This document shows positions 1 to 64,000 of a stretch of 64,000 bases of DNA, piece after piece; position 1 is the stretch's first letter, and each line of letters begins with the position of its first letter. The notes under the pieces are model-generated. The model saw only the letters and a program-made list of their open reading frames with translations, made no database searches and had not been told where the DNA came from. Location: IMG/VR virus record IMGVR_UViG_3300026549_000054, positions 1-64,000 of that record. The stretch is one strand, 5' to 3'. The position numbers were made by a program, and so were the translations under genes. Origin of the DNA: a virus. Its lineage: Duplodnaviria > Caudoviricetes.

Positions 1-399
1 CCAATGGCATTTAGCAGCAAGACCAAGAGCGAAGTCTGCGGTAGAAGCGTGGAAACGATTACAACCAGCATCTCTCAACAATCCACGGAAAATAGCATCA
101 GATTCGTCACGGGTAAATAGTCCGAAGCCCTTATTACCATATAACGCATCGTGAACTACGCCAGCAAGATTATACAAATCGTTTTTCTCGTCCCAGGATT
201 TCAAAAACCATCTGAAAATTCTTGGAACAGAAAGACCATCGCATTTAAAACCTTTGGCGAATGAAAATTTTACATATTTTCTTTCACCACGGTAATCAAG
301 CATTAAGATTATTGATGCATCATTCTTTAAAGTATGTAAATCACCTTTGGTAGTCCAGTTGAATTTTTCGGCTGTTTCGCCTTTTACACTAACTGACAT
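1..399 (-). CDS. DUF1353-like protein (3' end runs off window)
   Basis: Manual translation from ATG at 399 (SD AAGGAG): ...KGFKCDGLSVPRIF...AGVVHDALY...ESDAIFRGLL, matching DUF1353 motifs. Absent from the ORF track because it is truncated. Confidence 0.65.
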   Translation of the reverse strand, partial: MSVSVKGETAEKFNWTTKGDLHTLKNDASIILMLDYRGERKYVKFSFAKGFKCDGLSVPRIFRWFLKSWDEKNDLYNLAGVVHDALYGNKGFGLFTRDESDAIFRGLLRDAGCNRFHASTADFALGLAAKCHW

Positions 400-477
400 G
401 ATTTTACTCCTTAAAACAAGAACACAATCATATCATCAACATCACAAATTTAGTTTACTATATATTTATGAGTTTTG

Positions 478-1140
478 TTAGGTATTTTCTTGTGCGGTAT
501 AGAAAAATTCTTCAGGTGTCGCATAAGTAATGGCATCTGCTGAATCCAACATATCTTCATATTTCTTTAATCTTTCTTCTGTTAAGAAAGCATCAGTTTC
601 TATGGTCTTTAGAACAAGTTTAGCTTCTCTAAATGAACCTGTTTGAACAAGTGAAATAACTGCCATTAGTTTTTGTGCGATTTCCAATGGAGTAACAGTT
701 TGGAAATCAGTAAAGATACATTCTTCACGGAATAATGAAATGAAATCACTACCTACAGAAATGTTATAATTAACTTCGCCTGCTACACCATCTATTGCAT
801 TTATTTTATCTACATTTTGATTTAATTCTCGTTTAAATCTATCTAAAGAAACAAGTTTTCTTTCTTCTTCAGGTTTAGAAACTTCTATGAAATCATAAAC
901 TTTATGATTTTCGTAATCTTCTATGATATATGGTGCTTCTTTAGTCCACCAATCTTTATTCATATAAACTACTTTACCATCTACTTCTACAATTCTGCTT
1001 ACATATTTCATACCAATTTCCTCAGTGAAGATACAATCATCTTCTAATATTCCTGATTTGTTTAACATTTCTTTGGCAAATTTCATATTATCAAATCTGC
1101 CAATGAATTTAAAATTTCCTTTATTTAGAACATAAATCAT
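478..1140 (-). CDS. hypothetical protein, possible tail-fibre assembly/accessory protein (paralog of 5103..5432)
   Basis: Follows a fibre-like gene; C-terminal segment resembles 5103..5432. Confidence 0.4.
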   Translation of the reverse strand: MIYVLNKGNFKFIGRFDNMKFAKEMLNKSGILEDDCIFTEEIGMKYVSRIVEVDGKVVYMNKDWWTKEAPYIIEDYENHKVYDFIEVSKPEEERKLVSLDRFKRELNQNVDKINAIDGVAGEVNYNISVGSDFISLFREECIFTDFQTVTPLEIAQKLMAVISLVQTGSFREAKLVLKTIETDAFLTEERLKKYEDMLDSADAITYATPEEFFYTAQENT

Positions 1141-1141
1141 T

Positions 1142-2770
1142 TTAAGCTCCCATCAAAACTTCATACTTGTGGTCAGTACTTAATGTTATTCCATTTAAAT
1201 CTGTTGAAGTTCCATACATTTCATCAAAATAACTACTACGATTAAATGATGATAGTTTAGCTTTCATATTGTCTGTTTCATCTGTCACTGGACTATTTTG
1301 TTTGTTTACAAAATACTTAGTTTCTCCAATGCTCGTTACTTTGTAAAATCCCTTACCTTGCCATCCCTCAGAACCAGCATCATACCAAATGTCATCAGTA
1401 GCAAAATAAATATCATCTACTGATACTGTACTTATATTTGGAGCAGAAGTAATTTCAGCTTTAATTGTCATTTGTGTATTACAACTATAAAATCTATTTT
1501 TTACAAAAATACTGCCAGTTGTATTTCCAGTATATTTAAATATAGTACCTTCTTGTGGTTCTGAAGAAATAATGTTAGTATAATTACTTTGTTCAGATAC
1601 CAAAATTGCATCACCAGATTTTACAAATGCACCCGTAATACCAAGTTCACTTGCTGGACCACTATAATAACCTACTTCTCCATTATTTGCTGCAAGCATC
1701 CAAATATCTTTATCTGTAATTTCGCCTCTATAAGTAAATGCTAATTTACATTTATAAATGTGATTTGTTTCAAATTTGTTTGATGCTCCAGTGTATTTAG
1801 CATAATGATTAAGAGAATTAACAGATAACATATCAGTTTCACTCGGTTTAAAACCATCATAAGTTAATGACGATACATTATAAGGGTCATTAGGAACATT
1901 TATATTTGCAGTTGTATATCCTACAATACCAAGAATACCACCATTTCTGTAATAATAATGATTGTTATTATTTGCGTGTTTTATTTTAATAAAGTATTTT
2001 TCAAATCGTTTTAACGAAAAGGTACCAGTATCTAAACCAGTCAAATCTATTGTAACATAATTATATGTTATACCACCTATTTCTTTTGTTGTAATAGATG
2101 GTGTATTTGAATACAGTATTTTTTTATAAACACATATACCACTTTCATGTATAACATAAATTTCAGTATTACCAGTACCAACAAATGTAGTAGCGACTTG
2201 TAAAGTCTTAATCTCTACAGGTGTGGGTGATGTATTTTGACTGACAACCATCCAAACATCATTTGTAGAATTATCTTCAGTTAGTGTATATGGTATAACT
2301 ATATTATTTTGTGTTGCAACTGAACCAGTATCAAGAAAAGAACCACCTGCTTTTGAATAAACTCTACAACCAGCATACGAAAATTCACCTTTAGTGTTAT
2401 CGTATCTAGTATCAGATATACTTTCCGTTTGTTTGTACTTATTAATTAAATCGGTTATAGAAACTTCATTCTTATTAGTGACAGTTTGGTTTGTTATACG
2501 ATAAGAAGGTAATACATCATTAACAATATATGAAAAATCTGTATAATGGTCTAAACTACTTGTAACATCTACACCATTCTTCATTACCTGAACTGAAAAT
2601 TTTTGTGTATTGCTATCACCATCTATAATAAGTGTACAAGTGCTATCATAAGGAACATACCCTTCTTTTTCCCAAATGAGTGTAGTTCCGAAATATATCT
2701 TGGCAACTGGAATGTTACCGAAATACATTTCAGGAATATGTTTATTTCCAAATAAGAATTTATCTAACAT
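1142..2770 (-). CDS. putative tail fibre/structural protein
   Basis: N-terminal 'MYFGNIPVAKIYFGTTLIW' motif typical of phage tail proteins; Thr/Asn/Tyr-rich beta-type composition. Confidence 0.5.
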   Translation of the reverse strand: MLDKFLFGNKHIPEMYFGNIPVAKIYFGTTLIWEKEGYVPYDSTCTLIIDGDSNTQKFSVQVMKNGVDVTSSLDHYTDFSYIVNDVLPSYRITNQTVTNKNEVSITDLINKYKQTESISDTRYDNTKGEFSYAGCRVYSKAGGSFLDTGSVATQNNIVIPYTLTEDNSTNDVWMVVSQNTSPTPVEIKTLQVATTFVGTGNTEIYVIHESGICVYKKILYSNTPSITTKEIGGITYNYVTIDLTGLDTGTFSLKRFEKYFIKIKHANNNNHYYYRNGGILGIVGYTTANINVPNDPYNVSSLTYDGFKPSETDMLSVNSLNHYAKYTGASNKFETNHIYKCKLAFTYRGEITDKDIWMLAANNGEVGYYSGPASELGITGAFVKSGDAILVSEQSNYTNIISSEPQEGTIFKYTGNTTGSIFVKNRFYSCNTQMTIKAEITSAPNISTVSVDDIYFATDDIWYDAGSEGWQGKGFYKVTSIGETKYFVNKQNSPVTDETDNMKAKLSSFNRSSYFDEMYGTSTDLNGITLSTDHKYEVLMGA

Positions 2771-2773
2771 TCA

Positions 2774-5122
2774 CTAACTCTCTAATATAATATGTAAGAT
2801 ACCATCATCTGTTAGTCCGTCGGTAGTATTAGCAGTTACGGCAGGAATTAAGAAACCAACTTGATTGCCATTGTGTTGAACTTGAACTAACTGGTCATTA
2901 GTTGTATTTGGGCTGATGTTAATTTGTGTAGTATGACTGTTCGCATCATCTACCTTCAATGCCAACGGTCCGCTACTTCCAAGTCCGATACGTCCATTTC
3001 CATTAACATTTTCTCTAGTAATCTTTAAGAACTGCGTGTCAAAGTTACCTCCTCCGCTTACAACAAGCTCGCCAGATACTGTTCCACCAGATAATGGAAG
3101 ATAAGCACTTAGACCAATATCACTCCAACCTGTTGTAGTTAAAGCATATTGTTTTGTCCCAGTAATTGTATTAGATGAACTTGTTACAAATGTGGCAGAA
3201 TCAGTTTCATATTTAGCAGTAGTTAGATAATTACTCATATCTTCTTTCTTTTGGTATCTACCATCGGCTTCAGTCTTTGAATAGTAGTTTGAGGATAATG
3301 GCATCCAACCTGTTGTAGTACCTGGGCCAGTTAATGTTGAATAAATTAAATAATTATTATTTAAAACAGTTTGTGTTGTATCTGGTTTGGTTACAAATGT
3401 TGCAGAATCATTGGCATATTGTGCAGTTCCTAATTTTGCTGAAACTTCATCCCATCTAGCACTAGCAGCCGTTAATGTATTAACATTAGTTGTGATACTT
3501 ATTGGTGCATAATCTTCATCAGCACTAGATTTTGTTAGGAATGTTCCACTAACATCACTAAATGCAGTGGTATCTAGTTTACTAGAAACTGATGTTATAG
3601 CATTATACGCGGTTTGTGATAAACCTAGTTTACTATTATCCGCATTACCTTGTCCAGTTAATGTTTCATCGTGTATAACTTGTGTCATTCCACCACCTGG
3701 AAGAGTTAATACCTTCCAACCGGTAGTAGTCATTACATAATTTGTATCTTGTGTAGTTACATTACTACTTGTAACATACTTAGCAAATTCAGTAGATAAC
3801 TCACCTGCACCACTGGTTTCGGATTTTGTGTAATAGTTTGTTAGTGATTGGTGAGCAGTCAACCATTTTCCTGCTGCACTATATGCAGTCAAAACATTAT
3901 AAGATGCTTCCCAATTACCACTTGCATTAGCATAAATGGATTTATCCAATTTACCAGTTATATCATTAGCAACAAGATAGTTACCTGTTGGTTGATAAGT
4001 TGTACTAGCTTCACTTTTTGTTAAGTAGTCTTCCATATCAGTTTTAGTTTGATATATAGTAGAAGCTACACTAGAATCCAATTTCGCAGAAACTTCGTTC
4101 CAACTTGCACTAGCACCTGTCAAGTTGTTTACAGTAGCTGTAATTGTCTTTGGAGCATAATCATTGTCGGCACTTGTCTTTGTTAGGAATGTAGCACTAT
4201 CACTAGCATAAGTAGCTTTTTCTAAATATGTTTGTTCAGCTGCAGTAGTATCTAATTTATCACTTACTTTATCCCAATTACCACTTGAAGATTTTAATGT
4301 ATTTACGTCACCAGTAACACTATTTGGAGCATATAAAGTATCTGCACTTGTTTTTGTTAATTTAGAACTTACTGCTTCAATTTGTTCTTTATATGCTTGT
4401 GCAATACCAACATTCCATTGTGAAGTTACTGAACTATCTTTTGTAGCAACAATACCATCATAACCACTTAATGTTGTATCAGTAACAGTTGGTTGAGCAG
4501 TTAATTCCAAAGTCCATTTTATATTATTACCATCTTCTGCAGATGCAGCGAGAATGTTACTATCACCTACTAAAACTGTTCCCTTAATAGAACTTACACT
4601 AGAAATAGCTGATAATTGTTCTTGTGTTAAATTATCTTGTTTACTTCCAAAGGCTGTTTCTAATGCTTCTTTACTACTTGTTTCTGTTTTCTTGTAGTAC
4701 AAAGAAAAATCACCACTAACTGCTTTCAAAGCATCTATATCAGCCGTTGTAGATAAAGGAGCATATAATGTATCAGCACTAGATTTTGTTAAATAAGTTT
4801 GACTTGCGTGTTGTGTAGTTTCATAACTAGCCATTCCGGCCGTAGTTTGATAATTAGCACTATCTGTTAAATCAGATACTTTAGTTGGTATTGGTTGATT
4901 TAATTTTTCAACGGCTTCAGTTGTTAAACTAATTGTATTATTGGTGTTATTAACACTAACATATCCTTCACCAGTATAAGTTTTACCTTCTCCACCACCT
5001 CCTCCAGCAGTACGAACTGCAGAAAGTGTCAATGATAGATTTTCCACTTCTTCATTTGTTAATGAAACCGGATAATTTGTAACTAATTTATTTAAATTTC
5101 CCTTATTCATATCTATCTTCAC
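2774..5122 (-). CDS. tail fibre-like repeat protein
   Basis: Repeats LTKxSADxxYAP, (S/A)SxxWxxVSxKLD, DSATF; YLPLSGGT fibre motif. Confidence 0.7.
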   Translation of the reverse strand: MKIDMNKGNLNKLVTNYPVSLTNEEVENLSLTLSAVRTAGGGGGEGKTYTGEGYVSVNNTNNTISLTTEAVEKLNQPIPTKVSDLTDSANYQTTAGMASYETTQHASQTYLTKSSADTLYAPLSTTADIDALKAVSGDFSLYYKKTETSSKEALETAFGSKQDNLTQEQLSAISSVSSIKGTVLVGDSNILAASAEDGNNIKWTLELTAQPTVTDTTLSGYDGIVATKDSSVTSQWNVGIAQAYKEQIEAVSSKLTKTSADTLYAPNSVTGDVNTLKSSSGNWDKVSDKLDTTAAEQTYLEKATYASDSATFLTKTSADNDYAPKTITATVNNLTGASASWNEVSAKLDSSVASTIYQTKTDMEDYLTKSEASTTYQPTGNYLVANDITGKLDKSIYANASGNWEASYNVLTAYSAAGKWLTAHQSLTNYYTKSETSGAGELSTEFAKYVTSSNVTTQDTNYVMTTTGWKVLTLPGGGMTQVIHDETLTGQGNADNSKLGLSQTAYNAITSVSSKLDTTAFSDVSGTFLTKSSADEDYAPISITTNVNTLTAASARWDEVSAKLGTAQYANDSATFVTKPDTTQTVLNNNYLIYSTLTGPGTTTGWMPLSSNYYSKTEADGRYQKKEDMSNYLTTAKYETDSATFVTSSSNTITGTKQYALTTTGWSDIGLSAYLPLSGGTVSGELVVSGGGNFDTQFLKITRENVNGNGRIGLGSSGPLALKVDDANSHTTQINISPNTTNDQLVQVQHNGNQVGFLIPAVTANTTDGLTDDGILHIILES

Positions 5123-5432
5123 CCTCTGCTAATGATTTAAGTAACCAAGTTTTAATTCCTTCTAAACCAGGTATTTCTATCGTTTCAATAACTTTAATAG
5201 CTGATTGGAACATTCCATATTCAATATAAGGAAGAACACCCATATATTTAGCGAAATCAGTACCATCAAAAGAATCAAGTTGTTTAATGAAATCGTTAAT
5301 AATTATGCGACCAATGTACTGGTTCCACTCTAAACCTGATAGCCTTACAGGATATGTAGCATTATAGATTATTCTATTTGCTTCTTCCGAAGTATCTTTC
5401 TCTAACTGATATTTGTTATATGATTTTACCAT
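5103..5432 (-). CDS. hypothetical protein, possible fibre accessory/chaperone
   Basis: Lies between two fibre genes; similar to C-terminus of 478..1140. Confidence 0.4.
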   Translation of the reverse strand: MVKSYNKYQLEKDTSEEANRIIYNATYPVRLSGLEWNQYIGRIIINDFIKQLDSFDGTDFAKYMGVLPYIEYGMFQSAIKVIETIEIPGLEGIKTWLLKSLAEGEDRYE

Positions 5433-5435
5433 AAT

Positions 5436-8400
5436 TTAATTTCCTGTAACTATTTTAACATTTCTAATAGCAAAATATGGGCGACCAGCAGCATGTGCTT
5501 CTACAATACCCTGTGAAGTATATGGGTCTGATGTAGAAGAAGGTGGGTAACTATTATATTGCCAACTGAATCCCATTTGGTTAAAATTTAAGTTTGGTGA
5601 ATAACCATCTAAACCTTCATATAATGAAGCGTGAATACAGTTAACATTCGTAATAGTAATACCTGGTTTCAAGTTATTAACCTGTGTATTATAACCTGGT
5701 GCACCAAACAATGTTATACCATTTGTATCACCGGCTTTATAAGATAAGTAAATGGTAGCATAATAGAAACAACCAGGTTTCATTTCGTGGGTTGTTTTTG
5801 TACCTAAGTTCTTAACATCATATTCAGCATAACCCTGTTGTAATTCAATTATACCAGTATCGCACAATGCTTCTGTTTTACCGACTTGTTGTGTATCTGG
5901 ATTTACATAGTCAGGCTGGTATTCATAGATGCCAAGAATTACTTTTTTATTATCACCTGACCATTGTTTAGTGTATATACCAATTTTAGTCTTGTAGTCA
6001 TTATTTGAACCAGCATAGATTTTGTGTGTAATAGGGCAAGTGAACAAATAACCAATTAACATACCACCATTACTTGGTGCATATTGTGTCTGATTTGCTA
6101 CTTGTAAATCAGCAATAGTAATCATAGCAGGTGGATAGTTGTCAGTAATCTTTGTATCAAGTGATTCTTGTAATTCTTGTACAATTTCAACAACTTCATT
6201 AACATCACTATCAATAGTTACTGCTTGTACACCTTGAGAATCATCAAATTTTAATCCTTTACCAAGTTTAACTTGTATAGCATTACTTTCATTAAACTCT
6301 AAACCATTACCTATTTTAGCTGCAATAGTATCGTTTCCAATACTAATACCATTACCAGCTTGATAATTGCCGGCACCACCTTCAATTTGTGAAGGCATAC
6401 TTACAATTTCGTGAATGTTCAAATTAGAGATAGCAAATGTTTCATTTGTCTTAAAGTTTTCTACACTGATTTCTATTGGAGTATCATCAGTTGTAATTCT
6501 TATGTCAAATGATAAATCAACAGTTTCTGTATGAGCATAAGAACCATCTATCATTTGAGTAATTGTAGCGACAGTAGGTATTGATTTAACAATTACATCA
6601 TAATAATTATTATCTGCAGTTGTTACATTGAAATTAGTTTGTGCATCAATGTGATAGAATCCTTTCTTTAACAAAATTTTGTCATTTGTCAATGTAATCT
6701 TTGTAGGATTTACATTCAAATCTTCATTGTAACCATTAACTACTGCACTTGTAGTGAATACATTAGAAGATGTACTGAATTTGGCAAAACCAATTTCATT
6801 ATAATTTTCCAAACCAACGATATATTGGTCTGAACTTTCATCATAATAAGCACTAACACCACTAATACCAGATATACCAGGAATAGTATTAACACCCAAA
6901 TTATATTGAATGTTACCACTAGCATCAGTTGTGGCAGTAATGCCTACACTATCATCTGTTGATGTTAATGTGGTATTGTGTAAACCACTAACACTTATTT
7001 CATTATTATTTCCTGAAATGACAATGTTCTTACCAGCAGTGTATGTTGTATCATTATCTTCTAGCTTTACCCATTTGATAGTATTACCATCATTTGTCAA
7101 TCCATAAGTTTCATTCGCACTTATTGTACTTGTACTAGAAGTTACATAATTACCTTTTCGCTGATATGTATCTTCTGCTTCTGTTTTAGTCAAGTATGGT
7201 GTTAAATCTAATGATGTATCACCTATGCATTCCCAAGCAGTTGTTTGTTCAGCTGAAGTATAAATCCATTCACTATATTTGTCATTACCTGTTACACTAG
7301 AATTTTTAACAAGGTAAATTAACTTTGTTGAAGGGTTTTGTACATCTGGATGTCCTTCTCCTGAATTTGCAGTTGCGAAACCACCGAACTCTGGCATTTC
7401 CATCCATTCGTTATCTTTCAAGATAAGCATTTTACCAGATAATGAATCACCTGCAGAAGTAATGTATTTTCCACTTACATAGAACTGATGGTCATTTAAT
7501 GCCAATCCTATGCCAGCAGTATATTTGTCATTTGCAAATGAACTTGTACCATAAGCGGTAATAGTATTGTTTTCACCATTAAACTTATTTTCTACAGTAG
7601 TAACTGCATTATCACTAGCTGCTTCAATAGCATCAGTCCAATCTTTACCACTAATTGTATGGTTTGTGATGTTAATGTTTTGACCAGCACTATAAGTTGT
7701 TACATCCCAATTTGCAGTAGCAGATGTGTAAACTACTTTTTCAAATTCGGCACTTACTACATCAATAGCACCGGATAAGAAAGAACTTGTTGTGTTCAAT
7801 TCACCACTAAGGTTATTTACTTTACTACTCAATGCTGTTAAGTCAGCAGAATTTGCTTTTGACGATACTTCATTCCAGTTAGCAGAATGTGAAGTAACTT
7901 CGTCTGAAGCTGCATCCCATTTAGCACTATTAGTGTTTACATTATTATAAACAGAATCCCAATTAGATGAATTTGTCTTTAAATTGCCAACATCATTTTC
8001 AATACTTTTTACATATTCATCATAATTAGCTGACCAAGCGGTGAAGTCATTTTTATCTAACTTTGAAGATACTTCATTCCATTTACCACTTGTTTCACTA
8101 ATCAAATCAAGTGCATTTGCGGAAAGATAATCACCTTTCTTTTGATAATTTTCATCTACCCAAGACGAAAGAGCATAGGCAGACATTGCTGATTTGTCTT
8201 GTTTTTTAGGTAATTCACCATTAACGAAATCTTTATACTCATCAAATACAGTTTTATCTAATTTATTTGTATTTAAAGTAGAACTGGCAGTATTTAATTC
8301 ATCCTTTGTTGCTAAACCAATGATGTCATCTTCTTTCAACCAATCAGCAGAATTGGCAGTTAATGTAGTATAACCGTCATTCCATTTTGCTGAATTAGAT

Positions 8401-8777
8401 ACAACAACATCACTAGCATTTTCCCATTTGGCACTTGGGATAACTTGGTGAGCAGTCAAATAATGCTGAGCATCGGTCCAAGCAGTAGCAGCAGTATATG
8501 AATTAGCACTAGCTTCTTTAATTGTTGGGAGCCAGTCACTGCTAGGTGGCAAAATGAGTTCTTCCCATTTATTATCTTTCAATACAAGTTGTTTACCAGC
8601 AGAAGCAGGGTCTGCAGAAGTCAAATACTTACCACTAACTGATATAATATCGTTTTCAATTTTTATACCAGAACCAGCGCTATAAACTTTACCGACTTGT
8701 AATGGTTGTCTTACACCATTTTCGTCATAATAATAAAGCTCACTATCGTAATAAGTATTGTGCTTTTGAACTGCCAT
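5436..8777 (-). CDS. long tail fibre-like protein
   Basis: 1113 aa; repeated YxAGxGIxI knob motifs and NSAxW coiled repeats; late promoter at 8811-8818. Confidence 0.75.
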   Translation of the reverse strand: MAVQKHNTYYDSELYYYDENGVRQPLQVGKVYSAGSGIKIENDIISVSGKYLTSADPASAGKQLVLKDNKWEELILPPSSDWLPTIKEASANSYTAATAWTDAQHYLTAHQVIPSAKWENASDVVVSNSAKWNDGYTTLTANSADWLKEDDIIGLATKDELNTASSTLNTNKLDKTVFDEYKDFVNGELPKKQDKSAMSAYALSSWVDENYQKKGDYLSANALDLISETSGKWNEVSSKLDKNDFTAWSANYDEYVKSIENDVGNLKTNSSNWDSVYNNVNTNSAKWDAASDEVTSHSANWNEVSSKANSADLTALSSKVNNLSGELNTTSSFLSGAIDVVSAEFEKVVYTSATANWDVTTYSAGQNINITNHTISGKDWTDAIEAASDNAVTTVENKFNGENNTITAYGTSSFANDKYTAGIGLALNDHQFYVSGKYITSAGDSLSGKMLILKDNEWMEMPEFGGFATANSGEGHPDVQNPSTKLIYLVKNSSVTGNDKYSEWIYTSAEQTTAWECIGDTSLDLTPYLTKTEAEDTYQRKGNYVTSSTSTISANETYGLTNDGNTIKWVKLEDNDTTYTAGKNIVISGNNNEISVSGLHNTTLTSTDDSVGITATTDASGNIQYNLGVNTIPGISGISGVSAYYDESSDQYIVGLENYNEIGFAKFSTSSNVFTTSAVVNGYNEDLNVNPTKITLTNDKILLKKGFYHIDAQTNFNVTTADNNYYDVIVKSIPTVATITQMIDGSYAHTETVDLSFDIRITTDDTPIEISVENFKTNETFAISNLNIHEIVSMPSQIEGGAGNYQAGNGISIGNDTIAAKIGNGLEFNESNAIQVKLGKGLKFDDSQGVQAVTIDSDVNEVVEIVQELQESLDTKITDNYPPAMITIADLQVANQTQYAPSNGGMLIGYLFTCPITHKIYAGSNNDYKTKIGIYTKQWSGDNKKVILGIYEYQPDYVNPDTQQVGKTEALCDTGIIELQQGYAEYDVKNLGTKTTHEMKPGCFYYATIYLSYKAGDTNGITLFGAPGYNTQVNNLKPGITITNVNCIHASLYEGLDGYSPNLNFNQMGFSWQYNSYPPSSTSDPYTSQGIVEAHAAGRPYFAIRNVKIVTGN

Positions 8778-8934
8778 TTATAAACCTCTTAAACAATATA
8801 TTTTACAATATATTTATGACTTTAAATGAATATGAACTCATTAAATGCTAAATAGAGTTTATATTGTATATTATAACTTTAGTCTAAAGTATCAAGCAAT
8901 TCATTTAATTTCCAATTTTTCTTATGATGATTAT

Positions 8935-9479
8935 TTAACCAATTTCCTGTTTAAAATATGGTAATGCTAATTTGGCTAATTTAGATGGGCATTTATTATC
9001 TGTAAATTCAATATAATTACTATAATCTTTTCCTAAAAATGTAGTATCTTTATTAGTATTTAAATATATGAATTTATAATTTCTTATTAAACATTCTTCT
9101 TTAATTTCATTGACTAATTCTATTGTATCTATTTTTGGTTTTGATGACATCAAATAAAAAATTAAATTATTTTTATCAATTCTTTCGGAACGTCTCAACC
9201 AATTAGATTCAGTCAAATTTTTATCTTTATAATGGATAAAATAACTTTTAGCTCCATTTTCTAATTGAACTGCATAAGAATTTTTACTATTTTTTCAGGT
9301 ATATATTGGTTACTTGCCGAAACTAAATTTATGTTCTGAAAATTTAAATCTTTTGCATCCTTAACTATTTTCAATATGTCATATAAAAAAGTTTGTGACC
9401 AAATAAAAGGACTTGTATATTTAAGCCCCAATAAATTATATGTATATGCACCCAAACAATTATTACTTATAATAGTCAT
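8935..9479 (-). pseudogene. DUF1919 (exopolysaccharide biosynthesis) family gene split by a frameshift
   Basis: N-part TIISNNCLG..LGLKYTSPF and C-part FIHY...WLRRSERIDKNNLIF are in different frames; one extra A in the A6 run (9290-9295) would join them. Confidence 0.7.
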
Positions 9480-10257
9480 TTTTTATAAATTCATTAAATT
9501 TAGAATCCCTATATCTAATTTTAGATATTTTATCACTAACATAATTCAAATTATTGTATTTAAAATTCCATTCTTCTGGTCCTTTATATCTACAATGCAA
9601 TAATCTTACAAATTCAGTTGTATGATATAAATTTGTTGAATAATTTTTTACAATCTTTTCGCCATCTGAAAGTAAAGCACCAAAAGGTTGTTTAGAATGT
9701 AATGGAACATGACCGCCAGATGGATTTTCCCAAGTTTCTTGATAATGTATAATGCCATCTCGTTTTACAAAAGTTTTAACACCAAAATCACCAAAAGAAA
9801 ATAGATTTGCAATTTTATAGTTTTCTTCAGTACAATATTCAAATATATTTCTACCATTTCTTTTTTCTTTAAAATCTTTTGGAAATAAATGCTTCCATCT
9901 TATAGCAAATAAATGTAAATCTTTATGGATTGTTGAATAAAATTTTAATAAATCTTGAACAGATTTGAAGTTATTTTCAAAATCAAGATATTCGTCATCA
10001 TCTATTGGTATTATCCAATCAGCATTAGACTTTTCATTTATATAAGTATCATATAAAACATATTGTCTGGCATAATCTTTAACATTTTCATAAGTTATCC
10101 TATCATCATTTTTTATTATTTCTGGTATATCTATATAACTTTCATTATCTATTATATGTAATCTATCAAATTTACATTTATTTAAATGCCAATCAATCCA
10201 AAACTTCAAATCATCAGAATTAAAATGTTTTGTCAATAATAATGCTTCTACAATCAT
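9463..10257 (-). CDS. glycosyltransferase (GT2/GT92-like, GT-A fold)
   Basis: WIDWH...IIDNES...WIIPIDDDEYL (DxDE motif), HxRYKGxEEW. Confidence 0.85.
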   Translation of the reverse strand: MIVEALLLTKHFNSDDLKFWIDWHLNKCKFDRLHIIDNESYIDIPEIIKNDDRITYENVKDYARQYVLYDTYINEKSNADWIIPIDDDEYLDFENNFKSVQDLLKFYSTIHKDLHLFAIRWKHLFPKDFKEKRNGRNIFEYCTEENYKIANLFSFGDFGVKTFVKRDGIIHYQETWENPSGGHVPLHSKQPFGALLSDGEKIVKNYSTNLYHTTEFVRLLHCRYKGPEEWNFKYNNLNYVSDKISKIRYRDSKFNEFIKNDYYK

Positions 10258-11129
10258 AATTCAAATTTAGATTTTTTATTAAATATTTTATCAAGTCTAT
10301 TAATTATATATTGCATATTTTTATCATTATTTACATAAGCATCATTAAAACAAATAACATCACTTTTATCAAATATATTATCTATTTCATCTATTGTTGT
10401 ATCATCTTTTATTCTTATACAACCATTAGTATTTAATTCCGAATAATTTATTGTAATGTTTTTATAAATTTGATACATTTCAAATAAATACCAATTTACA
10501 TCAGTTAATTTTCTAATTCTTGAATCAATTAAATTTAGATATATTTTATTTTTTAGTAAAGACCAGACTTCATTCATAACTGATTTTAATAATGGACTAG
10601 GTAAGTGCCAATTTTTATACATTTCTTTTGTATTACATAATTCTTGAAATATTTTTATTGAAGATTTATGACAACCATATAATTTTTCAAATTCAGCTTC
10701 ATTGATATTTTGGATTTTTAATACTGGTCTATTATTTCTAAAATAATTTGTTGCTTTCTGTTGTTTTAAAAATATTATATCATCATTTGTAATAATAAAT
10801 TGTTCAGATAAATCTTTTATTTCATTAAAAAACATTTCTATTACATTTGAATTAAAAGTTGGCAAAAATAATTGTGGAATATAATCTTTATGATATACGA
10901 TTTTTACATTATTTGTATTCAACCATTCTGGTATTTGTGATTTCATTTGAACCACAATGAATACATTTTCTATAAATTGCATATTTTCATCTATACTTCT
11001 AAATAGATATTTTAATAAACCATTATCTCTATACTGATTAATAGAAAAACTAGGTATAGTAAATGATTTATTATACCTAATTTTCCATTCTTCATCATTA
11101 CAATTTACATAAGGAAATATTATATCCAT
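10254..11129 (-). CDS. Stealth family sugar-phosphotransferase (capsular polysaccharide type)
   Basis: Stealth CR1 (DIIFPYVN..D..W), CR2 (YRDNGLLKYLFRSI..., PEWL, LPTFNSNVIE, NDD) and CR4 (ICFND). Confidence 0.9.
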   Translation of the reverse strand: MDIIFPYVNCNDEEWKIRYNKSFTIPSFSINQYRDNGLLKYLFRSIDENMQFIENVFIVVQMKSQIPEWLNTNNVKIVYHKDYIPQLFLPTFNSNVIEMFFNEIKDLSEQFIITNDDIIFLKQQKATNYFRNNRPVLKIQNINEAEFEKLYGCHKSSIKIFQELCNTKEMYKNWHLPSPLLKSVMNEVWSLLKNKIYLNLIDSRIRKLTDVNWYLFEMYQIYKNITINYSELNTNGCIRIKDDTTIDEIDNIFDKSDVICFNDAYVNNDKNMQYIINRLDKIFNKKSKFEL

Positions 11130-11788
11130 TACGAGCCTGAGCTTGGTGTAGGCACTGCATCTACATGTGTATATCCATCTGCAACATTACCAAATACTCT
11201 TACTTGTATATATCTTTCTTTATCAAAGAATTCTGGATGTTCAGTACCTTCTATGGTTATAAAATGTGGATAAACCCAATCAATACTTTGTGTAATTGGA
11301 ATATTCTCTTCATCTGTACCATAATAATTATATAACATAATATGTACTTTAACATCTTGTCCAGCAACCTCTAATATAAAATTAGTTGCTTCATTTTCCG
11401 ATTCTTTATCTATATAAACAATAATAACTAAATATTGAGCTTGTCCTATATCTTCATCAGTTACTCTTTCATCAAATTGTATTTTTACAACTGAATTATT
11501 ATTAACATGTTGTTCTGGTGTTATACCCCCAGATATACTGGCTTTGTTAAGTATTCTTTCTTCATAAGTCATTCCCTTTTGAGCATTAGACCAAACAACA
11601 GTATCAGAACTATTAACAGTTAATACTTGATTACGATGTTGATCTGAACCTACAGGTGGCAATTTATCACCAACAACTTCTGATAATAATTTCTTACCGC
11701 CAGGTGTTTGTTCATCAAGGCCATCAACGATTAAATAACCATCTTGACCAGCGAAATCATCGTATTCTTTAATTGCTTTACTTTCCAT
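11129..11788 (-). CDS. putative virion structural protein
   Basis: N-terminal module (DGYLIVDG..KKLLSEVVGDK) shared with 11818..14226. Confidence 0.45.
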   Translation of the reverse strand: MESKAIKEYDDFAGQDGYLIVDGLDEQTPGGKKLLSEVVGDKLPPVGSDQHRNQVLTVNSSDTVVWSNAQKGMTYEERILNKASISGGITPEQHVNNNSVVKIQFDERVTDEDIGQAQYLVIIVYIDKESENEATNFILEVAGQDVKVHIMLYNYYGTDEENIPITQSIDWVYPHFITIEGTEHPEFFDKERYIQVRVFGNVADGYTHVDAVPTPSSGS

Positions 11789-11817
11789 TTTTTTTTTATT
11801 ATCTCCTTTATTTTAAA

Positions 11818-14226
11818 TTATTCTCCGACTGTTATTGTATTACCATTAACTGTTGGTTGAATGCCATTAACTGTGAAACCATCACTGCCTTGTGCAGCTT
11901 CCAATGCAGCTATTCTATCTTCCAAGCTCTTAATGTAAGTATAGAGTGGAGTCAAATCAGCTATACCATTTGTAACAAACGAAGTTGTACTATTGTCTGC
12001 AGAAGTAATTATTACATCAGTAACAACATACCCGGCAGAAGTTTGAAGATTTGTAGCACTAGCTACCCCATTCCAATCTACAACAAAAGCATCTGAGCGA
12101 GCATTTTCGGTTGTACCATTACCAACAACGAACAAAGGATTGTCTGTTCGTGTTTTTATGTTGTATCTACCAACAACTGTTTCGCTAATAGTTTTAGCAA
12201 TAGTGTATGCACCAGCTGCATGAGAATAATTACCTTCTGCAGTAGTACCAATACCCTCAGCGTGAGAGTAAGCACCTTTAGCTTGTGTAAGATAACCTTC
12301 AGCATGGGATGCTTGTGATGCGGCTGTAGTATGAAAACCTTCAGCTTGAGATTCATTAGAAACAGCTATACAAGAATCACCACAAGCAAATGAATTATCA
12401 CCATTTGCAGTACAAGCAGAACCAAAAGCAACAGCATTTGTTCCATTCGTAATACATCTTGTACCAAATATAAATGATAATGAGCGACTTGCAGTATTTG
12501 CATTACCAAAAACAAATGATAAATCTTTAGTTACACTATTACCAATACCAAATGCTACTGCATATCCACTATTCGGACCTCTAACATTATTTAATTTTCC
12601 ATAAGCAAAAGCATTATATGCTGTATTAGCAGAACCAATAGCAACACCAGCTTGGTCTCCAGTAACAGTATTATTTAAACCAAAAGCAAAGGCATAAGTA
12701 TTAGCAGAGTTTCCCTGTCCACCAGCTATTGAAAATTCAGTAGCACTATTTTGATTACCAAATGTTAATGAATAGTTACCGGCAGATGTATTATCACCTA
12801 ATGCTACACCATTAGTTCCAAAAGCATTATTATCTTTACCAATAGCAACAGACCAATGTTGTGTAGCCTTATTTCTTAAACCAACTGCGAATGATTCACT
12901 TCCAGTTGCCGAATTAGAATTACCTAAAGCAATACTATGGTCTCCAGTAGATTTGTTGCTATTACCCATAGCAATAGAACGTGGTCCTGATGCTGTATTA
13001 GCATTACCAGCACCAAATGAATGTGAACCATTTACAGTATTAGTTTGTCCTAAAGCAACAGAATATGTACCATTAGCAGAGTTATCCCAACCATAAGCAA
13101 ATGATGTTGTAGCCAAATTTCCTACACCCAAGGCAACCGCATTATTATCAGCAGTATTACTATAACCAATGGCTACTGAATTTTGTGTACAAGCTATATT
13201 TGAATTACCAATAGCAACAGATTTTAATTCGGCTTTATTATTTTGTCCTACTGTTAATGAGTATTTCCAAGCACTATTACTTGTACCTTGTGCCAAAGAA
13301 TTATTATATGCTGTATTAACAGAACCTTGTGCTAATGAAATATCAGTTGCTTTATTAGTTGAACCCTGTGCGAATGAATTATCGCTAGCTGTATTACTAA
13401 TACCCTGAGCAAATGATTTATTTTCAGCAGAAATACTTTGACCCTGACCTAATGAACCTGAATTAGCAGTGACAGAGCCACCTTGTGCAAATGAATAATC
13501 TTTAGCAAATGAACCAGCACCCTGTGCTAATGACATAGCACTAGCATAAGTTCCACCACCCTGGGCATTAGAACAGTTAATAGCTGTACTTTCACCACCC
13601 TGTGCTACTGAACACATAATAGAAGAACAACCACCACCTTGAGCAATAGAAGTACTTCTAGCTGTATTATTACTACCTTGTGTAAATGAGTTTGATTCCG
13701 AAGTATTAGCACTACCTATTGTACATTCACTGGCACTCAATGGAACATAATTATCTTCAACCCAAACTTTAGCTTCATCTAAAGCATATCCACTAGCTTC
13801 TTCAATGACTTCTGTCCAGTCGGATTCTGTTTCCCAAATACCTGAATTGGTTAAAACAGTATTATAAACATCATTCCAATCGTCAGCACTAATAGGCTGA
13901 TGTTCGGTTAAATAACCTTGATTTTCTACCCATTCTTGTGTAGCATATTCATCAAGATTTTGGTGAGCTGTCAAGAAATTTCCACTAACAGTACTAAATG
14001 ATGTAGTGTCTAATTTTCCAGTTATATCTTCATCAACAAGATAATCTCCTTTTTCTTGATATAAACTATCACCTTGTTCTTTCGTTAAAAACGAACTTGT
14101 TTTATCACCAACAAGTTCACTCAATTTTTTATCACTTCTACAAACTACACCGTTATCATATAAGACAGTATAACCATCATCAGTCGGAGGTAGTTTGTCA
14201 AAAGGAACTGCACTTAATTCTGCCAT
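11818..14226 (-). CDS. tail fibre/adhesin with YadA/Hep-Hag-like beta-roll head repeats
   Basis: Dozens of 13-14-residue repeats (SFAQGxxNTA, SVAIGxxNxA, SHAEGxxTxA); FVVGNGT...RSDAF motif; C-terminal coiled coil LEDRIAALE. Confidence 0.85.
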   Translation of the reverse strand: MAELSAVPFDKLPPTDDGYTVLYDNGVVCRSDKKLSELVGDKTSSFLTKEQGDSLYQEKGDYLVDEDITGKLDTTSFSTVSGNFLTAHQNLDEYATQEWVENQGYLTEHQPISADDWNDVYNTVLTNSGIWETESDWTEVIEEASGYALDEAKVWVEDNYVPLSASECTIGSANTSESNSFTQGSNNTARSTSIAQGGGCSSIMCSVAQGGESTAINCSNAQGGGTYASAMSLAQGAGSFAKDYSFAQGGSVTANSGSLGQGQSISAENKSFAQGISNTASDNSFAQGSTNKATDISLAQGSVNTAYNNSLAQGTSNSAWKYSLTVGQNNKAELKSVAIGNSNIACTQNSVAIGYSNTADNNAVALGVGNLATTSFAYGWDNSANGTYSVALGQTNTVNGSHSFGAGNANTASGPRSIAMGNSNKSTGDHSIALGNSNSATGSESFAVGLRNKATQHWSVAIGKDNNAFGTNGVALGDNTSAGNYSLTFGNQNSATEFSIAGGQGNSANTYAFAFGLNNTVTGDQAGVAIGSANTAYNAFAYGKLNNVRGPNSGYAVAFGIGNSVTKDLSFVFGNANTASRSLSFIFGTRCITNGTNAVAFGSACTANGDNSFACGDSCIAVSNESQAEGFHTTAASQASHAEGYLTQAKGAYSHAEGIGTTAEGNYSHAAGAYTIAKTISETVVGRYNIKTRTDNPLFVVGNGTTENARSDAFVVDWNGVASATNLQTSAGYVVTDVIITSADNSTTSFVTNGIADLTPLYTYIKSLEDRIAALEAAQGSDGFTVNGIQPTVNGNTITVGE

Positions 14227-14227
14227 A

Positions 14228-14767
14228 TTAAATCCTCAACGCAACACCATTAAAACTAATTATATCACTATTTTCATTAGACAATACATTAACATATTCG
14301 GTTGGTTCAGGTTCACTATCATCATAAATGAAGCCAACACACGAAACTTTAACTTTTGAAGTTAAACATTCTCCTGTAGGAATAAATTTATATTGGTTAC
14401 CTGGTGCATCATTCATAAAATTATAGCACAAATTATGAGTTTCATTTGTCTTATAACCTTCTATGATATGATTAGCTGATACACCATTTACAGACATTGT
14501 TCCACTATAAACAAAATCTACACAGGGATTTTGTGGTGGATTTACATTATAAGTATAAGAAACATTAAAAAACTTTACAGCACTATTTGCACTTAATGTA
14601 TTACCATTCCAAGTAAAGTATGGACTTGGATTCGTGTCAGAGAAATAAACAGCACGATTTAATAAATCCTGATTAACACCAAGTGGCTTAAATACACCAT
14701 CACCTGATAATGTTTTATCGTGATTTACTTGGTCTATCGCAATTATTTTTCCACCACTTACTAGCAT
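14228..14767 (-). CDS. putative fibre-associated structural protein
   Basis: HDKTLSGDG motif resembles HDETLTGQG in 2774..5122; late promoter at 14787-14794. Confidence 0.45.
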   Translation of the reverse strand: MLVSGGKIIAIDQVNHDKTLSGDGVFKPLGVNQDLLNRAVYFSDTNPSPYFTWNGNTLSANSAVKFFNVSYTYNVNPPQNPCVDFVYSGTMSVNGVSANHIIEGYKTNETHNLCYNFMNDAPGNQYKFIPTGECLTSKVKVSCVGFIYDDSEPEPTEYVNVLSNENSDIISFNGVALRI

Positions 14768-14808
14768 TTAAAAACCTCTCTACTACTATTTATGACTTTC
14801 TGCGAAGT

Positions 14809-15147
14809 TTAGATAAAATCTTCGTTCATCTCTTTTAGTTTTTCGTCTAGTTTCTTGTGTTTGAAACCAGGAATACAATCGTCATAAATGTGGTTAATGA
14901 AACGATTAAAACCAGTCAAGATAAAACCAGTATCTCTATGATACTTTCCTTCGTGCCACCAATTTATTCTCCATATAGGATTTGCGGAAAATTCCAACTC
15001 GCCAAAAATGGCAGTGTCATTCAGACCCACCATATACCAATTATGGTATTCGTCATTTCCCGAGTATCGTTCGCCACCTAGAATACATTTAAATCCTAGT
15101 TTCTTCAGTTTCTCCAGGATTTCCTGTTCTATTTCGGGATTGTTCAT
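14809..15147 (-). CDS. small protein, C-terminal 'DF' family
   Basis: Likely start at ATG 15147 (SD GGAGG); ends KLKEMNEDFI. Confidence 0.6.
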   Translation of the reverse strand: MNNPEIEQEILEKLKKLGFKCILGGERYSGNDEYHNWYMVGLNDTAIFGELEFSANPIWRINWWHEGKYHRDTGFILTGFNRFINHIYDDCIPGFKHKKLDEKLKEMNEDFI

Positions 15148-15283
15148 TTTTGTATTCCTCCCAAAATCGGTCAAATTCTTCTATCTGTTTGGCTAATTCG
15201 TCTTTATTGGCAGTCCCATATTTCGCAGATATACTTGTTGCCAAAAACTCCTGCCATTTATCTCTCAATTCGTTTATATCCAT
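15089..15283 (-). CDS. hypothetical protein
   Basis: 64-aa ORF directly after a CATAAATA late-type promoter. Confidence 0.4.
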   Translation of the reverse strand: MDINELRDKWQEFLATSISAKYGTANKDELAKQIEEFDRFWEEYKNEQSRNRTGNPGETEETRI

Positions 15284-15355
15284 AGTATATTTATGGAATG
15301 CGAAAGCTGCCCAGGAAACACCCCAGGCAGCTCGGTTTATAGGTTGTTAGTATGT

Positions 15356-15862
15356 TTACCCAACCAAGGATTTTCTGTCTTCTCTGGTCAGTAAGCGTTG
15401 ATTACTGGAACCTCTAAATGCTAAGGTCAAATCTTTCTTTTCTAAAATGAAAGGTCCGTCCACCAAAATGTCAACTGCGTCTAGTATCTCGTTTGTAACA
15501 TTTTCTAAACATTTCTTACCGCCATTTACCAAGTCCTTTTCGTAAACATATCCTGTAAACATCCACAATGTTTTGTCAGGACATTCTTCCTTAAACTTCT
15601 TAATAAATGACAATAATGCAGTTTGATTTTCTTCTTCCATTGGTTCACCACCAAGAATAGTTAGACCTGAAATGAAAGATTTTTTACAAGCTTCAATAAT
15701 TTCATTCTCCTGAATTGGAGTAAATTCTTCGCCATAATCAAAGTCCCAAGTTGCTTCATTGAAACAACCTTTACAATGGTTGCGACAGCCACTTACATAC
15801 AAACTAACTCTGACGCCCTGACCATTTGAAGAGTCAATAAGCTTTATATTTCCGTATTTCAT
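15356..15862 (-). CDS. nrdG: anaerobic ribonucleotide reductase activating protein
   Basis: NGQGVRVSLYVSGCRNHCKGCFN radical-SAM motif; GGEP; DGPF; FRGSSNQR. Confidence 0.97.
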   Translation of the reverse strand: MKYGNIKLIDSSNGQGVRVSLYVSGCRNHCKGCFNEATWDFDYGEEFTPIQENEIIEACKKSFISGLTILGGEPMEEENQTALLSFIKKFKEECPDKTLWMFTGYVYEKDLVNGGKKCLENVTNEILDAVDILVDGPFILEKKDLTLAFRGSSNQRLLTREDRKSLVG

Positions 15863-15863
15863 A

Positions 15864-16914
15864 TTATTTCCTCTTAAAACTATCTAAATAGGTTTTACCA
15901 TATTTATTTTTGATATAATCTTCATAGATTTTTGTATTTGTAATAATTTTTACATTATTCTTAATCATACACTGATGTTTTGCTTCATATTTAGCATCTT
16001 GTGTTCTATCAAATGGATTTATCATAGTTTCTTTTATATCATAATTTTTAAAGAACTGTAATCCTTTAATTTCAATATATTCATTTTCTACTTTAAAATC
16101 TGGTATGTAATAATAAAGTTTATTTTCATACAAATACTCAAATTTAACATTTGGCTGATATTCAAAATCTATGTTATTATCTTTTAACCAAATATAGTAA
16201 GCAATTTCAGGTTTGGAATCAAAATTTATATTTTCATACTTATATTTTGTGGCTTGTTTTCGTCTAACTAATGGATTTTGCGATGACCATTCAACTCCAA
16301 ATTTTTCTTTGTAATTTTTCTTAAATTTGGATTTAACCAATTCACTGGCGAATCCAATACCACCATTATTTTTTATATAATTTATTTTTGATTTTCTTTG
16401 TACTTCTTTAGAACTCATAGGCGAAATTCCGTCATAACGCTCTAAATTTGTTCGTTGAACTTTTTCTTTTAATACAGGGTTATTTAATGTATAACTTCCA
16501 CCATATCGTTCAAGCATCGTTTGTTGTGCTTGTTCTTTATTATTGTAGTTTTTATCACCATATAATTTAAGACAAGTTTCTTGTCTTTTTAATTTAGAAA
16601 TTTCTCTTTGTTCAGGTGTTTTATTTCTATTAGCCAATGAAATTTTAGCATTTATATCTTCCTGATGAAGTTTTCTGCTTGCTTGAACTTTTGCCGAAAT
16701 TTTGTTTTGTATTTCTACTGGTCTATTTGCTATTGTATTTGATACAGAACAACTATGGCACAAATTATTAAAATTCTTGTAGCATCGTGAACCGTTTATT
16801 TACTACAGTGCCACAATTTCTACAAGAATATGTAACAAAATCTTTTCTTTTTAATTTATTTTTAATTACTGTATATTCTTCTATACAGTTAATGTTATTA
16901 ACATCATATACCAT
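15864..16914 (-). mobile_element. free-standing homing endonuclease-like gene (PD-(D/E)xK nuclease with repeated TxLERYG DNA-binding repeats), frameshifted near 5' end
   Basis: ATG at 16914 with SD GGAG. CRNC is in one frame and CHSC in the next (frameshift about 16770-16805). Also contains ETCLKLYG/TMLERYG/TNLERYDG repeats and FDSKPE...YIPDF...IEIKG. Inserted between nrdD and nrdG. Confidence 0.7.
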
Positions 16915-17015
16915 TTCAATCTCCGTTTATTTAAAGACCAATTCCCGTTGGTCTAATTTTATTTATAAAAAGTTAGGTGGTCTGCGGGAACAGACCACCA
17001 ATCGCGGATTGAAAC
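16912..17015 (-). promoter_or_regulatory. structured RNA leader: two hairpins with complementary loops, RBS-sequestering helix and internal late promoter
   Basis: Inverted repeats at 16935-16954 and 16976-16999 with mutually complementary 6-nt loops; 17005-17015 complementary to 16913-16925; TATAAATA at 16960-16967. Confidence 0.65.
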
Positions 17016-17033
17016 ACGACTGTCCTTTATTTG

Positions 17034-19184
17034 TTATAGATGTAATACACGGTCATGAATGTCGCCCATGCGTCCCTGGCTCATCGCATTCGCATTCCCA
17101 AGGTACCCACAGATTCTTCTAACAACATTCATTCGGTCAATGTTTTCATTTCCACATTGTTCACAATGCCAAATTAGTTTTCCATCTTCATTACGTATCA
17201 TTCTAATTGTTCCCGTAGATCCGCAACAATGACACCAATCTAATTTGCAGTTTAGTTCTGCATACATTATGTTATCATAAATGTATTTAATAACACTAAG
17301 TACGGCTTCAACATTGTTTTCCATATTTGGAGTTTCAATGTAAGAAATAGCACCACCTGGAGAGAGTTTCTGTAATTCTGCTTCAATGTCAATCTTCTTG
17401 AAAGCATCAATCTTTTCAAAGACTGGTACGTGGTAGCTGTTGGTTACATAGTTTCTGTCTGTGATACCAGGAATAGTACCGAATCTACGCTGGAGACACT
17501 TAGCGAACTTTTCTGTTGTGTTTTCAATAGGTGTTCCATAAACAGAATAGTCAATCTTTTCTACAGTCTTCCAATCTCGGCACTTGTCATTCAACTTCTG
17601 CATAATCTTCTTGCCGAGTTCCATACCTTCATCATCGGTAATGGACTTGCCAATCAAAACCTTAACTGTTTCATAAAGACCAGCATAGCCAAGCGAAATA
17701 GTTGAGTAACCATTATAAAGTAATTTGTCAATGGTTTCACCCTTCTTCAAGCGAGCAAACGCACCATTCTGCCAAAGGATTGGGGCTACGTCGGACTTAA
17801 CACCACGCAAGTGTTCGTGACGAAGTCTCAATGCTCTATGGCACAATTCCAAACGTTGTTCCAAAATCCACCAGAACTTTTCCAAATCACCCTTAGCACT
17901 GAGAGCAACATCTGGCAAGTTAATGGTAACAACACCCTGGTTAAATCTACCATAATACTTTGGCTTTTTTGTCTTAGGGTCACGATATGGAGTCAAGAAT
18001 GAACGGCAACCCATACAAGGATAGCAATCGCCTTCTTCACCCTTCTTACTGACTTTAAGTTTCTTCATAACCTTTTCGGAAATGTAGTCAGGAACCATTC
18101 TCTTTGTTGTACATTCAGCAGCTAGTTTAGTCAAGTAATAATACTTGTCACCTTCGTGAATGTTATCTTCTTCAAGTACATACAAGAGTTTTGGGAATGG
18201 GTTAGCATAGTACTGTCCATTTTCGTTCTTAACACCTTTGATTCTCTGCTTGAGGATTTCTTCAATTACCAAAGCAAGATTTTCTTTTTCTTCTTCATTT
18301 TCTGCTTCATTCAAATACAAGCAAACAGAAACGAAAGGAGTTTGACCGTTAGTGGTCTGTAATGTGAGGATTTGATACTGGAGTGTCTGAACACCATCAC
18401 GAATATCCTTCTTAACCAAGTCTTCAATCTGGGCATCGGTCAATGTTGGGTATTCTTTCTTGAAGTATTCTCTTGCTACATTGATAAATTTAGACAAATG
18501 AGATGCTGTGATAGTTTGTCCACCATACTGAGAACTTGCAACTTGTGCTACGATTTGAGAAGCGATGTTGCAAGCATTTCTAAATGTGTGTGGTTTGTCA
18601 ATTTGGGTACCGGAAATGATAGTACCATTCTGTAACATATCATCCAAATTAATCAAGCAGCAGTTATGGATTGGCATAGCGAAGTAATCCATATCGTGAA
18701 AGTGAATAATACCTTCTTTGTGAGCATCATAAATGTCGCTTGGAATTAAATAACGCTGGGATATATCCTTAGAAACTTCACCAGCCATATAATCACGCAT
18801 TGTGCTTACAATGTTAGGATTCTTATTAGCATTTTCCTGTTGGATGTCTTCGTTTTCACCATTCAACAATGACAATACTCGGTCATCAATAGTGTTCTTT
18901 CTTTCTTCAAGTGCCTTTTGATAACGGAATGTAATATATTCAGTAGCGACTTCGTATTTGCCAGCTTTCATAATTGCGGTTTCTACCATCTTTTGGATGT
19001 CTTTATATCCAATAGCAACAGGTGAAACCTTACAAGTATCTTCAATGGACTTGGCTATATCTTTGATTTCCTGAACAGTTAGTCTTTCGTCAATTCTAAC
19101 TTTTTCATTCGCTCTTGATATAGCCTCTACGATATTCTGTCGGTTGAAAGTAACTTCCGAACCATTACGCTTTCTTATTTTCAT
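17034..19184 (-). CDS. nrdD: class III anaerobic ribonucleoside-triphosphate reductase with N-terminal ATP cone
   Basis: KRNGS ATP cone, IHFHDMDY, HNCCL, MGCRSFL, C-terminal Zn CxxC pairs and RRICGYLG glycyl-radical motif. Confidence 0.98.
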   Translation of the reverse strand: MKIRKRNGSEVTFNRQNIVEAISRANEKVRIDERLTVQEIKDIAKSIEDTCKVSPVAIGYKDIQKMVETAIMKAGKYEVATEYITFRYQKALEERKNTIDDRVLSLLNGENEDIQQENANKNPNIVSTMRDYMAGEVSKDISQRYLIPSDIYDAHKEGIIHFHDMDYFAMPIHNCCLINLDDMLQNGTIISGTQIDKPHTFRNACNIASQIVAQVASSQYGGQTITASHLSKFINVAREYFKKEYPTLTDAQIEDLVKKDIRDGVQTLQYQILTLQTTNGQTPFVSVCLYLNEAENEEEKENLALVIEEILKQRIKGVKNENGQYYANPFPKLLYVLEEDNIHEGDKYYYLTKLAAECTTKRMVPDYISEKVMKKLKVSKKGEEGDCYPCMGCRSFLTPYRDPKTKKPKYYGRFNQGVVTINLPDVALSAKGDLEKFWWILEQRLELCHRALRLRHEHLRGVKSDVAPILWQNGAFARLKKGETIDKLLYNGYSTISLGYAGLYETVKVLIGKSITDDEGMELGKKIMQKLNDKCRDWKTVEKIDYSVYGTPIENTTEKFAKCLQRRFGTIPGITDRNYVTNSYHVPVFEKIDAFKKIDIEAELQKLSPGGAISYIETPNMENNVEAVLSVIKYIYDNIMYAELNCKLDWCHCCGSTGTIRMIRNEDGKLIWHCEQCGNENIDRMNVVRRICGYLGNANAMSQGRMGDIHDRVLHL

Positions 19185-19279
19185 ATAACCTCTTTTTATA
19201 ACCTACTTAATAAACTCAAATCAAATTTTTGTTTTTCTCTAAATTGGTATTAGTATTTATAATTTTACCAAATATAGAA

Positions 19280-19305
19280 AAAGGACCCACTTGCGAGGGT
19301 CCTTT
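19280..19305 (-). terminator. Rho-independent terminator
   Basis: AAAGGACCC-N8-GGGTCCTTT hairpin with T tract after 19334..20200. Confidence 0.75.
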
Positions 19306-19333
19306 CAATTTTTTATTAGTTTGTTTGAACTTA

Positions 19334-20200
19334 TTATTCGTCTTCGCCGAAGAAGCGTGCAGCACGGTCCATAAAATCGTCTGCATATGTTGGCTTCTTT
19401 GGTGGTTCAGCAGGAGTTTCTGTTGGAGCTGCAGCTGGAGCTGGGTCCTGTGTCTGGGTAGCTGTATCTACATTACCCTTAATCTCCGTGTCTGGCGCAG
19501 TACGTGTGCGAATTCCATCATTGACATTTGGGTTTGTCTTTGGGCGAACCAATGGTCTCTGGGCACGTCCTGGAACGGTACGGGCAGGTCTATCGTTTCC
19601 ACCATCTACTGGGGCATCAACAGGGCGACGGGTTGGTCTGCGTGGAGTATCGTCATCGCCATCTGCTCTACGAACTTCAAAACCATTGTCACGGGCTACT
19701 TGTTTAGCCTGGTCAAGTTTTGACATCTTACGAATAGTAAATCCATTTTCTTCTGCGGTACGAATAGCAGCACCCAACTTTTCGTCATCGTTCATTTCTC
19801 TACGAGGAGCGGGACGAGCAGCGCGGCGTGGTTCATAATCGTAATCTTCTTCACGATAAGAACGGGTTGGACGCTGAGCTGGACGACGTGGTTCGTCATC
19901 ATAGTCATCTTCAACCTTACGGGAAGGACGAGCTGTTCTTCTTGGCTCATAATCTTCTTCGTCATATTCACGCTGACGGAGTGGCTTAAAGCGACGTGGT
20001 TGTTCGTCTTCTGCTACAGTATCACGAAATCGTGGTGCCTGACGAGCTGGACGATAATCATCGTTACCTTCTTTTTCCACTTCTCTACGGGTGCGGAAAC
20101 GGTTCAAATCTCTTTCATCTCTATCTCTAGGTGGAAGGACTGTATAACCATTTCTTTCAACTGTTCTACGAGCAGTTCTTAATGTATCTCTATCTATCAT
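19334..20200 (-). CDS. Arg/Asp/Pro-rich low-complexity protein, possible head internal protein
   Basis: DYEPRR/RRPA repeats; three AxxxxxxNG(Y/F)xV motifs. Confidence 0.6.
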   Translation of the reverse strand: MIDRDTLRTARRTVERNGYTVLPPRDRDERDLNRFRTRREVEKEGNDDYRPARQAPRFRDTVAEDEQPRRFKPLRQREYDEEDYEPRRTARPSRKVEDDYDDEPRRPAQRPTRSYREEDYDYEPRRAARPAPRREMNDDEKLGAAIRTAEENGFTIRKMSKLDQAKQVARDNGFEVRRADGDDDTPRRPTRRPVDAPVDGGNDRPARTVPGRAQRPLVRPKTNPNVNDGIRTRTAPDTEIKGNVDTATQTQDPAPAAAPTETPAEPPKKPTYADDFMDRAARFFGEDE

Positions 20201-20319
20201 ATTATTTCACCTCACAAATTTGTTTTTGGTATGTTAAATTTAGAATAATAGTTTATGTATAATAAACATTTTTAAAAATTTTGAACTTAGTTATTGTGTC
20301 TGTCTAATTAGATTATGTA

Positions 20320-21342
20320 TTATCCAACAGTAACGTGTTTTGAACCTAAAGCAAAATCAACATTATACTTATCACATATATTACCGATTTCAATTTCATC
20401 ATCTCTTGTAATACCATCAGTATAAATTGTATCACCATCAGCAGATATACCAAAGTATTCTTCTAATTCGGCTAATGCTTTTTGTTTATTTGATAAACGA
20501 GCTTCATTTACTTTATTTTCTGTAATGGAGAAAGCATTACTTTCACGAGGTTTTACTGCTTGTGGGTAATTTGTTCTAGCATAGTTTACTACACTTTCGG
20601 CGACATTAAACCAAGAAGGTTCGCCATTGTCATATTCCTGCTTAATGAAGTCCTTAATATAAGTTCCTAATTCTTTAATCTTGTCGGTTTCAATTCGTTT
20701 GTCAAGATACTTAAAGACATTTTCTTTCCACTGAGTATATGTTTCTCCATCAGTCATTCCATCGTCTTTAGTTTCAGTTTCTGTACTTTCATATAAATCA
20801 GATACAGGTTCATCAGATAATTCTACATTATCAACTGGATATACAACAACTTCCTCAACAAGGTCCATATTTAAACGATTTTCAATCATTTCTTTAAGTT
20901 TTTGAATGGAAGATTTATGAGCAGGAGCTGTAGCATATTTAATTACACCATTTCCTTTATATGGAGTAATACGAATAGCGAACTTGCAAGTTGGTAAATC
21001 TCTTAACGAAGTTTCAACAAGGTTTTCATTCATATCTTCGTCAAAACTATCCTGTGGATAATCGGCAAAAGCTTGTAATTGTTCAGGAGTGTATTCTTCA
21101 TCTTCTTCAACATTTGTCTTGTCAAAGAAGTCATCAAATTTTTCACAAATTGTATTAGCAGTATCTTCAATGGAAGCGTCATCATTAAAACCTTGTTCTA
21201 TTTCGTCCTGGAAATAAAGGTCAATGTTTTTATATTTGGAACTTTTTGCCAAACAAGTATGATAAACTTCTTCCTGATACTGCATTAAAGAATAACCAGA
21301 TTCTTTAAGGTATTGTTTGAATGTTGTGTTTTCGTTTATCAT
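20320..21342 (-). CDS. acidic hypothetical protein, probable head internal protein
   Basis: TFKQYLKESGY N-terminus; multiple (L/I/V)xE sites; downstream of prohead protease. Confidence 0.5.
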   Translation of the reverse strand: MINENTTFKQYLKESGYSLMQYQEEVYHTCLAKSSKYKNIDLYFQDEIEQGFNDDASIEDTANTICEKFDDFFDKTNVEEDEEYTPEQLQAFADYPQDSFDEDMNENLVETSLRDLPTCKFAIRITPYKGNGVIKYATAPAHKSSIQKLKEMIENRLNMDLVEEVVVYPVDNVELSDEPVSDLYESTETETKDDGMTDGETYTQWKENVFKYLDKRIETDKIKELGTYIKDFIKQEYDNGEPSWFNVAESVVNYARTNYPQAVKPRESNAFSITENKVNEARLSNKQKALAELEEYFGISADGDTIYTDGITRDDEIEIGNICDKYNVDFALGSKHVTVG

Positions 21343-21974
21343 TAGTCCAATCTCCCATCTACATAAGCTTTACCTATGTTAATACCAATAGATTCAGCAT
21401 AATCCAAAGCAGCTTGTTTAATGATACATTGAATGTCAATATCCTGGCTTAATACAGCACCCAATTCTCTCTCTTTGTATTTCTTTATGTATTCATTGGC
21501 AAATTTTTCAAAAAATACTTTGCGATAAACATCATCATATTTGTCAAGAACTTCGCCAAGTTTCTTATTGCGTTTGTCATATTTAACCCATGCCCAACCG
21601 CAACCACTACCAAAGAATTTATATCTCTTGCGACCAGGAATTAAATTACCTTCTAGGTCGGCATCACCAACAACAGATTGCATACCAAATGCTTTTGCCA
21701 TTTGTTTATCAAGTTTTGGTTTAAGATTTTGAATTATATCTTTCTTAATTGAATTTGTAGATAATGCTTCTTTATTTTGTGTAGTTCTTTCACTAGAACC
21801 CTTCTTAATGAGTTCACTAGCTTCACCCTTTGTCAAGCCCTGATTACGGAAGTCTTTCTTGTAGATACAGAACAATGCCCACAACTGGCGGCTAGATGCT
21901 GGTTCGTCTGCATCTTCTTTTAGAACACGATAACCGTTATTTTTCAAAATTTCTTTAGCTTCTTTCAATAACAT
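21342..21974 (-). CDS. hypothetical protein with N-terminal EAxxxLxxxGY tag
   Basis: Likely start at ATG 21974 (SD AGGAG): MLLKEAKEILKNNGYRVLKE. Confidence 0.6.
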   Translation of the reverse strand: MLLKEAKEILKNNGYRVLKEDADEPASSRQLWALFCIYKKDFRNQGLTKGEASELIKKGSSERTTQNKEALSTNSIKKDIIQNLKPKLDKQMAKAFGMQSVVGDADLEGNLIPGRKRYKFFGSGCGWAWVKYDKRNKKLGEVLDKYDDVYRKVFFEKFANEYIKKYKERELGAVLSQDIDIQCIIKQAALDYAESIGINIGKAYVDGRLD

Positions 21975-21985
21975 ATAAACTCCTA

Positions 21986-22726
21986 TTAGAGGGACTTGAA
22001 CCATTCGGCAAAGGCTTTCTTGATTTCTCTTGAACCCTTGCGGTCAATCTTCTTGTTAAATTCTTCGGTAGCACGAACGATTTGTTCAGCTTTCTGTGGA
22101 GAAGTAACCTGGATGCCATTTACCATCTTGTCAGCATTGTTTTCAGCTTCTCTCTCAACATACAAGCCCAAAGATTCGTTCAATACCCATTCGGTAGTTC
22201 TTTGAACTGATTCGTACATAGCATCGCAATAAGCAACCTGGGCAGAAGGCATATAAACTGCGTCAATAGTAACCATGTGATAATCGTCAGCTACAATGTT
22301 ACCTTCAAGAAGGTTACCGGTACCACGGGAAGAAACACCCATCTTACAACCACCTTCAAGCAATGCTTGGAGTTCCTTACCATTACGGGTATCAAGAACT
22401 AGAGCCTTACCCAAAGCCAAATTCTTATCCATAGCAAGTTCTGTAATACGAATTGCAGATGCTTTAGATTTGATTTCAGCATAATCAGGGTGGTCTAGTT
22501 CACCAAGAGCTTCGTGGGATTCAATCAACTGGTTGAAAAGTTTTACTTCTCTCTCAATGATTTTCTGTGGATAAATTCTACCGTTACGGTTTCTATCTTC
22601 TGCTTGTAAGAATGGACCTGAAATATACATGTGCTGTTTCTTCATTGTTCCAACACTTTCTTCAAGTACATTACAGTCTACTGGAGCAGAACATTGTTCG
22701 TTAAATAATTTCTTAAAATCTGCCAT
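21986..22726 (-). CDS. gp21: prohead core protease (T4 gp21-like)
   Basis: GPFLQAEDRNRNGRIYP, ALGELDHP, GVSSRGTG, DAVYMPSA motifs. Confidence 0.95.
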   Translation of the reverse strand: MADFKKLFNEQCSAPVDCNVLEESVGTMKKQHMYISGPFLQAEDRNRNGRIYPQKIIEREVKLFNQLIESHEALGELDHPDYAEIKSKASAIRITELAMDKNLALGKALVLDTRNGKELQALLEGGCKMGVSSRGTGNLLEGNIVADDYHMVTIDAVYMPSAQVAYCDAMYESVQRTTEWVLNESLGLYVEREAENNADKMVNGIQVTSPQKAEQIVRATEEFNKKIDRKGSREIKKAFAEWFKSL

Positions 22727-22750
22727 ATTAAACCTCGTTTATTTTATATA

Positions 22751-22942
22751 CTATTTATAACTTTTATGTTCTTTTTCCCAGCGTTCACGGAACTCCGCAG
22801 CGTGTTTCTCAATCCAATCTTTTATGGCTTCTTCACCCAAATCTCGGTTTGCTTTTTCACTTTCTAGCCATTTATATAACTCAATTTCTTTAATTTGGTC
22901 AGCCATATACTGTTTTAACTTTTCGTATTCTTCGTCTGACAT
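22751..22942 (-). CDS. DUF4032-like small protein
   Basis: EIELYKWLESEKANRDLGEEAIKDWI motif. Confidence 0.6.
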   Translation of the reverse strand: MSDEEYEKLKQYMADQIKEIELYKWLESEKANRDLGEEAIKDWIEKHAAEFRERWEKEHKSYK

Positions 22943-22965
22943 AAAATCCTCCTGTTGCCCATATT

Positions 22966-23493
22966 TTATTTATTTGTCAGACCTAACTCCTCTTCAGTTA
23001 CTACTTTAAAATGGTAATCATTCTTCCTGCACCATTCCTTAGCCATATCCCACTTTTCTTTGTTTTTCTTAAGGACATTACAATATTCTTGCCATCTTTC
23101 TATTCGTTTTTGGCTCAATTTGCCCTTTGCGGTTGTTGTAAGTTTTGGGAACATTATTTGCCCACATTCGTTTAATTGTGGAACTTGGGATTTTGGCTTA
23201 ACTTCAATTAACCATTTCTCAATCTTACCATGCTTGTTCTTACAAGTGAACATAAAGTCTGTAATGTATTTGTGGGTCTTTCCATCAATTTGGGAATAAT
23301 AAGGAATTTCTACAATTTCCGACCCCCATTCCAAAATGTTATTATTAAGGTCTAACCAATTAGCCATAATCTTTTCATAACTGGAACGGAAGGTAACAGG
23401 GTGGCCTTCTACTTTGCCATTGTAATTTAGACATTTTTCAGGATGTCTAGGCATAAAATCGCCCTTCAAATAGTTATTACTAAACATTGACAT
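22966..23493 (-). CDS. gp4: head completion nuclease (T4 gp4-like, TnsA-type fold)
   Basis: PRHPEK, FRSSYE, WGSEIVEIPY, HKYITDF, IEVKP, KW..A..WC...FKVVTEEEL. Confidence 0.9.
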   Translation of the reverse strand: MSMFSNNYLKGDFMPRHPEKCLNYNGKVEGHPVTFRSSYEKIMANWLDLNNNILEWGSEIVEIPYYSQIDGKTHKYITDFMFTCKNKHGKIEKWLIEVKPKSQVPQLNECGQIMFPKLTTTAKGKLSQKRIERWQEYCNVLKKNKEKWDMAKEWCRKNDYHFKVVTEEELGLTNK

Positions 23494-23813
23494 TAGAATT
23501 TACCTTCTTCAATCTCTTTAATTGTTTTTGTAATTTCGCCACAGGCCTTATACATCCATTTATCTTGACAATACTGGAAGAATATGTTGTATGTTTGCTG
23601 TGGAATTTCTTTACAATTCAAACAAATTTCAAGAACTTTATTTGGAACCTTTGCGAGCTTAAAATAACTCAAAAGAAGGACAAAAACCTTCATATAATCA
23701 TCGTCAAACAGATTTTCATAAATTGCGAGGTCTACTGTTGCTTCGTCCTTGAAAACCAATATGACAGATTCATAAAGTTCTTTTGTGTGTAATTTTATCT
23801 CATTTTTTGTCAT
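23493..23813 (-). CDS. hypothetical protein
   Basis: ORF after a TATAAATA promoter, coupled to gp4. Confidence 0.55.
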   Translation of the reverse strand: MTKNEIKLHTKELYESVILVFKDEATVDLAIYENLFDDDYMKVFVLLLSYFKLAKVPNKVLEICLNCKEIPQQTYNIFFQYCQDKWMYKACGEITKTIKEIEEGKF

Positions 23814-23828
23814 AATCTATTTATAGAG

Positions 23829-23855
23829 AAAAGGACCGATTTTACTCGGTCCTTT
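23829..23855 (-). terminator. Rho-independent terminator after tail sheath gene
   Basis: AAAAGGACCG-N7-CGGTCCTTTT. Confidence 0.8.
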
Positions 23856-23880
23856 TGTTAATTTGTTATTGAATTTTGGG

Positions 23881-26800
23881 TTACATAGCTTCGCTAGTAA
23901 TAACACCAGTATTTCTATCAATAGTAATCTTAACATCAATAAATTCAATAGCTTCAGCAGGTACGATACGAATAGCAACATTCATAATGTGTGGGTCTTC
24001 GTTATCTTGTGTAACACTCAAAGAGTATTGTTCCACACCTTCTGCAGCTTGAACTCGGTTCAAGAAAGCGTCAATAGAGTTTCTAGCAGCACTTCTTGTG
24101 TTAGCAGTATTCTGCTGGAACAAGTAAGGGAGCAACATATTTTCAAGAACCTTTTCAATGTAGTTCAAACATCTACGAACATTGATTCTGTTCAAAGCAC
24201 TTTCTTTCTTCAAAGCAGTCTTTTGTCCGTATAAGCATTCACCAAAGCCACCACAATCTCTAGAAGTATTAACATTGATGTTATACAACTGACCAATTTC
24301 GTCATCAGTCAAACGAGTTAATGGACCGTTGGTATAAGTGATGTTACCACGTTGAACGCCTGCAGGAGCGAACCAAGGATAACTTGTCATATCACAGTAA
24401 GCCATACGGCAAGCACCAGCAATAGACTTAGGCAAGTAAATCCAAGAAGCAAGTGTACCATTGTAATACTTGTCATAGCCAGCATATTCAGCAACATAAG
24501 TACCATTGTTGAAGGAGAACATTTTGGCTTCACCAAGCATTCTCTTAACAGATTTAGCTTCTCTTGAAGTTACCTGAACTACACCAATGTCAATAGTTCT
24601 GCTAGCAGCAATTTCAGCAATCTTTCTCTGGAGAGCAGAGTATCTCTGTTTACCATTGAATGTGTCAATAGCATCTACGTTAAACAAGATGTCAAAATCT
24701 GCCTTCTGTCTATCGGCATAAAGTTTCAAACCAGCAATCTTTTCTGTTACATTGTTCTTCTTTGAGTTAGAACCACCAGTCAATCCATAGATAGCGAAGG
24801 TCTGATGTGGCATAGCATAGGTACCAGCACCTGTTCTTGCTTCGTTTACGGAATTACGAGAAACATAAATGTAATCAGAGTGACCGTTAATGACGTTAGG
24901 AGCATACAAAGAATTACCTTCGGAGTCCTTAGCAGTTGGGTCATTAGATACAAACCAAGATTCAGCTGGGTCTTTCAAGAGAGCATCCATACCAGTTCCC
25001 CAAGCGGCTTCAGCAGTCTGTGATTTGGTCTTTACATAGACGTTGATACGATATACCTTCTTCCAAGTCAAAGTATCCTGGTCTGTTTCAACGTCATCTA
25101 CTTTATCTTCATCGTCATACTTATACTTCCACATAAAGGCATTCTGATGGTTCAATGCTGGAATTTCAGCACATTCAGGAGTGATAATAGAAACACCAAT
25201 GTCATTACCATATTCACCAGGACCAATAGATGTGATAATCAACTGGTTGGCCTTGTTAGAAACATACTGTTCTACGTCACCATTACCTGGTTCGTCATCA
25301 GATTCAATGGAAACTGTATAACCATCCTTATATCTTTCATTTGTTCCATTCAAGATTTCGGAAGTAGCGAAAGCAGCCATTTTGTTGATTGGGTCGCCAT
25401 CAGGCTTTTGTGTGCCTTCTTGCCAAGGAATAACTACTGGATCTGGGTTATCGGAAGTATATACTGACAATGTTGTAGGAGATTTTGCGTTCTTTTCAGC
25501 AATAGTCCAGAACAACTTCCAATCGTAAGCATTTTTAGGAGTTGCACCAACTTTAGCAGCAAATTTTTCCCAATCCTTAGTGAAAATTACCTTTTCAATA
25601 GGTGTGTTCAAAATGTATTCACTATCACCTTCGTATTCAAGGTCTACACCTTCCCATACATCATAGAATGTAAGCAAACTATATGTTCCTTCTGCCATAA
25701 GTTCGGAAATGTCAGCGCCATAAGAATCAGCGATAGAAGCAAGTTTTTCTTTACCTTCTTCAGTCTTATTTAAGTCTGTTAATGGTTGTACTTTTACTTC
25801 AAATGTTACTGGATTTAAGTCTTTATCTTTACCAGTGACTCCAATACCAGCAAGAGCTTCTTGAAGTGTATTCATACCATATTCACGGTATTGAATACCA
25901 ACTGCTTGACCTAATGTAGCGGAGAATGCAGTAGTATCAACATAGTAAGTCTTATTAACGCAGTCATCCCAATCACGGAATTGGATTTTACTTGCGTCAA
26001 TAGGGTCTTTACACATTTCTACATTTGCGGAAGTTGGATTCCAAGTAGCAGCACCCTTATAGAAGTTTTCGTCTTTAAATAATTCACTATACTTATAAGC
26101 ACTTGCAGTATCTAATGTATCTTCAATAGTTTTTGCGGCAGCCGAAGTCAAATAAGCAGTCAATGTTGTTCCAACATTATTTAATGTATCTGTAGCAGGA
26201 ATACTAAATGTTACTTTATAACCAATGGCAGATACGGCTGAGTCACCTTCGCCACTAATGTACAATAATGGATTTGTTTTGTTAATTTGTACAGTATCAG
26301 GATAGATGCAACCTGATTCCCAAGCAGAAGTTGTAAAAATCAAATCATCATACATCTTACCGACTTCGCCTTTACTATTAACCTTAGTAGCAAATTCAAT
26401 GTATTTACCTTCGGCTGTTTGAATGTTTTTAAGTTCAATGTCAGTATCTTTATCACCAACATTCTTGAATACAGCAATAGCAGGAGCATTATCGTTAATC
26501 AAATCTACAACAGTACCAAAGCCAGCTTTTTGGTAGATACCGAAACCACTCAATGCATCATCAACAATCCATTCTTGATGGTCGCCAGAACCAGCAATAG
26601 CAGTAACCTGAGTTACTGTATCAAGATTTTGTAGCATCTTCAAATTAGAGTTATCTTCATTGTCAATGAACTTAAATTGTGAAGTATCGGTTGAACGATA
26701 TGTGTCCTTCAAGTCAGCATCGGTATATGGGTATTGAATCTGAGCATAGCCTTCATCACCCATTGTTGTTCTAACAGTCAACAACTGGTTAGAAATTGCC

Positions 26801-27021
26801 AAATAGTTTTCGGCAGCGAAGTGACCGTAATCGTCAAGATTTTCGGGCTGACCATAAATGTCTGTGAAATTGTCATAAGATGTTGTCAAAACTCTCTGGT
26901 TTACAGGACCTTTATTGGACTTCATTACGATAGCACCAATGCCCAAACCTGGTAAAGAGTTAGAACGAATGGTATTGTCTATTTCGGTAAAACGCATACC
27001 TGGCACGGAATACTTAGCCAT
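23881..27021 (-). CDS. gp18: tail sheath protein (T4 gp18-like) with large internal insertion
   Basis: PGMRFTEIDNT N-terminus, KGPVNQ, PGEYGNDI, PWFAPAGVQRG, LYGQKT, RINVRR, PAEAIEFI. Confidence 0.95.
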   Translation of the reverse strand: MAKYSVPGMRFTEIDNTIRSNSLPGLGIGAIVMKSNKGPVNQRVLTTSYDNFTDIYGQPENLDDYGHFAAENYLAISNQLLTVRTTMGDEGYAQIQYPYTDADLKDTYRSTDTSQFKFIDNEDNSNLKMLQNLDTVTQVTAIAGSGDHQEWIVDDALSGFGIYQKAGFGTVVDLINDNAPAIAVFKNVGDKDTDIELKNIQTAEGKYIEFATKVNSKGEVGKMYDDLIFTTSAWESGCIYPDTVQINKTNPLLYISGEGDSAVSAIGYKVTFSIPATDTLNNVGTTLTAYLTSAAAKTIEDTLDTASAYKYSELFKDENFYKGAATWNPTSANVEMCKDPIDASKIQFRDWDDCVNKTYYVDTTAFSATLGQAVGIQYREYGMNTLQEALAGIGVTGKDKDLNPVTFEVKVQPLTDLNKTEEGKEKLASIADSYGADISELMAEGTYSLLTFYDVWEGVDLEYEGDSEYILNTPIEKVIFTKDWEKFAAKVGATPKNAYDWKLFWTIAEKNAKSPTTLSVYTSDNPDPVVIPWQEGTQKPDGDPINKMAAFATSEILNGTNERYKDGYTVSIESDDEPGNGDVEQYVSNKANQLIITSIGPGEYGNDIGVSIITPECAEIPALNHQNAFMWKYKYDDEDKVDDVETDQDTLTWKKVYRINVYVKTKSQTAEAAWGTGMDALLKDPAESWFVSNDPTAKDSEGNSLYAPNVINGHSDYIYVSRNSVNEARTGAGTYAMPHQTFAIYGLTGGSNSKKNNVTEKIAGLKLYADRQKADFDILFNVDAIDTFNGKQRYSALQRKIAEIAASRTIDIGVVQVTSREAKSVKRMLGEAKMFSFNNGTYVAEYAGYDKYYNGTLASWIYLPKSIAGACRMAYCDMTSYPWFAPAGVQRGNITYTNGPLTRLTDDEIGQLYNINVNTSRDCGGFGECLYGQKTALKKESALNRINVRRCLNYIEKVLENMLLPYLFQQNTANTRSAARNSIDAFLNRVQAAEGVEQYSLSVTQDNEDPHIMNVAIRIVPAEAIEFIDVKITIDRNTGVITSEAM

Positions 27022-27088
27022 AAAATTACCTCTTTGTTATAAACTTAATAATAAAATCACTCACTCACAAATTAAATTATAATCTCTA

Positions 27089-27096
27089 TATTTATA
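27089..27096 (-). promoter_or_regulatory. T4-type late promoter TATAAATA (representative; (C/T)ATAAATA also at 463, 8811, 14787, 15288, 16960, 19254, 22752, 23818, 29277, 31048, 31919, 37953, 48851, 49756, 50303, 53547)
   Basis: Motif recurs a short distance upstream of structural-gene starts, as for T4 gp55 late promoters. Confidence 0.8.
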
Positions 27097-27136
27097 AGAA
27101 AAGGTCGCCAAAAAGCGACCATTTTCTGTTAATTTA

Positions 27137-27892
27137 TTATAACTTTCTAACACCCCATTCAATCTTTGTATTTGGTTCATAGAATAGTGGTGATAGCATT
27201 TTTCTTAATTGTAATCGTTTTCCAAAATTTATAGAAAATTCGTCCATTTTATCCATAGAATTTGACACACCAGAGTATTGTAATCTTATATCCCTAATGT
27301 AACCTATTCTGTAACCAAGTATGGCTAATTCGTCACCTAAAAATCTATCTTCTTCTCCCCAGTTACCATCAAAATTTGAGTTGAAAATTCTACCCTGATT
27401 TAATTCTCTTATTTCAGGAAGAACTTTCTTTGACAACCAAATACCTGCCGTATAAACACCATTTCTAGGTTCTGCATAAGTAGTCCAAGGAATAAAATCG
27501 TGTTCTTTTTCAGGCTCTATAATATAGTGAACTGGTTTCATACCTACAAATTTTGTATGAAGCAATCGTGGGTCATTTTCTTTAAGATAAAAGATTATAC
27601 AATCGTATTTGTCTTTTAATTCATTTATCTTATTTTCAGGGTTTTCTGTCGGAACTTTATCCTGGTCTAAAAAGAGTATATCATCATCTATTCCTTCAGC
27701 ACCTATATCTCTAGCATATCCTGCCATAAAAACATCGTCTGGCAAATACAGATTAGTTTGTTTATAATCACCTGTAAAATCATTTGGAATTTGACATCTA
27801 TCAAAGACAAACAAAGGATTTTTGAAAATCCTTTGAAAGTCTTTAATATTATTTGTTTTACTTTTTATTGGAATTATCGTTTTCATTACCAA
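27137..27892 (-). CDS. glycosyltransferase (GT-A; GT2/GT7-like)
   Basis: FMAGYARDIG, ILFLDQD, FDGNWGEED motifs. Confidence 0.75.
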   Translation of the reverse strand: MVMKTIIPIKSKTNNIKDFQRIFKNPLFVFDRCQIPNDFTGDYKQTNLYLPDDVFMAGYARDIGAEGIDDDILFLDQDKVPTENPENKINELKDKYDCIIFYLKENDPRLLHTKFVGMKPVHYIIEPEKEHDFIPWTTYAEPRNGVYTAGIWLSKKVLPEIRELNQGRIFNSNFDGNWGEEDRFLGDELAILGYRIGYIRDIRLQYSGVSNSMDKMDEFSINFGKRLQLRKMLSPLFYEPNTKIEWGVRKL

Positions 27893-29259
27893 TTTTGCTC
27901 ATAATCAGAATTAAGTATATAGATGAAAGCATCTCCACCTTCATTCCAGTCACAATAAAATTCAATAGTTCCATTCATAAATGTTTCTATACTTGGCTTT
28001 TCTGTTACTGCAATTCTATCTACACCATCTGAATAAGTTCCACTTATTGTAACAGTATTTTTAGCATCATTTTTAATGTTAGTTAATATACCAGATAAAG
28101 AATGTTGTTGAGGTTCTGCAGCAGAAAATACTTTGAAGTCACCACCCACATTAAACGCAGTATAGTTTGTGCTTGTAACAGATAACATATTAGTAACAGT
28201 ACTTCCTGCAGCAGTAAGATAGTTAGCACTCATATATTTTGCTGTGTTATTATAACTCATCCCATAAACAGCTCTGTTTGCAGTAATTACATTTGCAACT
28301 TTATCTATATTGATAGCACTCAAATTTTTAGCACTTAACGCACTAAAATATGCTGTTGAATAATTAAGATTTGTACTCTTAATTGCTGTGGATATGGTAT
28401 TTGTAGATGTTACAGCACTGATATTTACATTTGCTTGTATTTTAAAATCATTTAATGCGGTCAAATGATTTGCGGTTCCGTTTACACACAAACTCTTATT
28501 ATCAGCACCGGCTCCACTAAATGTAGCATTTAAAGCAGAGAAATCATTTGATATTTTATAATCACTTGGTGTAATTAAACTTAGAGAATCTAAATTAGTA
28601 GCACTAAAACTTGTACTATAAATTACAGTATTTGATAAATATTTATTAAGTCTTTCTGCTTTACCAGATGTTGAAGTTAAATGTGTATTGTTGTGATTAA
28701 TAGCAGTCAAATCTATAAATGTAGCAGTATTATTTAATGCGGTTAAATTTGTACAAGATAATGACTCGGTGAAATTCCAATTTTGGCATCTATTATCAGT
28801 ACTTAAATCAAATGTATTGTTGATTAGTTTTATTTCTGCTTCGTCTTCATCAATAAAGTCTATGGAAATAGTACCTTGGTCGCAATTAAATTCATGCTTG
28901 AAATCTTCAGCATTATAGTACTGGTTAATGTATTTAAGTCCACGGGCATCTGTTGTAATTGTTGTATGATTACCTGGAACAAATGTTTTTATCTTTGGAT
29001 TTAAGTTATCCAACAAATCTGCCAAATACAAATCTCTTGAACTCAAAGGAATAAGAGTATTCTTTGTCATCCAATCGCCATCAGTTACAGTAAATTTAGT
29101 CCAAGTCTTAGGGACCATATTAAATGTAGCTGTGGTTATCTGTTCAGGAGTAAATGTAGTCCAGGCACTTGGCAAAAAATACGGAATGTGCTTTACATCG
29201 TTATTATCATAGAAACCACTATGTTCAGTCTCATACAAATGTGCCTTAAATTTTGCCAT
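27886..29259 (-). CDS. putative virion structural (baseplate/fibre) protein, Ser/Thr/Ala/Asn-rich
   Basis: Repeated LTA/FSA/LSA motifs; late promoter at 29277-29284. Confidence 0.5.
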   Translation of the reverse strand: MAKFKAHLYETEHSGFYDNNDVKHIPYFLPSAWTTFTPEQITTATFNMVPKTWTKFTVTDGDWMTKNTLIPLSSRDLYLADLLDNLNPKIKTFVPGNHTTITTDARGLKYINQYYNAEDFKHEFNCDQGTISIDFIDEDEAEIKLINNTFDLSTDNRCQNWNFTESLSCTNLTALNNTATFIDLTAINHNNTHLTSTSGKAERLNKYLSNTVIYSTSFSATNLDSLSLITPSDYKISNDFSALNATFSGAGADNKSLCVNGTANHLTALNDFKIQANVNISAVTSTNTISTAIKSTNLNYSTAYFSALSAKNLSAINIDKVANVITANRAVYGMSYNNTAKYMSANYLTAAGSTVTNMLSVTSTNYTAFNVGGDFKVFSAAEPQQHSLSGILTNIKNDAKNTVTISGTYSDGVDRIAVTEKPSIETFMNGTIEFYCDWNEGGDAFIYILNSDYEQNW

Positions 29260-29340
29260 TTACTATACCTCAACTATATTTATAAAGAAAAACCAGTACT
29301 CCGAAGGATACTGGTCTTTTCCGCACGAACCGAGTAGAGT

Positions 29341-29823
29341 TTACCCGAGAATCTGTAATAGTGCTTGTCGGCATTGTCCTGGGCTTTCAAATTTTACCCC
29401 GACACCACCTGCCAACACGAAAGCTTCAATGTTCTTTCCAAAATCGTCAATGAGCAAACTAGAACCATTCGCAAATTTGGCTTTTGCCTTACCGGTCTTG
29501 ACAATGTAAATGTTTTTGTTTGGAACTTTGGTATTAGCCATAAGCCATTCAATCTTTCCATTCACACCATCGTTATAATTTACCTGTGACAAAATACAAA
29601 GGTCAATACCTTCTTCATCACAGAATTTTTCAAGCCACTTATAGAAGCGTTCACCTTCGTTAGTCCACTTCATATTAGCCCAAAAATCTATTCCAGCGGC
29701 ATGTACTTTTTCCCAATCTACTTTGTAATGTTCAATGGCATCAATATCTGCACAAGCACCGCAGAAATCGCAAATGACACCGTCCATATCCAAGTATATT
29801 GTATCTATTTTGTTTGTTCGCAT
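29341..29823 (-). CDS. HAD-family 5'(3')-deoxyribonucleotidase
   Basis: YLDMDGVICDF, K..WL, LLIDD...N; likely start MRTNK at 29823. Confidence 0.85.
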   Translation of the reverse strand: MRTNKIDTIYLDMDGVICDFCGACADIDAIEHYKVDWEKVHAAGIDFWANMKWTNEGERFYKWLEKFCDEEGIDLCILSQVNYNDGVNGKIEWLMANTKVPNKNIYIVKTGKAKAKFANGSSLLIDDFGKNIEAFVLAGGVGVKFESPGQCRQALLQILG

Positions 29824-29830
29824 ATTGTAT

Positions 29831-30619
29831 TTATATTGACATCCCATCTTCAAGTAGTTTAACATTCACTGGCATTACTGGCAGATTTATATTTGGAAAC
29901 AAATTATGTCTTTTAGCATAAAGTCTAAAATAACAGTTAGTCAATCGTTCACTTAAAAATCCACCTAATCTATAAGGCATAGGGTTATTATTTACATTTG
30001 GAAGTTTATTACAATGTTTAATTACATCGTCAAAAGTCTTAAAATTTCGTAATTCTATAAATTTATCTACAATTCTATCGTAAATATCCACCAAATCACA
30101 GAAAATATCTTTAGATACTGAACACATATTATAGCAAAGCATATACTTATCTTCTAATGATTTCATCCATTCTACTTTATAATCAGAACAGAAATCAGTA
30201 TCCATAATTATATCTGTAATTAAATTCAAATCGTCTATATTATGATTTAAAGCATATAAATCTTTTACAGATAAATCAAATGAGTATGGTGAAGCAACAT
30301 AAACCATATTATAATCTGGAATTTCTAGTCTTCGTCTGTAATGATTTATTACAATCCAGTCAAAATCCAAATTTTTCCTGATATATTTAATTTGTGCGAA
30401 CTCACTATAAAATCTATCGTCTAATTCACTAGACTTTTCTAGCTTCATAACATTAGGAATGTTCGTTTTTATATCATTATAAGTAAACACCAGATAATTT
30501 TTCAATTCTTCTTCTGGTAAATCATTCCAATAGAAATCTTTATGAGCCATTACAGCATTTACTACACGCATACTATCCAAATATAGAAAAAGTCCCCATT
30601 TATATAGGGGACCTTTCAA
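29831..30619 (-). CDS. DUF4422-like glycosyltransferase
   Basis: AHKDF, YSEF, NHYRR, YNM, RLGGFLSERL motifs; real start probably MRVVN near 30571. Confidence 0.75.
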   Translation of the reverse strand: MKGPLYKWGLFLYLDSMRVVNAVMAHKDFYWNDLPEEELKNYLVFTYNDIKTNIPNVMKLEKSSELDDRFYSEFAQIKYIRKNLDFDWIVINHYRRRLEIPDYNMVYVASPYSFDLSVKDLYALNHNIDDLNLITDIIMDTDFCSDYKVEWMKSLEDKYMLCYNMCSVSKDIFCDLVDIYDRIVDKFIELRNFKTFDDVIKHCNKLPNVNNNPMPYRLGGFLSERLTNCYFRLYAKRHNLFPNINLPVMPVNVKLLEDGMSI

Positions 30620-30639
30620 AAATTTAATTTACACAGAAC

Positions 30640-31026
30640 TTACTTATTAGGGCAAGCGTTGTGAACCTTGTTGTCAATGAACAAACCAATTTGAGAAAGC
30701 AAATCAGACAAGGTCTTATTGTACTTTTCAGCAACACCAGTTCTAATTTCCTGACAATACTTAATGTAGTCATCTTCGGATTTGAAGTCTGTTGGCTGAA
30801 CAAGCTGCTTTGTAGCATATTCAAAGATACCATCACCGATTTCGTCACCGAGCTTACGCAAACCAAGCTTCAAAGAAGTTCCATTTACATACTGTGTAAC
30901 AATGCCACTCTTACCTTGTGGAGCAGCTTGTTGTGGCTGTTGTGGCTTTGGAGCATCAGCATCCAAACCATCCATTGTAACACCTTCTTCGTTCAATTTG
31001 TTGTGGTAATAATTTTTGAAATCCAT
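30640..31026 (-). CDS. probable head internal/late protein
   Basis: MDFKNYYHNKLNEE resembles T4 internal-protein targeting leaders; TATAAATA at 31048-31055. Confidence 0.5.
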   Translation of the reverse strand: MDFKNYYHNKLNEEGVTMDGLDADAPKPQQPQQAAPQGKSGIVTQYVNGTSLKLGLRKLGDEIGDGIFEYATKQLVQPTDFKSEDDYIKYCQEIRTGVAEKYNKTLSDLLSQIGLFIDNKVHNACPNK

Positions 31027-31055
31027 ATTATCTCCTAAATTTTATTTTATTTATA

Positions 31056-31895
31056 TTAAAAGTTTTCGTCATCTTCGTGTGCCAAGGTTCTACAAATATC
31101 TTCCAAATCTTCACTCTGTGAAAATTTTGAACCGTGGGTGCCTACAATGTATTTCCACAACTTACGATATTTGTCATCTTCTTCCAAATTCTTATAATAG
31201 TCGGTATTTCTCAAAGCCTTCAAAGCTCTGTCATTCTTGATTTCAGTCATTAAATCGTTTTCTTCGGCTTCTCTAAGGAAATTTCTAAAGTCTGTCTTCA
31301 ATTCGGTTTCTTCAAACAAACTATCCATAGCCTTATTGAACTTGCTTTCGTCATAGTTCAATGTCAAATCAAGAATTTCACCATATTTAGCTTCGCAAGC
31401 ATCTTCTGTCAAAGACAATTTGTCAGCGACAAAAGTCAATAAATCAGCATAGTTTTCTTCTATATCAGTCTTCTCTTTGAGTAATGCGACTTTTGTTAAA
31501 TAACTATCTATCGCACCTTCAAGTGAATCTCTGGTGATAGCAGGAACTGTATACTGATTATACGATTCTTTATAAATTTCTTTTTTGGCTTTCTTATAAT
31601 CGCTCAACATATCCTTAACCATTTTGGCGACTGTAGCAACATTAGCTGTTGGTTTAGCCTTCAAAGAAGTATGTTTCATTAAGGAATTAAATTTCCCGTG
31701 CTTCTTTGATTCGCCGCCGAGTTTAACGGACAAGTTACCATCACCCAAAGCCTTGATAGAACCAATTTTTGCTTTACCAATAATAGAACGGTCTACAATA
31801 TCGTAAGTACCTGCGTCAAATTTCTCAACACCAAATCCGGCATTGGTAAAGATTTTCAATATCTTTTCAATAAATTGTGATTGTCTATTTTCCAT
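31056..31895 (-). CDS. hypothetical late protein
   Basis: TATAAATA at 31919-31926; contains DFRNFLREAEE. Confidence 0.55.
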   Translation of the reverse strand: MENRQSQFIEKILKIFTNAGFGVEKFDAGTYDIVDRSIIGKAKIGSIKALGDGNLSVKLGGESKKHGKFNSLMKHTSLKAKPTANVATVAKMVKDMLSDYKKAKKEIYKESYNQYTVPAITRDSLEGAIDSYLTKVALLKEKTDIEENYADLLTFVADKLSLTEDACEAKYGEILDLTLNYDESKFNKAMDSLFEETELKTDFRNFLREAEENDLMTEIKNDRALKALRNTDYYKNLEEDDKYRKLWKYIVGTHGSKFSQSEDLEDICRTLAHEDDENF

Positions 31896-31921
31896 AATTC
31901 AAAAACTCCATTTTATAGTAT

Positions 31922-33409
31922 TTATATAATTTCGTTATTTTCTGTTGAAATTTGAGAAACCCAAGGAGCATTTTTAACAACTGTTCCATTGAGTTCAGCA
32001 TCTTTTGTTCCAAAGAATAGATTATCACTGAAATCTCCGAAACCCTTCAAATTTTTGTGTTCCAAAATAAATGTTCCACCTAATGTAGCAGTTTCCACAA
32101 CTTTTCCGTTTTGGATTTTTCCTTCTTTTACTATATAGTTTGGGTCATAATAAATCTGGTAAATTCTATCACCATTTACATCAGGTTCCAAATTACCTTG
32201 TAGCCAGTCACCGCTATTTGCCGTTACTTGCCAGTACTTGAGCGAAGGACCCGTTTTACCAAGTGGGTTTGTGGTGTAGTCATACCAACTTACTGGGGCA
32301 GTACCGCTAAGGGGCGTCAAATACTGGTTTATCACTGAATATATGGCACTGGTTTCGTCATTTCGGATAGTTTTTGTTAATAAAAGTTTACTTCCGGTCG
32401 GATAATTGGTAATATCTGGTAATTCTTCATAAAGATATTTGTAGTCCCAGCCCAAAACGGCAGATGTTGCTGGGTCTTTTACGGCAGTTGGAGCAGGTTG
32501 TTCTGTAAATGGCAACATAGCGGAAACTCTACCTATTTTTGTACCGAATTGGTAATCAAAATCGTGACGAGAAACGAAACTTCCATCATAGTTACCAGCC
32601 ATTCTTTCTTTCCAGTAATCTTTATCACCATTTACGCCGAGCTTTGTAATAATTTCGTCAATCACATAGGTTTCTCTAATTGGTTTATATAACCACGCTT
32701 CTACACTGAATGAAAAAGATACAGTAATTTCTCGTTTATCTTCTTCACCGAAATCTTGTGTCATTTCTATATTAGAACTTTCACACTTCATTTTAATAGA
32801 ACGGCGCTTGTTAATAAACCAAAACTCCTTCAAATCAAAATATGCTTCAGGAGCGAAACGAACTAAAATTTGTTCTAAAATTTGGTTAGCATCAGATATA
32901 TGTTCTGTTTTGGCTTCCATAGTAATTGTTAAATTATATGGAACTGGGTGAACATCAGCCCAAAACTTGTTAGCCATTAAATAGTCAATACCATTTACTT
33001 CAAAGTATTTGTTGTAGAAACCTCTTGACTCACCAGCACCTGAGTATCTATCAGACGCAAAGGCTATATTCTCAATTCTGTAAGTCATATTTGGTAATTG
33101 TATATAATACTTCTTACCACTTTCCTGTTCCACTCTAAAATCGTGGGACTTCATTCTAGGTCCATATTTCAAAGGAACCTGAATCTGCTTAATTGGTTCG
33201 CCTTTTTCATCATAACGAATAACATAAAGGTCATTAAAGAAATTACCGAAACCTACAATAACAGAACGTATTGTATCGGCGAAGAAATAATTAGCAGGAT
33301 AACCACCACGTGGATGTCCATCAATCCAACCTTTCTTGAACTGATGGGTTGATGGGTCATAAACAGGGTCATTTATTTTATCAGGTGTATTTTGCGTCCA
33401 ATTACTCAT
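31922..33409 (-). CDS. gp15: tail sheath stabiliser/terminator (T4 gp15-like) with C-terminal extension
   Basis: YFFADTIRSVIVGFGNFFNDL, VPLKYGP, PVPYNL, QILEQILVRF, WLYKP. Confidence 0.9.
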   Translation of the reverse strand: MSNWTQNTPDKINDPVYDPSTHQFKKGWIDGHPRGGYPANYFFADTIRSVIVGFGNFFNDLYVIRYDEKGEPIKQIQVPLKYGPRMKSHDFRVEQESGKKYYIQLPNMTYRIENIAFASDRYSGAGESRGFYNKYFEVNGIDYLMANKFWADVHPVPYNLTITMEAKTEHISDANQILEQILVRFAPEAYFDLKEFWFINKRRSIKMKCESSNIEMTQDFGEEDKREITVSFSFSVEAWLYKPIRETYVIDEIITKLGVNGDKDYWKERMAGNYDGSFVSRHDFDYQFGTKIGRVSAMLPFTEQPAPTAVKDPATSAVLGWDYKYLYEELPDITNYPTGSKLLLTKTIRNDETSAIYSVINQYLTPLSGTAPVSWYDYTTNPLGKTGPSLKYWQVTANSGDWLQGNLEPDVNGDRIYQIYYDPNYIVKEGKIQNGKVVETATLGGTFILEHKNLKGFGDFSDNLFFGTKDAELNGTVVKNAPWVSQISTENNEII

Positions 33410-33419
33410 ATTGTATTTA

Positions 33420-34157
33420 TTATTTTGAGTGTATATTCATATAATTTACAATTCTATTTACTTTGTTCATATCTATATCAAAATTATATTTGCTTTTCAT
33501 ATAATTAACCAAGTTCATAAAGATTTCTGCTTTATAGTCACCTATATGTTTGTATAAAGCTGTATCATTATCAGAACATTCATAATCAAATTCTAAAGGT
33601 AAACATAAAGAAATATCAGTTGTTATCTTTATATTGTTTTTCAATAAAAATACATTCAACCAGCATTCATCGCATTTCGGTGAATACTCTAATCTATCAT
33701 TTAAATACTTTATATTGTATGCTTCTATTGGAAATGTTTTAGGTGGAATTATACACTGACCACAAAAACCCAAATCTACATTTTCGTATTTTTGTTCTAC
33801 TCTTGGAATATACAAATTAGTTATATACTTACAATTTACAGACTGTTCTACCAAATCATTAGGGTATCTTTTATCTTCATCTAATGAAATTACAACATCG
33901 TCATAATGTTCAGGATAAACTCTCCATCTCTTATGGCAGTATTCGTTATTTGCAATCCACTTCAAAATAACACCATATTTCTGTATGGCTACAAGTAGTT
34001 CAAGGGGCAAAATATGGTCTGGAAATTCTTCGGTAGCAAGCCATAGATAAAATAAATCAGGTTTCTTTGTTTGTGTAGCAAAGAAATAGTCCAAAAAGAT
34101 AGGCATTTGATTTATTCGTTTAGTCCAGCAAGTCATTGTTACTACAGTCTTCATCAT
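33420..34157 (-). CDS. putative glycosyltransferase
   Basis: VVTMTCWTKRI...PDLFYLWL..EEFP, HK, ISLDEDKRYP, DECW motifs. Confidence 0.7.
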   Translation of the reverse strand: MMKTVVTMTCWTKRINQMPIFLDYFFATQTKKPDLFYLWLATEEFPDHILPLELLVAIQKYGVILKWIANNEYCHKRWRVYPEHYDDVVISLDEDKRYPNDLVEQSVNCKYITNLYIPRVEQKYENVDLGFCGQCIIPPKTFPIEAYNIKYLNDRLEYSPKCDECWLNVFLLKNNIKITTDISLCLPLEFDYECSDNDTALYKHIGDYKAEIFMNLVNYMKSKYNFDIDMNKVNRIVNYMNIHSK

Positions 34158-34476
34158 CTACCTCAATAATATAAAATTTGTTTAAAATATAATCATTGTT
34201 GAAATGTTCAAGCTGCCATTTCAAATCAAAACATTCATCTCTGATTAAGTTCTTTCTTCTTTCTTCTAATTGGTAATAATCACTTGTTTTTATTTCTGTA
34301 TTACCAAATCTTAATACAGCTTTATCCATTCGTTCAGTTATTTCTCTATAAAGCCTTTGATAGTTTTCATTTTTGCTGATAAAATATGAATCAGGCAAAA
34401 GATTTATTCTATATTTTATTTTACCTGTGCGTTCATATAATTTTTGTATCTCAAAACCTTGTAATGTCTTAATCAT
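34120..34476 (-). CDS. hypothetical protein
   Basis: ORF coupled within the glycosyltransferase/radical SAM operon. Confidence 0.5.
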   Translation of the reverse strand: MIKTLQGFEIQKLYERTGKIKYRINLLPDSYFISKNENYQRLYREITERMDKAVLRFGNTEIKTSDYYQLEERRKNLIRDECFDLKWQLEHFNNDYILNKFYIIEVDDEDCSNNDLLD

Positions 34477-35582
34477 TATGTCATTACCACATTTATTTTT
34501 CTTGACTTATAAAATACAATTTCATTTATCTTTTCAATTATATCTTTTTTGTAAGTTTCATCAGTGATGACACATTCTCTGTCATTATCCTTTAATCTAG
34601 GTTTAGCAAAAGCAAATGCGACTTCTTCAAAACCAAGATTTTCTGCGAAATCTATAAAATCCATAGTGTCTTTATAATTGTATTTAGAAATCGTAAAGCA
34701 AGAAGCCATTTTTACATTGTAATTTTCTTTTAAATACTTTATATTCTTTAAAAGATTATCCCATTGGTTATTATTGTTAGCTCTGACTAACTTATAAGTT
34801 TCTTTTGTGGCTGCGTCAATAGAAATTCTAACTTCTTTTATAATGTTCCAGTTATTTTGGTGAATTTCCTTCAATCGTTTTTCTGTCATACAAGTTCCAT
34901 TAGTGAAAATTTCAACATTTTCTAGTTCACTATCTTTTGTTAAATCTTCACTGAGAATTTTCATATAGATTTTACTGAAAAATGTTTCGCCATCACAACC
35001 AATTTTCAATCTTTTTACTGATTTGATTTTCTTTACGATTTTTTCGTAATCTTCAGTTGTTAAATCTGGTTCTTTTGTGATAAAATCTTTTCTACAAGTC
35101 TTACATTTCAAATTACAAACTTCGGAAATGTTCAAATTTATAGAATACAAAGGATAATCATCAATTTTGTCCTTATTGTAATAGTATCTCTTACCATACA
35201 ATCCATATTCTTCTATAAATGACTTCCAATTATAGAACGCACTATCCGAACCTTGTTTATAGTTTTGGTATTTGGAACACTTGGAACAATTAGAATAGTC
35301 TTCTTTGATTACATTACTCTTAAAAGACTTGATTTTTTCACTGTCAAACAATTCATCAAAATCGTCTGTGTGAATTTCAAAGTTTTTATCATCTAAAAAA
35401 CATAAACAGGGTTTCGTGTAAAAACGATAACCTTTATCATTGTCAAAACTGTATCTAAGTATATTTTGGTTGATAATTGGTTCTACACAGAAATGATTAT
35501 ACATTAAATCAGCATACGAAATATCAGGTAAAGACTCTTTACCTGTGTAAGGACTAATTATTGAAATATCTAATTCATTCAT
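34476..35582 (-). CDS. radical SAM protein with N-terminal Cys-rich (SPASM-like) region
   Basis: CNLKCKTC, GET, FTNGT, ISIDAATKETY. Confidence 0.85.
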   Translation of the reverse strand: MNELDISIISPYTGKESLPDISYADLMYNHFCVEPIINQNILRYSFDNDKGYRFYTKPCLCFLDDKNFEIHTDDFDELFDSEKIKSFKSNVIKEDYSNCSKCSKYQNYKQGSDSAFYNWKSFIEEYGLYGKRYYYNKDKIDDYPLYSINLNISEVCNLKCKTCRKDFITKEPDLTTEDYEKIVKKIKSVKRLKIGCDGETFFSKIYMKILSEDLTKDSELENVEIFTNGTCMTEKRLKEIHQNNWNIIKEVRISIDAATKETYKLVRANNNNQWDNLLKNIKYLKENYNVKMASCFTISKYNYKDTMDFIDFAENLGFEEVAFAFAKPRLKDNDRECVITDETYKKDIIEKINEIVFYKSRKINVVMT

Positions 35583-36447
35583 TGTTAAATATACTCAAAT
35601 CTAATTCATTTGTCTGTTTGTTTGTGTTAAATGGATTTACATACTCAGTATATCCAATAGAAATTGTGGCAGGTTGTTTGAAAGTCTTAATATATTTTTC
35701 TTTTAAATTCTTATATGCTCTATTATCACAACTTGGACCAGTCATTTTTATTTCCCATTCTTCTAAACTTCGTTGTAGATAATGGAATAATTTAACATCA
35801 GCATTTCTAAAATCAACATATATATGTGAATCTACTATATCATTTGTATAATATACTTTATCATCATACCATAATTTGTAATTACCATCTATATCAGTAA
35901 AATAATGAACATAAGAATAAACGGCTGAACTCTTTGTTGAAACTATGGATTTAAAGCAAGTATCTTTTTTGTTATTTTGAAAATATGATGGATAAGTATA
36001 ATGACAATCTTCAATCATACTATTACTTCGTTTATATGGTCTTTCATTATCTTTGTATGAAATGTATTGCCAAGGTAAAATATATTGTTCTATATTCTCT
36101 TTATCCAAATAATTACAAAATTCGTGTAAATTCTTATATTTCTTACTATTCAACCACAGATATTCGTCATCATCTAAACATAAAATATAATCATAGTCAT
36201 TTTTATGCTGATTATAGAAATCAGTGTATATTTTATGTTGTGGATTTTTACAAATATAATCTTCGTCAATGAATGTATAAAAAACATTTGTGAATTTATC
36301 ACAAATGCTCTTTATATCTGATTTACTTTCATTATCATACACAAAAATATCAGTAACACCAATGCTAGTATAGTGTTTAATATATCGCTGCATATCTATT
36401 GGCAACTGATATCTGGTAATTAAACATAAAGCAATTCTATAATTCAT
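35575..36447 (-). CDS. glycosyltransferase (GT2/GT92-like)
   Basis: YDNES, LCLDDDEYL, KSIV, FHYLQRSLEEW; paralog of 9463..10257. Confidence 0.85.
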   Translation of the reverse strand: MNYRIALCLITRYQLPIDMQRYIKHYTSIGVTDIFVYDNESKSDIKSICDKFTNVFYTFIDEDYICKNPQHKIYTDFYNQHKNDYDYILCLDDDEYLWLNSKKYKNLHEFCNYLDKENIEQYILPWQYISYKDNERPYKRSNSMIEDCHYTYPSYFQNNKKDTCFKSIVSTKSSAVYSYVHYFTDIDGNYKLWYDDKVYYTNDIVDSHIYVDFRNADVKLFHYLQRSLEEWEIKMTGPSCDNRAYKNLKEKYIKTFKQPATISIGYTEYVNPFNTNKQTNELDLSIFNNE

Positions 36448-37919
36448 TAGACCTTCAACATTCTATCACGATAGAAAGGTTTGAGTTTATCCAATTCACG
36501 AATTACAACATTTTCAATATGGGCAATATCATTTTCCAAATCTTTAATGTGTGCTGTGAAATCGGTAATGTCTTGCTTGATTTTGTTCTGGTCTGTTTTC
36601 TGTAAACTAATAACCTTTTGGTCGCAAATATATTTTGCGGCATCATTAGCAAATGATTTACCTTTCAAACCAGGCATATTTTCCGCAATATACTTAATTG
36701 GGTCTTTTTCTTCCAATCCCTTTACTACAACCTTTAGATTTTGTGAAGCAAGAAGTCTCCAATTCATTTTTTGTTTCTTGTCCTCGTAGATGTTCTTTTC
36801 TACTTCGCACATTTTTGTTTCAACTTCTTTTCTCCAGTCAATCCACTTGTTCATTAGTTCAATCATATTAGGAATTAGAACTTTTGTATCTACGTCCTTA
36901 GAAACATCCTTAGACTTTGTTCGTTCAATCGCATAGTAACGATATGATTCACTCTTAATCAAGTGCTTGTGGATTTTGCTTTCAAAATCTGCTTCGCTCT
37001 TTAACATAACTTCCAACTTACAAGCTTCTGTCTTTGTTGAAGAGTCATTTACATACAAAACAGTTCCGTCATCAATCATTGAAATCATTTTGTTAATGAA
37101 GGAGTTTGGAGAGAAACCAGGACAATAACCTGTAATCGTCAAAAGAACATTCTTTTTATCACGAACAAGTGTGTAATCACATTCATACTTAATTGAGCCT
37201 TCACCTGTTTCGTACAAATGTTCAATTTCTTCAGGAGTAGAAAGGATTTTACCACCATACTTATAATCAGGACCTTTCAAGTATTTCATAATGTCCTTGA
37301 TTTTAGTTTGTTTGCCTTTCTTAACTACAACCTTCATAGCTTCTACAATTTCTTTCAAATTGTGAGCTGGAATGTTACAATTCAAACCAACAGCAATGCC
37401 GGAACATTCGTTAATAAAGAAATTTGGCAAGCGTGTTGTCAATACAATAGGTTCTTTAAATTCGCCTGTATAGTTTGGAATGTAATCTGCAACATCCATA
37501 CATTCCAACATTTTCATACCGATTTGAGAAATCTTTGCTTCTGTATATCTGTCAGCAGCAGGTCCATCTGTCAATGAACCCCAGTTACCTTGACCATGAA
37601 TAATTGGATATTCGCTTGTTGCCATTGTTACTAGAGAACCATAAGCAGAACCGTGTGGGTGATACTTACCCATACAATCACCTGTAATTCTTGCTGACTT
37701 AACGGTCTTGTTATCCCAAGTTGCTTTCAATTCTTTGGCTGTCCACATTAGTCTTCTTTGTGCTGGTTTCAATCCATCACGATAGTCAGCCAATGCTCTA
37801 TCTTCCAAAACATCCAAACCATAAACTTCCATATTCTTATGGAGCATCTGGTCTGTGCCTAAGGTTTTTCCGTCTGTTTCGTTTTCAAAAAAATTGTCTA
37901 TATTGCTTTGTTTTTTCAT
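36447..37919 (-). CDS. gyrA: type II DNA topoisomerase subunit A (GyrA/ParC-like, no C-terminal pinwheel)
   Basis: RALADYRDGLKPAQRR, KSARITGD, YHPHG, GQGNWGS, AADRYTE (catalytic Tyr), GIAVG..NIPAHN. Confidence 0.93.
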   Translation of the reverse strand: MKKQSNIDNFFENETDGKTLGTDQMLHKNMEVYGLDVLEDRALADYRDGLKPAQRRLMWTAKELKATWDNKTVKSARITGDCMGKYHPHGSAYGSLVTMATSEYPIIHGQGNWGSLTDGPAADRYTEAKISQIGMKMLECMDVADYIPNYTGEFKEPIVLTTRLPNFFINECSGIAVGLNCNIPAHNLKEIVEAMKVVVKKGKQTKIKDIMKYLKGPDYKYGGKILSTPEEIEHLYETGEGSIKYECDYTLVRDKKNVLLTITGYCPGFSPNSFINKMISMIDDGTVLYVNDSSTKTEACKLEVMLKSEADFESKIHKHLIKSESYRYYAIERTKSKDVSKDVDTKVLIPNMIELMNKWIDWRKEVETKMCEVEKNIYEDKKQKMNWRLLASQNLKVVVKGLEEKDPIKYIAENMPGLKGKSFANDAAKYICDQKVISLQKTDQNKIKQDITDFTAHIKDLENDIAHIENVVIRELDKLKPFYRDRMLKV

Positions 37920-37961
37920 ATTATCTCGCTTATATTACATTTGTTTGGAATGTATTTATAA

Positions 37962-38354
37962 TCAAAAATCTTTACTCAACTTTTTCTCTTTGTCAGCTAG
38001 TTCTTCTTTCTTGTGTAACAGAATTGCTTTATCTATAATTGTCTTCTGCAAATCACACCAGTTTCTAAAATTTTCTAAACCTGAAAAACCTTTACAGTCA
38101 TTATTATATACAAATTCCGAAGATTCATTTGAAGTAAAACTTTCTTTTCCATTAGGAAATAAAGTATAAGAAATCGTATTAAACTTTATTCTATAACATT
38201 CATATAAAGTAACAAAAACTACCCTTGGGCTTGGTCTTCGTTTGCAAGGATTGTTTAATGAAAATGTTTTAAACTTTGGGTCTTTGTTTGTGTTATTAAA
38301 CCCAAATTCCCTTAAAATATCTTCTAGCTGTGGTTGTAATTCATTCCAATTCAT
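37962..38354 (-). CDS. small protein, C-terminal 'DF' family
   Basis: Ends KEKKLSKDF. Confidence 0.6.
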   Translation of the reverse strand: MNWNELQPQLEDILREFGFNNTNKDPKFKTFSLNNPCKRRPSPRVVFVTLYECYRIKFNTISYTLFPNGKESFTSNESSEFVYNNDCKGFSGLENFRNWCDLQKTIIDKAILLHKKEELADKEKKLSKDF

Positions 38355-38371
38355 ACAACAAATATAATAAG

Positions 38372-38396
38372 AAATCCCACTTTGTGTGGGATTTTT
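38372..38396 (-). terminator. Rho-independent terminator
   Basis: AAATCCCAC-N5-GTGGGATTT. Confidence 0.7.
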
Positions 38397-38411
38397 TATT
38401 TTTTGAAACTG

Positions 38412-38678
38412 CTAGAAGTCTTCTTTCATTTTATTAAGTTTGATTCTTTCTTTTAATTTGTTCGCATACAAATTGAAAATTCCTTCTGTCATATTTGCTA
38501 TAATGTTTCTGGGAATTACAATTCGGTCATTCAATGAGGCTAGTTCTTGATAACTATAACCAGCATTTATTTTGTCATCGTGTTCGTCATAATAGAGAAC
38601 AAACTTATCTTTTTCGCTAATTCTCCCATTCAAAATGCTAAAGACTTTTACTGCTTGCTCATAAGGTATTACATTCAT
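38412..38678 (-). CDS. small protein, C-terminal 'DF' family
   Basis: Ends KLNKMKEDF. Confidence 0.6.
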   Translation of the reverse strand: MNVIPYEQAVKVFSILNGRISEKDKFVLYYDEHDDKINAGYSYQELASLNDRIVIPRNIIANMTEGIFNLYANKLKERIKLNKMKEDF

Positions 38679-38983
38679 TAAAAATCTTCCTGAACATTGT
38701 GTAGTCTAATCATCATCTTAATTTCATTTACCAAGTGGAAATACTTAAATTCTGTAAAGTTCTTAAAATCTTTGTTTGAAATCGTGATAAAGATACAACC
38801 ATCTTCCAGGTTCTTCTTTACATTCCGCTTCAAATTCATACCACCAGTAATTTCGTTGGTAACCGGACGATACACAATAGTAAGTACATTCTTCTTGAAA
38901 TCGGCACTCTTTGTATTTTCTGTAAGAATTTTATTTACATTCTTAAAGGAGTTAATCTTGAGGTTGTTGAGAGAAATGAGCAT
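38678..38983 (-). CDS. small protein, C-terminal 'DF' family
   Basis: Ends RLHNVQEDF. Confidence 0.6.
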   Translation of the reverse strand: MLISLNNLKINSFKNVNKILTENTKSADFKKNVLTIVYRPVTNEITGGMNLKRNVKKNLEDGCIFITISNKDFKNFTEFKYFHLVNEIKMMIRLHNVQEDF

Positions 38984-39399
38984 TAGAAGTCCTCCGCCAT
39001 AGATTTGAATTTTGTTACCTGTTTTGTGAGTGTTTCAGCCCTGATGGCTGCTTTAGCATTGTTCGCTAAAATTTCTTTGATTTGGGAAATCGTCAAGCGT
39101 TCCTTAGTTAAATCGTAAACCTTGACACCATACTTATTTTCAAAATTTTTACAATTTTCAACTGTAACTTCTTCACTGAGAAGTGCGGAAAAATCATAGA
39201 GAGTAGCTTCGTATTTGCTGTACATAAAAATTATTTTGTTTGCCAAGAAGCTATTTTCCGACCACTTGTAAGACCAAACGCGGTTAATAATTTCATCAGT
39301 AGAATAATCTACATTCGTTTTTTCGTCAAAGAACGCGGCGTAAACTTTCATTTCGTTTAGAATCGCTGCGAAATTATATACACTGGGGAAGTTCTTCAT
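38983..39399 (-). CDS. small protein, C-terminal 'DF' family
   Basis: Ends KFKSMAEDF. Confidence 0.6.
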   Translation of the reverse strand: MKNFPSVYNFAAILNEMKVYAAFFDEKTNVDYSTDEIINRVWSYKWSENSFLANKIIFMYSKYEATLYDFSALLSEEVTVENCKNFENKYGVKVYDLTKERLTISQIKEILANNAKAAIRAETLTKQVTKFKSMAEDF

Positions 39400-39413
39400 A
39401 TTATTATATATCG

Positions 39414-39755
39414 TTAAATGTGTTCGTTCATTCCATCAACAATCTTTTCAATGGCACCCTGAACATTCAGGCCAGAGCAATCAACGATAGTACCGCCCAT
39501 GTGGTCAGACCAACGAGAACCATCACCATCGTAACCAACCATAACTTCTTCAATCATCATCTGGTGAGTTTTAACTGGGCGAACAGTAATAATAGAAGCA
39601 TTGATGCAGTTACGCAAACCCTGCTTTTCACTGCGGATAGTAACAATCATTTCGTTAATACGGATTTCACAATGAATTCGGTCAAGAATCTTCTTGTTTG
39701 CGGTACCGAAAGCGATAACTAGTTTTTCGTAGAATTTGGAAAGTGTGTTTGCCAT
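39414..39755 (-). CDS. hypothetical early protein
   Basis: SD GAGG; directly downstream of a consensus sigma70-type promoter. Confidence 0.6.
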   Translation of the reverse strand: MANTLSKFYEKLVIAFGTANKKILDRIHCEIRINEMIVTIRSEKQGLRNCINASIITVRPVKTHQMMIEEVMVGYDGDGSRWSDHMGGTIVDCSGLNVQGAIEKIVDGMNEHI

Positions 39756-39787
39756 AGTGTTACCTCTTTATTTCTTTTACACCATAT

Positions 39788-39816
39788 AATATAGTAATTT
39801 TAAACTGCGTTGTCAA
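39788..39816 (-). promoter_or_regulatory. early sigma70-type promoter
   Basis: TTGACA (39816-39811), 17-bp spacer, TATATT (39793-39788). Confidence 0.8.
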
Positions 39817-39904
39817 TTATTTTTGTATAGTTTTATGTAAAAACTTAGTTTACAAAAGGAAAAACCCATTGTTTTTCAATGGGTTTTGTAAATAATTGTT
39901 TACA

Positions 39905-40336
39905 TTAGTCAAAATCTTCGTTCAATTTGTAAGACCTTACTAACATATCCAGCTTTTTTAATGCCAAATCTCTGTTTTCAGCATTTTTTATTTCATTCCA
40001 AACAGGAACTATCTTTTTGAAATCGTCTAAAATTTTGTTTCTGTCAGGATGTAGAAAATCCGTCTGGTATTCAAATTCATTTTTTTTACAATCATTACAA
40101 CTGCTAACTTCTATCGGCATATCTACAGTTGGAAAATCAAAAATGTATTCTAGTTTGATAGAAAAACTATAATTTGCTATATCATATCGTTTTGTAGCAT
40201 TTATTATTAACCTGATGTTATTCTGTTTAGAATAATCAGAAATAAATTCATAAAATGCAGTTTTGTGCTTTTCTAGCATTTTAGAAGCTACATTATCAAA
40301 TTCGTTATAATCTTTATCTAGTTTGTCAATAATCAT
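39905..40336 (-). CDS. small protein, C-terminal 'DF' family
   Basis: Ends YKLNEDFD. Confidence 0.6.
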   Translation of the reverse strand: MIIDKLDKDYNEFDNVASKMLEKHKTAFYEFISDYSKQNNIRLIINATKRYDIANYSFSIKLEYIFDFPTVDMPIEVSSCNDCKKNEFEYQTDFLHPDRNKILDDFKKIVPVWNEIKNAENRDLALKKLDMLVRSYKLNEDFD

Positions 40337-40815
40337 TTTAATTTACCTTCTTTATAAAGTTCGTATAGTTTGTTTATTCCATCTCGCTGAAAACATTTCG
40401 TATAGATTTTTCCATTGTATATTTTGTATAAACTAGAATTAACAAAACAATCAAGGAACTTTTGAACTTCGTTCTTCCATTCAGTTTTAATTCTCATACG
40501 AGGGTCGGATTTAGTTACAATTTTCTTTGCGTGGAAGTATTCAATAAAACAATTATCATTCTCATCATTAGACCAAAACGGTGCTGGATTTGAAGAAAAG
40601 AACTCGTTTATGTTTCCATTCAAATCTATAATGTGAATGTTACCAATACCGATGTCAGGAAAATCTACCCATTCAACATTATTATAAGTAACGTCTCGCA
40701 TAGCCGACAACTGGACAAGTATTATGTTGTTATCAGCATTTAGATTTTTGATAATGCGACAAAACTTGTTCGTATTCGTATATGGAGGGTTACTTAAAAT
40801 AACATCAAATTTCAT
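40333..40815 (-). CDS. truncated/partial N6-adenine DNA methyltransferase-like protein
   Basis: Begins MKFDVILSNPPY (motif IV); no SAM-binding motif I visible. Confidence 0.55.
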   Translation of the reverse strand: MKFDVILSNPPYTNTNKFCRIIKNLNADNNIILVQLSAMRDVTYNNVEWVDFPDIGIGNIHIIDLNGNINEFFSSNPAPFWSNDENDNCFIEYFHAKKIVTKSDPRMRIKTEWKNEVQKFLDCFVNSSLYKIYNGKIYTKCFQRDGINKLYELYKEGKLK

Positions 40816-42716
40816 TACTTACTAATTCCAAGTAATTCTTTACGGAACGCAGTATCTTCGCCCATAGTATTTTCACAAGCCTTTTCAACTAAGTCATTCC
40901 ACTGTAATTGAATCAACTTACGAGAATTTGGATTTAGACAAAGTTCGGATAACTGTTCAGCATTAGCTTCTCCCCAACCCTTTAAACGAGAGACTGTGTA
41001 GTCAGTACATTTGAGTGCCTTCATTTTCTTATCTACTTCGGCACGGGTCATACCAAATGCTTTGACCTTCGCACCTGTGGCAATAAACAATGGGGCATCA
41101 ATTATATACAAGTGTCCGTTCTTAATCAAATCAGGCATATAGTTAATAAAGAAACTTGTACACAAATTACAAATATGGAAACCATCCGGGTCCACATCAG
41201 CTAACAAAATGACCTTACCAAATCTCAATTTGCTTTCGTCATAATCGTCCTGAATACCACAACCTAGAGCAGCAACCAAGTCTTTAATCTCTCTATTACC
41301 TTCGCATTTAGCTTCGCCCTTCTTTGTTGGTTTACCAAACAATTCTTCAGGAGTTGCTTTAGCTGCGTTAATAATCTTACCGCGGATTTTCAATTCACCC
41401 TGGAATGACTCACGGGCCTGTTTAAAGTGACCACCAGCAGAATCACCTTCCACAATGAACATTTCCAAATCTTTAGGGTTCTTGTGCTTTCTTCTGTCTG
41501 CGTCCAAGAATTTATCACTAATGTAACGAGAACCAGCATTCAAAGTCTTTAGACCCTTCAACAAATCCTTAGAAGCTTTCATCTTCTCTTTTTGTTCAAG
41601 CATCTTTTCCGCATAAGTTACAATTCTGTTCAATAGTTCCTTATTCTTACGGAAGAATTTGGTAAGTGGTGGAGTCAACTTTTCAATGATTTCTTTTTCA
41701 ACAGGAGTGTTGGTTAATTCGTTCTTTGTTTGACCCTGATACTGTGGTTCAGCCATTTTGTGGTGAATGGCACCTACAATACCTTCCATAATGTCATCAT
41801 TGAGAATTTTCTTTTTGGAATTATCCTTGATTACATTACAAATAGCTTTCTTCAAGCCATTCAAGTGAGTGCCGCCAAGGTTCGTATAACATACATTAAC
41901 GAAACTTCTAAATGAGTTGCCATCTTTCTTTGTGAAATTCAAAGCAACTTCTGTGTAATCGTCTGCGTATGTAAACAAGTCAGCATTTTCGTCTGCGTCA
42001 GGACAAACAAGTTCTTCCAAACCTTTCTCGGAATAAAATTCGTTTTCTTCACCGTCAATGTTTGTGTGAATATGTAAGCCAGGGCACAAATACTGAATGT
42101 CTTTAATTTCTCTCTTTAGACGAGGCAAATCCAAGTCAATAGAATCAGTAAAAATTGTTTCGTCAGGAATCCAAGTTACAATGGTTCCTTTCTTCTTAAT
42201 GAGTTTCTTATATTCTTCAGGTATTCTACAACGAGTCACATCACTTGTAGCAATTCCCTTTTCAAATGTTTGTGTGTACCACCAGTTATCTGTACTGTTA
42301 TTAGACCAAACCTGTAATGTTTTAGAAAGAGCTGCAATAGCCTTTTGTCCGATACCATTCAAGCCTGATGAAGTAGCATAATTCTGCTTATCAAACTTAC
42401 CACCTGCGTGTAATTGAGTGAATACAAGTGTTAGAGAATCCATTTGGGCTTTTTCATTCCAACCAACTGGAATACCTCTACCATTGTCAATTACTGTAAT
42501 TCGTTTTGTTTTAGAATCGTAGAAAACATAAATTTGTTTGTTATAGCCTGCCAAGTATTCGTCAATAGAGTTATCTAATGCTTCACGAAAAAGTCTATAC
42601 AAACCATCAGATGGATTTCCTGATACTGCACCAATGTACATACCAGGTCGCTTACGAACTGTTTCTAGGCCTTTCAAAAAATCTATGCTATCCGCACCAT
42701 AATTATGTTCTGCCAT
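40815..42716 (-). CDS. gyrB: type II DNA topoisomerase subunit B (GyrB/ParE-like)
   Basis: LKGLETVRKRPGMYIG, DNGRGIP, LHAGGKF, VEGDSAGG, LADVDPDGFHI, RLKGWGE. Confidence 0.95.
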   Translation of the reverse strand: MAEHNYGADSIDFLKGLETVRKRPGMYIGAVSGNPSDGLYRLFREALDNSIDEYLAGYNKQIYVFYDSKTKRITVIDNGRGIPVGWNEKAQMDSLTLVFTQLHAGGKFDKQNYATSSGLNGIGQKAIAALSKTLQVWSNNSTDNWWYTQTFEKGIATSDVTRCRIPEEYKKLIKKKGTIVTWIPDETIFTDSIDLDLPRLKREIKDIQYLCPGLHIHTNIDGEENEFYSEKGLEELVCPDADENADLFTYADDYTEVALNFTKKDGNSFRSFVNVCYTNLGGTHLNGLKKAICNVIKDNSKKKILNDDIMEGIVGAIHHKMAEPQYQGQTKNELTNTPVEKEIIEKLTPPLTKFFRKNKELLNRIVTYAEKMLEQKEKMKASKDLLKGLKTLNAGSRYISDKFLDADRRKHKNPKDLEMFIVEGDSAGGHFKQARESFQGELKIRGKIINAAKATPEELFGKPTKKGEAKCEGNREIKDLVAALGCGIQDDYDESKLRFGKVILLADVDPDGFHICNLCTSFFINYMPDLIKNGHLYIIDAPLFIATGAKVKAFGMTRAEVDKKMKALKCTDYTVSRLKGWGEANAEQLSELCLNPNSRKLIQLQWNDLVEKACENTMGEDTAFRKELLGISK

Positions 42717-42994
42717 TACTTATCTCCTTTGAATTTAAACATTACTATTGTTTCGTCTGTTTCATTATTGTATTCTATTGACGCAATTTCAAATGCAGTA
42801 TCAAGTTGTTTAAACACTGCTAACCAGGCATTTGGATTTTTCTTTAAGTATTGGAGCACTTCTGCTTCAAACAAGTCAAACAATCGTGACTGACCTGGTG
42901 TACTTTCTGCATCGTCAATTATTGTCATTTGTTTTTTTACGATTTTTAACTTTACCATAACTTTCCTATATTTGTTTGGAATATATTTATACAA
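42716..42994 (-). CDS. hypothetical protein
   Basis: ORF coupled to the topoisomerase B gene. Confidence 0.5.
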   Translation of the reverse strand: MYKYIPNKYRKVMVKLKIVKKQMTIIDDAESTPGQSRLFDLFEAEVLQYLKKNPNAWLAVFKQLDTAFEIASIEYNNETDETIVMFKFKGDK

Positions 42995-43007
42995 ATCAAA
43001 TATAACA

Positions 43008-43035
43008 AAAAATCGCCCTGTTATGGGCGATTTTT
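43008..43035 (-). terminator. Rho-independent terminator
   Basis: AAAATCGCCC-N6-GGGCGATTTT. Confidence 0.75.
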
Positions 43036-43057
43036 ATTTTTTAAAACTTCAAAGAAA

Positions 43058-43918
43058 TTAGTCACCTTGATATTTTGCAGTTCTATAAAATTCGGATGCT
43101 CCGTGTTCAAACGCATCTGAAGAAGCACGATCAGATTTAATTTTTTTGATTTCATCGTCAGTTAAATAATCTTGTGCTTCGGAAAATTCTTTGACTGCTG
43201 GCAAGAATATATCGTATGGAATTTTCCAAGTATTTCTGTGTTCATCTTGATACTCGGCTAATTCAATACATTTCTTTGCTTTGCCATTTGAGTATCTACC
43301 TAATCTTCTTAAAGCACTGTAGTTTCCAATGTCTGCGTTTTCAAGACTAACTGGCATAGAGAAATAGAATCTATCAATACCATTGTTTATAGACAAAGTA
43401 ACTTTATCAGGAACATCCTGGTCAAATTCTTCACCTTCAGGGAAATCTTTGAAGAATGATGTTGCTTCATACCAGCGAGACCAAGGTTCTTTCTTTTCAA
43501 CTTTACAACCATATTTAACTAATTTAGATAAGATGTTTTCTTTAAATTCAGGCCAAACTTCAGTTACAAGGCGTTTAATACTTTCAAATTTTCTCTTTTC
43601 ACGATTATAACGTTCTATTTCTCTTTGTTTCTTATCATTAAGCTTTTCCCAAACTCGGCAAGCATCAGCAATTATTCTTGCTTCTTTGTAATCAAAAAAT
43701 TCACCAGCTTTCTTTGTGCCAATCCAACCTTTTATCAATGAAGGATTTAATTTCTTCATTTCGTTATACTGTTCGTCAGTGAGTTCAGTAATGTCGGCAA
43801 AATCATTTAAAATTGTTGTTGCCCAATCTACCTTTTCCTGAACAGCTTTACTTGTGGCTTCATCTATTAGATGATAACCCTTGCCATTTAAAAATTCTTT
43901 AGCTTCTCTTAAATCCAT
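43058..43918 (-). CDS. hypothetical protein with N-terminal EAxxxLxxxGY tag
   Basis: MDLREAKEFLNGKGYHLIDE. Confidence 0.6.
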   Translation of the reverse strand: MDLREAKEFLNGKGYHLIDEATSKAVQEKVDWATTILNDFADITELTDEQYNEMKKLNPSLIKGWIGTKKAGEFFDYKEARIIADACRVWEKLNDKKQREIERYNREKRKFESIKRLVTEVWPEFKENILSKLVKYGCKVEKKEPWSRWYEATSFFKDFPEGEEFDQDVPDKVTLSINNGIDRFYFSMPVSLENADIGNYSALRRLGRYSNGKAKKCIELAEYQDEHRNTWKIPYDIFLPAVKEFSEAQDYLTDDEIKKIKSDRASSDAFEHGASEFYRTAKYQGD

Positions 43919-43927
43919 TTTATCTCC

Positions 43928-44239
43928 TTATTTTTTATATAATTTAAATGCCTGTATTACCATTTCATACTGTGGATAACGAAGCATAAGTCCATCTCTT
44001 AAATCGTTCCAAATGTCACCAATGCCATTATACCACATTACAAACCACCACAAGTTTGAAGTTCCGTAAATGTTTTGTGAAATAATATCTGGTCTACCAA
44101 CTTCGTAATAGTGAACCATATACGATTTAGTTTCACCAAAGTCATAATTGCCGAAATTAATACTCCCTAAATCATACTCAAGGAACCCTTCAGTATCTTC
44201 TTCTTTTAAATAATTTGGTCTGTATGTTATGTTGTTCAT
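43928..44239 (-). CDS. gp53: baseplate wedge protein (T4 gp53-like)
   Basis: GRPDIISQNIYGTSNLWWFVMWYNGIGD...LRYP. Confidence 0.8.
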   Translation of the reverse strand: MNNITYRPNYLKEEDTEGFLEYDLGSINFGNYDFGETKSYMVHYYEVGRPDIISQNIYGTSNLWWFVMWYNGIGDIWNDLRDGLMLRYPQYEMVIQAFKLYKK

Positions 44240-44247
44240 TTATTAAA

Positions 44248-44490
44248 TTAATACTCCAATTTTTTAGAGTCTATCCATCTGATTGTTTCGTATTCAAATT
44301 TTTTCTTAAACCAGACCAAGGCTTGGGTTTCTGCAAGGTTATCATTATCTGTAAATTCTATTTTTGTTTTTGTAGCCATTTCGCCATTTGTATCTGTATA
44401 ACAGATTGTAACAGAATAGTAATTACCTTCTTCTTTTTCAACCAAATAGCCATTTTTATTCAAAATATTTTCTGCTTCTTCTAATCTCAT
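44248..44490 (-). CDS. small protein with N-terminal EAxxxLxxxGY tag
   Basis: MRLEEAENILNKNGYLVEKE. Confidence 0.6.
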   Translation of the reverse strand: MRLEEAENILNKNGYLVEKEEGNYYSVTICYTDTNGEMATKTKIEFTDNDNLAETQALVWFKKKFEYETIRWIDSKKLEY

Positions 44491-44510
44491 TTTTACCTCG
44501 TTTTAAATGT

Positions 44511-45602
44511 TTATATTACCCAATGTATATAAATCCGGTGGGGGGATTCTTTATCCACACGTTCAATTGCTGCATCGTATCTTTCTTTATATGAACTATA
44601 CAATGAATCGCCATTTAACTGACCACCACCAGCAATAGTCAAACTATACTTTCTCAAAGCATTAGTCCAAATCATACCGGCCTTACATACTACAAGTTCT
44701 TTGAACCAGTAGTCATTGAAAATCTTAAATGATTTTTGTTTCTTTACAACTTCAATCAAACCGTGAACAGGTCTTTTTGGTGTCGGCCATACAGAAAGTT
44801 CTTTTTCTTTCATATTATAACGAACTTGATAGCTTTCACCCAAATCAAATTTAACTTGTTCCAACCAAACTAATTGAGCATTAAAGTTACCCATTACATC
44901 ACCGTAACTGGAATCACCATAACACATTCCATTATAATTAAAGTTATTCATTCCCATCATCTGGTCATACAAAATGTTGTGTGGGATAGTGAATAATTCG
45001 TTAATGTTACCTAACCAGCTAGCTGTTTGGAAGTCCACAACAGATTCCAATTCTTGACAAAGTTTATAATGAGTTTTACCTGGTTGTAATTCCATACACA
45101 AATAATCACGATAGTTACCTTCACGATAATAGTATCTTTGTATGTACTGAACCATATCTCTAATAATGTCAATCAACTGGGCATCAGATATTTCAACACA
45201 AATTACAGGAGAACCAAGTTGACCTTTAATGTAAGCAATCAACTGTGGAATGTTCTGTATTTCGTGGTCAGCCATAAACATATCCTGAGCACAGCAATAG
45301 TTATCTCTAGGAATATGCTTTAAATGGTGTGGTGGAAATGGTGGAACAGGTGGTTTAGGAGGTGGAGGAGGTGGTTCAGGTGGGTCTGGATACTTTCCTG
45401 ATGGTGGCTCTACACTCCAATCTGGTGGAACCGCTTGCCAATCAGGTGGAATTTCCTTCCAATCTTTAGGCGGAATTCCTTCACCCGGATTCGGACAATG
45501 ACCCGGTGGGAATGGTGCAGGAAGAGGAGGATGTGGCTTATAAGCTTCATCCTTAGTCCAAGGTGGTCTGCATTTACAATCTTTCTTTTCGTTTTCACCC
45601 AT
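44511..45602 (-). CDS. gp13: neck protein (T4 gp13-like) with Pro-rich N-terminal extension
   Basis: LIAYIKGQLGSPVICVEISDAQL, FNDYWFKE, WTNALRKY...GGGQLNG. Confidence 0.88.
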   Translation of the reverse strand: MGENEKKDCKCRPPWTKDEAYKPHPPLPAPFPPGHCPNPGEGIPPKDWKEIPPDWQAVPPDWSVEPPSGKYPDPPEPPPPPPKPPVPPFPPHHLKHIPRDNYCCAQDMFMADHEIQNIPQLIAYIKGQLGSPVICVEISDAQLIDIIRDMVQYIQRYYYREGNYRDYLCMELQPGKTHYKLCQELESVVDFQTASWLGNINELFTIPHNILYDQMMGMNNFNYNGMCYGDSSYGDVMGNFNAQLVWLEQVKFDLGESYQVRYNMKEKELSVWPTPKRPVHGLIEVVKKQKSFKIFNDYWFKELVVCKAGMIWTNALRKYSLTIAGGGQLNGDSLYSSYKERYDAAIERVDKESPHRIYIHWVI

Positions 45603-45627
45603 TCTGTTAATACCTCTAATGTATTTA

Positions 45628-45735
45628 TTAGACCACCAGGTTCTCTTGTTCCAAAGTATATAATTCTTCCAGTGTTAATTCTTGAACTTTTCCATAACTA
45701 TCTTGAACTTTTACTTTGGAATCTCCTGTCAAGCA
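45628..45735 (-). mobile_element. N-terminal fragment (35 aa) of an atypically split intein
   Basis: CLTGDSKVKVQDSYGKVQELTLEELY matches intein block A plus the following IxEL strand, at the known TerL insertion site. Confidence 0.85.
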
Positions 45736-46521
45736 CATATATTCTTGTCTGACGAACATTTCCCCATTATCTTGAATTTGTTTTTGAAGCCATTTCTCAT
45801 CTCTACCTTCAACTTCGTACCATTGAACTTTACAAGGTATAAATGAGTTCTTTCCAGCAACGGCCTTAGTCCAAATGTCATAGAAGTGGTTCATACCCTT
45901 TGGAGTTGAAATTAGCATCATCATAGCGTCTTTCTTTGCAGCTTGTGTTGGGAAAACAGACTGCATAAACTTGGTAGCCATATTATCGTCAATGAACGCA
46001 AATTCGTCTACAAGCAATAAGTCAATAGATTTACCACGAACAGAAGAACTAGAACTAGCACCGCAGAAAATCTTTGTCTTATTTTCCATCGTGATTTCAC
46101 CATTGTTCCATTTTACAAGGCCCTGTTGAAGCCACATTGGTAATTCTGTATAAGCGTTCTTAATACGAAGCAAAATTTCTTCTGCCTGTGAAGCTTTGTT
46201 TGCTAGAACTGCAATACATTTAGATTTGTGGAAAAGAGCATACCAGAGAATATACAAAGTAGCAATAGTTGTCTTACCTGTTTGACGTCCCATCATAATA
46301 ATTCTGTTATTCTTTTCAGGTATTTTCGCACAAATTACTTTTACAATCTTTTCCTGATAATCACGAAGTTTCATCTTTTCTTCACCGGCAGGACCAATGA
46401 TAGTAAAATACTTAGCGAAATGGAAAATACTTTGTTTACATTTCAAGTATTCCTTAATTTCTTCTTCAGTCATTGGTACAGTTTCGCCGGCACCGCGAAG
46501 CTTTTCATTATTAAAAAACAT
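45628..46521 (-). CDS. terL: terminase large subunit, ATPase (N-terminal) half, fused to a short N-intein
   Basis: LRDYQ, MGRQTGKTT (Walker A), LLLVDEFAF (Walker B), ISTPKG; ends QEYM|CLTGDSKVKV... with no nuclease domain. Confidence 0.92.
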   Translation of the reverse strand: MFFNNEKLRGAGETVPMTEEEIKEYLKCKQSIFHFAKYFTIIGPAGEEKMKLRDYQEKIVKVICAKIPEKNNRIIMMGRQTGKTTIATLYILWYALFHKSKCIAVLANKASQAEEILLRIKNAYTELPMWLQQGLVKWNNGEITMENKTKIFCGASSSSSVRGKSIDLLLVDEFAFIDDNMATKFMQSVFPTQAAKKDAMMMLISTPKGMNHFYDIWTKAVAGKNSFIPCKVQWYEVEGRDEKWLQKQIQDNGEMFVRQEYMCLTGDSKVKVQDSYGKVQELTLEELYTLEQENLVV

Positions 46522-46525
46522 TAAA

Positions 46526-47776
46526 TCACCTCATCAATTCTTCAACTTTATCTTCAATTTCTTCTTGACTTGGTTTACTATGGTTATACAAATAAGCACC
46601 ATAATACCAATTCTTAAGTTCATTTAGTATCGCACCAAATTGAGAACCGTGTACACCACTATCTATAATAGCATTACTCAATTTCTTATTATCAGGCAAT
46701 ACATTTTCTGCCAAATCAGTTAATACTTTTCTTTCTTTGTTAGAAATTGCTTCATCGTTGATTACATAATCTACTACATTCAAAATTTCAAAATCTTTAT
46801 TCGTGAAAATAGTTAATGTCTTGTTCAAGTCTCCATACAAATTATTTGTAAATCCAAGAGCACCATAAACATATTTCAAAGTTTTCATTAAGTCATTTTC
46901 CAATCTAAACAACTTGATACATTCAGGTAAATTGTCGCAATCGTAGAATAACAAACCAAACAAAACCTTTGGGTCAGCTTCTGTTTTATCCATCTGTGCA
47001 TATTTTCTAGTGAACTGTTTTGCGAACTTCCAGTTGATTAACATTTCAGGGTCAATTACTTCATTCGCACCTGTTTTCATTAACAATCCAATAACATCAG
47101 CAAAAGCTTGTTTACCATATTCGGCAGTTTTCATTAGTTCAGCACCAATTCTTTCTTTTGCGATTTTATCCAAATTGCCCTTAATGTTCTTAATGCCCTG
47201 CATTGTTTCAGGGTCTATCTTCATTCCAAATCTAGCTGCAAAACGCATAGCACGGATAATTCTTAAAGCGTCTTCACCAAATCTCTTATTAGAATCTCCG
47301 ACTGTTCTAAGTATATTATCGTCTAAATCTTTCTCGCCATTGTAATAGTCAATCAAATTACCGCGACAGTCAATACCCATAGCATTTATTGTAAAATCTC
47401 TGCGGGCTACATCGTCCTTAAATGACTTTGTAAATTGAACAGAGTCAGGATGTCTACCGTCACTGTAATCTCCGTCAGTACGGAACTGTGTTACTTCAAA
47501 TACTTCTTTCTGCCATTTAACGAGAATAGTCCCGTGGGCTTCACCATTGTTAGAAGTACATTTGAAGTTATCGTACAATTCGTCAATCGGCATATTAGTT
47601 GCTATATCAACGTCGTGAATTTTAGGGTCGCCTTTCTGTCCGTTTTTATACCAGCGGACTATATCACGAACACAACCACCTACTAGATATGCTTCGTAAC
47701 CGAATGATTCAATCTGTTGGCACAAGTCAGTACCAATTTGGACTTCTTCATTGAATAACGATAAATCAATTTTCAT
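46526..47776 (-). CDS. cca: tRNA nucleotidyltransferase (CCA-adding enzyme, class II)
   Basis: AYLVGGCVRD, DVDIAT, EVTQFR, RRDFTINAM, EDALRIIRAMRFAARF, ERIGAEL. Confidence 0.92.
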   Translation of the reverse strand: MKIDLSLFNEEVQIGTDLCQQIESFGYEAYLVGGCVRDIVRWYKNGQKGDPKIHDVDIATNMPIDELYDNFKCTSNNGEAHGTILVKWQKEVFEVTQFRTDGDYSDGRHPDSVQFTKSFKDDVARRDFTINAMGIDCRGNLIDYYNGEKDLDDNILRTVGDSNKRFGEDALRIIRAMRFAARFGMKIDPETMQGIKNIKGNLDKIAKERIGAELMKTAEYGKQAFADVIGLLMKTGANEVIDPEMLINWKFAKQFTRKYAQMDKTEADPKVLFGLLFYDCDNLPECIKLFRLENDLMKTLKYVYGALGFTNNLYGDLNKTLTIFTNKDFEILNVVDYVINDEAISNKERKVLTDLAENVLPDNKKLSNAIIDSGVHGSQFGAILNELKNWYYGAYLYNHSKPSQEEIEDKVEELMR

Positions 47777-47778
47777 AA

Positions 47779-48561
47779 TTACTTAATTTGTTTCTTTGTA
47801 TATTTCTTAATTACACCTTCTTTACACAAATATGTAAAGAATTTCTGTTTGTAGCCTCTAGTATATGCTGAACATACTCTCAATCCATATTCAGCTACTT
47901 TAGTTGGGTCATATTCAAATTCATAGATTTCTTTTACAAAGCCATCTTTTTTAGCAGCTTTTAATTCTTCATCATTAAGGAATGTAAAATATGTTTTCCA
48001 ACGAGTAATCATTACTGCATGATTACCTTCTGCTGCTTTAATAGCGGATTTCTTAATTCTACCACTAGCAGTTCTGTTAGCAACAGCGTTCTTACCACCA
48101 ATTCTTTGTATGTGGAGTTCTTTAAACTTCTTGTTTAATTCGTTTGCTTTTGCTTCCCAAACACCACTATGTCCAAGTCCATCAGTTCCCCAACCAAGAG
48201 CATTACACCATTTGCGGCTCATAGCATAACCAACTTTATTAGCAGCTTTTATTTGTTCTTTTGTAATGGAAGCATTGTGAAAATAATGGCACATTTCGTG
48301 AACGAAAGTGTTTCTAAAAGCAGCATAGTCAGTCAATTCATTTCTATTCAAAATGATTTCAAGAGTAATAATTTGTTGTTTAACTGTGTTAAACTGAGCT
48401 ACACATCTACCTAATGCTTTTAAATGACTGGACCAAGTTAATGTAATTGGCTTTAATTTGCCATTGAAATATAATTTGTTAAATCTTTTAAATTCAGTTT
48501 CCAAGAAACTTGTAGTGAATTTAACTTCTGGTAATTCTGCTTTTCTTGCTTCGTCTAACAT
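47779..48561 (-). CDS. SprT-like zinc metalloprotease domain protein
   Basis: FNKLYFNGKL, TFVHEMCH, GHSGVW. Confidence 0.8.
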   Translation of the reverse strand: MLDEARKAELPEVKFTTSFLETEFKRFNKLYFNGKLKPITLTWSSHLKALGRCVAQFNTVKQQIITLEIILNRNELTDYAAFRNTFVHEMCHYFHNASITKEQIKAANKVGYAMSRKWCNALGWGTDGLGHSGVWEAKANELNKKFKELHIQRIGGKNAVANRTASGRIKKSAIKAAEGNHAVMITRWKTYFTFLNDEELKAAKKDGFVKEIYEFEYDPTKVAEYGLRVCSAYTRGYKQKFFTYLCKEGVIKKYTKKQIK

Positions 48562-48830
48562 TATTCAATCTCCACTGTTGTAGAAGCACCATCTTCAACA
48601 TAAACGGCTTTCCATACTGCTTTAAATGCCTGGTCTAAATCCATATCTCTACTGTATGCTTCAAACATTACAGTTTCCAATAGTTCAGGGTCTACTGTAT
48701 AATTCACTTCTTTCGCAAAATTTAGAATACGAGTTCTTAATTGGTCTAAGTATTCTTTCTCATACATTTCTTCATTAAGTACTTTATATCCAAATTTCTT
48801 TAATTTTTCAATAGCTTCTCTTAATAACAT
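48561..48830 (-). CDS. small protein with N-terminal EAxxxLxxxGY tag
   Basis: MLLREAIEKLKKFGYKVLNE; late promoter at 48851-48858. Confidence 0.6.
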   Translation of the reverse strand: MLLREAIEKLKKFGYKVLNEEMYEKEYLDQLRTRILNFAKEVNYTVDPELLETVMFEAYSRDMDLDQAFKAVWKAVYVEDGASTTVEIE

Positions 48831-48858
48831 ATTAAAATCTCCTTATATACTATTTATG

Positions 48859-48887
48859 AAAAAGACCGCTTTTTCAGCGGTCTTTTT
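48859..48887 (-). terminator. Rho-independent terminator
   Basis: AAAAAGACCGCT-TTTTC-AGCGGTCTTTTT. Confidence 0.75.
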
Positions 48888-48910
48888 GAATTTATGTGTA
48901 ATAGAAATTA

Positions 48911-49726
48911 TTACTTTACAAAGTGATTACGGATTCTTCTCTGCAAATTTACTACAGGGTCTTTTGTTCCGAAAACATCTTCAATTATTGTAAATGCGTA
49001 AGCCTTAATTTCTTTGTCATCTACTTCAAAGTCTGTATCTTTAATGATGCCAGATACGAAAGCAGGTGTCAAGGCTTTCTTCAAGAACAATGTTTTGGCT
49101 CTGAAATCGTCTTTGAAATCATCCCAATTATCTGTACCTTTCTGTTCAGTATTGGGCTTGCGGAAAGTTTCAGGAAAATCATCTTCTAATGATTCGTCCA
49201 AATCGTCATCATCGTCTTCGCACTTTCCGCCTTTCTTTCCACCACAGCAACCCTTTGGTTTTCTGCCGGCAACTTTTTCTTTGTGAGAGAACTTGTCACC
49301 CTTTGGCTTAGATTTGCCTTCGGTCATATATGCTTCGTCAACTGGAACATCGTCATATTCAACGGCAGTGTCATCAACAGTTTCGTCACCGAAATCTTCT
49401 GGGTTCTGTCCTTCACATTCGCAATTTTCGTAAGCAAGAATCTTAACAATGTCTTCAGCGGCAACACCCTTCTGTGAGAGTTCGTCAATGCGTTCATTGT
49501 TGGCTGTCATAATGTCAGCAACTTCTTGTGCGTCAAATCCTTCGTCACCGAGACCCTGTTCAACAGCACCATAGACATCACTGTCAAGCTGTTCTTCACC
49601 TTCAGCAGGCAAAGCTTCTTGGTTTGTATCAACAACGTCATCATAGACAGCGTCATCTTCAAAGTCTTCCGATACGATTCTGTAACCTTCGGAAAGCAAC
49701 AATTCTTTAGCGGTTTCGTATTTCAT
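48911..49726 (-). CDS. acidic protein with N-terminal tag, probable head internal protein
   Basis: MKYETAKELLLSEGYRIVSE; Asp/Glu-rich; late promoter at 49756-49763. Confidence 0.6.
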   Translation of the reverse strand: MKYETAKELLLSEGYRIVSEDFEDDAVYDDVVDTNQEALPAEGEEQLDSDVYGAVEQGLGDEGFDAQEVADIMTANNERIDELSQKGVAAEDIVKILAYENCECEGQNPEDFGDETVDDTAVEYDDVPVDEAYMTEGKSKPKGDKFSHKEKVAGRKPKGCCGGKKGGKCEDDDDDLDESLEDDFPETFRKPNTEQKGTDNWDDFKDDFRAKTLFLKKALTPAFVSGIIKDTDFEVDDKEIKAYAFTIIEDVFGTKDPVVNLQRRIRNHFVK

Positions 49727-49768
49727 ATTATACTCCTTAAAAATTAAATTTATTATATTTATAAAAAT

Positions 49769-50284
49769 CTAGTCTTCGTCAAAGTCTATATTATTATCTT
49801 CTTGTAATTTAAACCAAATTTTATCAAATTCAGTCATAGATAATGTTTTTGTTTTATACTTTTTCTTTTGTCCTTTCCATTCCAATCTAATACAATCGTC
49901 ATCAAGTACAACTTCAATTATTTCATCAGGACCATTAAACCAAAAATCAGGCATTATGATATTTAATGTGTTATCATTAACTATCTTTACTCTGCCTTTG
50001 TGTTTCTTTAAATAGATATTGTTATCAAAAAGCCAGTCTCTAATATCTTCAATAGAAACTACTTTTGTATTAAAAGTTTTAGCATTACTGATTTTATCTT
50101 TTAATTTGGGTCTTTCTTCGTCAAGCCAAATTAGTCTGTCCATTTCTTTTTTAGTCAAATCACCGCGGCCGTGACCAGCATGGTATCTGCGCATCAAATC
50201 TTCATATTCTTCGTCATTAGTTTCTGTATCTTCAAGTATATAACCGTGCTTTTTCAGCAATTCTTTGGCTTCATTTAAATCCAT
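49769..50284 (-). CDS. protein with N-terminal EAxxxLxxxGY tag
   Basis: MDLNEAKELLKKHGYILE; late promoter at 50303-50310. Confidence 0.6.
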   Translation of the reverse strand: MDLNEAKELLKKHGYILEDTETNDEEYEDLMRRYHAGHGRGDLTKKEMDRLIWLDEERPKLKDKISNAKTFNTKVVSIEDIRDWLFDNNIYLKKHKGRVKIVNDNTLNIIMPDFWFNGPDEIIEVVLDDDCIRLEWKGQKKKYKTKTLSMTEFDKIWFKLQEDNNIDFDED

Positions 50285-50344
50285 ATTAGTCTCCTTATAT
50301 GGTATTTATGAAAAAAGCCAGGTTTTTTAACCCGGCTTTTTAAT

Positions 50345-52177
50345 TTAATAGTAATAACCCGCTAAACTATCGTTTTCTTTGAACTTTTTCGCCATTTCTT
50401 CGTGTTTTGGCGAGTTATAAGGGCATTTATCGTAATCTTCCATATCGGCTATACCATCCATTAAATACAAATTAGAATTAGTAATGTCTTCTGGGCAACC
50501 TTTAGGGAAGTGTTTCTCCAAATACTCTCTGTTATCGTAATCGTCATTTCTCAACCAATCAAAGTTGTCATAAGGAATACGAATACAATAAGCACCGTGT
50601 TCATTTGGCACATTCTTTTCTTCGTCCTTCAAATGAGCATATTCAGGCTTATATTGAAGTTCTTGTGTAAATGAACTGTAGTCTACGTGGTGGTGGATTC
50701 TTTCAAACTTGTAAATCATTGTCGCATATTGTGGATAAGTTTCAACAAGCAACTGTGATTTTGGAATAGTTCCACCAATGTCCTTAGAATAGAACACTTC
50801 TGTATTACCGCCCTTAACGGCCTGCGTGTGCATCTTGTCTGCCAACATACAGTTGAATTGAACAGTACACCAACCGTGACTTAGAACATCCAAAGACTGA
50901 ATAGTATCTTCGTTATATCTTCCACGCTGCATAATATATGGGCAGTTCAAATTCCACAAACCATAAGAATAAATACGGGTGTTAATGATTACAGGTGGGA
51001 TATGTTCTCCGCCGATAGCGAAGCATTCATAATTCAAACCTGCCAAACCAATGTTCGTAAATCGGTCAACGTATCGTTCGCAACTTCTAAAGATTTCAGG
51101 ACTATGAGAAATGACTCTGCGACCTCTCCAATATCTTGTGAATTGGTCGGTGTTGTCATCCAAAATCCAACACCAGTTTTGCTTCAAAGTATTTTTAGCA
51201 TAATCAGCTGCCCAGTTTCTTGCTGCACCAGGGCCAGTTACTGGCTTACCATTTCTAGGGTCAATCTTACTTCCCAAATCAGGGTTAATGACATCGTACT
51301 TGTCCTTATAACTCATATCCATTTGTAGAATAGTACAGTATGGACTTTCATTCAATTTACATTTAACATAATTGTCATAGTCCCAGTCTTCTACAACAAT
51401 GTAATGGTTTACTTGCATCTTTGTAAGCTGGTGAGAAATGTGGTTTTTAAATTCACCACTTCTTCCACGGGACACAACAAAGATAGGATATTTTGGCTGT
51501 TCACCACCCAACCAGCGAATACGATGCTTTGTGTGTTCTTGCCATTTCTGTATAGGGTACCAACAGTCTTCAGGGCTGATACCAAAACTTTGTTCAAAAA
51601 TTTCCATTAACTGTTCAAGAGAATAGTCCTTCTTTTTGAAATACATTTGAATTTTTGTGAAGGAGTATTCCTTGAAATTGAAAATGAACTCTGGCATATC
51701 TCGCCAGGAATCCCAATAATTCCAAGACTTTGCGTTGCGTGCTTTTAGATGTTTGTATTTGTTCTTGAATTTGAAATCTGGAAATCTTGCTTCTTCAGTG
51801 AAATTTGTCATTCGGTAGTCTTCAATTCTTTCGTGACACAAACCAATGTCATCAGATACCAAATTTCTTTTACGAGCATCAGCACAAATTCTCTTATACA
51901 ATTTATCCAAATCTTCCTGGCAACGAACTTGCGTACTGAACTTCCAATAACCAGTATCTGTAACTTCTAAATCAGTGTAATTCTTAACCATTACACCATC
52001 TTTGTTGAAAAATCGGTATTCTTCGTTACCATATTTCAACATACTGATTTTGAAACCAAATTCTTCGCAGAAATCTTTTAAAGTATCTGGCTTGATTTTC
52101 ATTGTTGCCATATCGTCTTTTGTTAAATATGGCTTACATTTCAACAATTCCAATAAGTCTTTTTTATTTGATTGCAT
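50345..52177 (-). CDS. GREB1/TAGT-like (TET-associated) glycosyltransferase with N-terminal accessory domain
   Basis: YPIFVVSRGR, YIVVE, GPGAARN, WILDDN, NTRIYS, RGRYNEDT, KGGNT, HHHVDY. Confidence 0.8.
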   Translation of the reverse strand: MQSNKKDLLELLKCKPYLTKDDMATMKIKPDTLKDFCEEFGFKISMLKYGNEEYRFFNKDGVMVKNYTDLEVTDTGYWKFSTQVRCQEDLDKLYKRICADARKRNLVSDDIGLCHERIEDYRMTNFTEEARFPDFKFKNKYKHLKARNAKSWNYWDSWRDMPEFIFNFKEYSFTKIQMYFKKKDYSLEQLMEIFEQSFGISPEDCWYPIQKWQEHTKHRIRWLGGEQPKYPIFVVSRGRSGEFKNHISHQLTKMQVNHYIVVEDWDYDNYVKCKLNESPYCTILQMDMSYKDKYDVINPDLGSKIDPRNGKPVTGPGAARNWAADYAKNTLKQNWCWILDDNTDQFTRYWRGRRVISHSPEIFRSCERYVDRFTNIGLAGLNYECFAIGGEHIPPVIINTRIYSYGLWNLNCPYIMQRGRYNEDTIQSLDVLSHGWCTVQFNCMLADKMHTQAVKGGNTEVFYSKDIGGTIPKSQLLVETYPQYATMIYKFERIHHHVDYSSFTQELQYKPEYAHLKDEEKNVPNEHGAYCIRIPYDNFDWLRNDDYDNREYLEKHFPKGCPEDITNSNLYLMDGIADMEDYDKCPYNSPKHEEMAKKFKENDSLAGYYY

Positions 52178-52182
52178 ATAAA

Positions 52183-52509
52183 TTATTCCTCAAAATCTTT
52201 GGCAATTTTATCTAATCTTTTTTGATTATCTTTTGCTTTATATATAAGCGAACATCCTTCGCTGACTAATTCGCTAGTTAAACAATACAAATCATCAAAT
52301 TTTGTTCTAAATAATTTTCCACCTTCATAATCTTTTCTAATTATTATGTTATCATAATTGAGTATCTTTACAGAAATTTTAACTGCATCTGGACACTGGT
52401 AATAACCAAATTCATTCCAGTCATCTTTCTTAAAATCAAATTTATTCGCAATCCAACCGATGTTATAAAATGTCATCAGTAGTTCACTCAAATTGTATTT
52501 TCTATTCAT
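52183..52509 (-). CDS. small protein, C-terminal 'DF' family
   Basis: Ends RLDKIAKDFEE. Confidence 0.6.
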   Translation of the reverse strand: MNRKYNLSELLMTFYNIGWIANKFDFKKDDWNEFGYYQCPDAVKISVKILNYDNIIIRKDYEGGKLFRTKFDDLYCLTSELVSEGCSLIYKAKDNQKRLDKIAKDFEE

Positions 52510-52588
52510 ACACCAAAATATAGCAATAAAATAAAAAACCAGGAAAATTTTTATTTTTCCTGGTACTGTTAAAATTTATTTGTTCAGA

Positions 52589-53515
52589 TTAGTTTGTGCG
52601 ATAGCAGTAATATCCGCAATCAAGTGAAATTTCATCACCATCATAACGAGCCAAAAAATTAGCAGGACCATCTGCATCTATGATTGCTTCAGCAAGTTTA
52701 TTAAGGTTAATCAAGTTGTTTTTCTTAACAATTTCAGTAAATTGTTTCTTACCGAAGTTGTCAATATACCATTGAACGTCATCACCATCATAATAATCTT
52801 CAAGATATTTTTCAACGGCTTCGTCTTCATCTACATCACCAAATTCTTCTTGGTATCTTTCAGGTTCACTTTCGTGAATATCAGATACATAGTATTCAGC
52901 ATCTTCTTTCTTGGCATCTTCAAACCAACCAGTATCTACAAATTGTTCAATTCCACCAATGTTTTCAAAACGAATACCTTCAATGCCTACATCGTCAAAG
53001 AGTTCCTTACAATCTTCCTGAGCGGCTTCTTCTGCTTCGTCATAAGATTCGTAGCAATAGTATTCTTCATTACCAAATGTAACTTGAACAGCTAATTGAC
53101 CTGGACCTTCATTGTATTCTACTTCAGCATCGGCATAGTCATTACCTGTGTATTCAGCAAGTTCACGAACCATTGTCTTAATTTCGTCAGATTCACCTTC
53201 TAATGGGTCATCTTCAGTTTCTTCGTCATCTGGTTCTTCAGCTACATCTTCGTCTTCGGCTTCTTTCAAGATACGATAGCCAAAGGATTCGCAAACCTTC
53301 ATAGCTTCAGCAAGGTCGGAACCTTCAACTTCTTCTATGAACATATCTTTAACAATAGGGAACAAATCTCTATCATTAACTTCTTCATCCAAGTTAGCCT
53401 TTACATAAGCAAAACACTTCTGCAAGTTTGGTTCTCTGCCGTGTGTTTCACAAAATTCCTTATAGTCATTGACTAACAAATTAATCTCTGACATGTAACC
53501 TTCGTTAATTTTCAT
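52589..53515 (-). CDS. highly acidic late protein with internal EAxxxxxxxGY tag
   Basis: SDLAEAMKVCESFGYRILKEA; late promoter at 53547-53554. Confidence 0.6.
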   Translation of the reverse strand: MKINEGYMSEINLLVNDYKEFCETHGREPNLQKCFAYVKANLDEEVNDRDLFPIVKDMFIEEVEGSDLAEAMKVCESFGYRILKEAEDEDVAEEPDDEETEDDPLEGESDEIKTMVRELAEYTGNDYADAEVEYNEGPGQLAVQVTFGNEEYYCYESYDEAEEAAQEDCKELFDDVGIEGIRFENIGGIEQFVDTGWFEDAKKEDAEYYVSDIHESEPERYQEEFGDVDEDEAVEKYLEDYYDGDDVQWYIDNFGKKQFTEIVKKNNLINLNKLAEAIIDADGPANFLARYDGDEISLDCGYYCYRTN

Positions 53516-53586
53516 AATAACTCCTTCCTATAAAATTCGTTTATAGTATTTATAAATTTTTAGAAGTCTGTACTTATTTTCGCTAT

Positions 53587-53976
53587 TCATATTCTATTCA
53601 AGTGCCTTTTGTAGATTAAATCTATATCATTACTGATAGCCTTCGCAGTTTCAATGATTTTATCTACATCTGATATATCGTATTTCTTCAGTTTCTTTTT
53701 GTTTGTTTTGTGTTTTTTGATTAGTTTTTCCAAATTACCGCCATGATGAACAAAATAATTAGTAGCTTTTGAATGCAAATAAGGACTAATTCCGAACCCC
53801 TTTTGAGTACAATTCTTTTTATTTGCTATTTTTTCAGGAGCAAAACCCCAAGTTAAAATAAGATTTGGTAGTATTTTAGAAGGGGTATTATTTAAAAAAT
53901 AATTTAATGGCAATTCTTGTTTTATGTAGTCTTTAATTTCCTTTCGCATAGTTCTTGTAATACACTCCAAGTTCAC
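53587..53976 (-). CDS. hypothetical protein
   Basis: ORF; real start may be MRKEIK. Confidence 0.5.
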   Translation of the reverse strand: MNLECITRTMRKEIKDYIKQELPLNYFLNNTPSKILPNLILTWGFAPEKIANKKNCTQKGFGISPYLHSKATNYFVHHGGNLEKLIKKHKTNKKKLKKYDISDVDKIIETAKAISNDIDLIYKRHLNRI

Positions 53977-54547
53977 AAATTTTATCCAAAGTATTAGTTA
54001 AGTTATTCAATCGTTCTTCAATCTTATCATTCTTTTCTTTTAGGACTTTAACTGCCAATCTTTCTTCTTCCAAATTGTGCTTATGGATTTCCAAATCCTT
54101 ATTCTTCGCATCAATTTCGTCTTTCTGTTTGGCTATAATTCCATTCAACTTTGTGATTTCATCCAAACCGTGAGAAGTATTAACATTCTGTCTTAAAATG
54201 GTTTCGGACTGGTTCTTGATAAGTTCATTCTTTTCTGCCAATTCTTGTACTGTCTTTGCAGTTTGGATTTTGTATTCACAAATTGTTTCTGTATTTTCTT
54301 TGATTATATTTTCTTTCTTAATGAGTTCGCCTTGAAGAACGTCCATATCCTTCTTTAGAGCAGCCGTATCTTCAGCATACTTTGTTTTAAGATTTTCAAG
54401 TTCTTCTTTGGCTGTGCTATACCATTTTACAATTTCATCAAGTGCTTCATCCACATATTTTGCTTCATAAGCATCAATCGTAACTGTTTTACCCGCAGGC
54501 CAAACTTTTCTAGTAACTTCAATTTTGTTTAATTCTTCGTATTTCAT
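53933..54547 (-). CDS. coiled-coil protein with DivIVA-like N-terminus
   Basis: AYEAKYVDEALDEIVKWY followed by long heptad repeats. Confidence 0.5.
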   Translation of the reverse strand: MKYEELNKIEVTRKVWPAGKTVTIDAYEAKYVDEALDEIVKWYSTAKEELENLKTKYAEDTAALKKDMDVLQGELIKKENIIKENTETICEYKIQTAKTVQELAEKNELIKNQSETILRQNVNTSHGLDEITKLNGIIAKQKDEIDAKNKDLEIHKHNLEEERLAVKVLKEKNDKIEERLNNLTNTLDKICELGVYYKNYAKGN

Positions 54548-54559
54548 TAAATCACCTCA

Positions 54560-55111
54560 CTAAAAATCATTGTTTATATTTATAATTTTGGTTATCTGAT
54601 TTTGGATTTTAGTTTTTGTTTCTTTACGAAGTTGCTTAATTTCTTCTTCTTTCCTGTTAATTAAAGCCATCGTTTTCAATAAATTTTTAACTTCAGGTTT
54701 CTTATAAAATTCTACAACTTCTTTATATGTTGTTTCCATTTCAGTTAATTTGTTATCCAAATCTTCTAAACTATTTACTGGTTTCCAATCCCACTGAATA
54801 TCTTGGAAATCCTGAATTTCTTGAAGTTTAGGTGGCATACAGATGTCTTTGATAAAACCATCACTTATCCTTAGAACTGAAAAATCATTTGGAACATTTA
54901 CTACTTTCTTCGCAAAAGCCAAATTCTTAAACTTAGAAAACTTCACATATTCATCATCGCCATAATTAGCCTGAAAATTGTACATATCTCCCTTATACTT
55001 CTTATCCAAAATTTGTATGAATTTCGTATAATTAACCTGTACATTATGTTTGGCAAGTATTTCGTCTACTTGCTTACACATATCCCAATCAAATTTAATT
55101 ACATTTATCAT
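54560..55111 (-). CDS. protein, C-terminal 'DF' family
   Basis: Ends KIININNDF. Confidence 0.6.
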   Translation of the reverse strand: MINVIKFDWDMCKQVDEILAKHNVQVNYTKFIQILDKKYKGDMYNFQANYGDDEYVKFSKFKNLAFAKKVVNVPNDFSVLRISDGFIKDICMPPKLQEIQDFQDIQWDWKPVNSLEDLDNKLTEMETTYKEVVEFYKKPEVKNLLKTMALINRKEEEIKQLRKETKTKIQNQITKIININNDF

Positions 55112-55413
55112 TTGAAGTCCTCCTTTAATTTTTCAGTTCGTTTTTGTTCTTTAATTTGTTTGAACCATAAAGATTTTCTATCAAAAAATGCTCTTAATTT
55201 ATCTTCTTTATTAAACAGTGTAAAACCATCTATATTAGCTGTGTCATCTTTTTCAGGAATAAAATGGTAATCTTCCCCATAAGGATTTGAAATATAATCA
55301 AAATATCCAATTCGTTCACCCATAAAATAAACACCACTGGAAATTGAAATCTTCAGTGAATAATCACCAAATACTTTAAACAGTTCCTTCATCGTCATCA
55401 GTAAAATCCTCAT
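55108..55413 (-). CDS. small protein, C-terminal 'DF' family
   Basis: Ends EKLKEDFK. Confidence 0.6.
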   Translation of the reverse strand: MRILLMTMKELFKVFGDYSLKISISSGVYFMGERIGYFDYISNPYGEDYHFIPEKDDTANIDGFTLFNKEDKLRAFFDRKSLWFKQIKEQKRTEKLKEDFK

Positions 55414-55720
55414 TCAGTTCTCTTATTTTCAATTCCTGTTTGTATTTCTTATATACAAGGTCAAATTCCATAAATTTTAATCTGCAAAATTCGTAACAAT
55501 CACCATTAGTTCCGAAAATCAAAGTATAAACTAAACCATTCTTGTCTATACCAGTTAAATATGAATTTAAATCATAAGTTCCATTAGTACACCTGAAATC
55601 AAATACATCTGGAACATTATGGTTTATAATTGGCATTGACAAAGTAATAGAATTTGTATACTTGTTTTTTAACAAATTAAATTCTTCTGCCAATTTAATT
55701 ATATCATCATAGTTAATCAA
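55376..55720 (-). CDS. small protein, C-terminal 'DF' family
   Basis: KIRELNEDF near C-terminus. Confidence 0.6.
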   Translation of the reverse strand: MINYDDIIKLAEEFNLLKNKYTNSITLSMPIINHNVPDVFDFRCTNGTYDLNSYLTGIDKNGLVYTLIFGTNGDCYEFCRLKFMEFDLVYKKYKQELKIRELNEDFTDDDEGTV

Positions 55721-55976
55721 AGTCGCTCTCCATTTTCCCGAGTTTCTTCCAAAGTAGTCTTTGCTTTAATTCTAACATTTTATCGTTTAAATACTCTTTT
55801 AAACTTTCTTCTTTTGTTGTTGCTATTACACCCTTATCAGTATACAAAAATGTTTTCTGTCCACTTGAAGAAAAATCGCAAATACAATAATCACCTGACA
55901 TGGCTTGATAAAATATATCTTTCTTTACTTTCAAACCATATTCTTCACATATTCGTAAAAATGATGGTAGTGTCAT
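55713..55976 (-). CDS. small protein, C-terminal 'DF' family
   Basis: Ends KLGKMESDFD. Confidence 0.6.
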   Translation of the reverse strand: MTLPSFLRICEEYGLKVKKDIFYQAMSGDYCICDFSSSGQKTFLYTDKGVIATTKEESLKEYLNDKMLELKQRLLWKKLGKMESDFD

Positions 55977-56365
55977 TCAAAGTCCTTCTTCATACTCACA
56001 ATTCGTTTGTTCGCACCAAACTGTTTCTTGTAAAGAGAAAACTGACTATATGTTTCAATCAGATTCTTACAATGTTTCCTTAGTTCTTTAAGACTCCAAA
56101 TTTCTTCTGCTTCATCATCACCACCCCACATAATTTTCAAATTATTACTGTGGCTGTTATATTCTAATTTCATACAAGTTCGGCAAAAGGCATAATCGTC
56201 TGATGGGTCATATAAGAACACAGGACAATAGTAACCATCTTCGTCCTTGATTTTCGTGCCAGGAAAAGTTGCTACATAACAATCGTGTGATTTATCAAAT
56301 TTATAACTCAGCTTAAGTTCTGTGGCTAATTTTTTAAGACTGTCTTTGTTAATTTCATCGTTCAT
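55973..56365 (-). CDS. small protein, C-terminal 'DF' family
   Basis: Ends RIVSMKKDFE. Confidence 0.6.
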   Translation of the reverse strand: MNDEINKDSLKKLATELKLSYKFDKSHDCYVATFPGTKIKDEDGYYCPVFLYDPSDDYAFCRTCMKLEYNSHSNNLKIMWGGDDEAEEIWSLKELRKHCKNLIETYSQFSLYKKQFGANKRIVSMKKDFE

Positions 56366-56631
56366 TCAAAGTCTCTCTCCATTTTTAAAATCTTTCTTTC
56401 TAATTCTTGTTGTTTCAAATATATCAAAATTTCATTTAACCATTCTCTACAGGCACTTTCCGTACTTGTAGCATAATAATATCCGTCCTCATCCAACACA
56501 TAAATTAAACCAGTACTCAATAAGTACATTACAACTCTACCGCGATAACAAGCAATAGGGTCACCATTAATCGGGTCCATTCTCAATTCAAATCCATATT
56601 CCTCAACAAGTTTATTAAATACTTTTTTCAT
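56362..56631 (-). CDS. small protein, C-terminal 'DF' family
   Basis: Ends KILKMERDFE. Confidence 0.6.
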   Translation of the reverse strand: MKKVFNKLVEEYGFELRMDPINGDPIACYRGRVVMYLLSTGLIYVLDEDGYYYATSTESACREWLNEILIYLKQQELERKILKMERDFE

Positions 56632-56900
56632 TTGAAATCACTCTCCAATGCCTGTTCCTTAAAATGTACTTTCCACTTCTTAATTATTGGAATATATGCT
56701 TTAACACATTCTTCAGCAAATTTTATATCTTCTGTTTGTTCATACATTCTGGTTTTAGTGTTATACACAATCAAACCGTTAAATCCAGCTTCAATAACAT
56801 AATAATTACAGTATTTTCCTAATGTTTCTTGTCTTCTGTGTTCTATTACTAAGCCAAATTTAGCACTTAATTCGTGTACTGTCTGTTCCCATTTAGTCAA
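56628..56900 (-). CDS. small protein, C-terminal 'DF' family
   Basis: Ends EQALESDFK. Confidence 0.6.
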   Translation of the reverse strand: MTKWEQTVHELSAKFGLVIEHRRQETLGKYCNYYVIEAGFNGLIVYNTKTRMYEQTEDIKFAEECVKAYIPIIKKWKVHFKEQALESDFK

Positions 56901-57141
56901 AATCTTGCCCCAGTTGATATAGTCTTTTTTCGTTCTTTTCTGCTTTAATTTTCCTTAGACATTCACCAATCCGTAATCTTGCTTCTTCTTTAGTTCCAAC
57001 AAACTTTTTCATTAAACGATTAGTTCGGATATAAATTGTGTTATACATTAGGGACATCACGTATGTATCGTCATAAGTGGCATATTTTATTACACCATCT
57101 TCAACTGTCAATCCAAATTCACTAACCAATTCTTCAAACAA
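56893..57141 (-). CDS. small protein, C-terminal 'DF' family
   Basis: Ends RLYQLGQDFD. Confidence 0.6.
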   Translation of the reverse strand: MFEELVSEFGLTVEDGVIKYATYDDTYVMSLMYNTIYIRTNRLMKKFVGTKEEARLRIGECLRKIKAEKNEKRLYQLGQDFD

Positions 57142-57412
57142 AATCTGCCTCCATTTTTCTCAATCTTTCTTTCCCAAGTTCTTTCTTAAATTCCAACTCC
57201 GCCCTAGCAATATAAGCTAAACACTTTTCTAATTTATCCACTGCATCATCCAAATTATCTGCGTATTGAAATCCAAAATCCGAACCTAACCAAATACTTA
57301 AACTATTTGTTCCAGGAAAATATAACATAACTGCATAGCCTAAATAACGAGCCACATTATTCTCTACTTCAAACTTGTGTTCATTACTTAGTTTTTCAAA
57401 AATTTCTTTCAT
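57134..57412 (-). CDS. small protein, C-terminal 'DF' family
   Basis: Ends RLRKMEADFV. Confidence 0.6.
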   Translation of the reverse strand: MKEIFEKLSNEHKFEVENNVARYLGYAVMLYFPGTNSLSIWLGSDFGFQYADNLDDAVDKLEKCLAYIARAELEFKKELGKERLRKMEADFV

Positions 57413-57678
57413 TAGAAATCCTTCGCAATCTTCTTCAGTTTAATTTCTAATTCTTCTTTTTTAGTTTCTATAATAGTGTTTTTCAAAATTACTTCTATAT
57501 CAGATTTTAAATCCATATAATTACTAAAATTATGACCCATCCATACTGAAACTTTACCATCGGAATTATCATACATCAATACAACTAAATCCTTATAAAT
57601 GCAGTAAATGTAATTTTCCTGTCTCTCGGCTTTCAATCCATAAGATATAACAAGTTCATTAAGTTCATTATTAGTCAT
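57412..57678 (-). CDS. small protein, C-terminal 'DF' family
   Basis: Likely start MTNNELNE at 57678 (GGAG upstream); ends KLKKIAKDF. Confidence 0.6.
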   Translation of the reverse strand: MTNNELNELVISYGLKAERQENYIYCIYKDLVVLMYDNSDGKVSVWMGHNFSNYMDLKSDIEVILKNTIIETKKEELEIKLKKIAKDF

Positions 57679-57690
57679 AACTGACATTTC

Positions 57691-58210
57691 TCCATAGAAA
57701 ATTAAAAATTTTATAAGCGCAGATTTTTTTCTAACACCCATTTTCCTATAATATAGAAACTTTCCTATAACTTAGCAATATACAGAAAACACATTTTTTC
57801 CATAGAATACTTCATTTTTATAAGTGCTGATTTTTTTATTTTGCCCATATAGAGCGAAAAAGAGAACTGTTGCCTTAGCAACCCTAATTGGGTATTTTTC
57901 AGTACTTCTAGACCGAATTTTTGTATCAGATTTTTTTCAGATGCCACCCAGATTAAGAAACTGACGACTGATTTTTGATAGAGCTTTGGTTCGCCACCAT
58001 TCGCCCATACACCCCCTATATGCCCTTAATACAAATTTTCAGACCCATCTGACATCCATCCTGCGAAAAATATGCCCAAAAACGGGCATTTTTGGGTCAT
58101 TTTTGGGGTCTAGGAAATGACATATTTAGGGTCCCATTTTGGGTTGTATTTTATGACATACGCACTTTCGGCAGTTCAACTGGGTCAGCTCGGGACTGTC
58201 AGTAGGACCT
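57691..58210. repeat. non-coding region with imperfect ~105-108 bp direct repeats and a central palindrome (candidate ori/pac)
   Basis: Repeats at about 57691-57741, 57799-57848 and 57908-57950; ATGCCC-N6-GGGCAT at 58072-58089; CCC motifs left and GGG motifs right of the centre. Confidence 0.5.
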
Positions 58211-58594
58211 TTAGAAGTCGGACTGGAGGCGGTCTTGTCGGCGTTGAATCTCAAATTCTTTCAGTTCCTTGACCAGACGATTGAACTTCAAACACATTAA
58301 CTTGAAAAGTTTAGGGCTAAATTGAGAGACTGAGAACAAAAAGATATGTTGATTATCTCTATCAATGTTAGCGGGCATATATAGGGAATCTTTAATTATA
58401 TTATATTCTAGGATAAAAAAACCTTGAACATATTTAGAAGGTATGATGGCATTGATAATATATTGGGTTTGAAGGTTAATAGTAAGGTTATATTCCTTAC
58501 ATAGTGAATAGAATAGTTCTTTATTTGAAATCTTCATTTGCTTTTTCAATTCGTTTCCTCTCAATAATACCTTTAAGGAATAAAACGGCTTCAT
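58211..58594 (-). CDS. small protein, C-terminal 'DF' family
   Basis: Ends RQDRLQSDF; real start probably MKISNKE (58537). Confidence 0.6.
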   Translation of the reverse strand: MKPFYSLKVLLRGNELKKQMKISNKELFYSLCKEYNLTINLQTQYIINAIIPSKYVQGFFILEYNIIKDSLYMPANIDRDNQHIFLFSVSQFSPKLFKLMCLKFNRLVKELKEFEIQRRQDRLQSDF

Positions 58595-58838
58595 TTATAA
58601 TAGGGATGGCCTTATCAACAGACTTAGTATCTGTATGGAAGAATTCGGGAGAACCCCAACGAAGTATATGAATTTTATTAGTAACTTGGAATACAGGTTT
58701 ACCTTTATAGAAACCTGTATAGGTATGTTCATAATTATATAATGGACGAACTGTGTCTTTAACTTCTGTAACATAGGGACGCAGTTTATCAACTACTTCT
58801 TCTGCATTGAAGGTATAATTTAATTTAGAAGTCCGCAT
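58521..58838 (-). CDS. small protein, C-terminal 'DF' family
   Basis: Ends RIEKANEDFK. Confidence 0.6.
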   Translation of the reverse strand: MRTSKLNYTFNAEEVVDKLRPYVTEVKDTVRPLYNYEHTYTGFYKGKPVFQVTNKIHILRWGSPEFFHTDTKSVDKAIPIINEAVLFLKGIIERKRIEKANEDFK

Positions 58839-59139
58839 TTATTTGTGTTATCCTCAATAGGTTATCAAATTCTTTTATATTTCTCAAAGTGGTAGATAAG
58901 GCTTTTAGGGCGGGCTTTTCGGATTTATAAGTCTTTGTAGTCCAATCGGCCCATACCTTAAGTTTACCTTCACTATCATATTTTTTATGGTTATTGATGA
59001 TATGAATGGTTATATCTTTATCTGCCTTATTATAATAAAACAGATAGTAATTAGGGTCCTTATATCTACCTTCAATAGAATAATTTGTTTCATTAACAAT
59101 AGGTACTAAAGCTTTAAATTTATCTACATTAGCAATCAT
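58825..59139 (-). CDS. small protein, C-terminal 'DF' family
   Basis: Ends RITQINADF. Confidence 0.6.
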   Translation of the reverse strand: MIANVDKFKALVPIVNETNYSIEGRYKDPNYYLFYYNKADKDITIHIINNHKKYDSEGKLKVWADWTTKTYKSEKPALKALSTTLRNIKEFDNLLRITQINADF

Positions 59140-59449
59140 CTTGAATTCTCTTAAGTTTTTCGTGATAACCAGGAAATTTAAGTTCTAGGAAAGTATCTTT
59201 GATTTTAGGTAATAAACGGCGGACATCAAAGAAGTTCTTACAGACTTCAAAATCCCATTCAAGTTCATTAAAGTCTTTTATATAATTAACACCCATAATA
59301 TGTTCACCGAAATAAGTAAACATTGTATAATTATAGTTACTGATTGAATGATTCAAGTGCCCGATTATCCAGCCACCTTGGGTTTTAAATTCCATATAAG
59401 GACTAAGTAAATCTTTTACTTTCTTCCATTCAAGTTCTTTAAAAGTCAT
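59129..59449 (-). CDS. small protein, variant of C-terminal 'DF' family
   Basis: Ends KLKRIQDDC. Confidence 0.55.
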   Translation of the reverse strand: MTFKELEWKKVKDLLSPYMEFKTQGGWIIGHLNHSISNYNYTMFTYFGEHIMGVNYIKDFNELEWDFEVCKNFFDVRRLLPKIKDTFLELKFPGYHEKLKRIQDDC

Positions 59450-59798
59450 CTTTAATCTTCTTCAATCGTTTAGATTCTAAGTGTCTTTTATAGTTTCGTT
59501 CAAATCGGGATAGTTTAGCGAGAAGATAATCTAACTTTCTGTAAGCTTCTTCTATGGTTGTATACTTACCCCAACCAATACAGGCTATATCGGAATCACC
59601 CGGAGTGTATTCAAAGTCATTTACAATTAAGAAGTTATTATGGTCATCAATCTTAACTGTGTAACCATAGAACTCTAGGCCTGACGGGAAATTATAACAA
59701 TTCCAACCATCAATCTTACTCAATGAATACTTTAGAACACAAGCATTCAACAGCTCTTGTGCAGTAAGTGTGTCCTTAGCCATAGTTAGTATCTCCAT
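59439..59798 (-). CDS. small protein, C-terminal 'DF' family
   Basis: Ends RLKKIKDDF. Confidence 0.6.
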   Translation of the reverse strand: MEILTMAKDTLTAQELLNACVLKYSLSKIDGWNCYNFPSGLEFYGYTVKIDDHNNFLIVNDFEYTPGDSDIACIGWGKYTTIEEAYRKLDYLLAKLSRFERNYKRHLESKRLKKIKDDF

Positions 59799-59829
59799 AT
59801 CCCCAGGTTTACTGGGGCTTGTACGTCAA

Positions 59830-60318
59830 TTACTGTAGATTACTGACAATCTCGTCAAACATTCCGTCAATGGATTTGGCTTTAGAGAACAGTACAGAAT
59901 GTCCACCTGCCTCACGGTAGTTCGTTACATTCTTTTCCTTATCGTCAATTAGGATAGAATCGGGCGTAGCTTCTTTATGCTTAAAATTACCATTGTTGAT
60001 AATCTTAATAAGCTCTGCCGGAATGAATGGAGCATACTTCTTTAACCAAGCTTTCTTTCCACTCTTACCTTCCCAAAGGTGAACTGCAGAGAAGATACCA
60101 ACCTCAATGTCGGGATTCTCTTTAACATATTCTTCAACCTTCTTCAAGAGCATAAGGCCCTCTGGGATTGGCTTCATATCACTCCAAAATGACGGACCAA
60201 TCTCCTTCATCTTATTCCAATTACACTTATGAACATCGGGTTTCCAACATTCAAGTTCGTCACAACGGCCCTCAAAATCACAAAGCACACCGTCCATATC
60301 AAAGTAAATCGTTTTCAT
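59830..60318 (-). CDS. HAD-family 5'(3')-deoxyribonucleotidase (second paralog)
   Basis: IYFDMDGVLCDF, GKKAWL, ILIDDKEKN. Confidence 0.85.
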   Translation of the reverse strand: MKTIYFDMDGVLCDFEGRCDELECWKPDVHKCNWNKMKEIGPSFWSDMKPIPEGLMLLKKVEEYVKENPDIEVGIFSAVHLWEGKSGKKAWLKKYAPFIPAELIKIINNGNFKHKEATPDSILIDDKEKNVTNYREAGGHSVLFSKAKSIDGMFDEIVSNLQ

Positions 60319-60341
60319 TTAAACCTCTTTTTTATATAACA

Positions 60342-60370
60342 AATATAGATTATTTTGCGGTATTTGTCAA
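60342..60370 (-). promoter_or_regulatory. early sigma70-type promoter
   Basis: TTGACA (60370-60365), 17-bp spacer, TATATT (60347-60342). Confidence 0.8.
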
Positions 60371-60455
60371 TTAAAGTTATGTAAACTTTTATAAACAAAA
60401 AATGCTCCCGTTTGATAGGGAGCGGTAGGAATACACATGAACAGTTAAAAAAAGT

Positions 60456-60935
60456 CTAACTATGCCATTCTTCATTTAGATTATAACCAGGTTTTGTTTG
60501 TAATCTTTTAGCTTCTGTGATACCTTGTGGACATTGAACATTAAGCTGATGCATAAATCTCTTAAACATTCCATTGTCAAAAGCATAAGGAATCTGGTCC
60601 TTAATTACATATTCAACAGAGGTAGAATCGTAAAATCTGTCAATCAACACCCTAAGTGCTCGTTTTAATGCTAATGCTCTGCCATAAGCATACACATAAT
60701 TATCCTTATCTGCACATACAGCAACGGCTTTGGCGAGTAATAGTTTAGATACAGTTTCCGGGTGTTTAGGTGAAGGACACCCACGAACTGTTGAATTTGG
60801 GTATTTGTATTCAAGTTCATTCGTAGCAAGGCCTGTCATTTCCCATATTTCACAGGTACAAGTCTTATCTTTATGGGTGAAGAATACTTGGAATTTACGG
60901 TCTTTTCCGTCGGTACATTTAGTTGTAAAAATCAT
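60456..60935 (-). CDS. hypothetical phage protein
   Basis: AVCADKDNY...GRALALKRA motif resembling small phage proteins. Confidence 0.55.
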   Translation of the reverse strand: MIFTTKCTDGKDRKFQVFFTHKDKTCTCEIWEMTGLATNELEYKYPNSTVRGCPSPKHPETVSKLLLAKAVAVCADKDNYVYAYGRALALKRALRVLIDRFYDSTSVEYVIKDQIPYAFDNGMFKRFMHQLNVQCPQGITEAKRLQTKPGYNLNEEWHS

Positions 60936-61803
60936 CTATTTCTCCACTTGGAATTGAGCCATTCTCTACAGCAGCTTTTATATGTTCATATCCAATACCA
61001 TTACATTTTGGTATATTACTTTTTCTATTAATTTTTGTATTTTGTGATTGAATTGTAGATTTTTTTACTTTTTTAATTTTTAATGTATTATTTAAATTAC
61101 TTCTAAAAATTAAGTATTCATATCTGCTAGCCAAAATTAGCATTTTTTTAATTGCAGATCTATCTTTATATTTACCTTTATATCTTCTTGCATATTTAAA
61201 AGCTTCATCATAGTATTCGTGATAATAAGTATCATTAGATAAATTTATATTTAACTGTTGTTCAAGCGAAGAAACATCTTTTCTAAGTTTTTCCATACTG
61301 GTAAAACTTGTATTTGGCTTTTTATATAATTTATGATAAGATATACAAGTTTTATTTTGTTTTGTTAACTTATTTTGTTTAGAAGTCTTATTTTGACTGT
61401 TTGCAAGGATTTCATCACACACAATCTTTACAAATGTTTTATAGTCTGTATTATTTTCTCTTATAACTTTCAAACACTTTTTATCTGTATCATCAAGAGC
61501 ATTAAATGATTTATTAACTTGACCAAAACTTATTTCCCAGCAATTCTTTGTGACCTGTACTAAATTCAAGGTATGTTTTGATTTATTATATTTTTGTATT
61601 GATTTGTCACGAATTATTTTAGGTATTCCGGTTTCTAAGTGTATAGTTGATTTTGTTATTTTACTTTTATTTCGTTCAACAATTTCCGCATGAAGTCCAG
61701 TATACCCTATATATTTCTTTAATATATTTTGTTCTGTCTTACTATAATCGCTAATGTCAATACCGGATTGCTCCATATTCTTGCTTTTAGTGATTTGTTT
61801 CAT
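60919..61803 (-). CDS. hypothetical basic protein
   Basis: 294-aa Lys-rich ORF with SD AGGA. Confidence 0.55.
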   Translation of the reverse strand: MKQITKSKNMEQSGIDISDYSKTEQNILKKYIGYTGLHAEIVERNKSKITKSTIHLETGIPKIIRDKSIQKYNKSKHTLNLVQVTKNCWEISFGQVNKSFNALDDTDKKCLKVIRENNTDYKTFVKIVCDEILANSQNKTSKQNKLTKQNKTCISYHKLYKKPNTSFTSMEKLRKDVSSLEQQLNINLSNDTYYHEYYDEAFKYARRYKGKYKDRSAIKKMLILASRYEYLIFRSNLNNTLKIKKVKKSTIQSQNTKINRKSNIPKCNGIGYEHIKAAVENGSIPSGEIDDFYN

Positions 61804-61893
61804 AATTTTTCCTTTTTATTTAGTTTTATTTTTACATACAAAAATGGTTAAAAACTAGCATCTTGTCAATATCAATTTGTAAATTTTAATTTA

Positions 61894-62880
61894 CTAGGAA
61901 ACTTTAGAGTCATTGTAATCAAGGTAAATATCCATAGCACTATCTGTTTTTGTTTTCAATTTATCAAGTATTAAATCAAAACATATAACATCGTCACTTT
62001 CACTATCAAGTATATTTTTAATGATATTCCAATCCTTATTAACTTTGCCCCAACCAAATTTAACACTAAGGCTAGTTTTATGATTAACTAAAGTAACCTT
62101 GGCTTTATCTTTCATAATTCTAAGGGCGCCTATTACATTCTTTTTATTTGCATCTTTGGAAGAAGCTAAAGAATTTGGTTTATGAGTTCCTTCACCTATG
62201 TAAACAAAAGGATATGAATTAGTAGTAATTCCTGCATTATAACAATCATAAAACCAAACAAAGTCTTCGGACAAATACTCAACACTTCTAAACATTAAAT
62301 CACGATGTTCTCTTAAAAAGTCATTGTTTAATATAGAATGTTGTGTCCACGCAGTTTTATTATTAACATAAAGTTCTGGTTTCTTTGCATAAGTACCTGT
62401 TTGAATTTCATAAGGACACCCGCCACTAAATATATCTTTATTCTTTAAGTGTAAATCACATAGAATACCTAATGCGTTCTTTAAAGGAATATAGATACAA
62501 TTTTTAGTAGATTCAGGTCTCAAGTCGGCAATTTTACAATTATTTAAATCGTCATCAATAATAATGTAATCTTTAACATCTGGACGATTATCTGCCATAT
62601 AATTCTGTAACCAATGCTTTTTTAATCTAAAGTTTCTCCATTGTTCTTTAATCTTTACAAAAGTTACATTAGGTGCGGTGATTTTATCATATCCTGATGC
62701 TGTATAGTCTTCATCATAAACTACACAAATAATTTCATTATCAGATATATTCTCCGGATGCTTTAATATACAATTACTTCTAAACTTGTATGATATAACC
62801 ACTACTGGAATTGTAGGTGTGTAATTCTTCCAGTTGTTATCGTATTCAATAATTTGGTTTCTTTCTTCTGTACTAATCAT
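61894..62880 (-). CDS. GREB1/TAGT-like glycosyltransferase
   Basis: PVVVISYKFR, YIIIDDDL, SEDF; paralog of 62877..63839. Confidence 0.65.
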   Translation of the reverse strand: MISTEERNQIIEYDNNWKNYTPTIPVVVISYKFRSNCILKHPENISDNEIICVVYDEDYTASGYDKITAPNVTFVKIKEQWRNFRLKKHWLQNYMADNRPDVKDYIIIDDDLNNCKIADLRPESTKNCIYIPLKNALGILCDLHLKNKDIFSGGCPYEIQTGTYAKKPELYVNNKTAWTQHSILNNDFLREHRDLMFRSVEYLSEDFVWFYDCYNAGITTNSYPFVYIGEGTHKPNSLASSKDANKKNVIGALRIMKDKAKVTLVNHKTSLSVKFGWGKVNKDWNIIKNILDSESDDVICFDLILDKLKTKTDSAMDIYLDYNDSKVS

Positions 62881-63839
62881 TCAAGAAAACTCCAATCACT
62901 CTCTGGTTTAATTAACTTTTCTTTTACAATTTGGTCTATTTTAGCAAAACAAACTTCAAATTGTTCATCCGTAAACTGCGTATTAATATCAGTCCAATTA
63001 GGTAAAACTTTATCAAGTATTTCTTTTATATCTTGATAGAATACACAAGGTTTACCTATACCAGGAATCCAACAATTCCAGGAAGAACTTATAACAATTT
63101 TACATTCATTCTTCATAATTCTCAAAGCATTAATTTGATTTTTCTTTAAATTGAGACTTGAAGAAGCTATACTGTTATTTGAACTATTTGTTTCTAAGTA
63201 TAATGGTTGAAAACAATTATAATGTTGTCCGTTTTTATTACAGTCAAACCAAATAATAACATCTTCTGCGACATTCTGTAAATCTCTAAATCTACATTCA
63301 GGATGTTTAATGACCCAATCATTCTCAAATAAGTAACACTGATAGAATGGATTTTGTTTTGAAATTTTAGTAGTATGAGCAAAGGCTAAACTATTAAATT
63401 CAGGACCAGATACTGTTCTATAACCAAATTTTAAATGGTATTCTTCTAATAACCCTAATGTATTTTTCAATGGAATATACATTGTAGTATCTTTATCTGT
63501 GACGATTTTACCGCGTTTCATATCGTCATCAATCATAATATATCGTTCAATTTCGGGTCTTTTTACGAAAAATTCTTGGATATATCGTCTTTTCTTTTGA
63601 ATACTGCGCCAATTTTCATCAATTTGTACAAATTCTACATTAGGTTGACAGTCATATTCTTTATAGTTTTCATAATCTTCTTTATAAACAAACACAAAAA
63701 TTTTATTATCACTTACATCCTGTAAATGCTGTACTATATTCCCTGCTCTATTTTTATATGAAGGAATCACTATAGGGCATTTAGGTGAATAATCTTGATA
63801 ATGCTCACTATAAAATTTTATTTGTTCTAATTCTGTCAT
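62877..63839 (-). CDS. GREB1/TAGT-like glycosyltransferase
   Basis: PIVIPSYKNR, FVFVYKED, KRRYIQE, YIMIDDDM, AEDV; likely start MTELEQ at 63839. Confidence 0.7.
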   Translation of the reverse strand: MTELEQIKFYSEHYQDYSPKCPIVIPSYKNRAGNIVQHLQDVSDNKIFVFVYKEDYENYKEYDCQPNVEFVQIDENWRSIQKKRRYIQEFFVKRPEIERYIMIDDDMKRGKIVTDKDTTMYIPLKNTLGLLEEYHLKFGYRTVSGPEFNSLAFAHTTKISKQNPFYQCYLFENDWVIKHPECRFRDLQNVAEDVIIWFDCNKNGQHYNCFQPLYLETNSSNNSIASSSLNLKKNQINALRIMKNECKIVISSSWNCWIPGIGKPCVFYQDIKEILDKVLPNWTDINTQFTDEQFEVCFAKIDQIVKEKLIKPESDWSFLE

Positions 63840-63918
63840 ATCAGTATGTATAAAGAAAAATGGAGCGGGCTCACAGTCCCGCCCCATTCAATTAACCGGA
63901 GAGTTAATTATGGTTAGA

Positions 63919-64000
63919 TTAAGCCTTCTTGGCTTCGGCCTTTGGAGCCTGTGGCTTCTTACCACGCTTCTTGGCATTGAAAGCCTTCGTCAAGAAGATA
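63919..64000 (-). CDS. C-terminal end of a Lys/Ala-rich protein (partial)
   Basis: ...KAFNAKKRGKKPQAPKAEAKKA* ending at TAA 63919-63921. Confidence 0.45.
   Translation of the reverse strand, partial: IFLTKAFNAKKRGKKPQAPKAEAKKA

Follow-up and report, generated by a model that had tools for sequence, protein, structure and literature searches.

In poxviruses, which are large eukaryotic viruses, the ankyrin/PRANC multigene families attach a constant adaptor module to variable parts that bind targets. In phage T4, the capsid targeting sequence (CTS) is an N-terminal peptide that works during assembly of the head and is cleaved by the prohead protease; the proteins that carry it are all directed to one place. 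PMC3012670 describes the T-even internal proteins as diverse defence proteins conserved only in the CTS. Furthermore, according to PMC2988020, gp43, gp33 and gp55 of T4 carry interchangeable short C-terminal motifs that bind one hub, the sliding clamp, and the clamp-binding epitope is hydrophobic and acidic and lies on a divergent flexible linker. The family described here resembles the internal proteins in that small, diverse, fast-turnover proteins of a T4-type phage keep one short peptide. It differs from them in that the conserved peptide is C-terminal and helical with no sign of cleavage, the promoters ahead of the genes are of an early and not a late type, and dozens of copies instead of a few are present per 100 kb. 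If its peptide docks, as proposed below, the family would also resemble the clamp-binding proteins in placing short C-terminal docking peptides on different phage proteins. The poxvirus families would be comparable by analogy of logic, being arrayed paralogues with a variable part, a constant C-terminal module for one host machine, and copies that are quickly gained and lost. The two differ in host, fold and module size, and nothing here links the family to proteolysis.

We analysed a 64,000-nucleotide stretch (the window) of the 104.8-kb contig of an uncultured giant rumen phage. The sequence-only reading had reported about 22 small proteins with a common C-terminal tag, 15 in an array at 54560-59798 and seven encoded by dispersed genes (14809, 37962, 38412, 38678, 38983, 39905 and 52183). 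Indeed, all of these were open minus-strand frames with the reported endings. Twenty of the 22 tails ended in DF followed by 0-2 residues, one in DDC, and one in DF followed by about 9 residues, and a 23rd copy had lost its tail to a TGA. The genes and associated features are as follows.

60342..60370, minus strand: sigma-70-type promoter-like site (TTGACA, 17 bases, TATATT; 11/12), heading an operon of a deoxyribonucleotidase gene and the array from 59798 to 58211
59439..59798, minus strand: family member, 119 aa, tail ...KRLKKIKDDF, best family-profile match
59129..59449, minus strand: variant member, 106 aa, tail ...EKLKRIQDDC, in which Cys replaces Phe; tail identical in the G001 orthologue
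58825..59139, minus strand: family member, 104 aa, tail ...LRITQINADF
58521..58838, minus strand: family member, 105 aa, tail ...KRIEKANEDFK
58211..58537, minus strand: family member, 108 aa, tail ...RRQDRLQSDF, final gene ahead of a terminator-like hairpin; start as in the L002 orthologue (ORF extends to 58594)
57742..58210, minus strand: array gap of 469 bases without a family gene; no Rfam match
58072-58097, minus strand: terminator-like hairpin inside the array gap
57765-57947, minus strand: 60-aa ORF inside the array gap, with a family-like N-terminus
57750-57778, minus strand: promoter-like site inside the array gap
57412..57687, minus strand: family member, 91 aa, tail ...IKLKKIAKDF; start as in the L002 orthologue (ORF extends to 57741)
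57134..57412, minus strand: family member, 92 aa, tail ...ERLRKMEADFV
56893..57141, minus strand: family member, 82 aa, tail ...KRLYQLGQDFD; orthologue absent from the fetched parts of G001
56628..56900, minus strand: family member, 90 aa, tail ...FKEQALESDFK
56362..56631, minus strand: family member, 89 aa, tail ...RKILKMERDFE, the modelled protein
55973..56365, minus strand: family member, 130 aa, tail ...KRIVSMKKDFE
55713..55976, minus strand: family member, 87 aa, tail ...KKLGKMESDFD
55376..55720, minus strand: variant member, 114 aa, tail ...LKIRELNEDF then TDDDEGTV; same ending in the L002 orthologue
55108..55413, minus strand: family member, 101 aa, tail ...KRTEKLKEDFK
54560..55111, minus strand: family member, 183 aa (the window's largest), tail ...TKIININNDF
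53563..53976, minus strand: member whose tail is removed by a TGA (CGA in a relative) 8 codons ahead of ...IAKISTDF
52538..52564, minus strand: terminator-like hairpin directly upstream of gene 52183-52509
52183..52509, minus strand: family member, 108 aa, tail ...KRLDKIAKDFEE
39905..40336, minus strand: family member, 143 aa, tail ...VRSYKLNEDFD
39788..39816, minus strand: sigma-70-type promoter-like site, heading the operon from 39755 to 38412 (three family genes)
38983..39399, minus strand: family member, 138 aa, tail ...TKFKSMAEDF
38678..38983, minus strand: family member, 101 aa, tail ...IRLHNVQEDF
38412..38678, minus strand: family member, 88 aa, tail ...IKLNKMKEDF
37962..38354, minus strand: family member, 130 aa, tail ...DKEKKLSKDF
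14809..15147, minus strand: family member, 112 aa, tail ...EKLKEMNEDFI; start as in orthologues (ORF extends to 15174)

The entire contig carried 39 family members, and tail-bearing small proteins make up about a quarter of its genes. The family profile gave 35 matches in the 105 kb of this contig and 28 in a 109-kb relative, and the family was also present in all five further related fragments examined. The related contigs were only metagenomic, and the runs containing the window sequence were labelled as bovine gut. No Pfam family was matched by more than one of the 39 members at E values up to 5, none of the 39 matched PHROGs v4 at E <= 0.001, NCBIfam gave nothing beyond two single chance-level hits, and no match to the family proteins was found among GenBank phages. 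The phage itself has T4-like genes, namely those for topoisomerase II, NrdD, a gp18-like sheath and a gp55-like late sigma. The family is best explained as very large and specific to a lineage of giant T4-like phages for which metagenomes are the only source, its products being small early proteins. Even on a modest reading, an undescribed family that accounts for about a quarter of the genes of a 105-kb contig merits a family definition.

Gene turnover was also observed. Among the 42 DF/DC-ending ORFs of G000, two of which clearly lie outside the family, 14 were without a reciprocal-best hit in the parts of G001 examined, and 7 of the 35 such ORFs of G001 had none in G000. In the 53563-53976 copy, the L002 orthologue of which is intact, the change of CGA to TGA removed the tail alone; this loss and the turnover speak for a docking role of the tail.

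With regard to expression, 18 sites matching TTGACA, a spacer of 16-18 bases and TA[TC][AT][AT]T were found, all on the coding strand, and several of them head family-gene operons. Fourteen TATAAATA late-promoter sites were located within 120 bases upstream of genes, and none of them preceded a family gene. Judging from these promoter patterns, which are distinct from expression data, the family genes look early, in line with the timing suggested by the sequence-only reading. This timing counts in favour of the docking role, as does the scale of the family.

Subsequently, the tail motif was characterised using a crude set of 146 contig genes of at least 60 aa. Thirty-four of these ended in DF followed by 0-2 residues, whereas in residue shuffles (n = 2000) such genes averaged 1.44 and never exceeded 6; the motif is therefore enriched over shuffled C-termini. 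The internal DF rate gave an expectation of 1.9 genes, and every other C-terminal dipeptide was found in at most 13. We aligned 71 tails (the 39 members and 32 library representatives), with positions counted back from F = 0. D at -1 and F at 0 were present in all 71 sequences, K/R at -8 and I/M/L at -4 in 69 each, K at -15 in 67, and L/I at -7 in 60, and F was followed by 0-3 residues in every case. The last 17 residues were net positive in 29 of the 39 members (mean charge, +2.0), and the bodies were net negative in 26 (median pI, 6.3). The constant part is best explained as the 16-24-residue end of a C-terminal helix.

The bodies had been described as largely dissimilar, and this held for most of them. 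When the tails were cut off and the profiles of 12 subgroups were compared, 59 of the 66 group pairs showed no similarity at E < 0.01; the other seven did, compared with 0 of 66 for reversed controls. The linked groups were six (0, 1, 6, 8, 9 and 10), from the 55108-57741 array. BLAST among the 39 bodies gave 6 pairs, body-only profile scores were slightly higher than those of controls (Mann-Whitney p 0.0096), and a helix-[YFH]-G-like signature was found at the N-terminus of 14 of the 39 members and 10 of 89 control proteins (Fisher p 0.0016). For most other bodies, similarity was not detectable. Because six groups are linked by profiles and 14 members share the signature, the proteins appear to be, at least partly, one diverged family; the claim of dissimilarity fails for these, and homology to one family, which the sequence-only reading had itself named as a ground for refutation, appears to hold for this part of the proteins and is not detectable in the remaining bodies. 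Since part of the family is homologous over its full length, the tail could simply be the best-kept part of one diverged fold and not a module. The conservation of D-F in 71 of 71 tails while 59 of 66 body comparisons show no similarity favours a docking role, as does the occurrence of the same tail on bodies of widely differing size. These bodies ranged from 45 to about 240 residues, and the proteins from 63-70 aa up to 183 aa here and 259 aa in a relative; the 63-70-aa members have no room for a sheet.

Only the 56362..56631 member gave a usable model, which was confident (pLDDT 94.7) and consisted of helix 2-12, five strands and helix 58-88; the model of 38983-39399 had a pLDDT of 41. The N-terminal helix belongs to this confident fold, and the conserved peptide lies instead at the C-terminus, as the end of the continuous helix 58-88 with a pLDDT of at least 90. 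The predicted order of elements, helix, antiparallel sheet and helix, is that of frataxin/CyaY-like, DUF419 and TriTu-immunity-like sandwiches. Structural matches to such compact folds mostly ended at model residues 73-80, before the family tail. The best alignment was with 2a1v_A (DUF419; Z 6.0, rmsd 3.4, 80 aligned), followed by frataxins (Z 5.4) and 7zhm_D (TriTu-immunity-like; Z 5.2), all with Z scores below the value of about 8 that the tool gives as noise and with sequence identities of 4-19%. Foldseek gave no match in PDB or BFVD at E <= 0.001, and no PDB-sequence match was found.

We put at about even the chance that these proteins present variable heads on one constant docking helix to one shared partner, for which the sequence-only reading had suggested a host or phage protein, a protease adaptor or a compartment. 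Each protein would consist of a fast-diverging body and the constant end of the C-terminal helix, the body, where modelled, being a small sheet covered by the N-terminal and C-terminal helices. The constant end would project past the folded body, as suggested by the secondary structure, the aligned ranges and the helical periodicity, in which the tail stripe (-11, -7, -4 and 0) can be read as lying about 180 degrees from the presumed sheet-packing stripe (-23, -20, -19 and -16). It would show one conserved face, a hydrophobic stripe beside a heptad-spaced line of K, K/R and D, and this face may bind a single shared partner, by which many different heads would be gathered, early in infection, at a common site or machine. 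Each head may recognise a different host or rival target, for host take-over or counter-defence. Weak evidence against this reading is that no known domain was seen with the tail fused to it.

If the tail is a common handle, identifying its partner would supply dozens of 'hypothetical' early genes in each genome with their first assigned function and reveal the machine used by this phage lineage for host take-over. The constant docking helix with a variable head would then be a natural modular effector design in phages, and the handle, about 16 residues ending in D-F, is a potential bait or tag. It is possible, although less likely than not, that a quarter to a third of the genes of this giant T4-like lineage encode interchangeable, rapidly evolving heads, all of which plug into a single hub through one Asp-Phe-ending helix. 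Such a hub-and-adaptor take-over or counter-defence system, in which heads duplicate and diversify on a fixed handle to give new specificities, is not known to have been described for any phage.

Alternatively, the proteins may be ordinary paralogues that evolve very fast, have one fold and share a single activity, located in the conserved basic helix (e.g. DNA, RNA or membrane binding), the copies being dosage or specificity variants with no adaptor logic. This is unlikely but deserves weighing; the profile links among the six array subgroups, the N-terminal signature, the slight excess of body-only scores, the broadly similar member sizes and the net positive tails are all consistent with it. 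However, a nucleic-acid- or membrane-binding helix needs neither an invariant D-F nor a narrow stripe of three to four residues, and the bodies are mostly net negative. Furthermore, 59 of the 66 subgroup pairs lack body similarity, and one body cannot be common to members as short as 63-70 aa and as long as 183-259 aa.

The clamp-binding motifs of T4 gp43, gp33 and gp55 contain Asp-Phe, and the spacing of PIP-like motifs resembles the hydrophobic-x-x-D-F of the family tail. The tail of this T4-like phage might be the lineage's own T4-family sliding-clamp-binding epitope, with dozens of early proteins riding on or competing for the phage gp45 clamp, in keeping with the interchangeable motifs reported in PMC2988020. 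We consider this improbable, since the T4 epitope described there is hydrophobic and acidic on a flexible linker, whereas the family tail is mostly basic (29/39) and forms the last part of a long helix, with conserved residues reaching 15 positions back. The gp55-like protein of the contig itself (contig 101550-102092) ends in ...SMDGLNKFVE, without the family tail; its sole D-F, in GLDFYDNL, lies 25 residues before the end and has Leu at -2, where the family is polar. Neither a sliding-clamp gene nor gp43 was found on G000 or G001, the two large fragments.

The tail could also be an assembly helix by which the paralogues bind one another, as homo- or mixed oligomers or a larger scaffold, and not an outside partner. 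K at -15, K/R at -8 and D at -1 stand at exact heptads beside the hydrophobic stripe, as in a coiled coil, and many of the genes are transcribed together from tightly coupled arrays. We give this little credence, however, because the stripe spans only three to four residues and symmetric pairing would put K/R at -8 opposite itself.

Similarly, there is only a slight chance that the tail signals timing or disposal, as a C-terminal degron by which a host or phage protease clears early proteins together, or that it is a packaging signal like the CTS. The T-even internal proteins, which are diverse but have a single short targeting peptide, set a precedent (PMC3012670), and the preferred C-terminal position, with 0-3 residues after F in all 71 sequences, would suit either signal. 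On the other hand, one stable variant has about 9 residues past DF, another ends in Cys, and late promoters are absent ahead of the family genes. The T4 signal, moreover, is N-terminal and cleaved, and the degrons known to us are shorter than the conserved span from K at -15 to F at 0.

Finally, the codons of the motif were examined. Both synonymous forms were used at D (GAT 23, GAC 16) and at F (TTT 22, TTC 16). In 28 orthologue pairs from two related phages, one of which was a spurious antisense ORF that lacked differences, 9.0 synonymous and 0 non-synonymous differences were counted in the D and F codons; these observations bear out the protein-level selection that the sequence-only reading had argued for. 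In 24 of the 39 genes, the ATG of an ORF with 55 aa or more lay within -25 to +15 bases of the stop, and a TTG start followed 3 more. The alternative raised earlier, that the motif is a nucleotide-level side effect of ribosome-binding sites and overlapping next-gene starts, has next to no probability, as it fails because all 12 genes without a coupled downstream start keep DF, and it is further refuted by the codon mix, the orthologue differences and the conserved positions extending 15 residues upstream of F. Between these close orthologues, the nine codons preceding DF showed a dN/dS of 0.27 compared with 0.31 for the body; they are constrained like the body and no more tightly, an observation that counts against the docking reading. 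Both variant endings, DDC in 59129-59449 and the extended one in 55376-55720, were identical in the orthologues of the related contig.

The sequence-only reading had listed 15 array genes and seven dispersed genes whose products share a C-terminal helix ending in Asp-Phe, and all of them were found with the quoted endings. The array (54560-59798; coordinates are those of the window unless marked contig) consists of 15 consecutive minus-strand genes, 13 of which end in DF followed by zero or one residue. The exceptions are a gene ending in DDC (59129-59449) and one in which DF is followed by nine residues (55376-55720). Using the family profile, we recovered a 23rd window copy at 53563-53976 on the minus strand, in which a TGA lies eight codons ahead of ...IAKISTDF; at this codon the related contig reads CGA, and its tail is intact. 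A single C-to-T change drops just the last eight residues of this copy, DF included, making it either a natural tail-less allele or a dying gene. On the whole contig 39 members were counted, with another large array at contig 87287-93600.

Within the first array, a gap of 469 bases (57742-58210) exceeds the flanking sequence in G+C content, includes a two-way terminator-like hairpin (58072-58097) and gave no Rfam match. It also holds a 60-aa ORF (57765-57947), the start of which (…NLIQKFGLEV…) resembles the family N-terminus; with the body profile this ORF obtained the top score among the controls (7.3 bits), and it may be a decayed family member.

Tails were tabulated for 71 sequences (the 39 rows of the family alignment A3 and 32 library representatives), counting backwards from F as position 0. 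D-1 and F0 occurred in all 71 tails, with zero to three residues after F. I/M/L was found at -4 in 69, K/R at -8 in 69, K at -15 in 67, L/I at -7 in 60, and a hydrophobic residue at -23 in 58 and at -16 in 49. K at -15, K/R at -8 and D at -1 keep exact heptad spacing. In 29 of the 39 members the 17 C-terminal residues carry a net positive charge, and in 26 the body, that is, the protein minus the tail, carries a net negative one.

Among the 146 crude contig genes of at least 60 aa, 34 C-termini matched DF.{0,2}; 2000 residue shuffles averaged 1.44 such matches and never exceeded 6, and 1.9 are predicted from the internal rate. The enrichment over shuffled C-termini, on which the earlier proposal had been staked, was therefore present, and chance is excluded as the source of the DF endings. 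A fuller tail expression matched 32 C-termini versus five internal places, one of which is the DF-plus-nine variant.

The motif had alternatively been suspected of reflecting SD/start overlap with the next gene. A coupled ATG start does lie near the stop in 24 of the 39 genes, and a TTG start in three more; nevertheless, DF is kept in all 12 genes lacking a coupled start, and both synonymous codons are used for each residue (GAT 23 and GAC 16 for D; TTT 22, TTC 16 and TGC 1 at the F position; long contig genes, GAT 1130/GAC 540 and TTT 669/TTC 376). Overlap thus fails as an explanation. A total of 28 reciprocal-best pairs between the contig and a 109-kb relative, one of them a spurious antisense ORF with zero differences, were compared by Nei-Gojobori counts. 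The D and F codons showed 9.0 synonymous and 0 non-synonymous differences, and dN/dS was 0.27 in the nine preceding codons and 0.31 in the bodies. Accordingly, DF is under strict protein-level constraint, as had been argued, and the remaining tail is kept as a pattern, not letter by letter.

The bodies had been described as largely dissimilar. Indeed, most pairs are without detectable similarity: BLAST of the tail-less bodies joined six pairs among 39, and local profile iteration from the four BLAST clusters enlarged none of them. When 12 subgroups (189 distinct bodies altogether, tails removed) were compared with hhalign, 7 of 66 subgroup pairs reached E < 0.01 and three reached a probability of at least 50 %; in the reversed-profile control 0 of 66 did. 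These links connect six subgroups, all within the array at 55108-57741, and a 40-row alignment of six paralogues was collinear end to end. Furthermore, an N-terminal "helix, [YFH]-G-like turn, strand" signature was present in 14 of 39 members versus 10 of 89 controls (Fisher p 0.0016) and was seen by eye in about eight further members. The body-only links and this signature together point to partial full-length homology, so the earlier description was half right. Some members, of 63-70 aa, are too small to accommodate a sheet; the largest have 183 aa in the window and 259 aa in the 109-kb relative. We read the bodies as one architecture that divergence has made unrecognisable in most lineages, together with some members unable to share it. 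A HicA or dsRBD-like origin, suggested by the helix-Gly-strand pattern at the N-terminus and by weak Foldseek matches, was dropped as Pfam gave no support.

A similar N-terminus (M-D-L-x-E-A-K-E-L-L-x-x-x-G-Y-like) begins another set of genes, which may form another lineage-specific family:

43058-43918: gene with the similar N-terminus
48561-48830: gene with the similar N-terminus
48911-49726: gene with the similar N-terminus
49769-50284: gene with the similar N-terminus
contig 95046-95678: gene with the similar N-terminus
contig 95668-96060: gene with the similar N-terminus

Several of their products, and that of gene 52589-53515, are extremely acidic.

No family was matched in Pfam, PHROGs or NCBIfam. 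Among GenBank phages, a DNA search with the array gave no match and tblastn of one member gave chance matches only (E = 5). Relatives numbered 93 proteins in a word-indexed search and 33 representatives in an exhaustive profile search. Nearly all are without a name, the few named among those seen being "hypothetical protein"; no relative found bears a precomputed Pfam domain, and some come from contigs as long as 409 kb. All 32 fetched representatives end in DF plus zero to three residues. The HMM search of related phage genomes, suggested earlier as a check, found 35 places in the contig, 28 in the 109-kb relative and 2-7 in each of five out of five further related fragments, some with a topoisomerase just ~83 % identical. 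No fused forms were found among proteins of 322-2000 aa, which is weak evidence. Literature searches of article full text returned no description of the family. A jumbo-phage comparative paper (PMC7824862), in which a term search gave no description of the tail family either, mentions that phage G has expanded a zinc-ribbon to ~35 copies, a different case. The family is real, strongly non-random, protein-selected and undescribed.

The arrays of the contig and the 109-kb relative differ by whole genes, which indicates turnover of array content between phages with 67-99 % identity in their shared members. Members without a counterpart in the contig lie at 10267-10626 and 10879-11205 (plus strand) of the related array locus L002, and 56893-57141 and 55973-56365 of the window have none in the compared parts of the relative.

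The contig (104,766 bases, of which the window is 1-64000) is 31 % complete by CheckV, which puts the full genome probably well above 300 kb. The window stretch occurs in public runs labelled bovine gut metagenome. G+C is ~0.27-0.40, the minus strand carries nearly all genes, no tRNA was found in the window, and an Rfam scan of 52000-61000 (E <= 0.1) gave no match. T4-type genes of the contig are as follows:

both topoisomerase II subunits, NrdD, gp18-like sheath and gp15-like sheath stabiliser
head-closure proteins and baseplate-hub proteins
contig 101550-102092 (L004:17550-18092 in locus numbering), plus strand: gp55-like late sigma (phrog_234, E 1.9e-5)

In the window, the octamer of T4-type late promoters, TATAAATA, is present at 19 sites on the minus strand versus 2 on the plus strand. 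Fourteen sites lie within 120 bases upstream of genes for sheath, NrdD, topoisomerase and the like, and none upstream of family genes; one site within the 3' end of 54560-55111, a family member, serves the gene that follows. The sigma-70-type pattern TTGACA, 16-18 bases, TA[TC][AT][AT]T occurs at 18 contig sites on the minus strand and 0 on the plus strand, and heads several operons with family genes, with sites such as 60370, 39816, contig 87953 and contig 94376. Example sites are:

27096, minus strand: late octamer
23825, minus strand: late octamer
29284, minus strand: late octamer
37960, minus strand: late octamer
54584, minus strand: late octamer
60342-60370, minus strand: sigma-70-type promoter-like site
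39788-39816, minus strand: sigma-70-type promoter-like site

The earlier designation of the genes as early agrees with both distributions, which are sequence patterns and not measurements. The 18 sigma-70-type sites are near-identical (TTGACAA, ~16 bases, CTATATT). Nine TGTAAA-N6/7-TTTACA palindromes were noted, most of them ~20 bases upstream of such a site (such as 39836/39816 and contig 67475/67455); a role as operator or UP-like element of early promoters is possible. RNA-library contigs from four metatranscriptome runs (four studies) overlie parts of 52000-61000, array pieces included. These were not counted as proof of transcription, because carry-over DNA is possible. In three metatranscriptome runs, each from another study (X6, X14 and X22), contigs start at 52582-52583, just past the stop of gene 52589-53515 and ~18 bases before a terminator-like hairpin (52538-52564).

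An AlphaFold2 model of member 56362-56631 (pLDDT 94.7) has a helix at 2-12, five strands and a helix at 58-88. Foldseek with this model against PDB and BFVD returned nothing at E <= 0.001. The best VIA-align Z scores, 6.0 (DUF419), 5.4 (frataxins) and 5.2 (TriTu immunity protein), were all inside the stated background of the tool; the family profile, searched against PDB sequences, reached E 0.041 at best, and ESM Atlas gave unnamed viral clusters only. The fold as modelled is without a clear relative. Most VIA-align alignments end at model residues 73-80, approximately the position of K at -15 (K73). The model of the divergent member 38983-39399 (pLDDT 41.1; an alignment of 16 near-identical rows) was not used. 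A homodimer prediction with two copies of 56362-56631 (alignment A2) scored 0.00 in two control-less runs and weighs neither way.

By helical periodicity, the hydrophobic stripe of the tail (-11, -7, -4 and 0) would point roughly opposite to the positions expected to pack on the sheet (-23, -20, -19 and -16), and the tail appears to start where matches to compact folds stop. Hence we think that the last ~15 residues project and would show a conserved face to another molecule. Since D-F is extremely conserved, body sizes vary, the genes turn over and their context looks early, we take variable heads joined to a constant docking handle as the most economical reading; it is plausible but unproven, with about an even chance of being right. 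The closest parallels to its logic are the T4 capsid targeting sequence and clamp-binding tails, and the family probably belongs to neither.

A clamp-binding motif would be an attractive identity for the tail, the phage being T4-like. According to PMC2988020, the T4 clamp epitope is hydrophobic and acidic and sits on a flexible linker, unlike the basic, helical tail, and the gp55-like protein of the contig ends without the tail. PF02916, PF09116 and PF00136 (clamp, polymerase) were unmatched on the contig and the 109-kb relative, PF02916 being uninformative as it was silent on control genomes too. The gp55-like protein has GLDFYDNL 25 residues before its end, which may be the clamp-binding motif of this lineage, internal instead of terminal.
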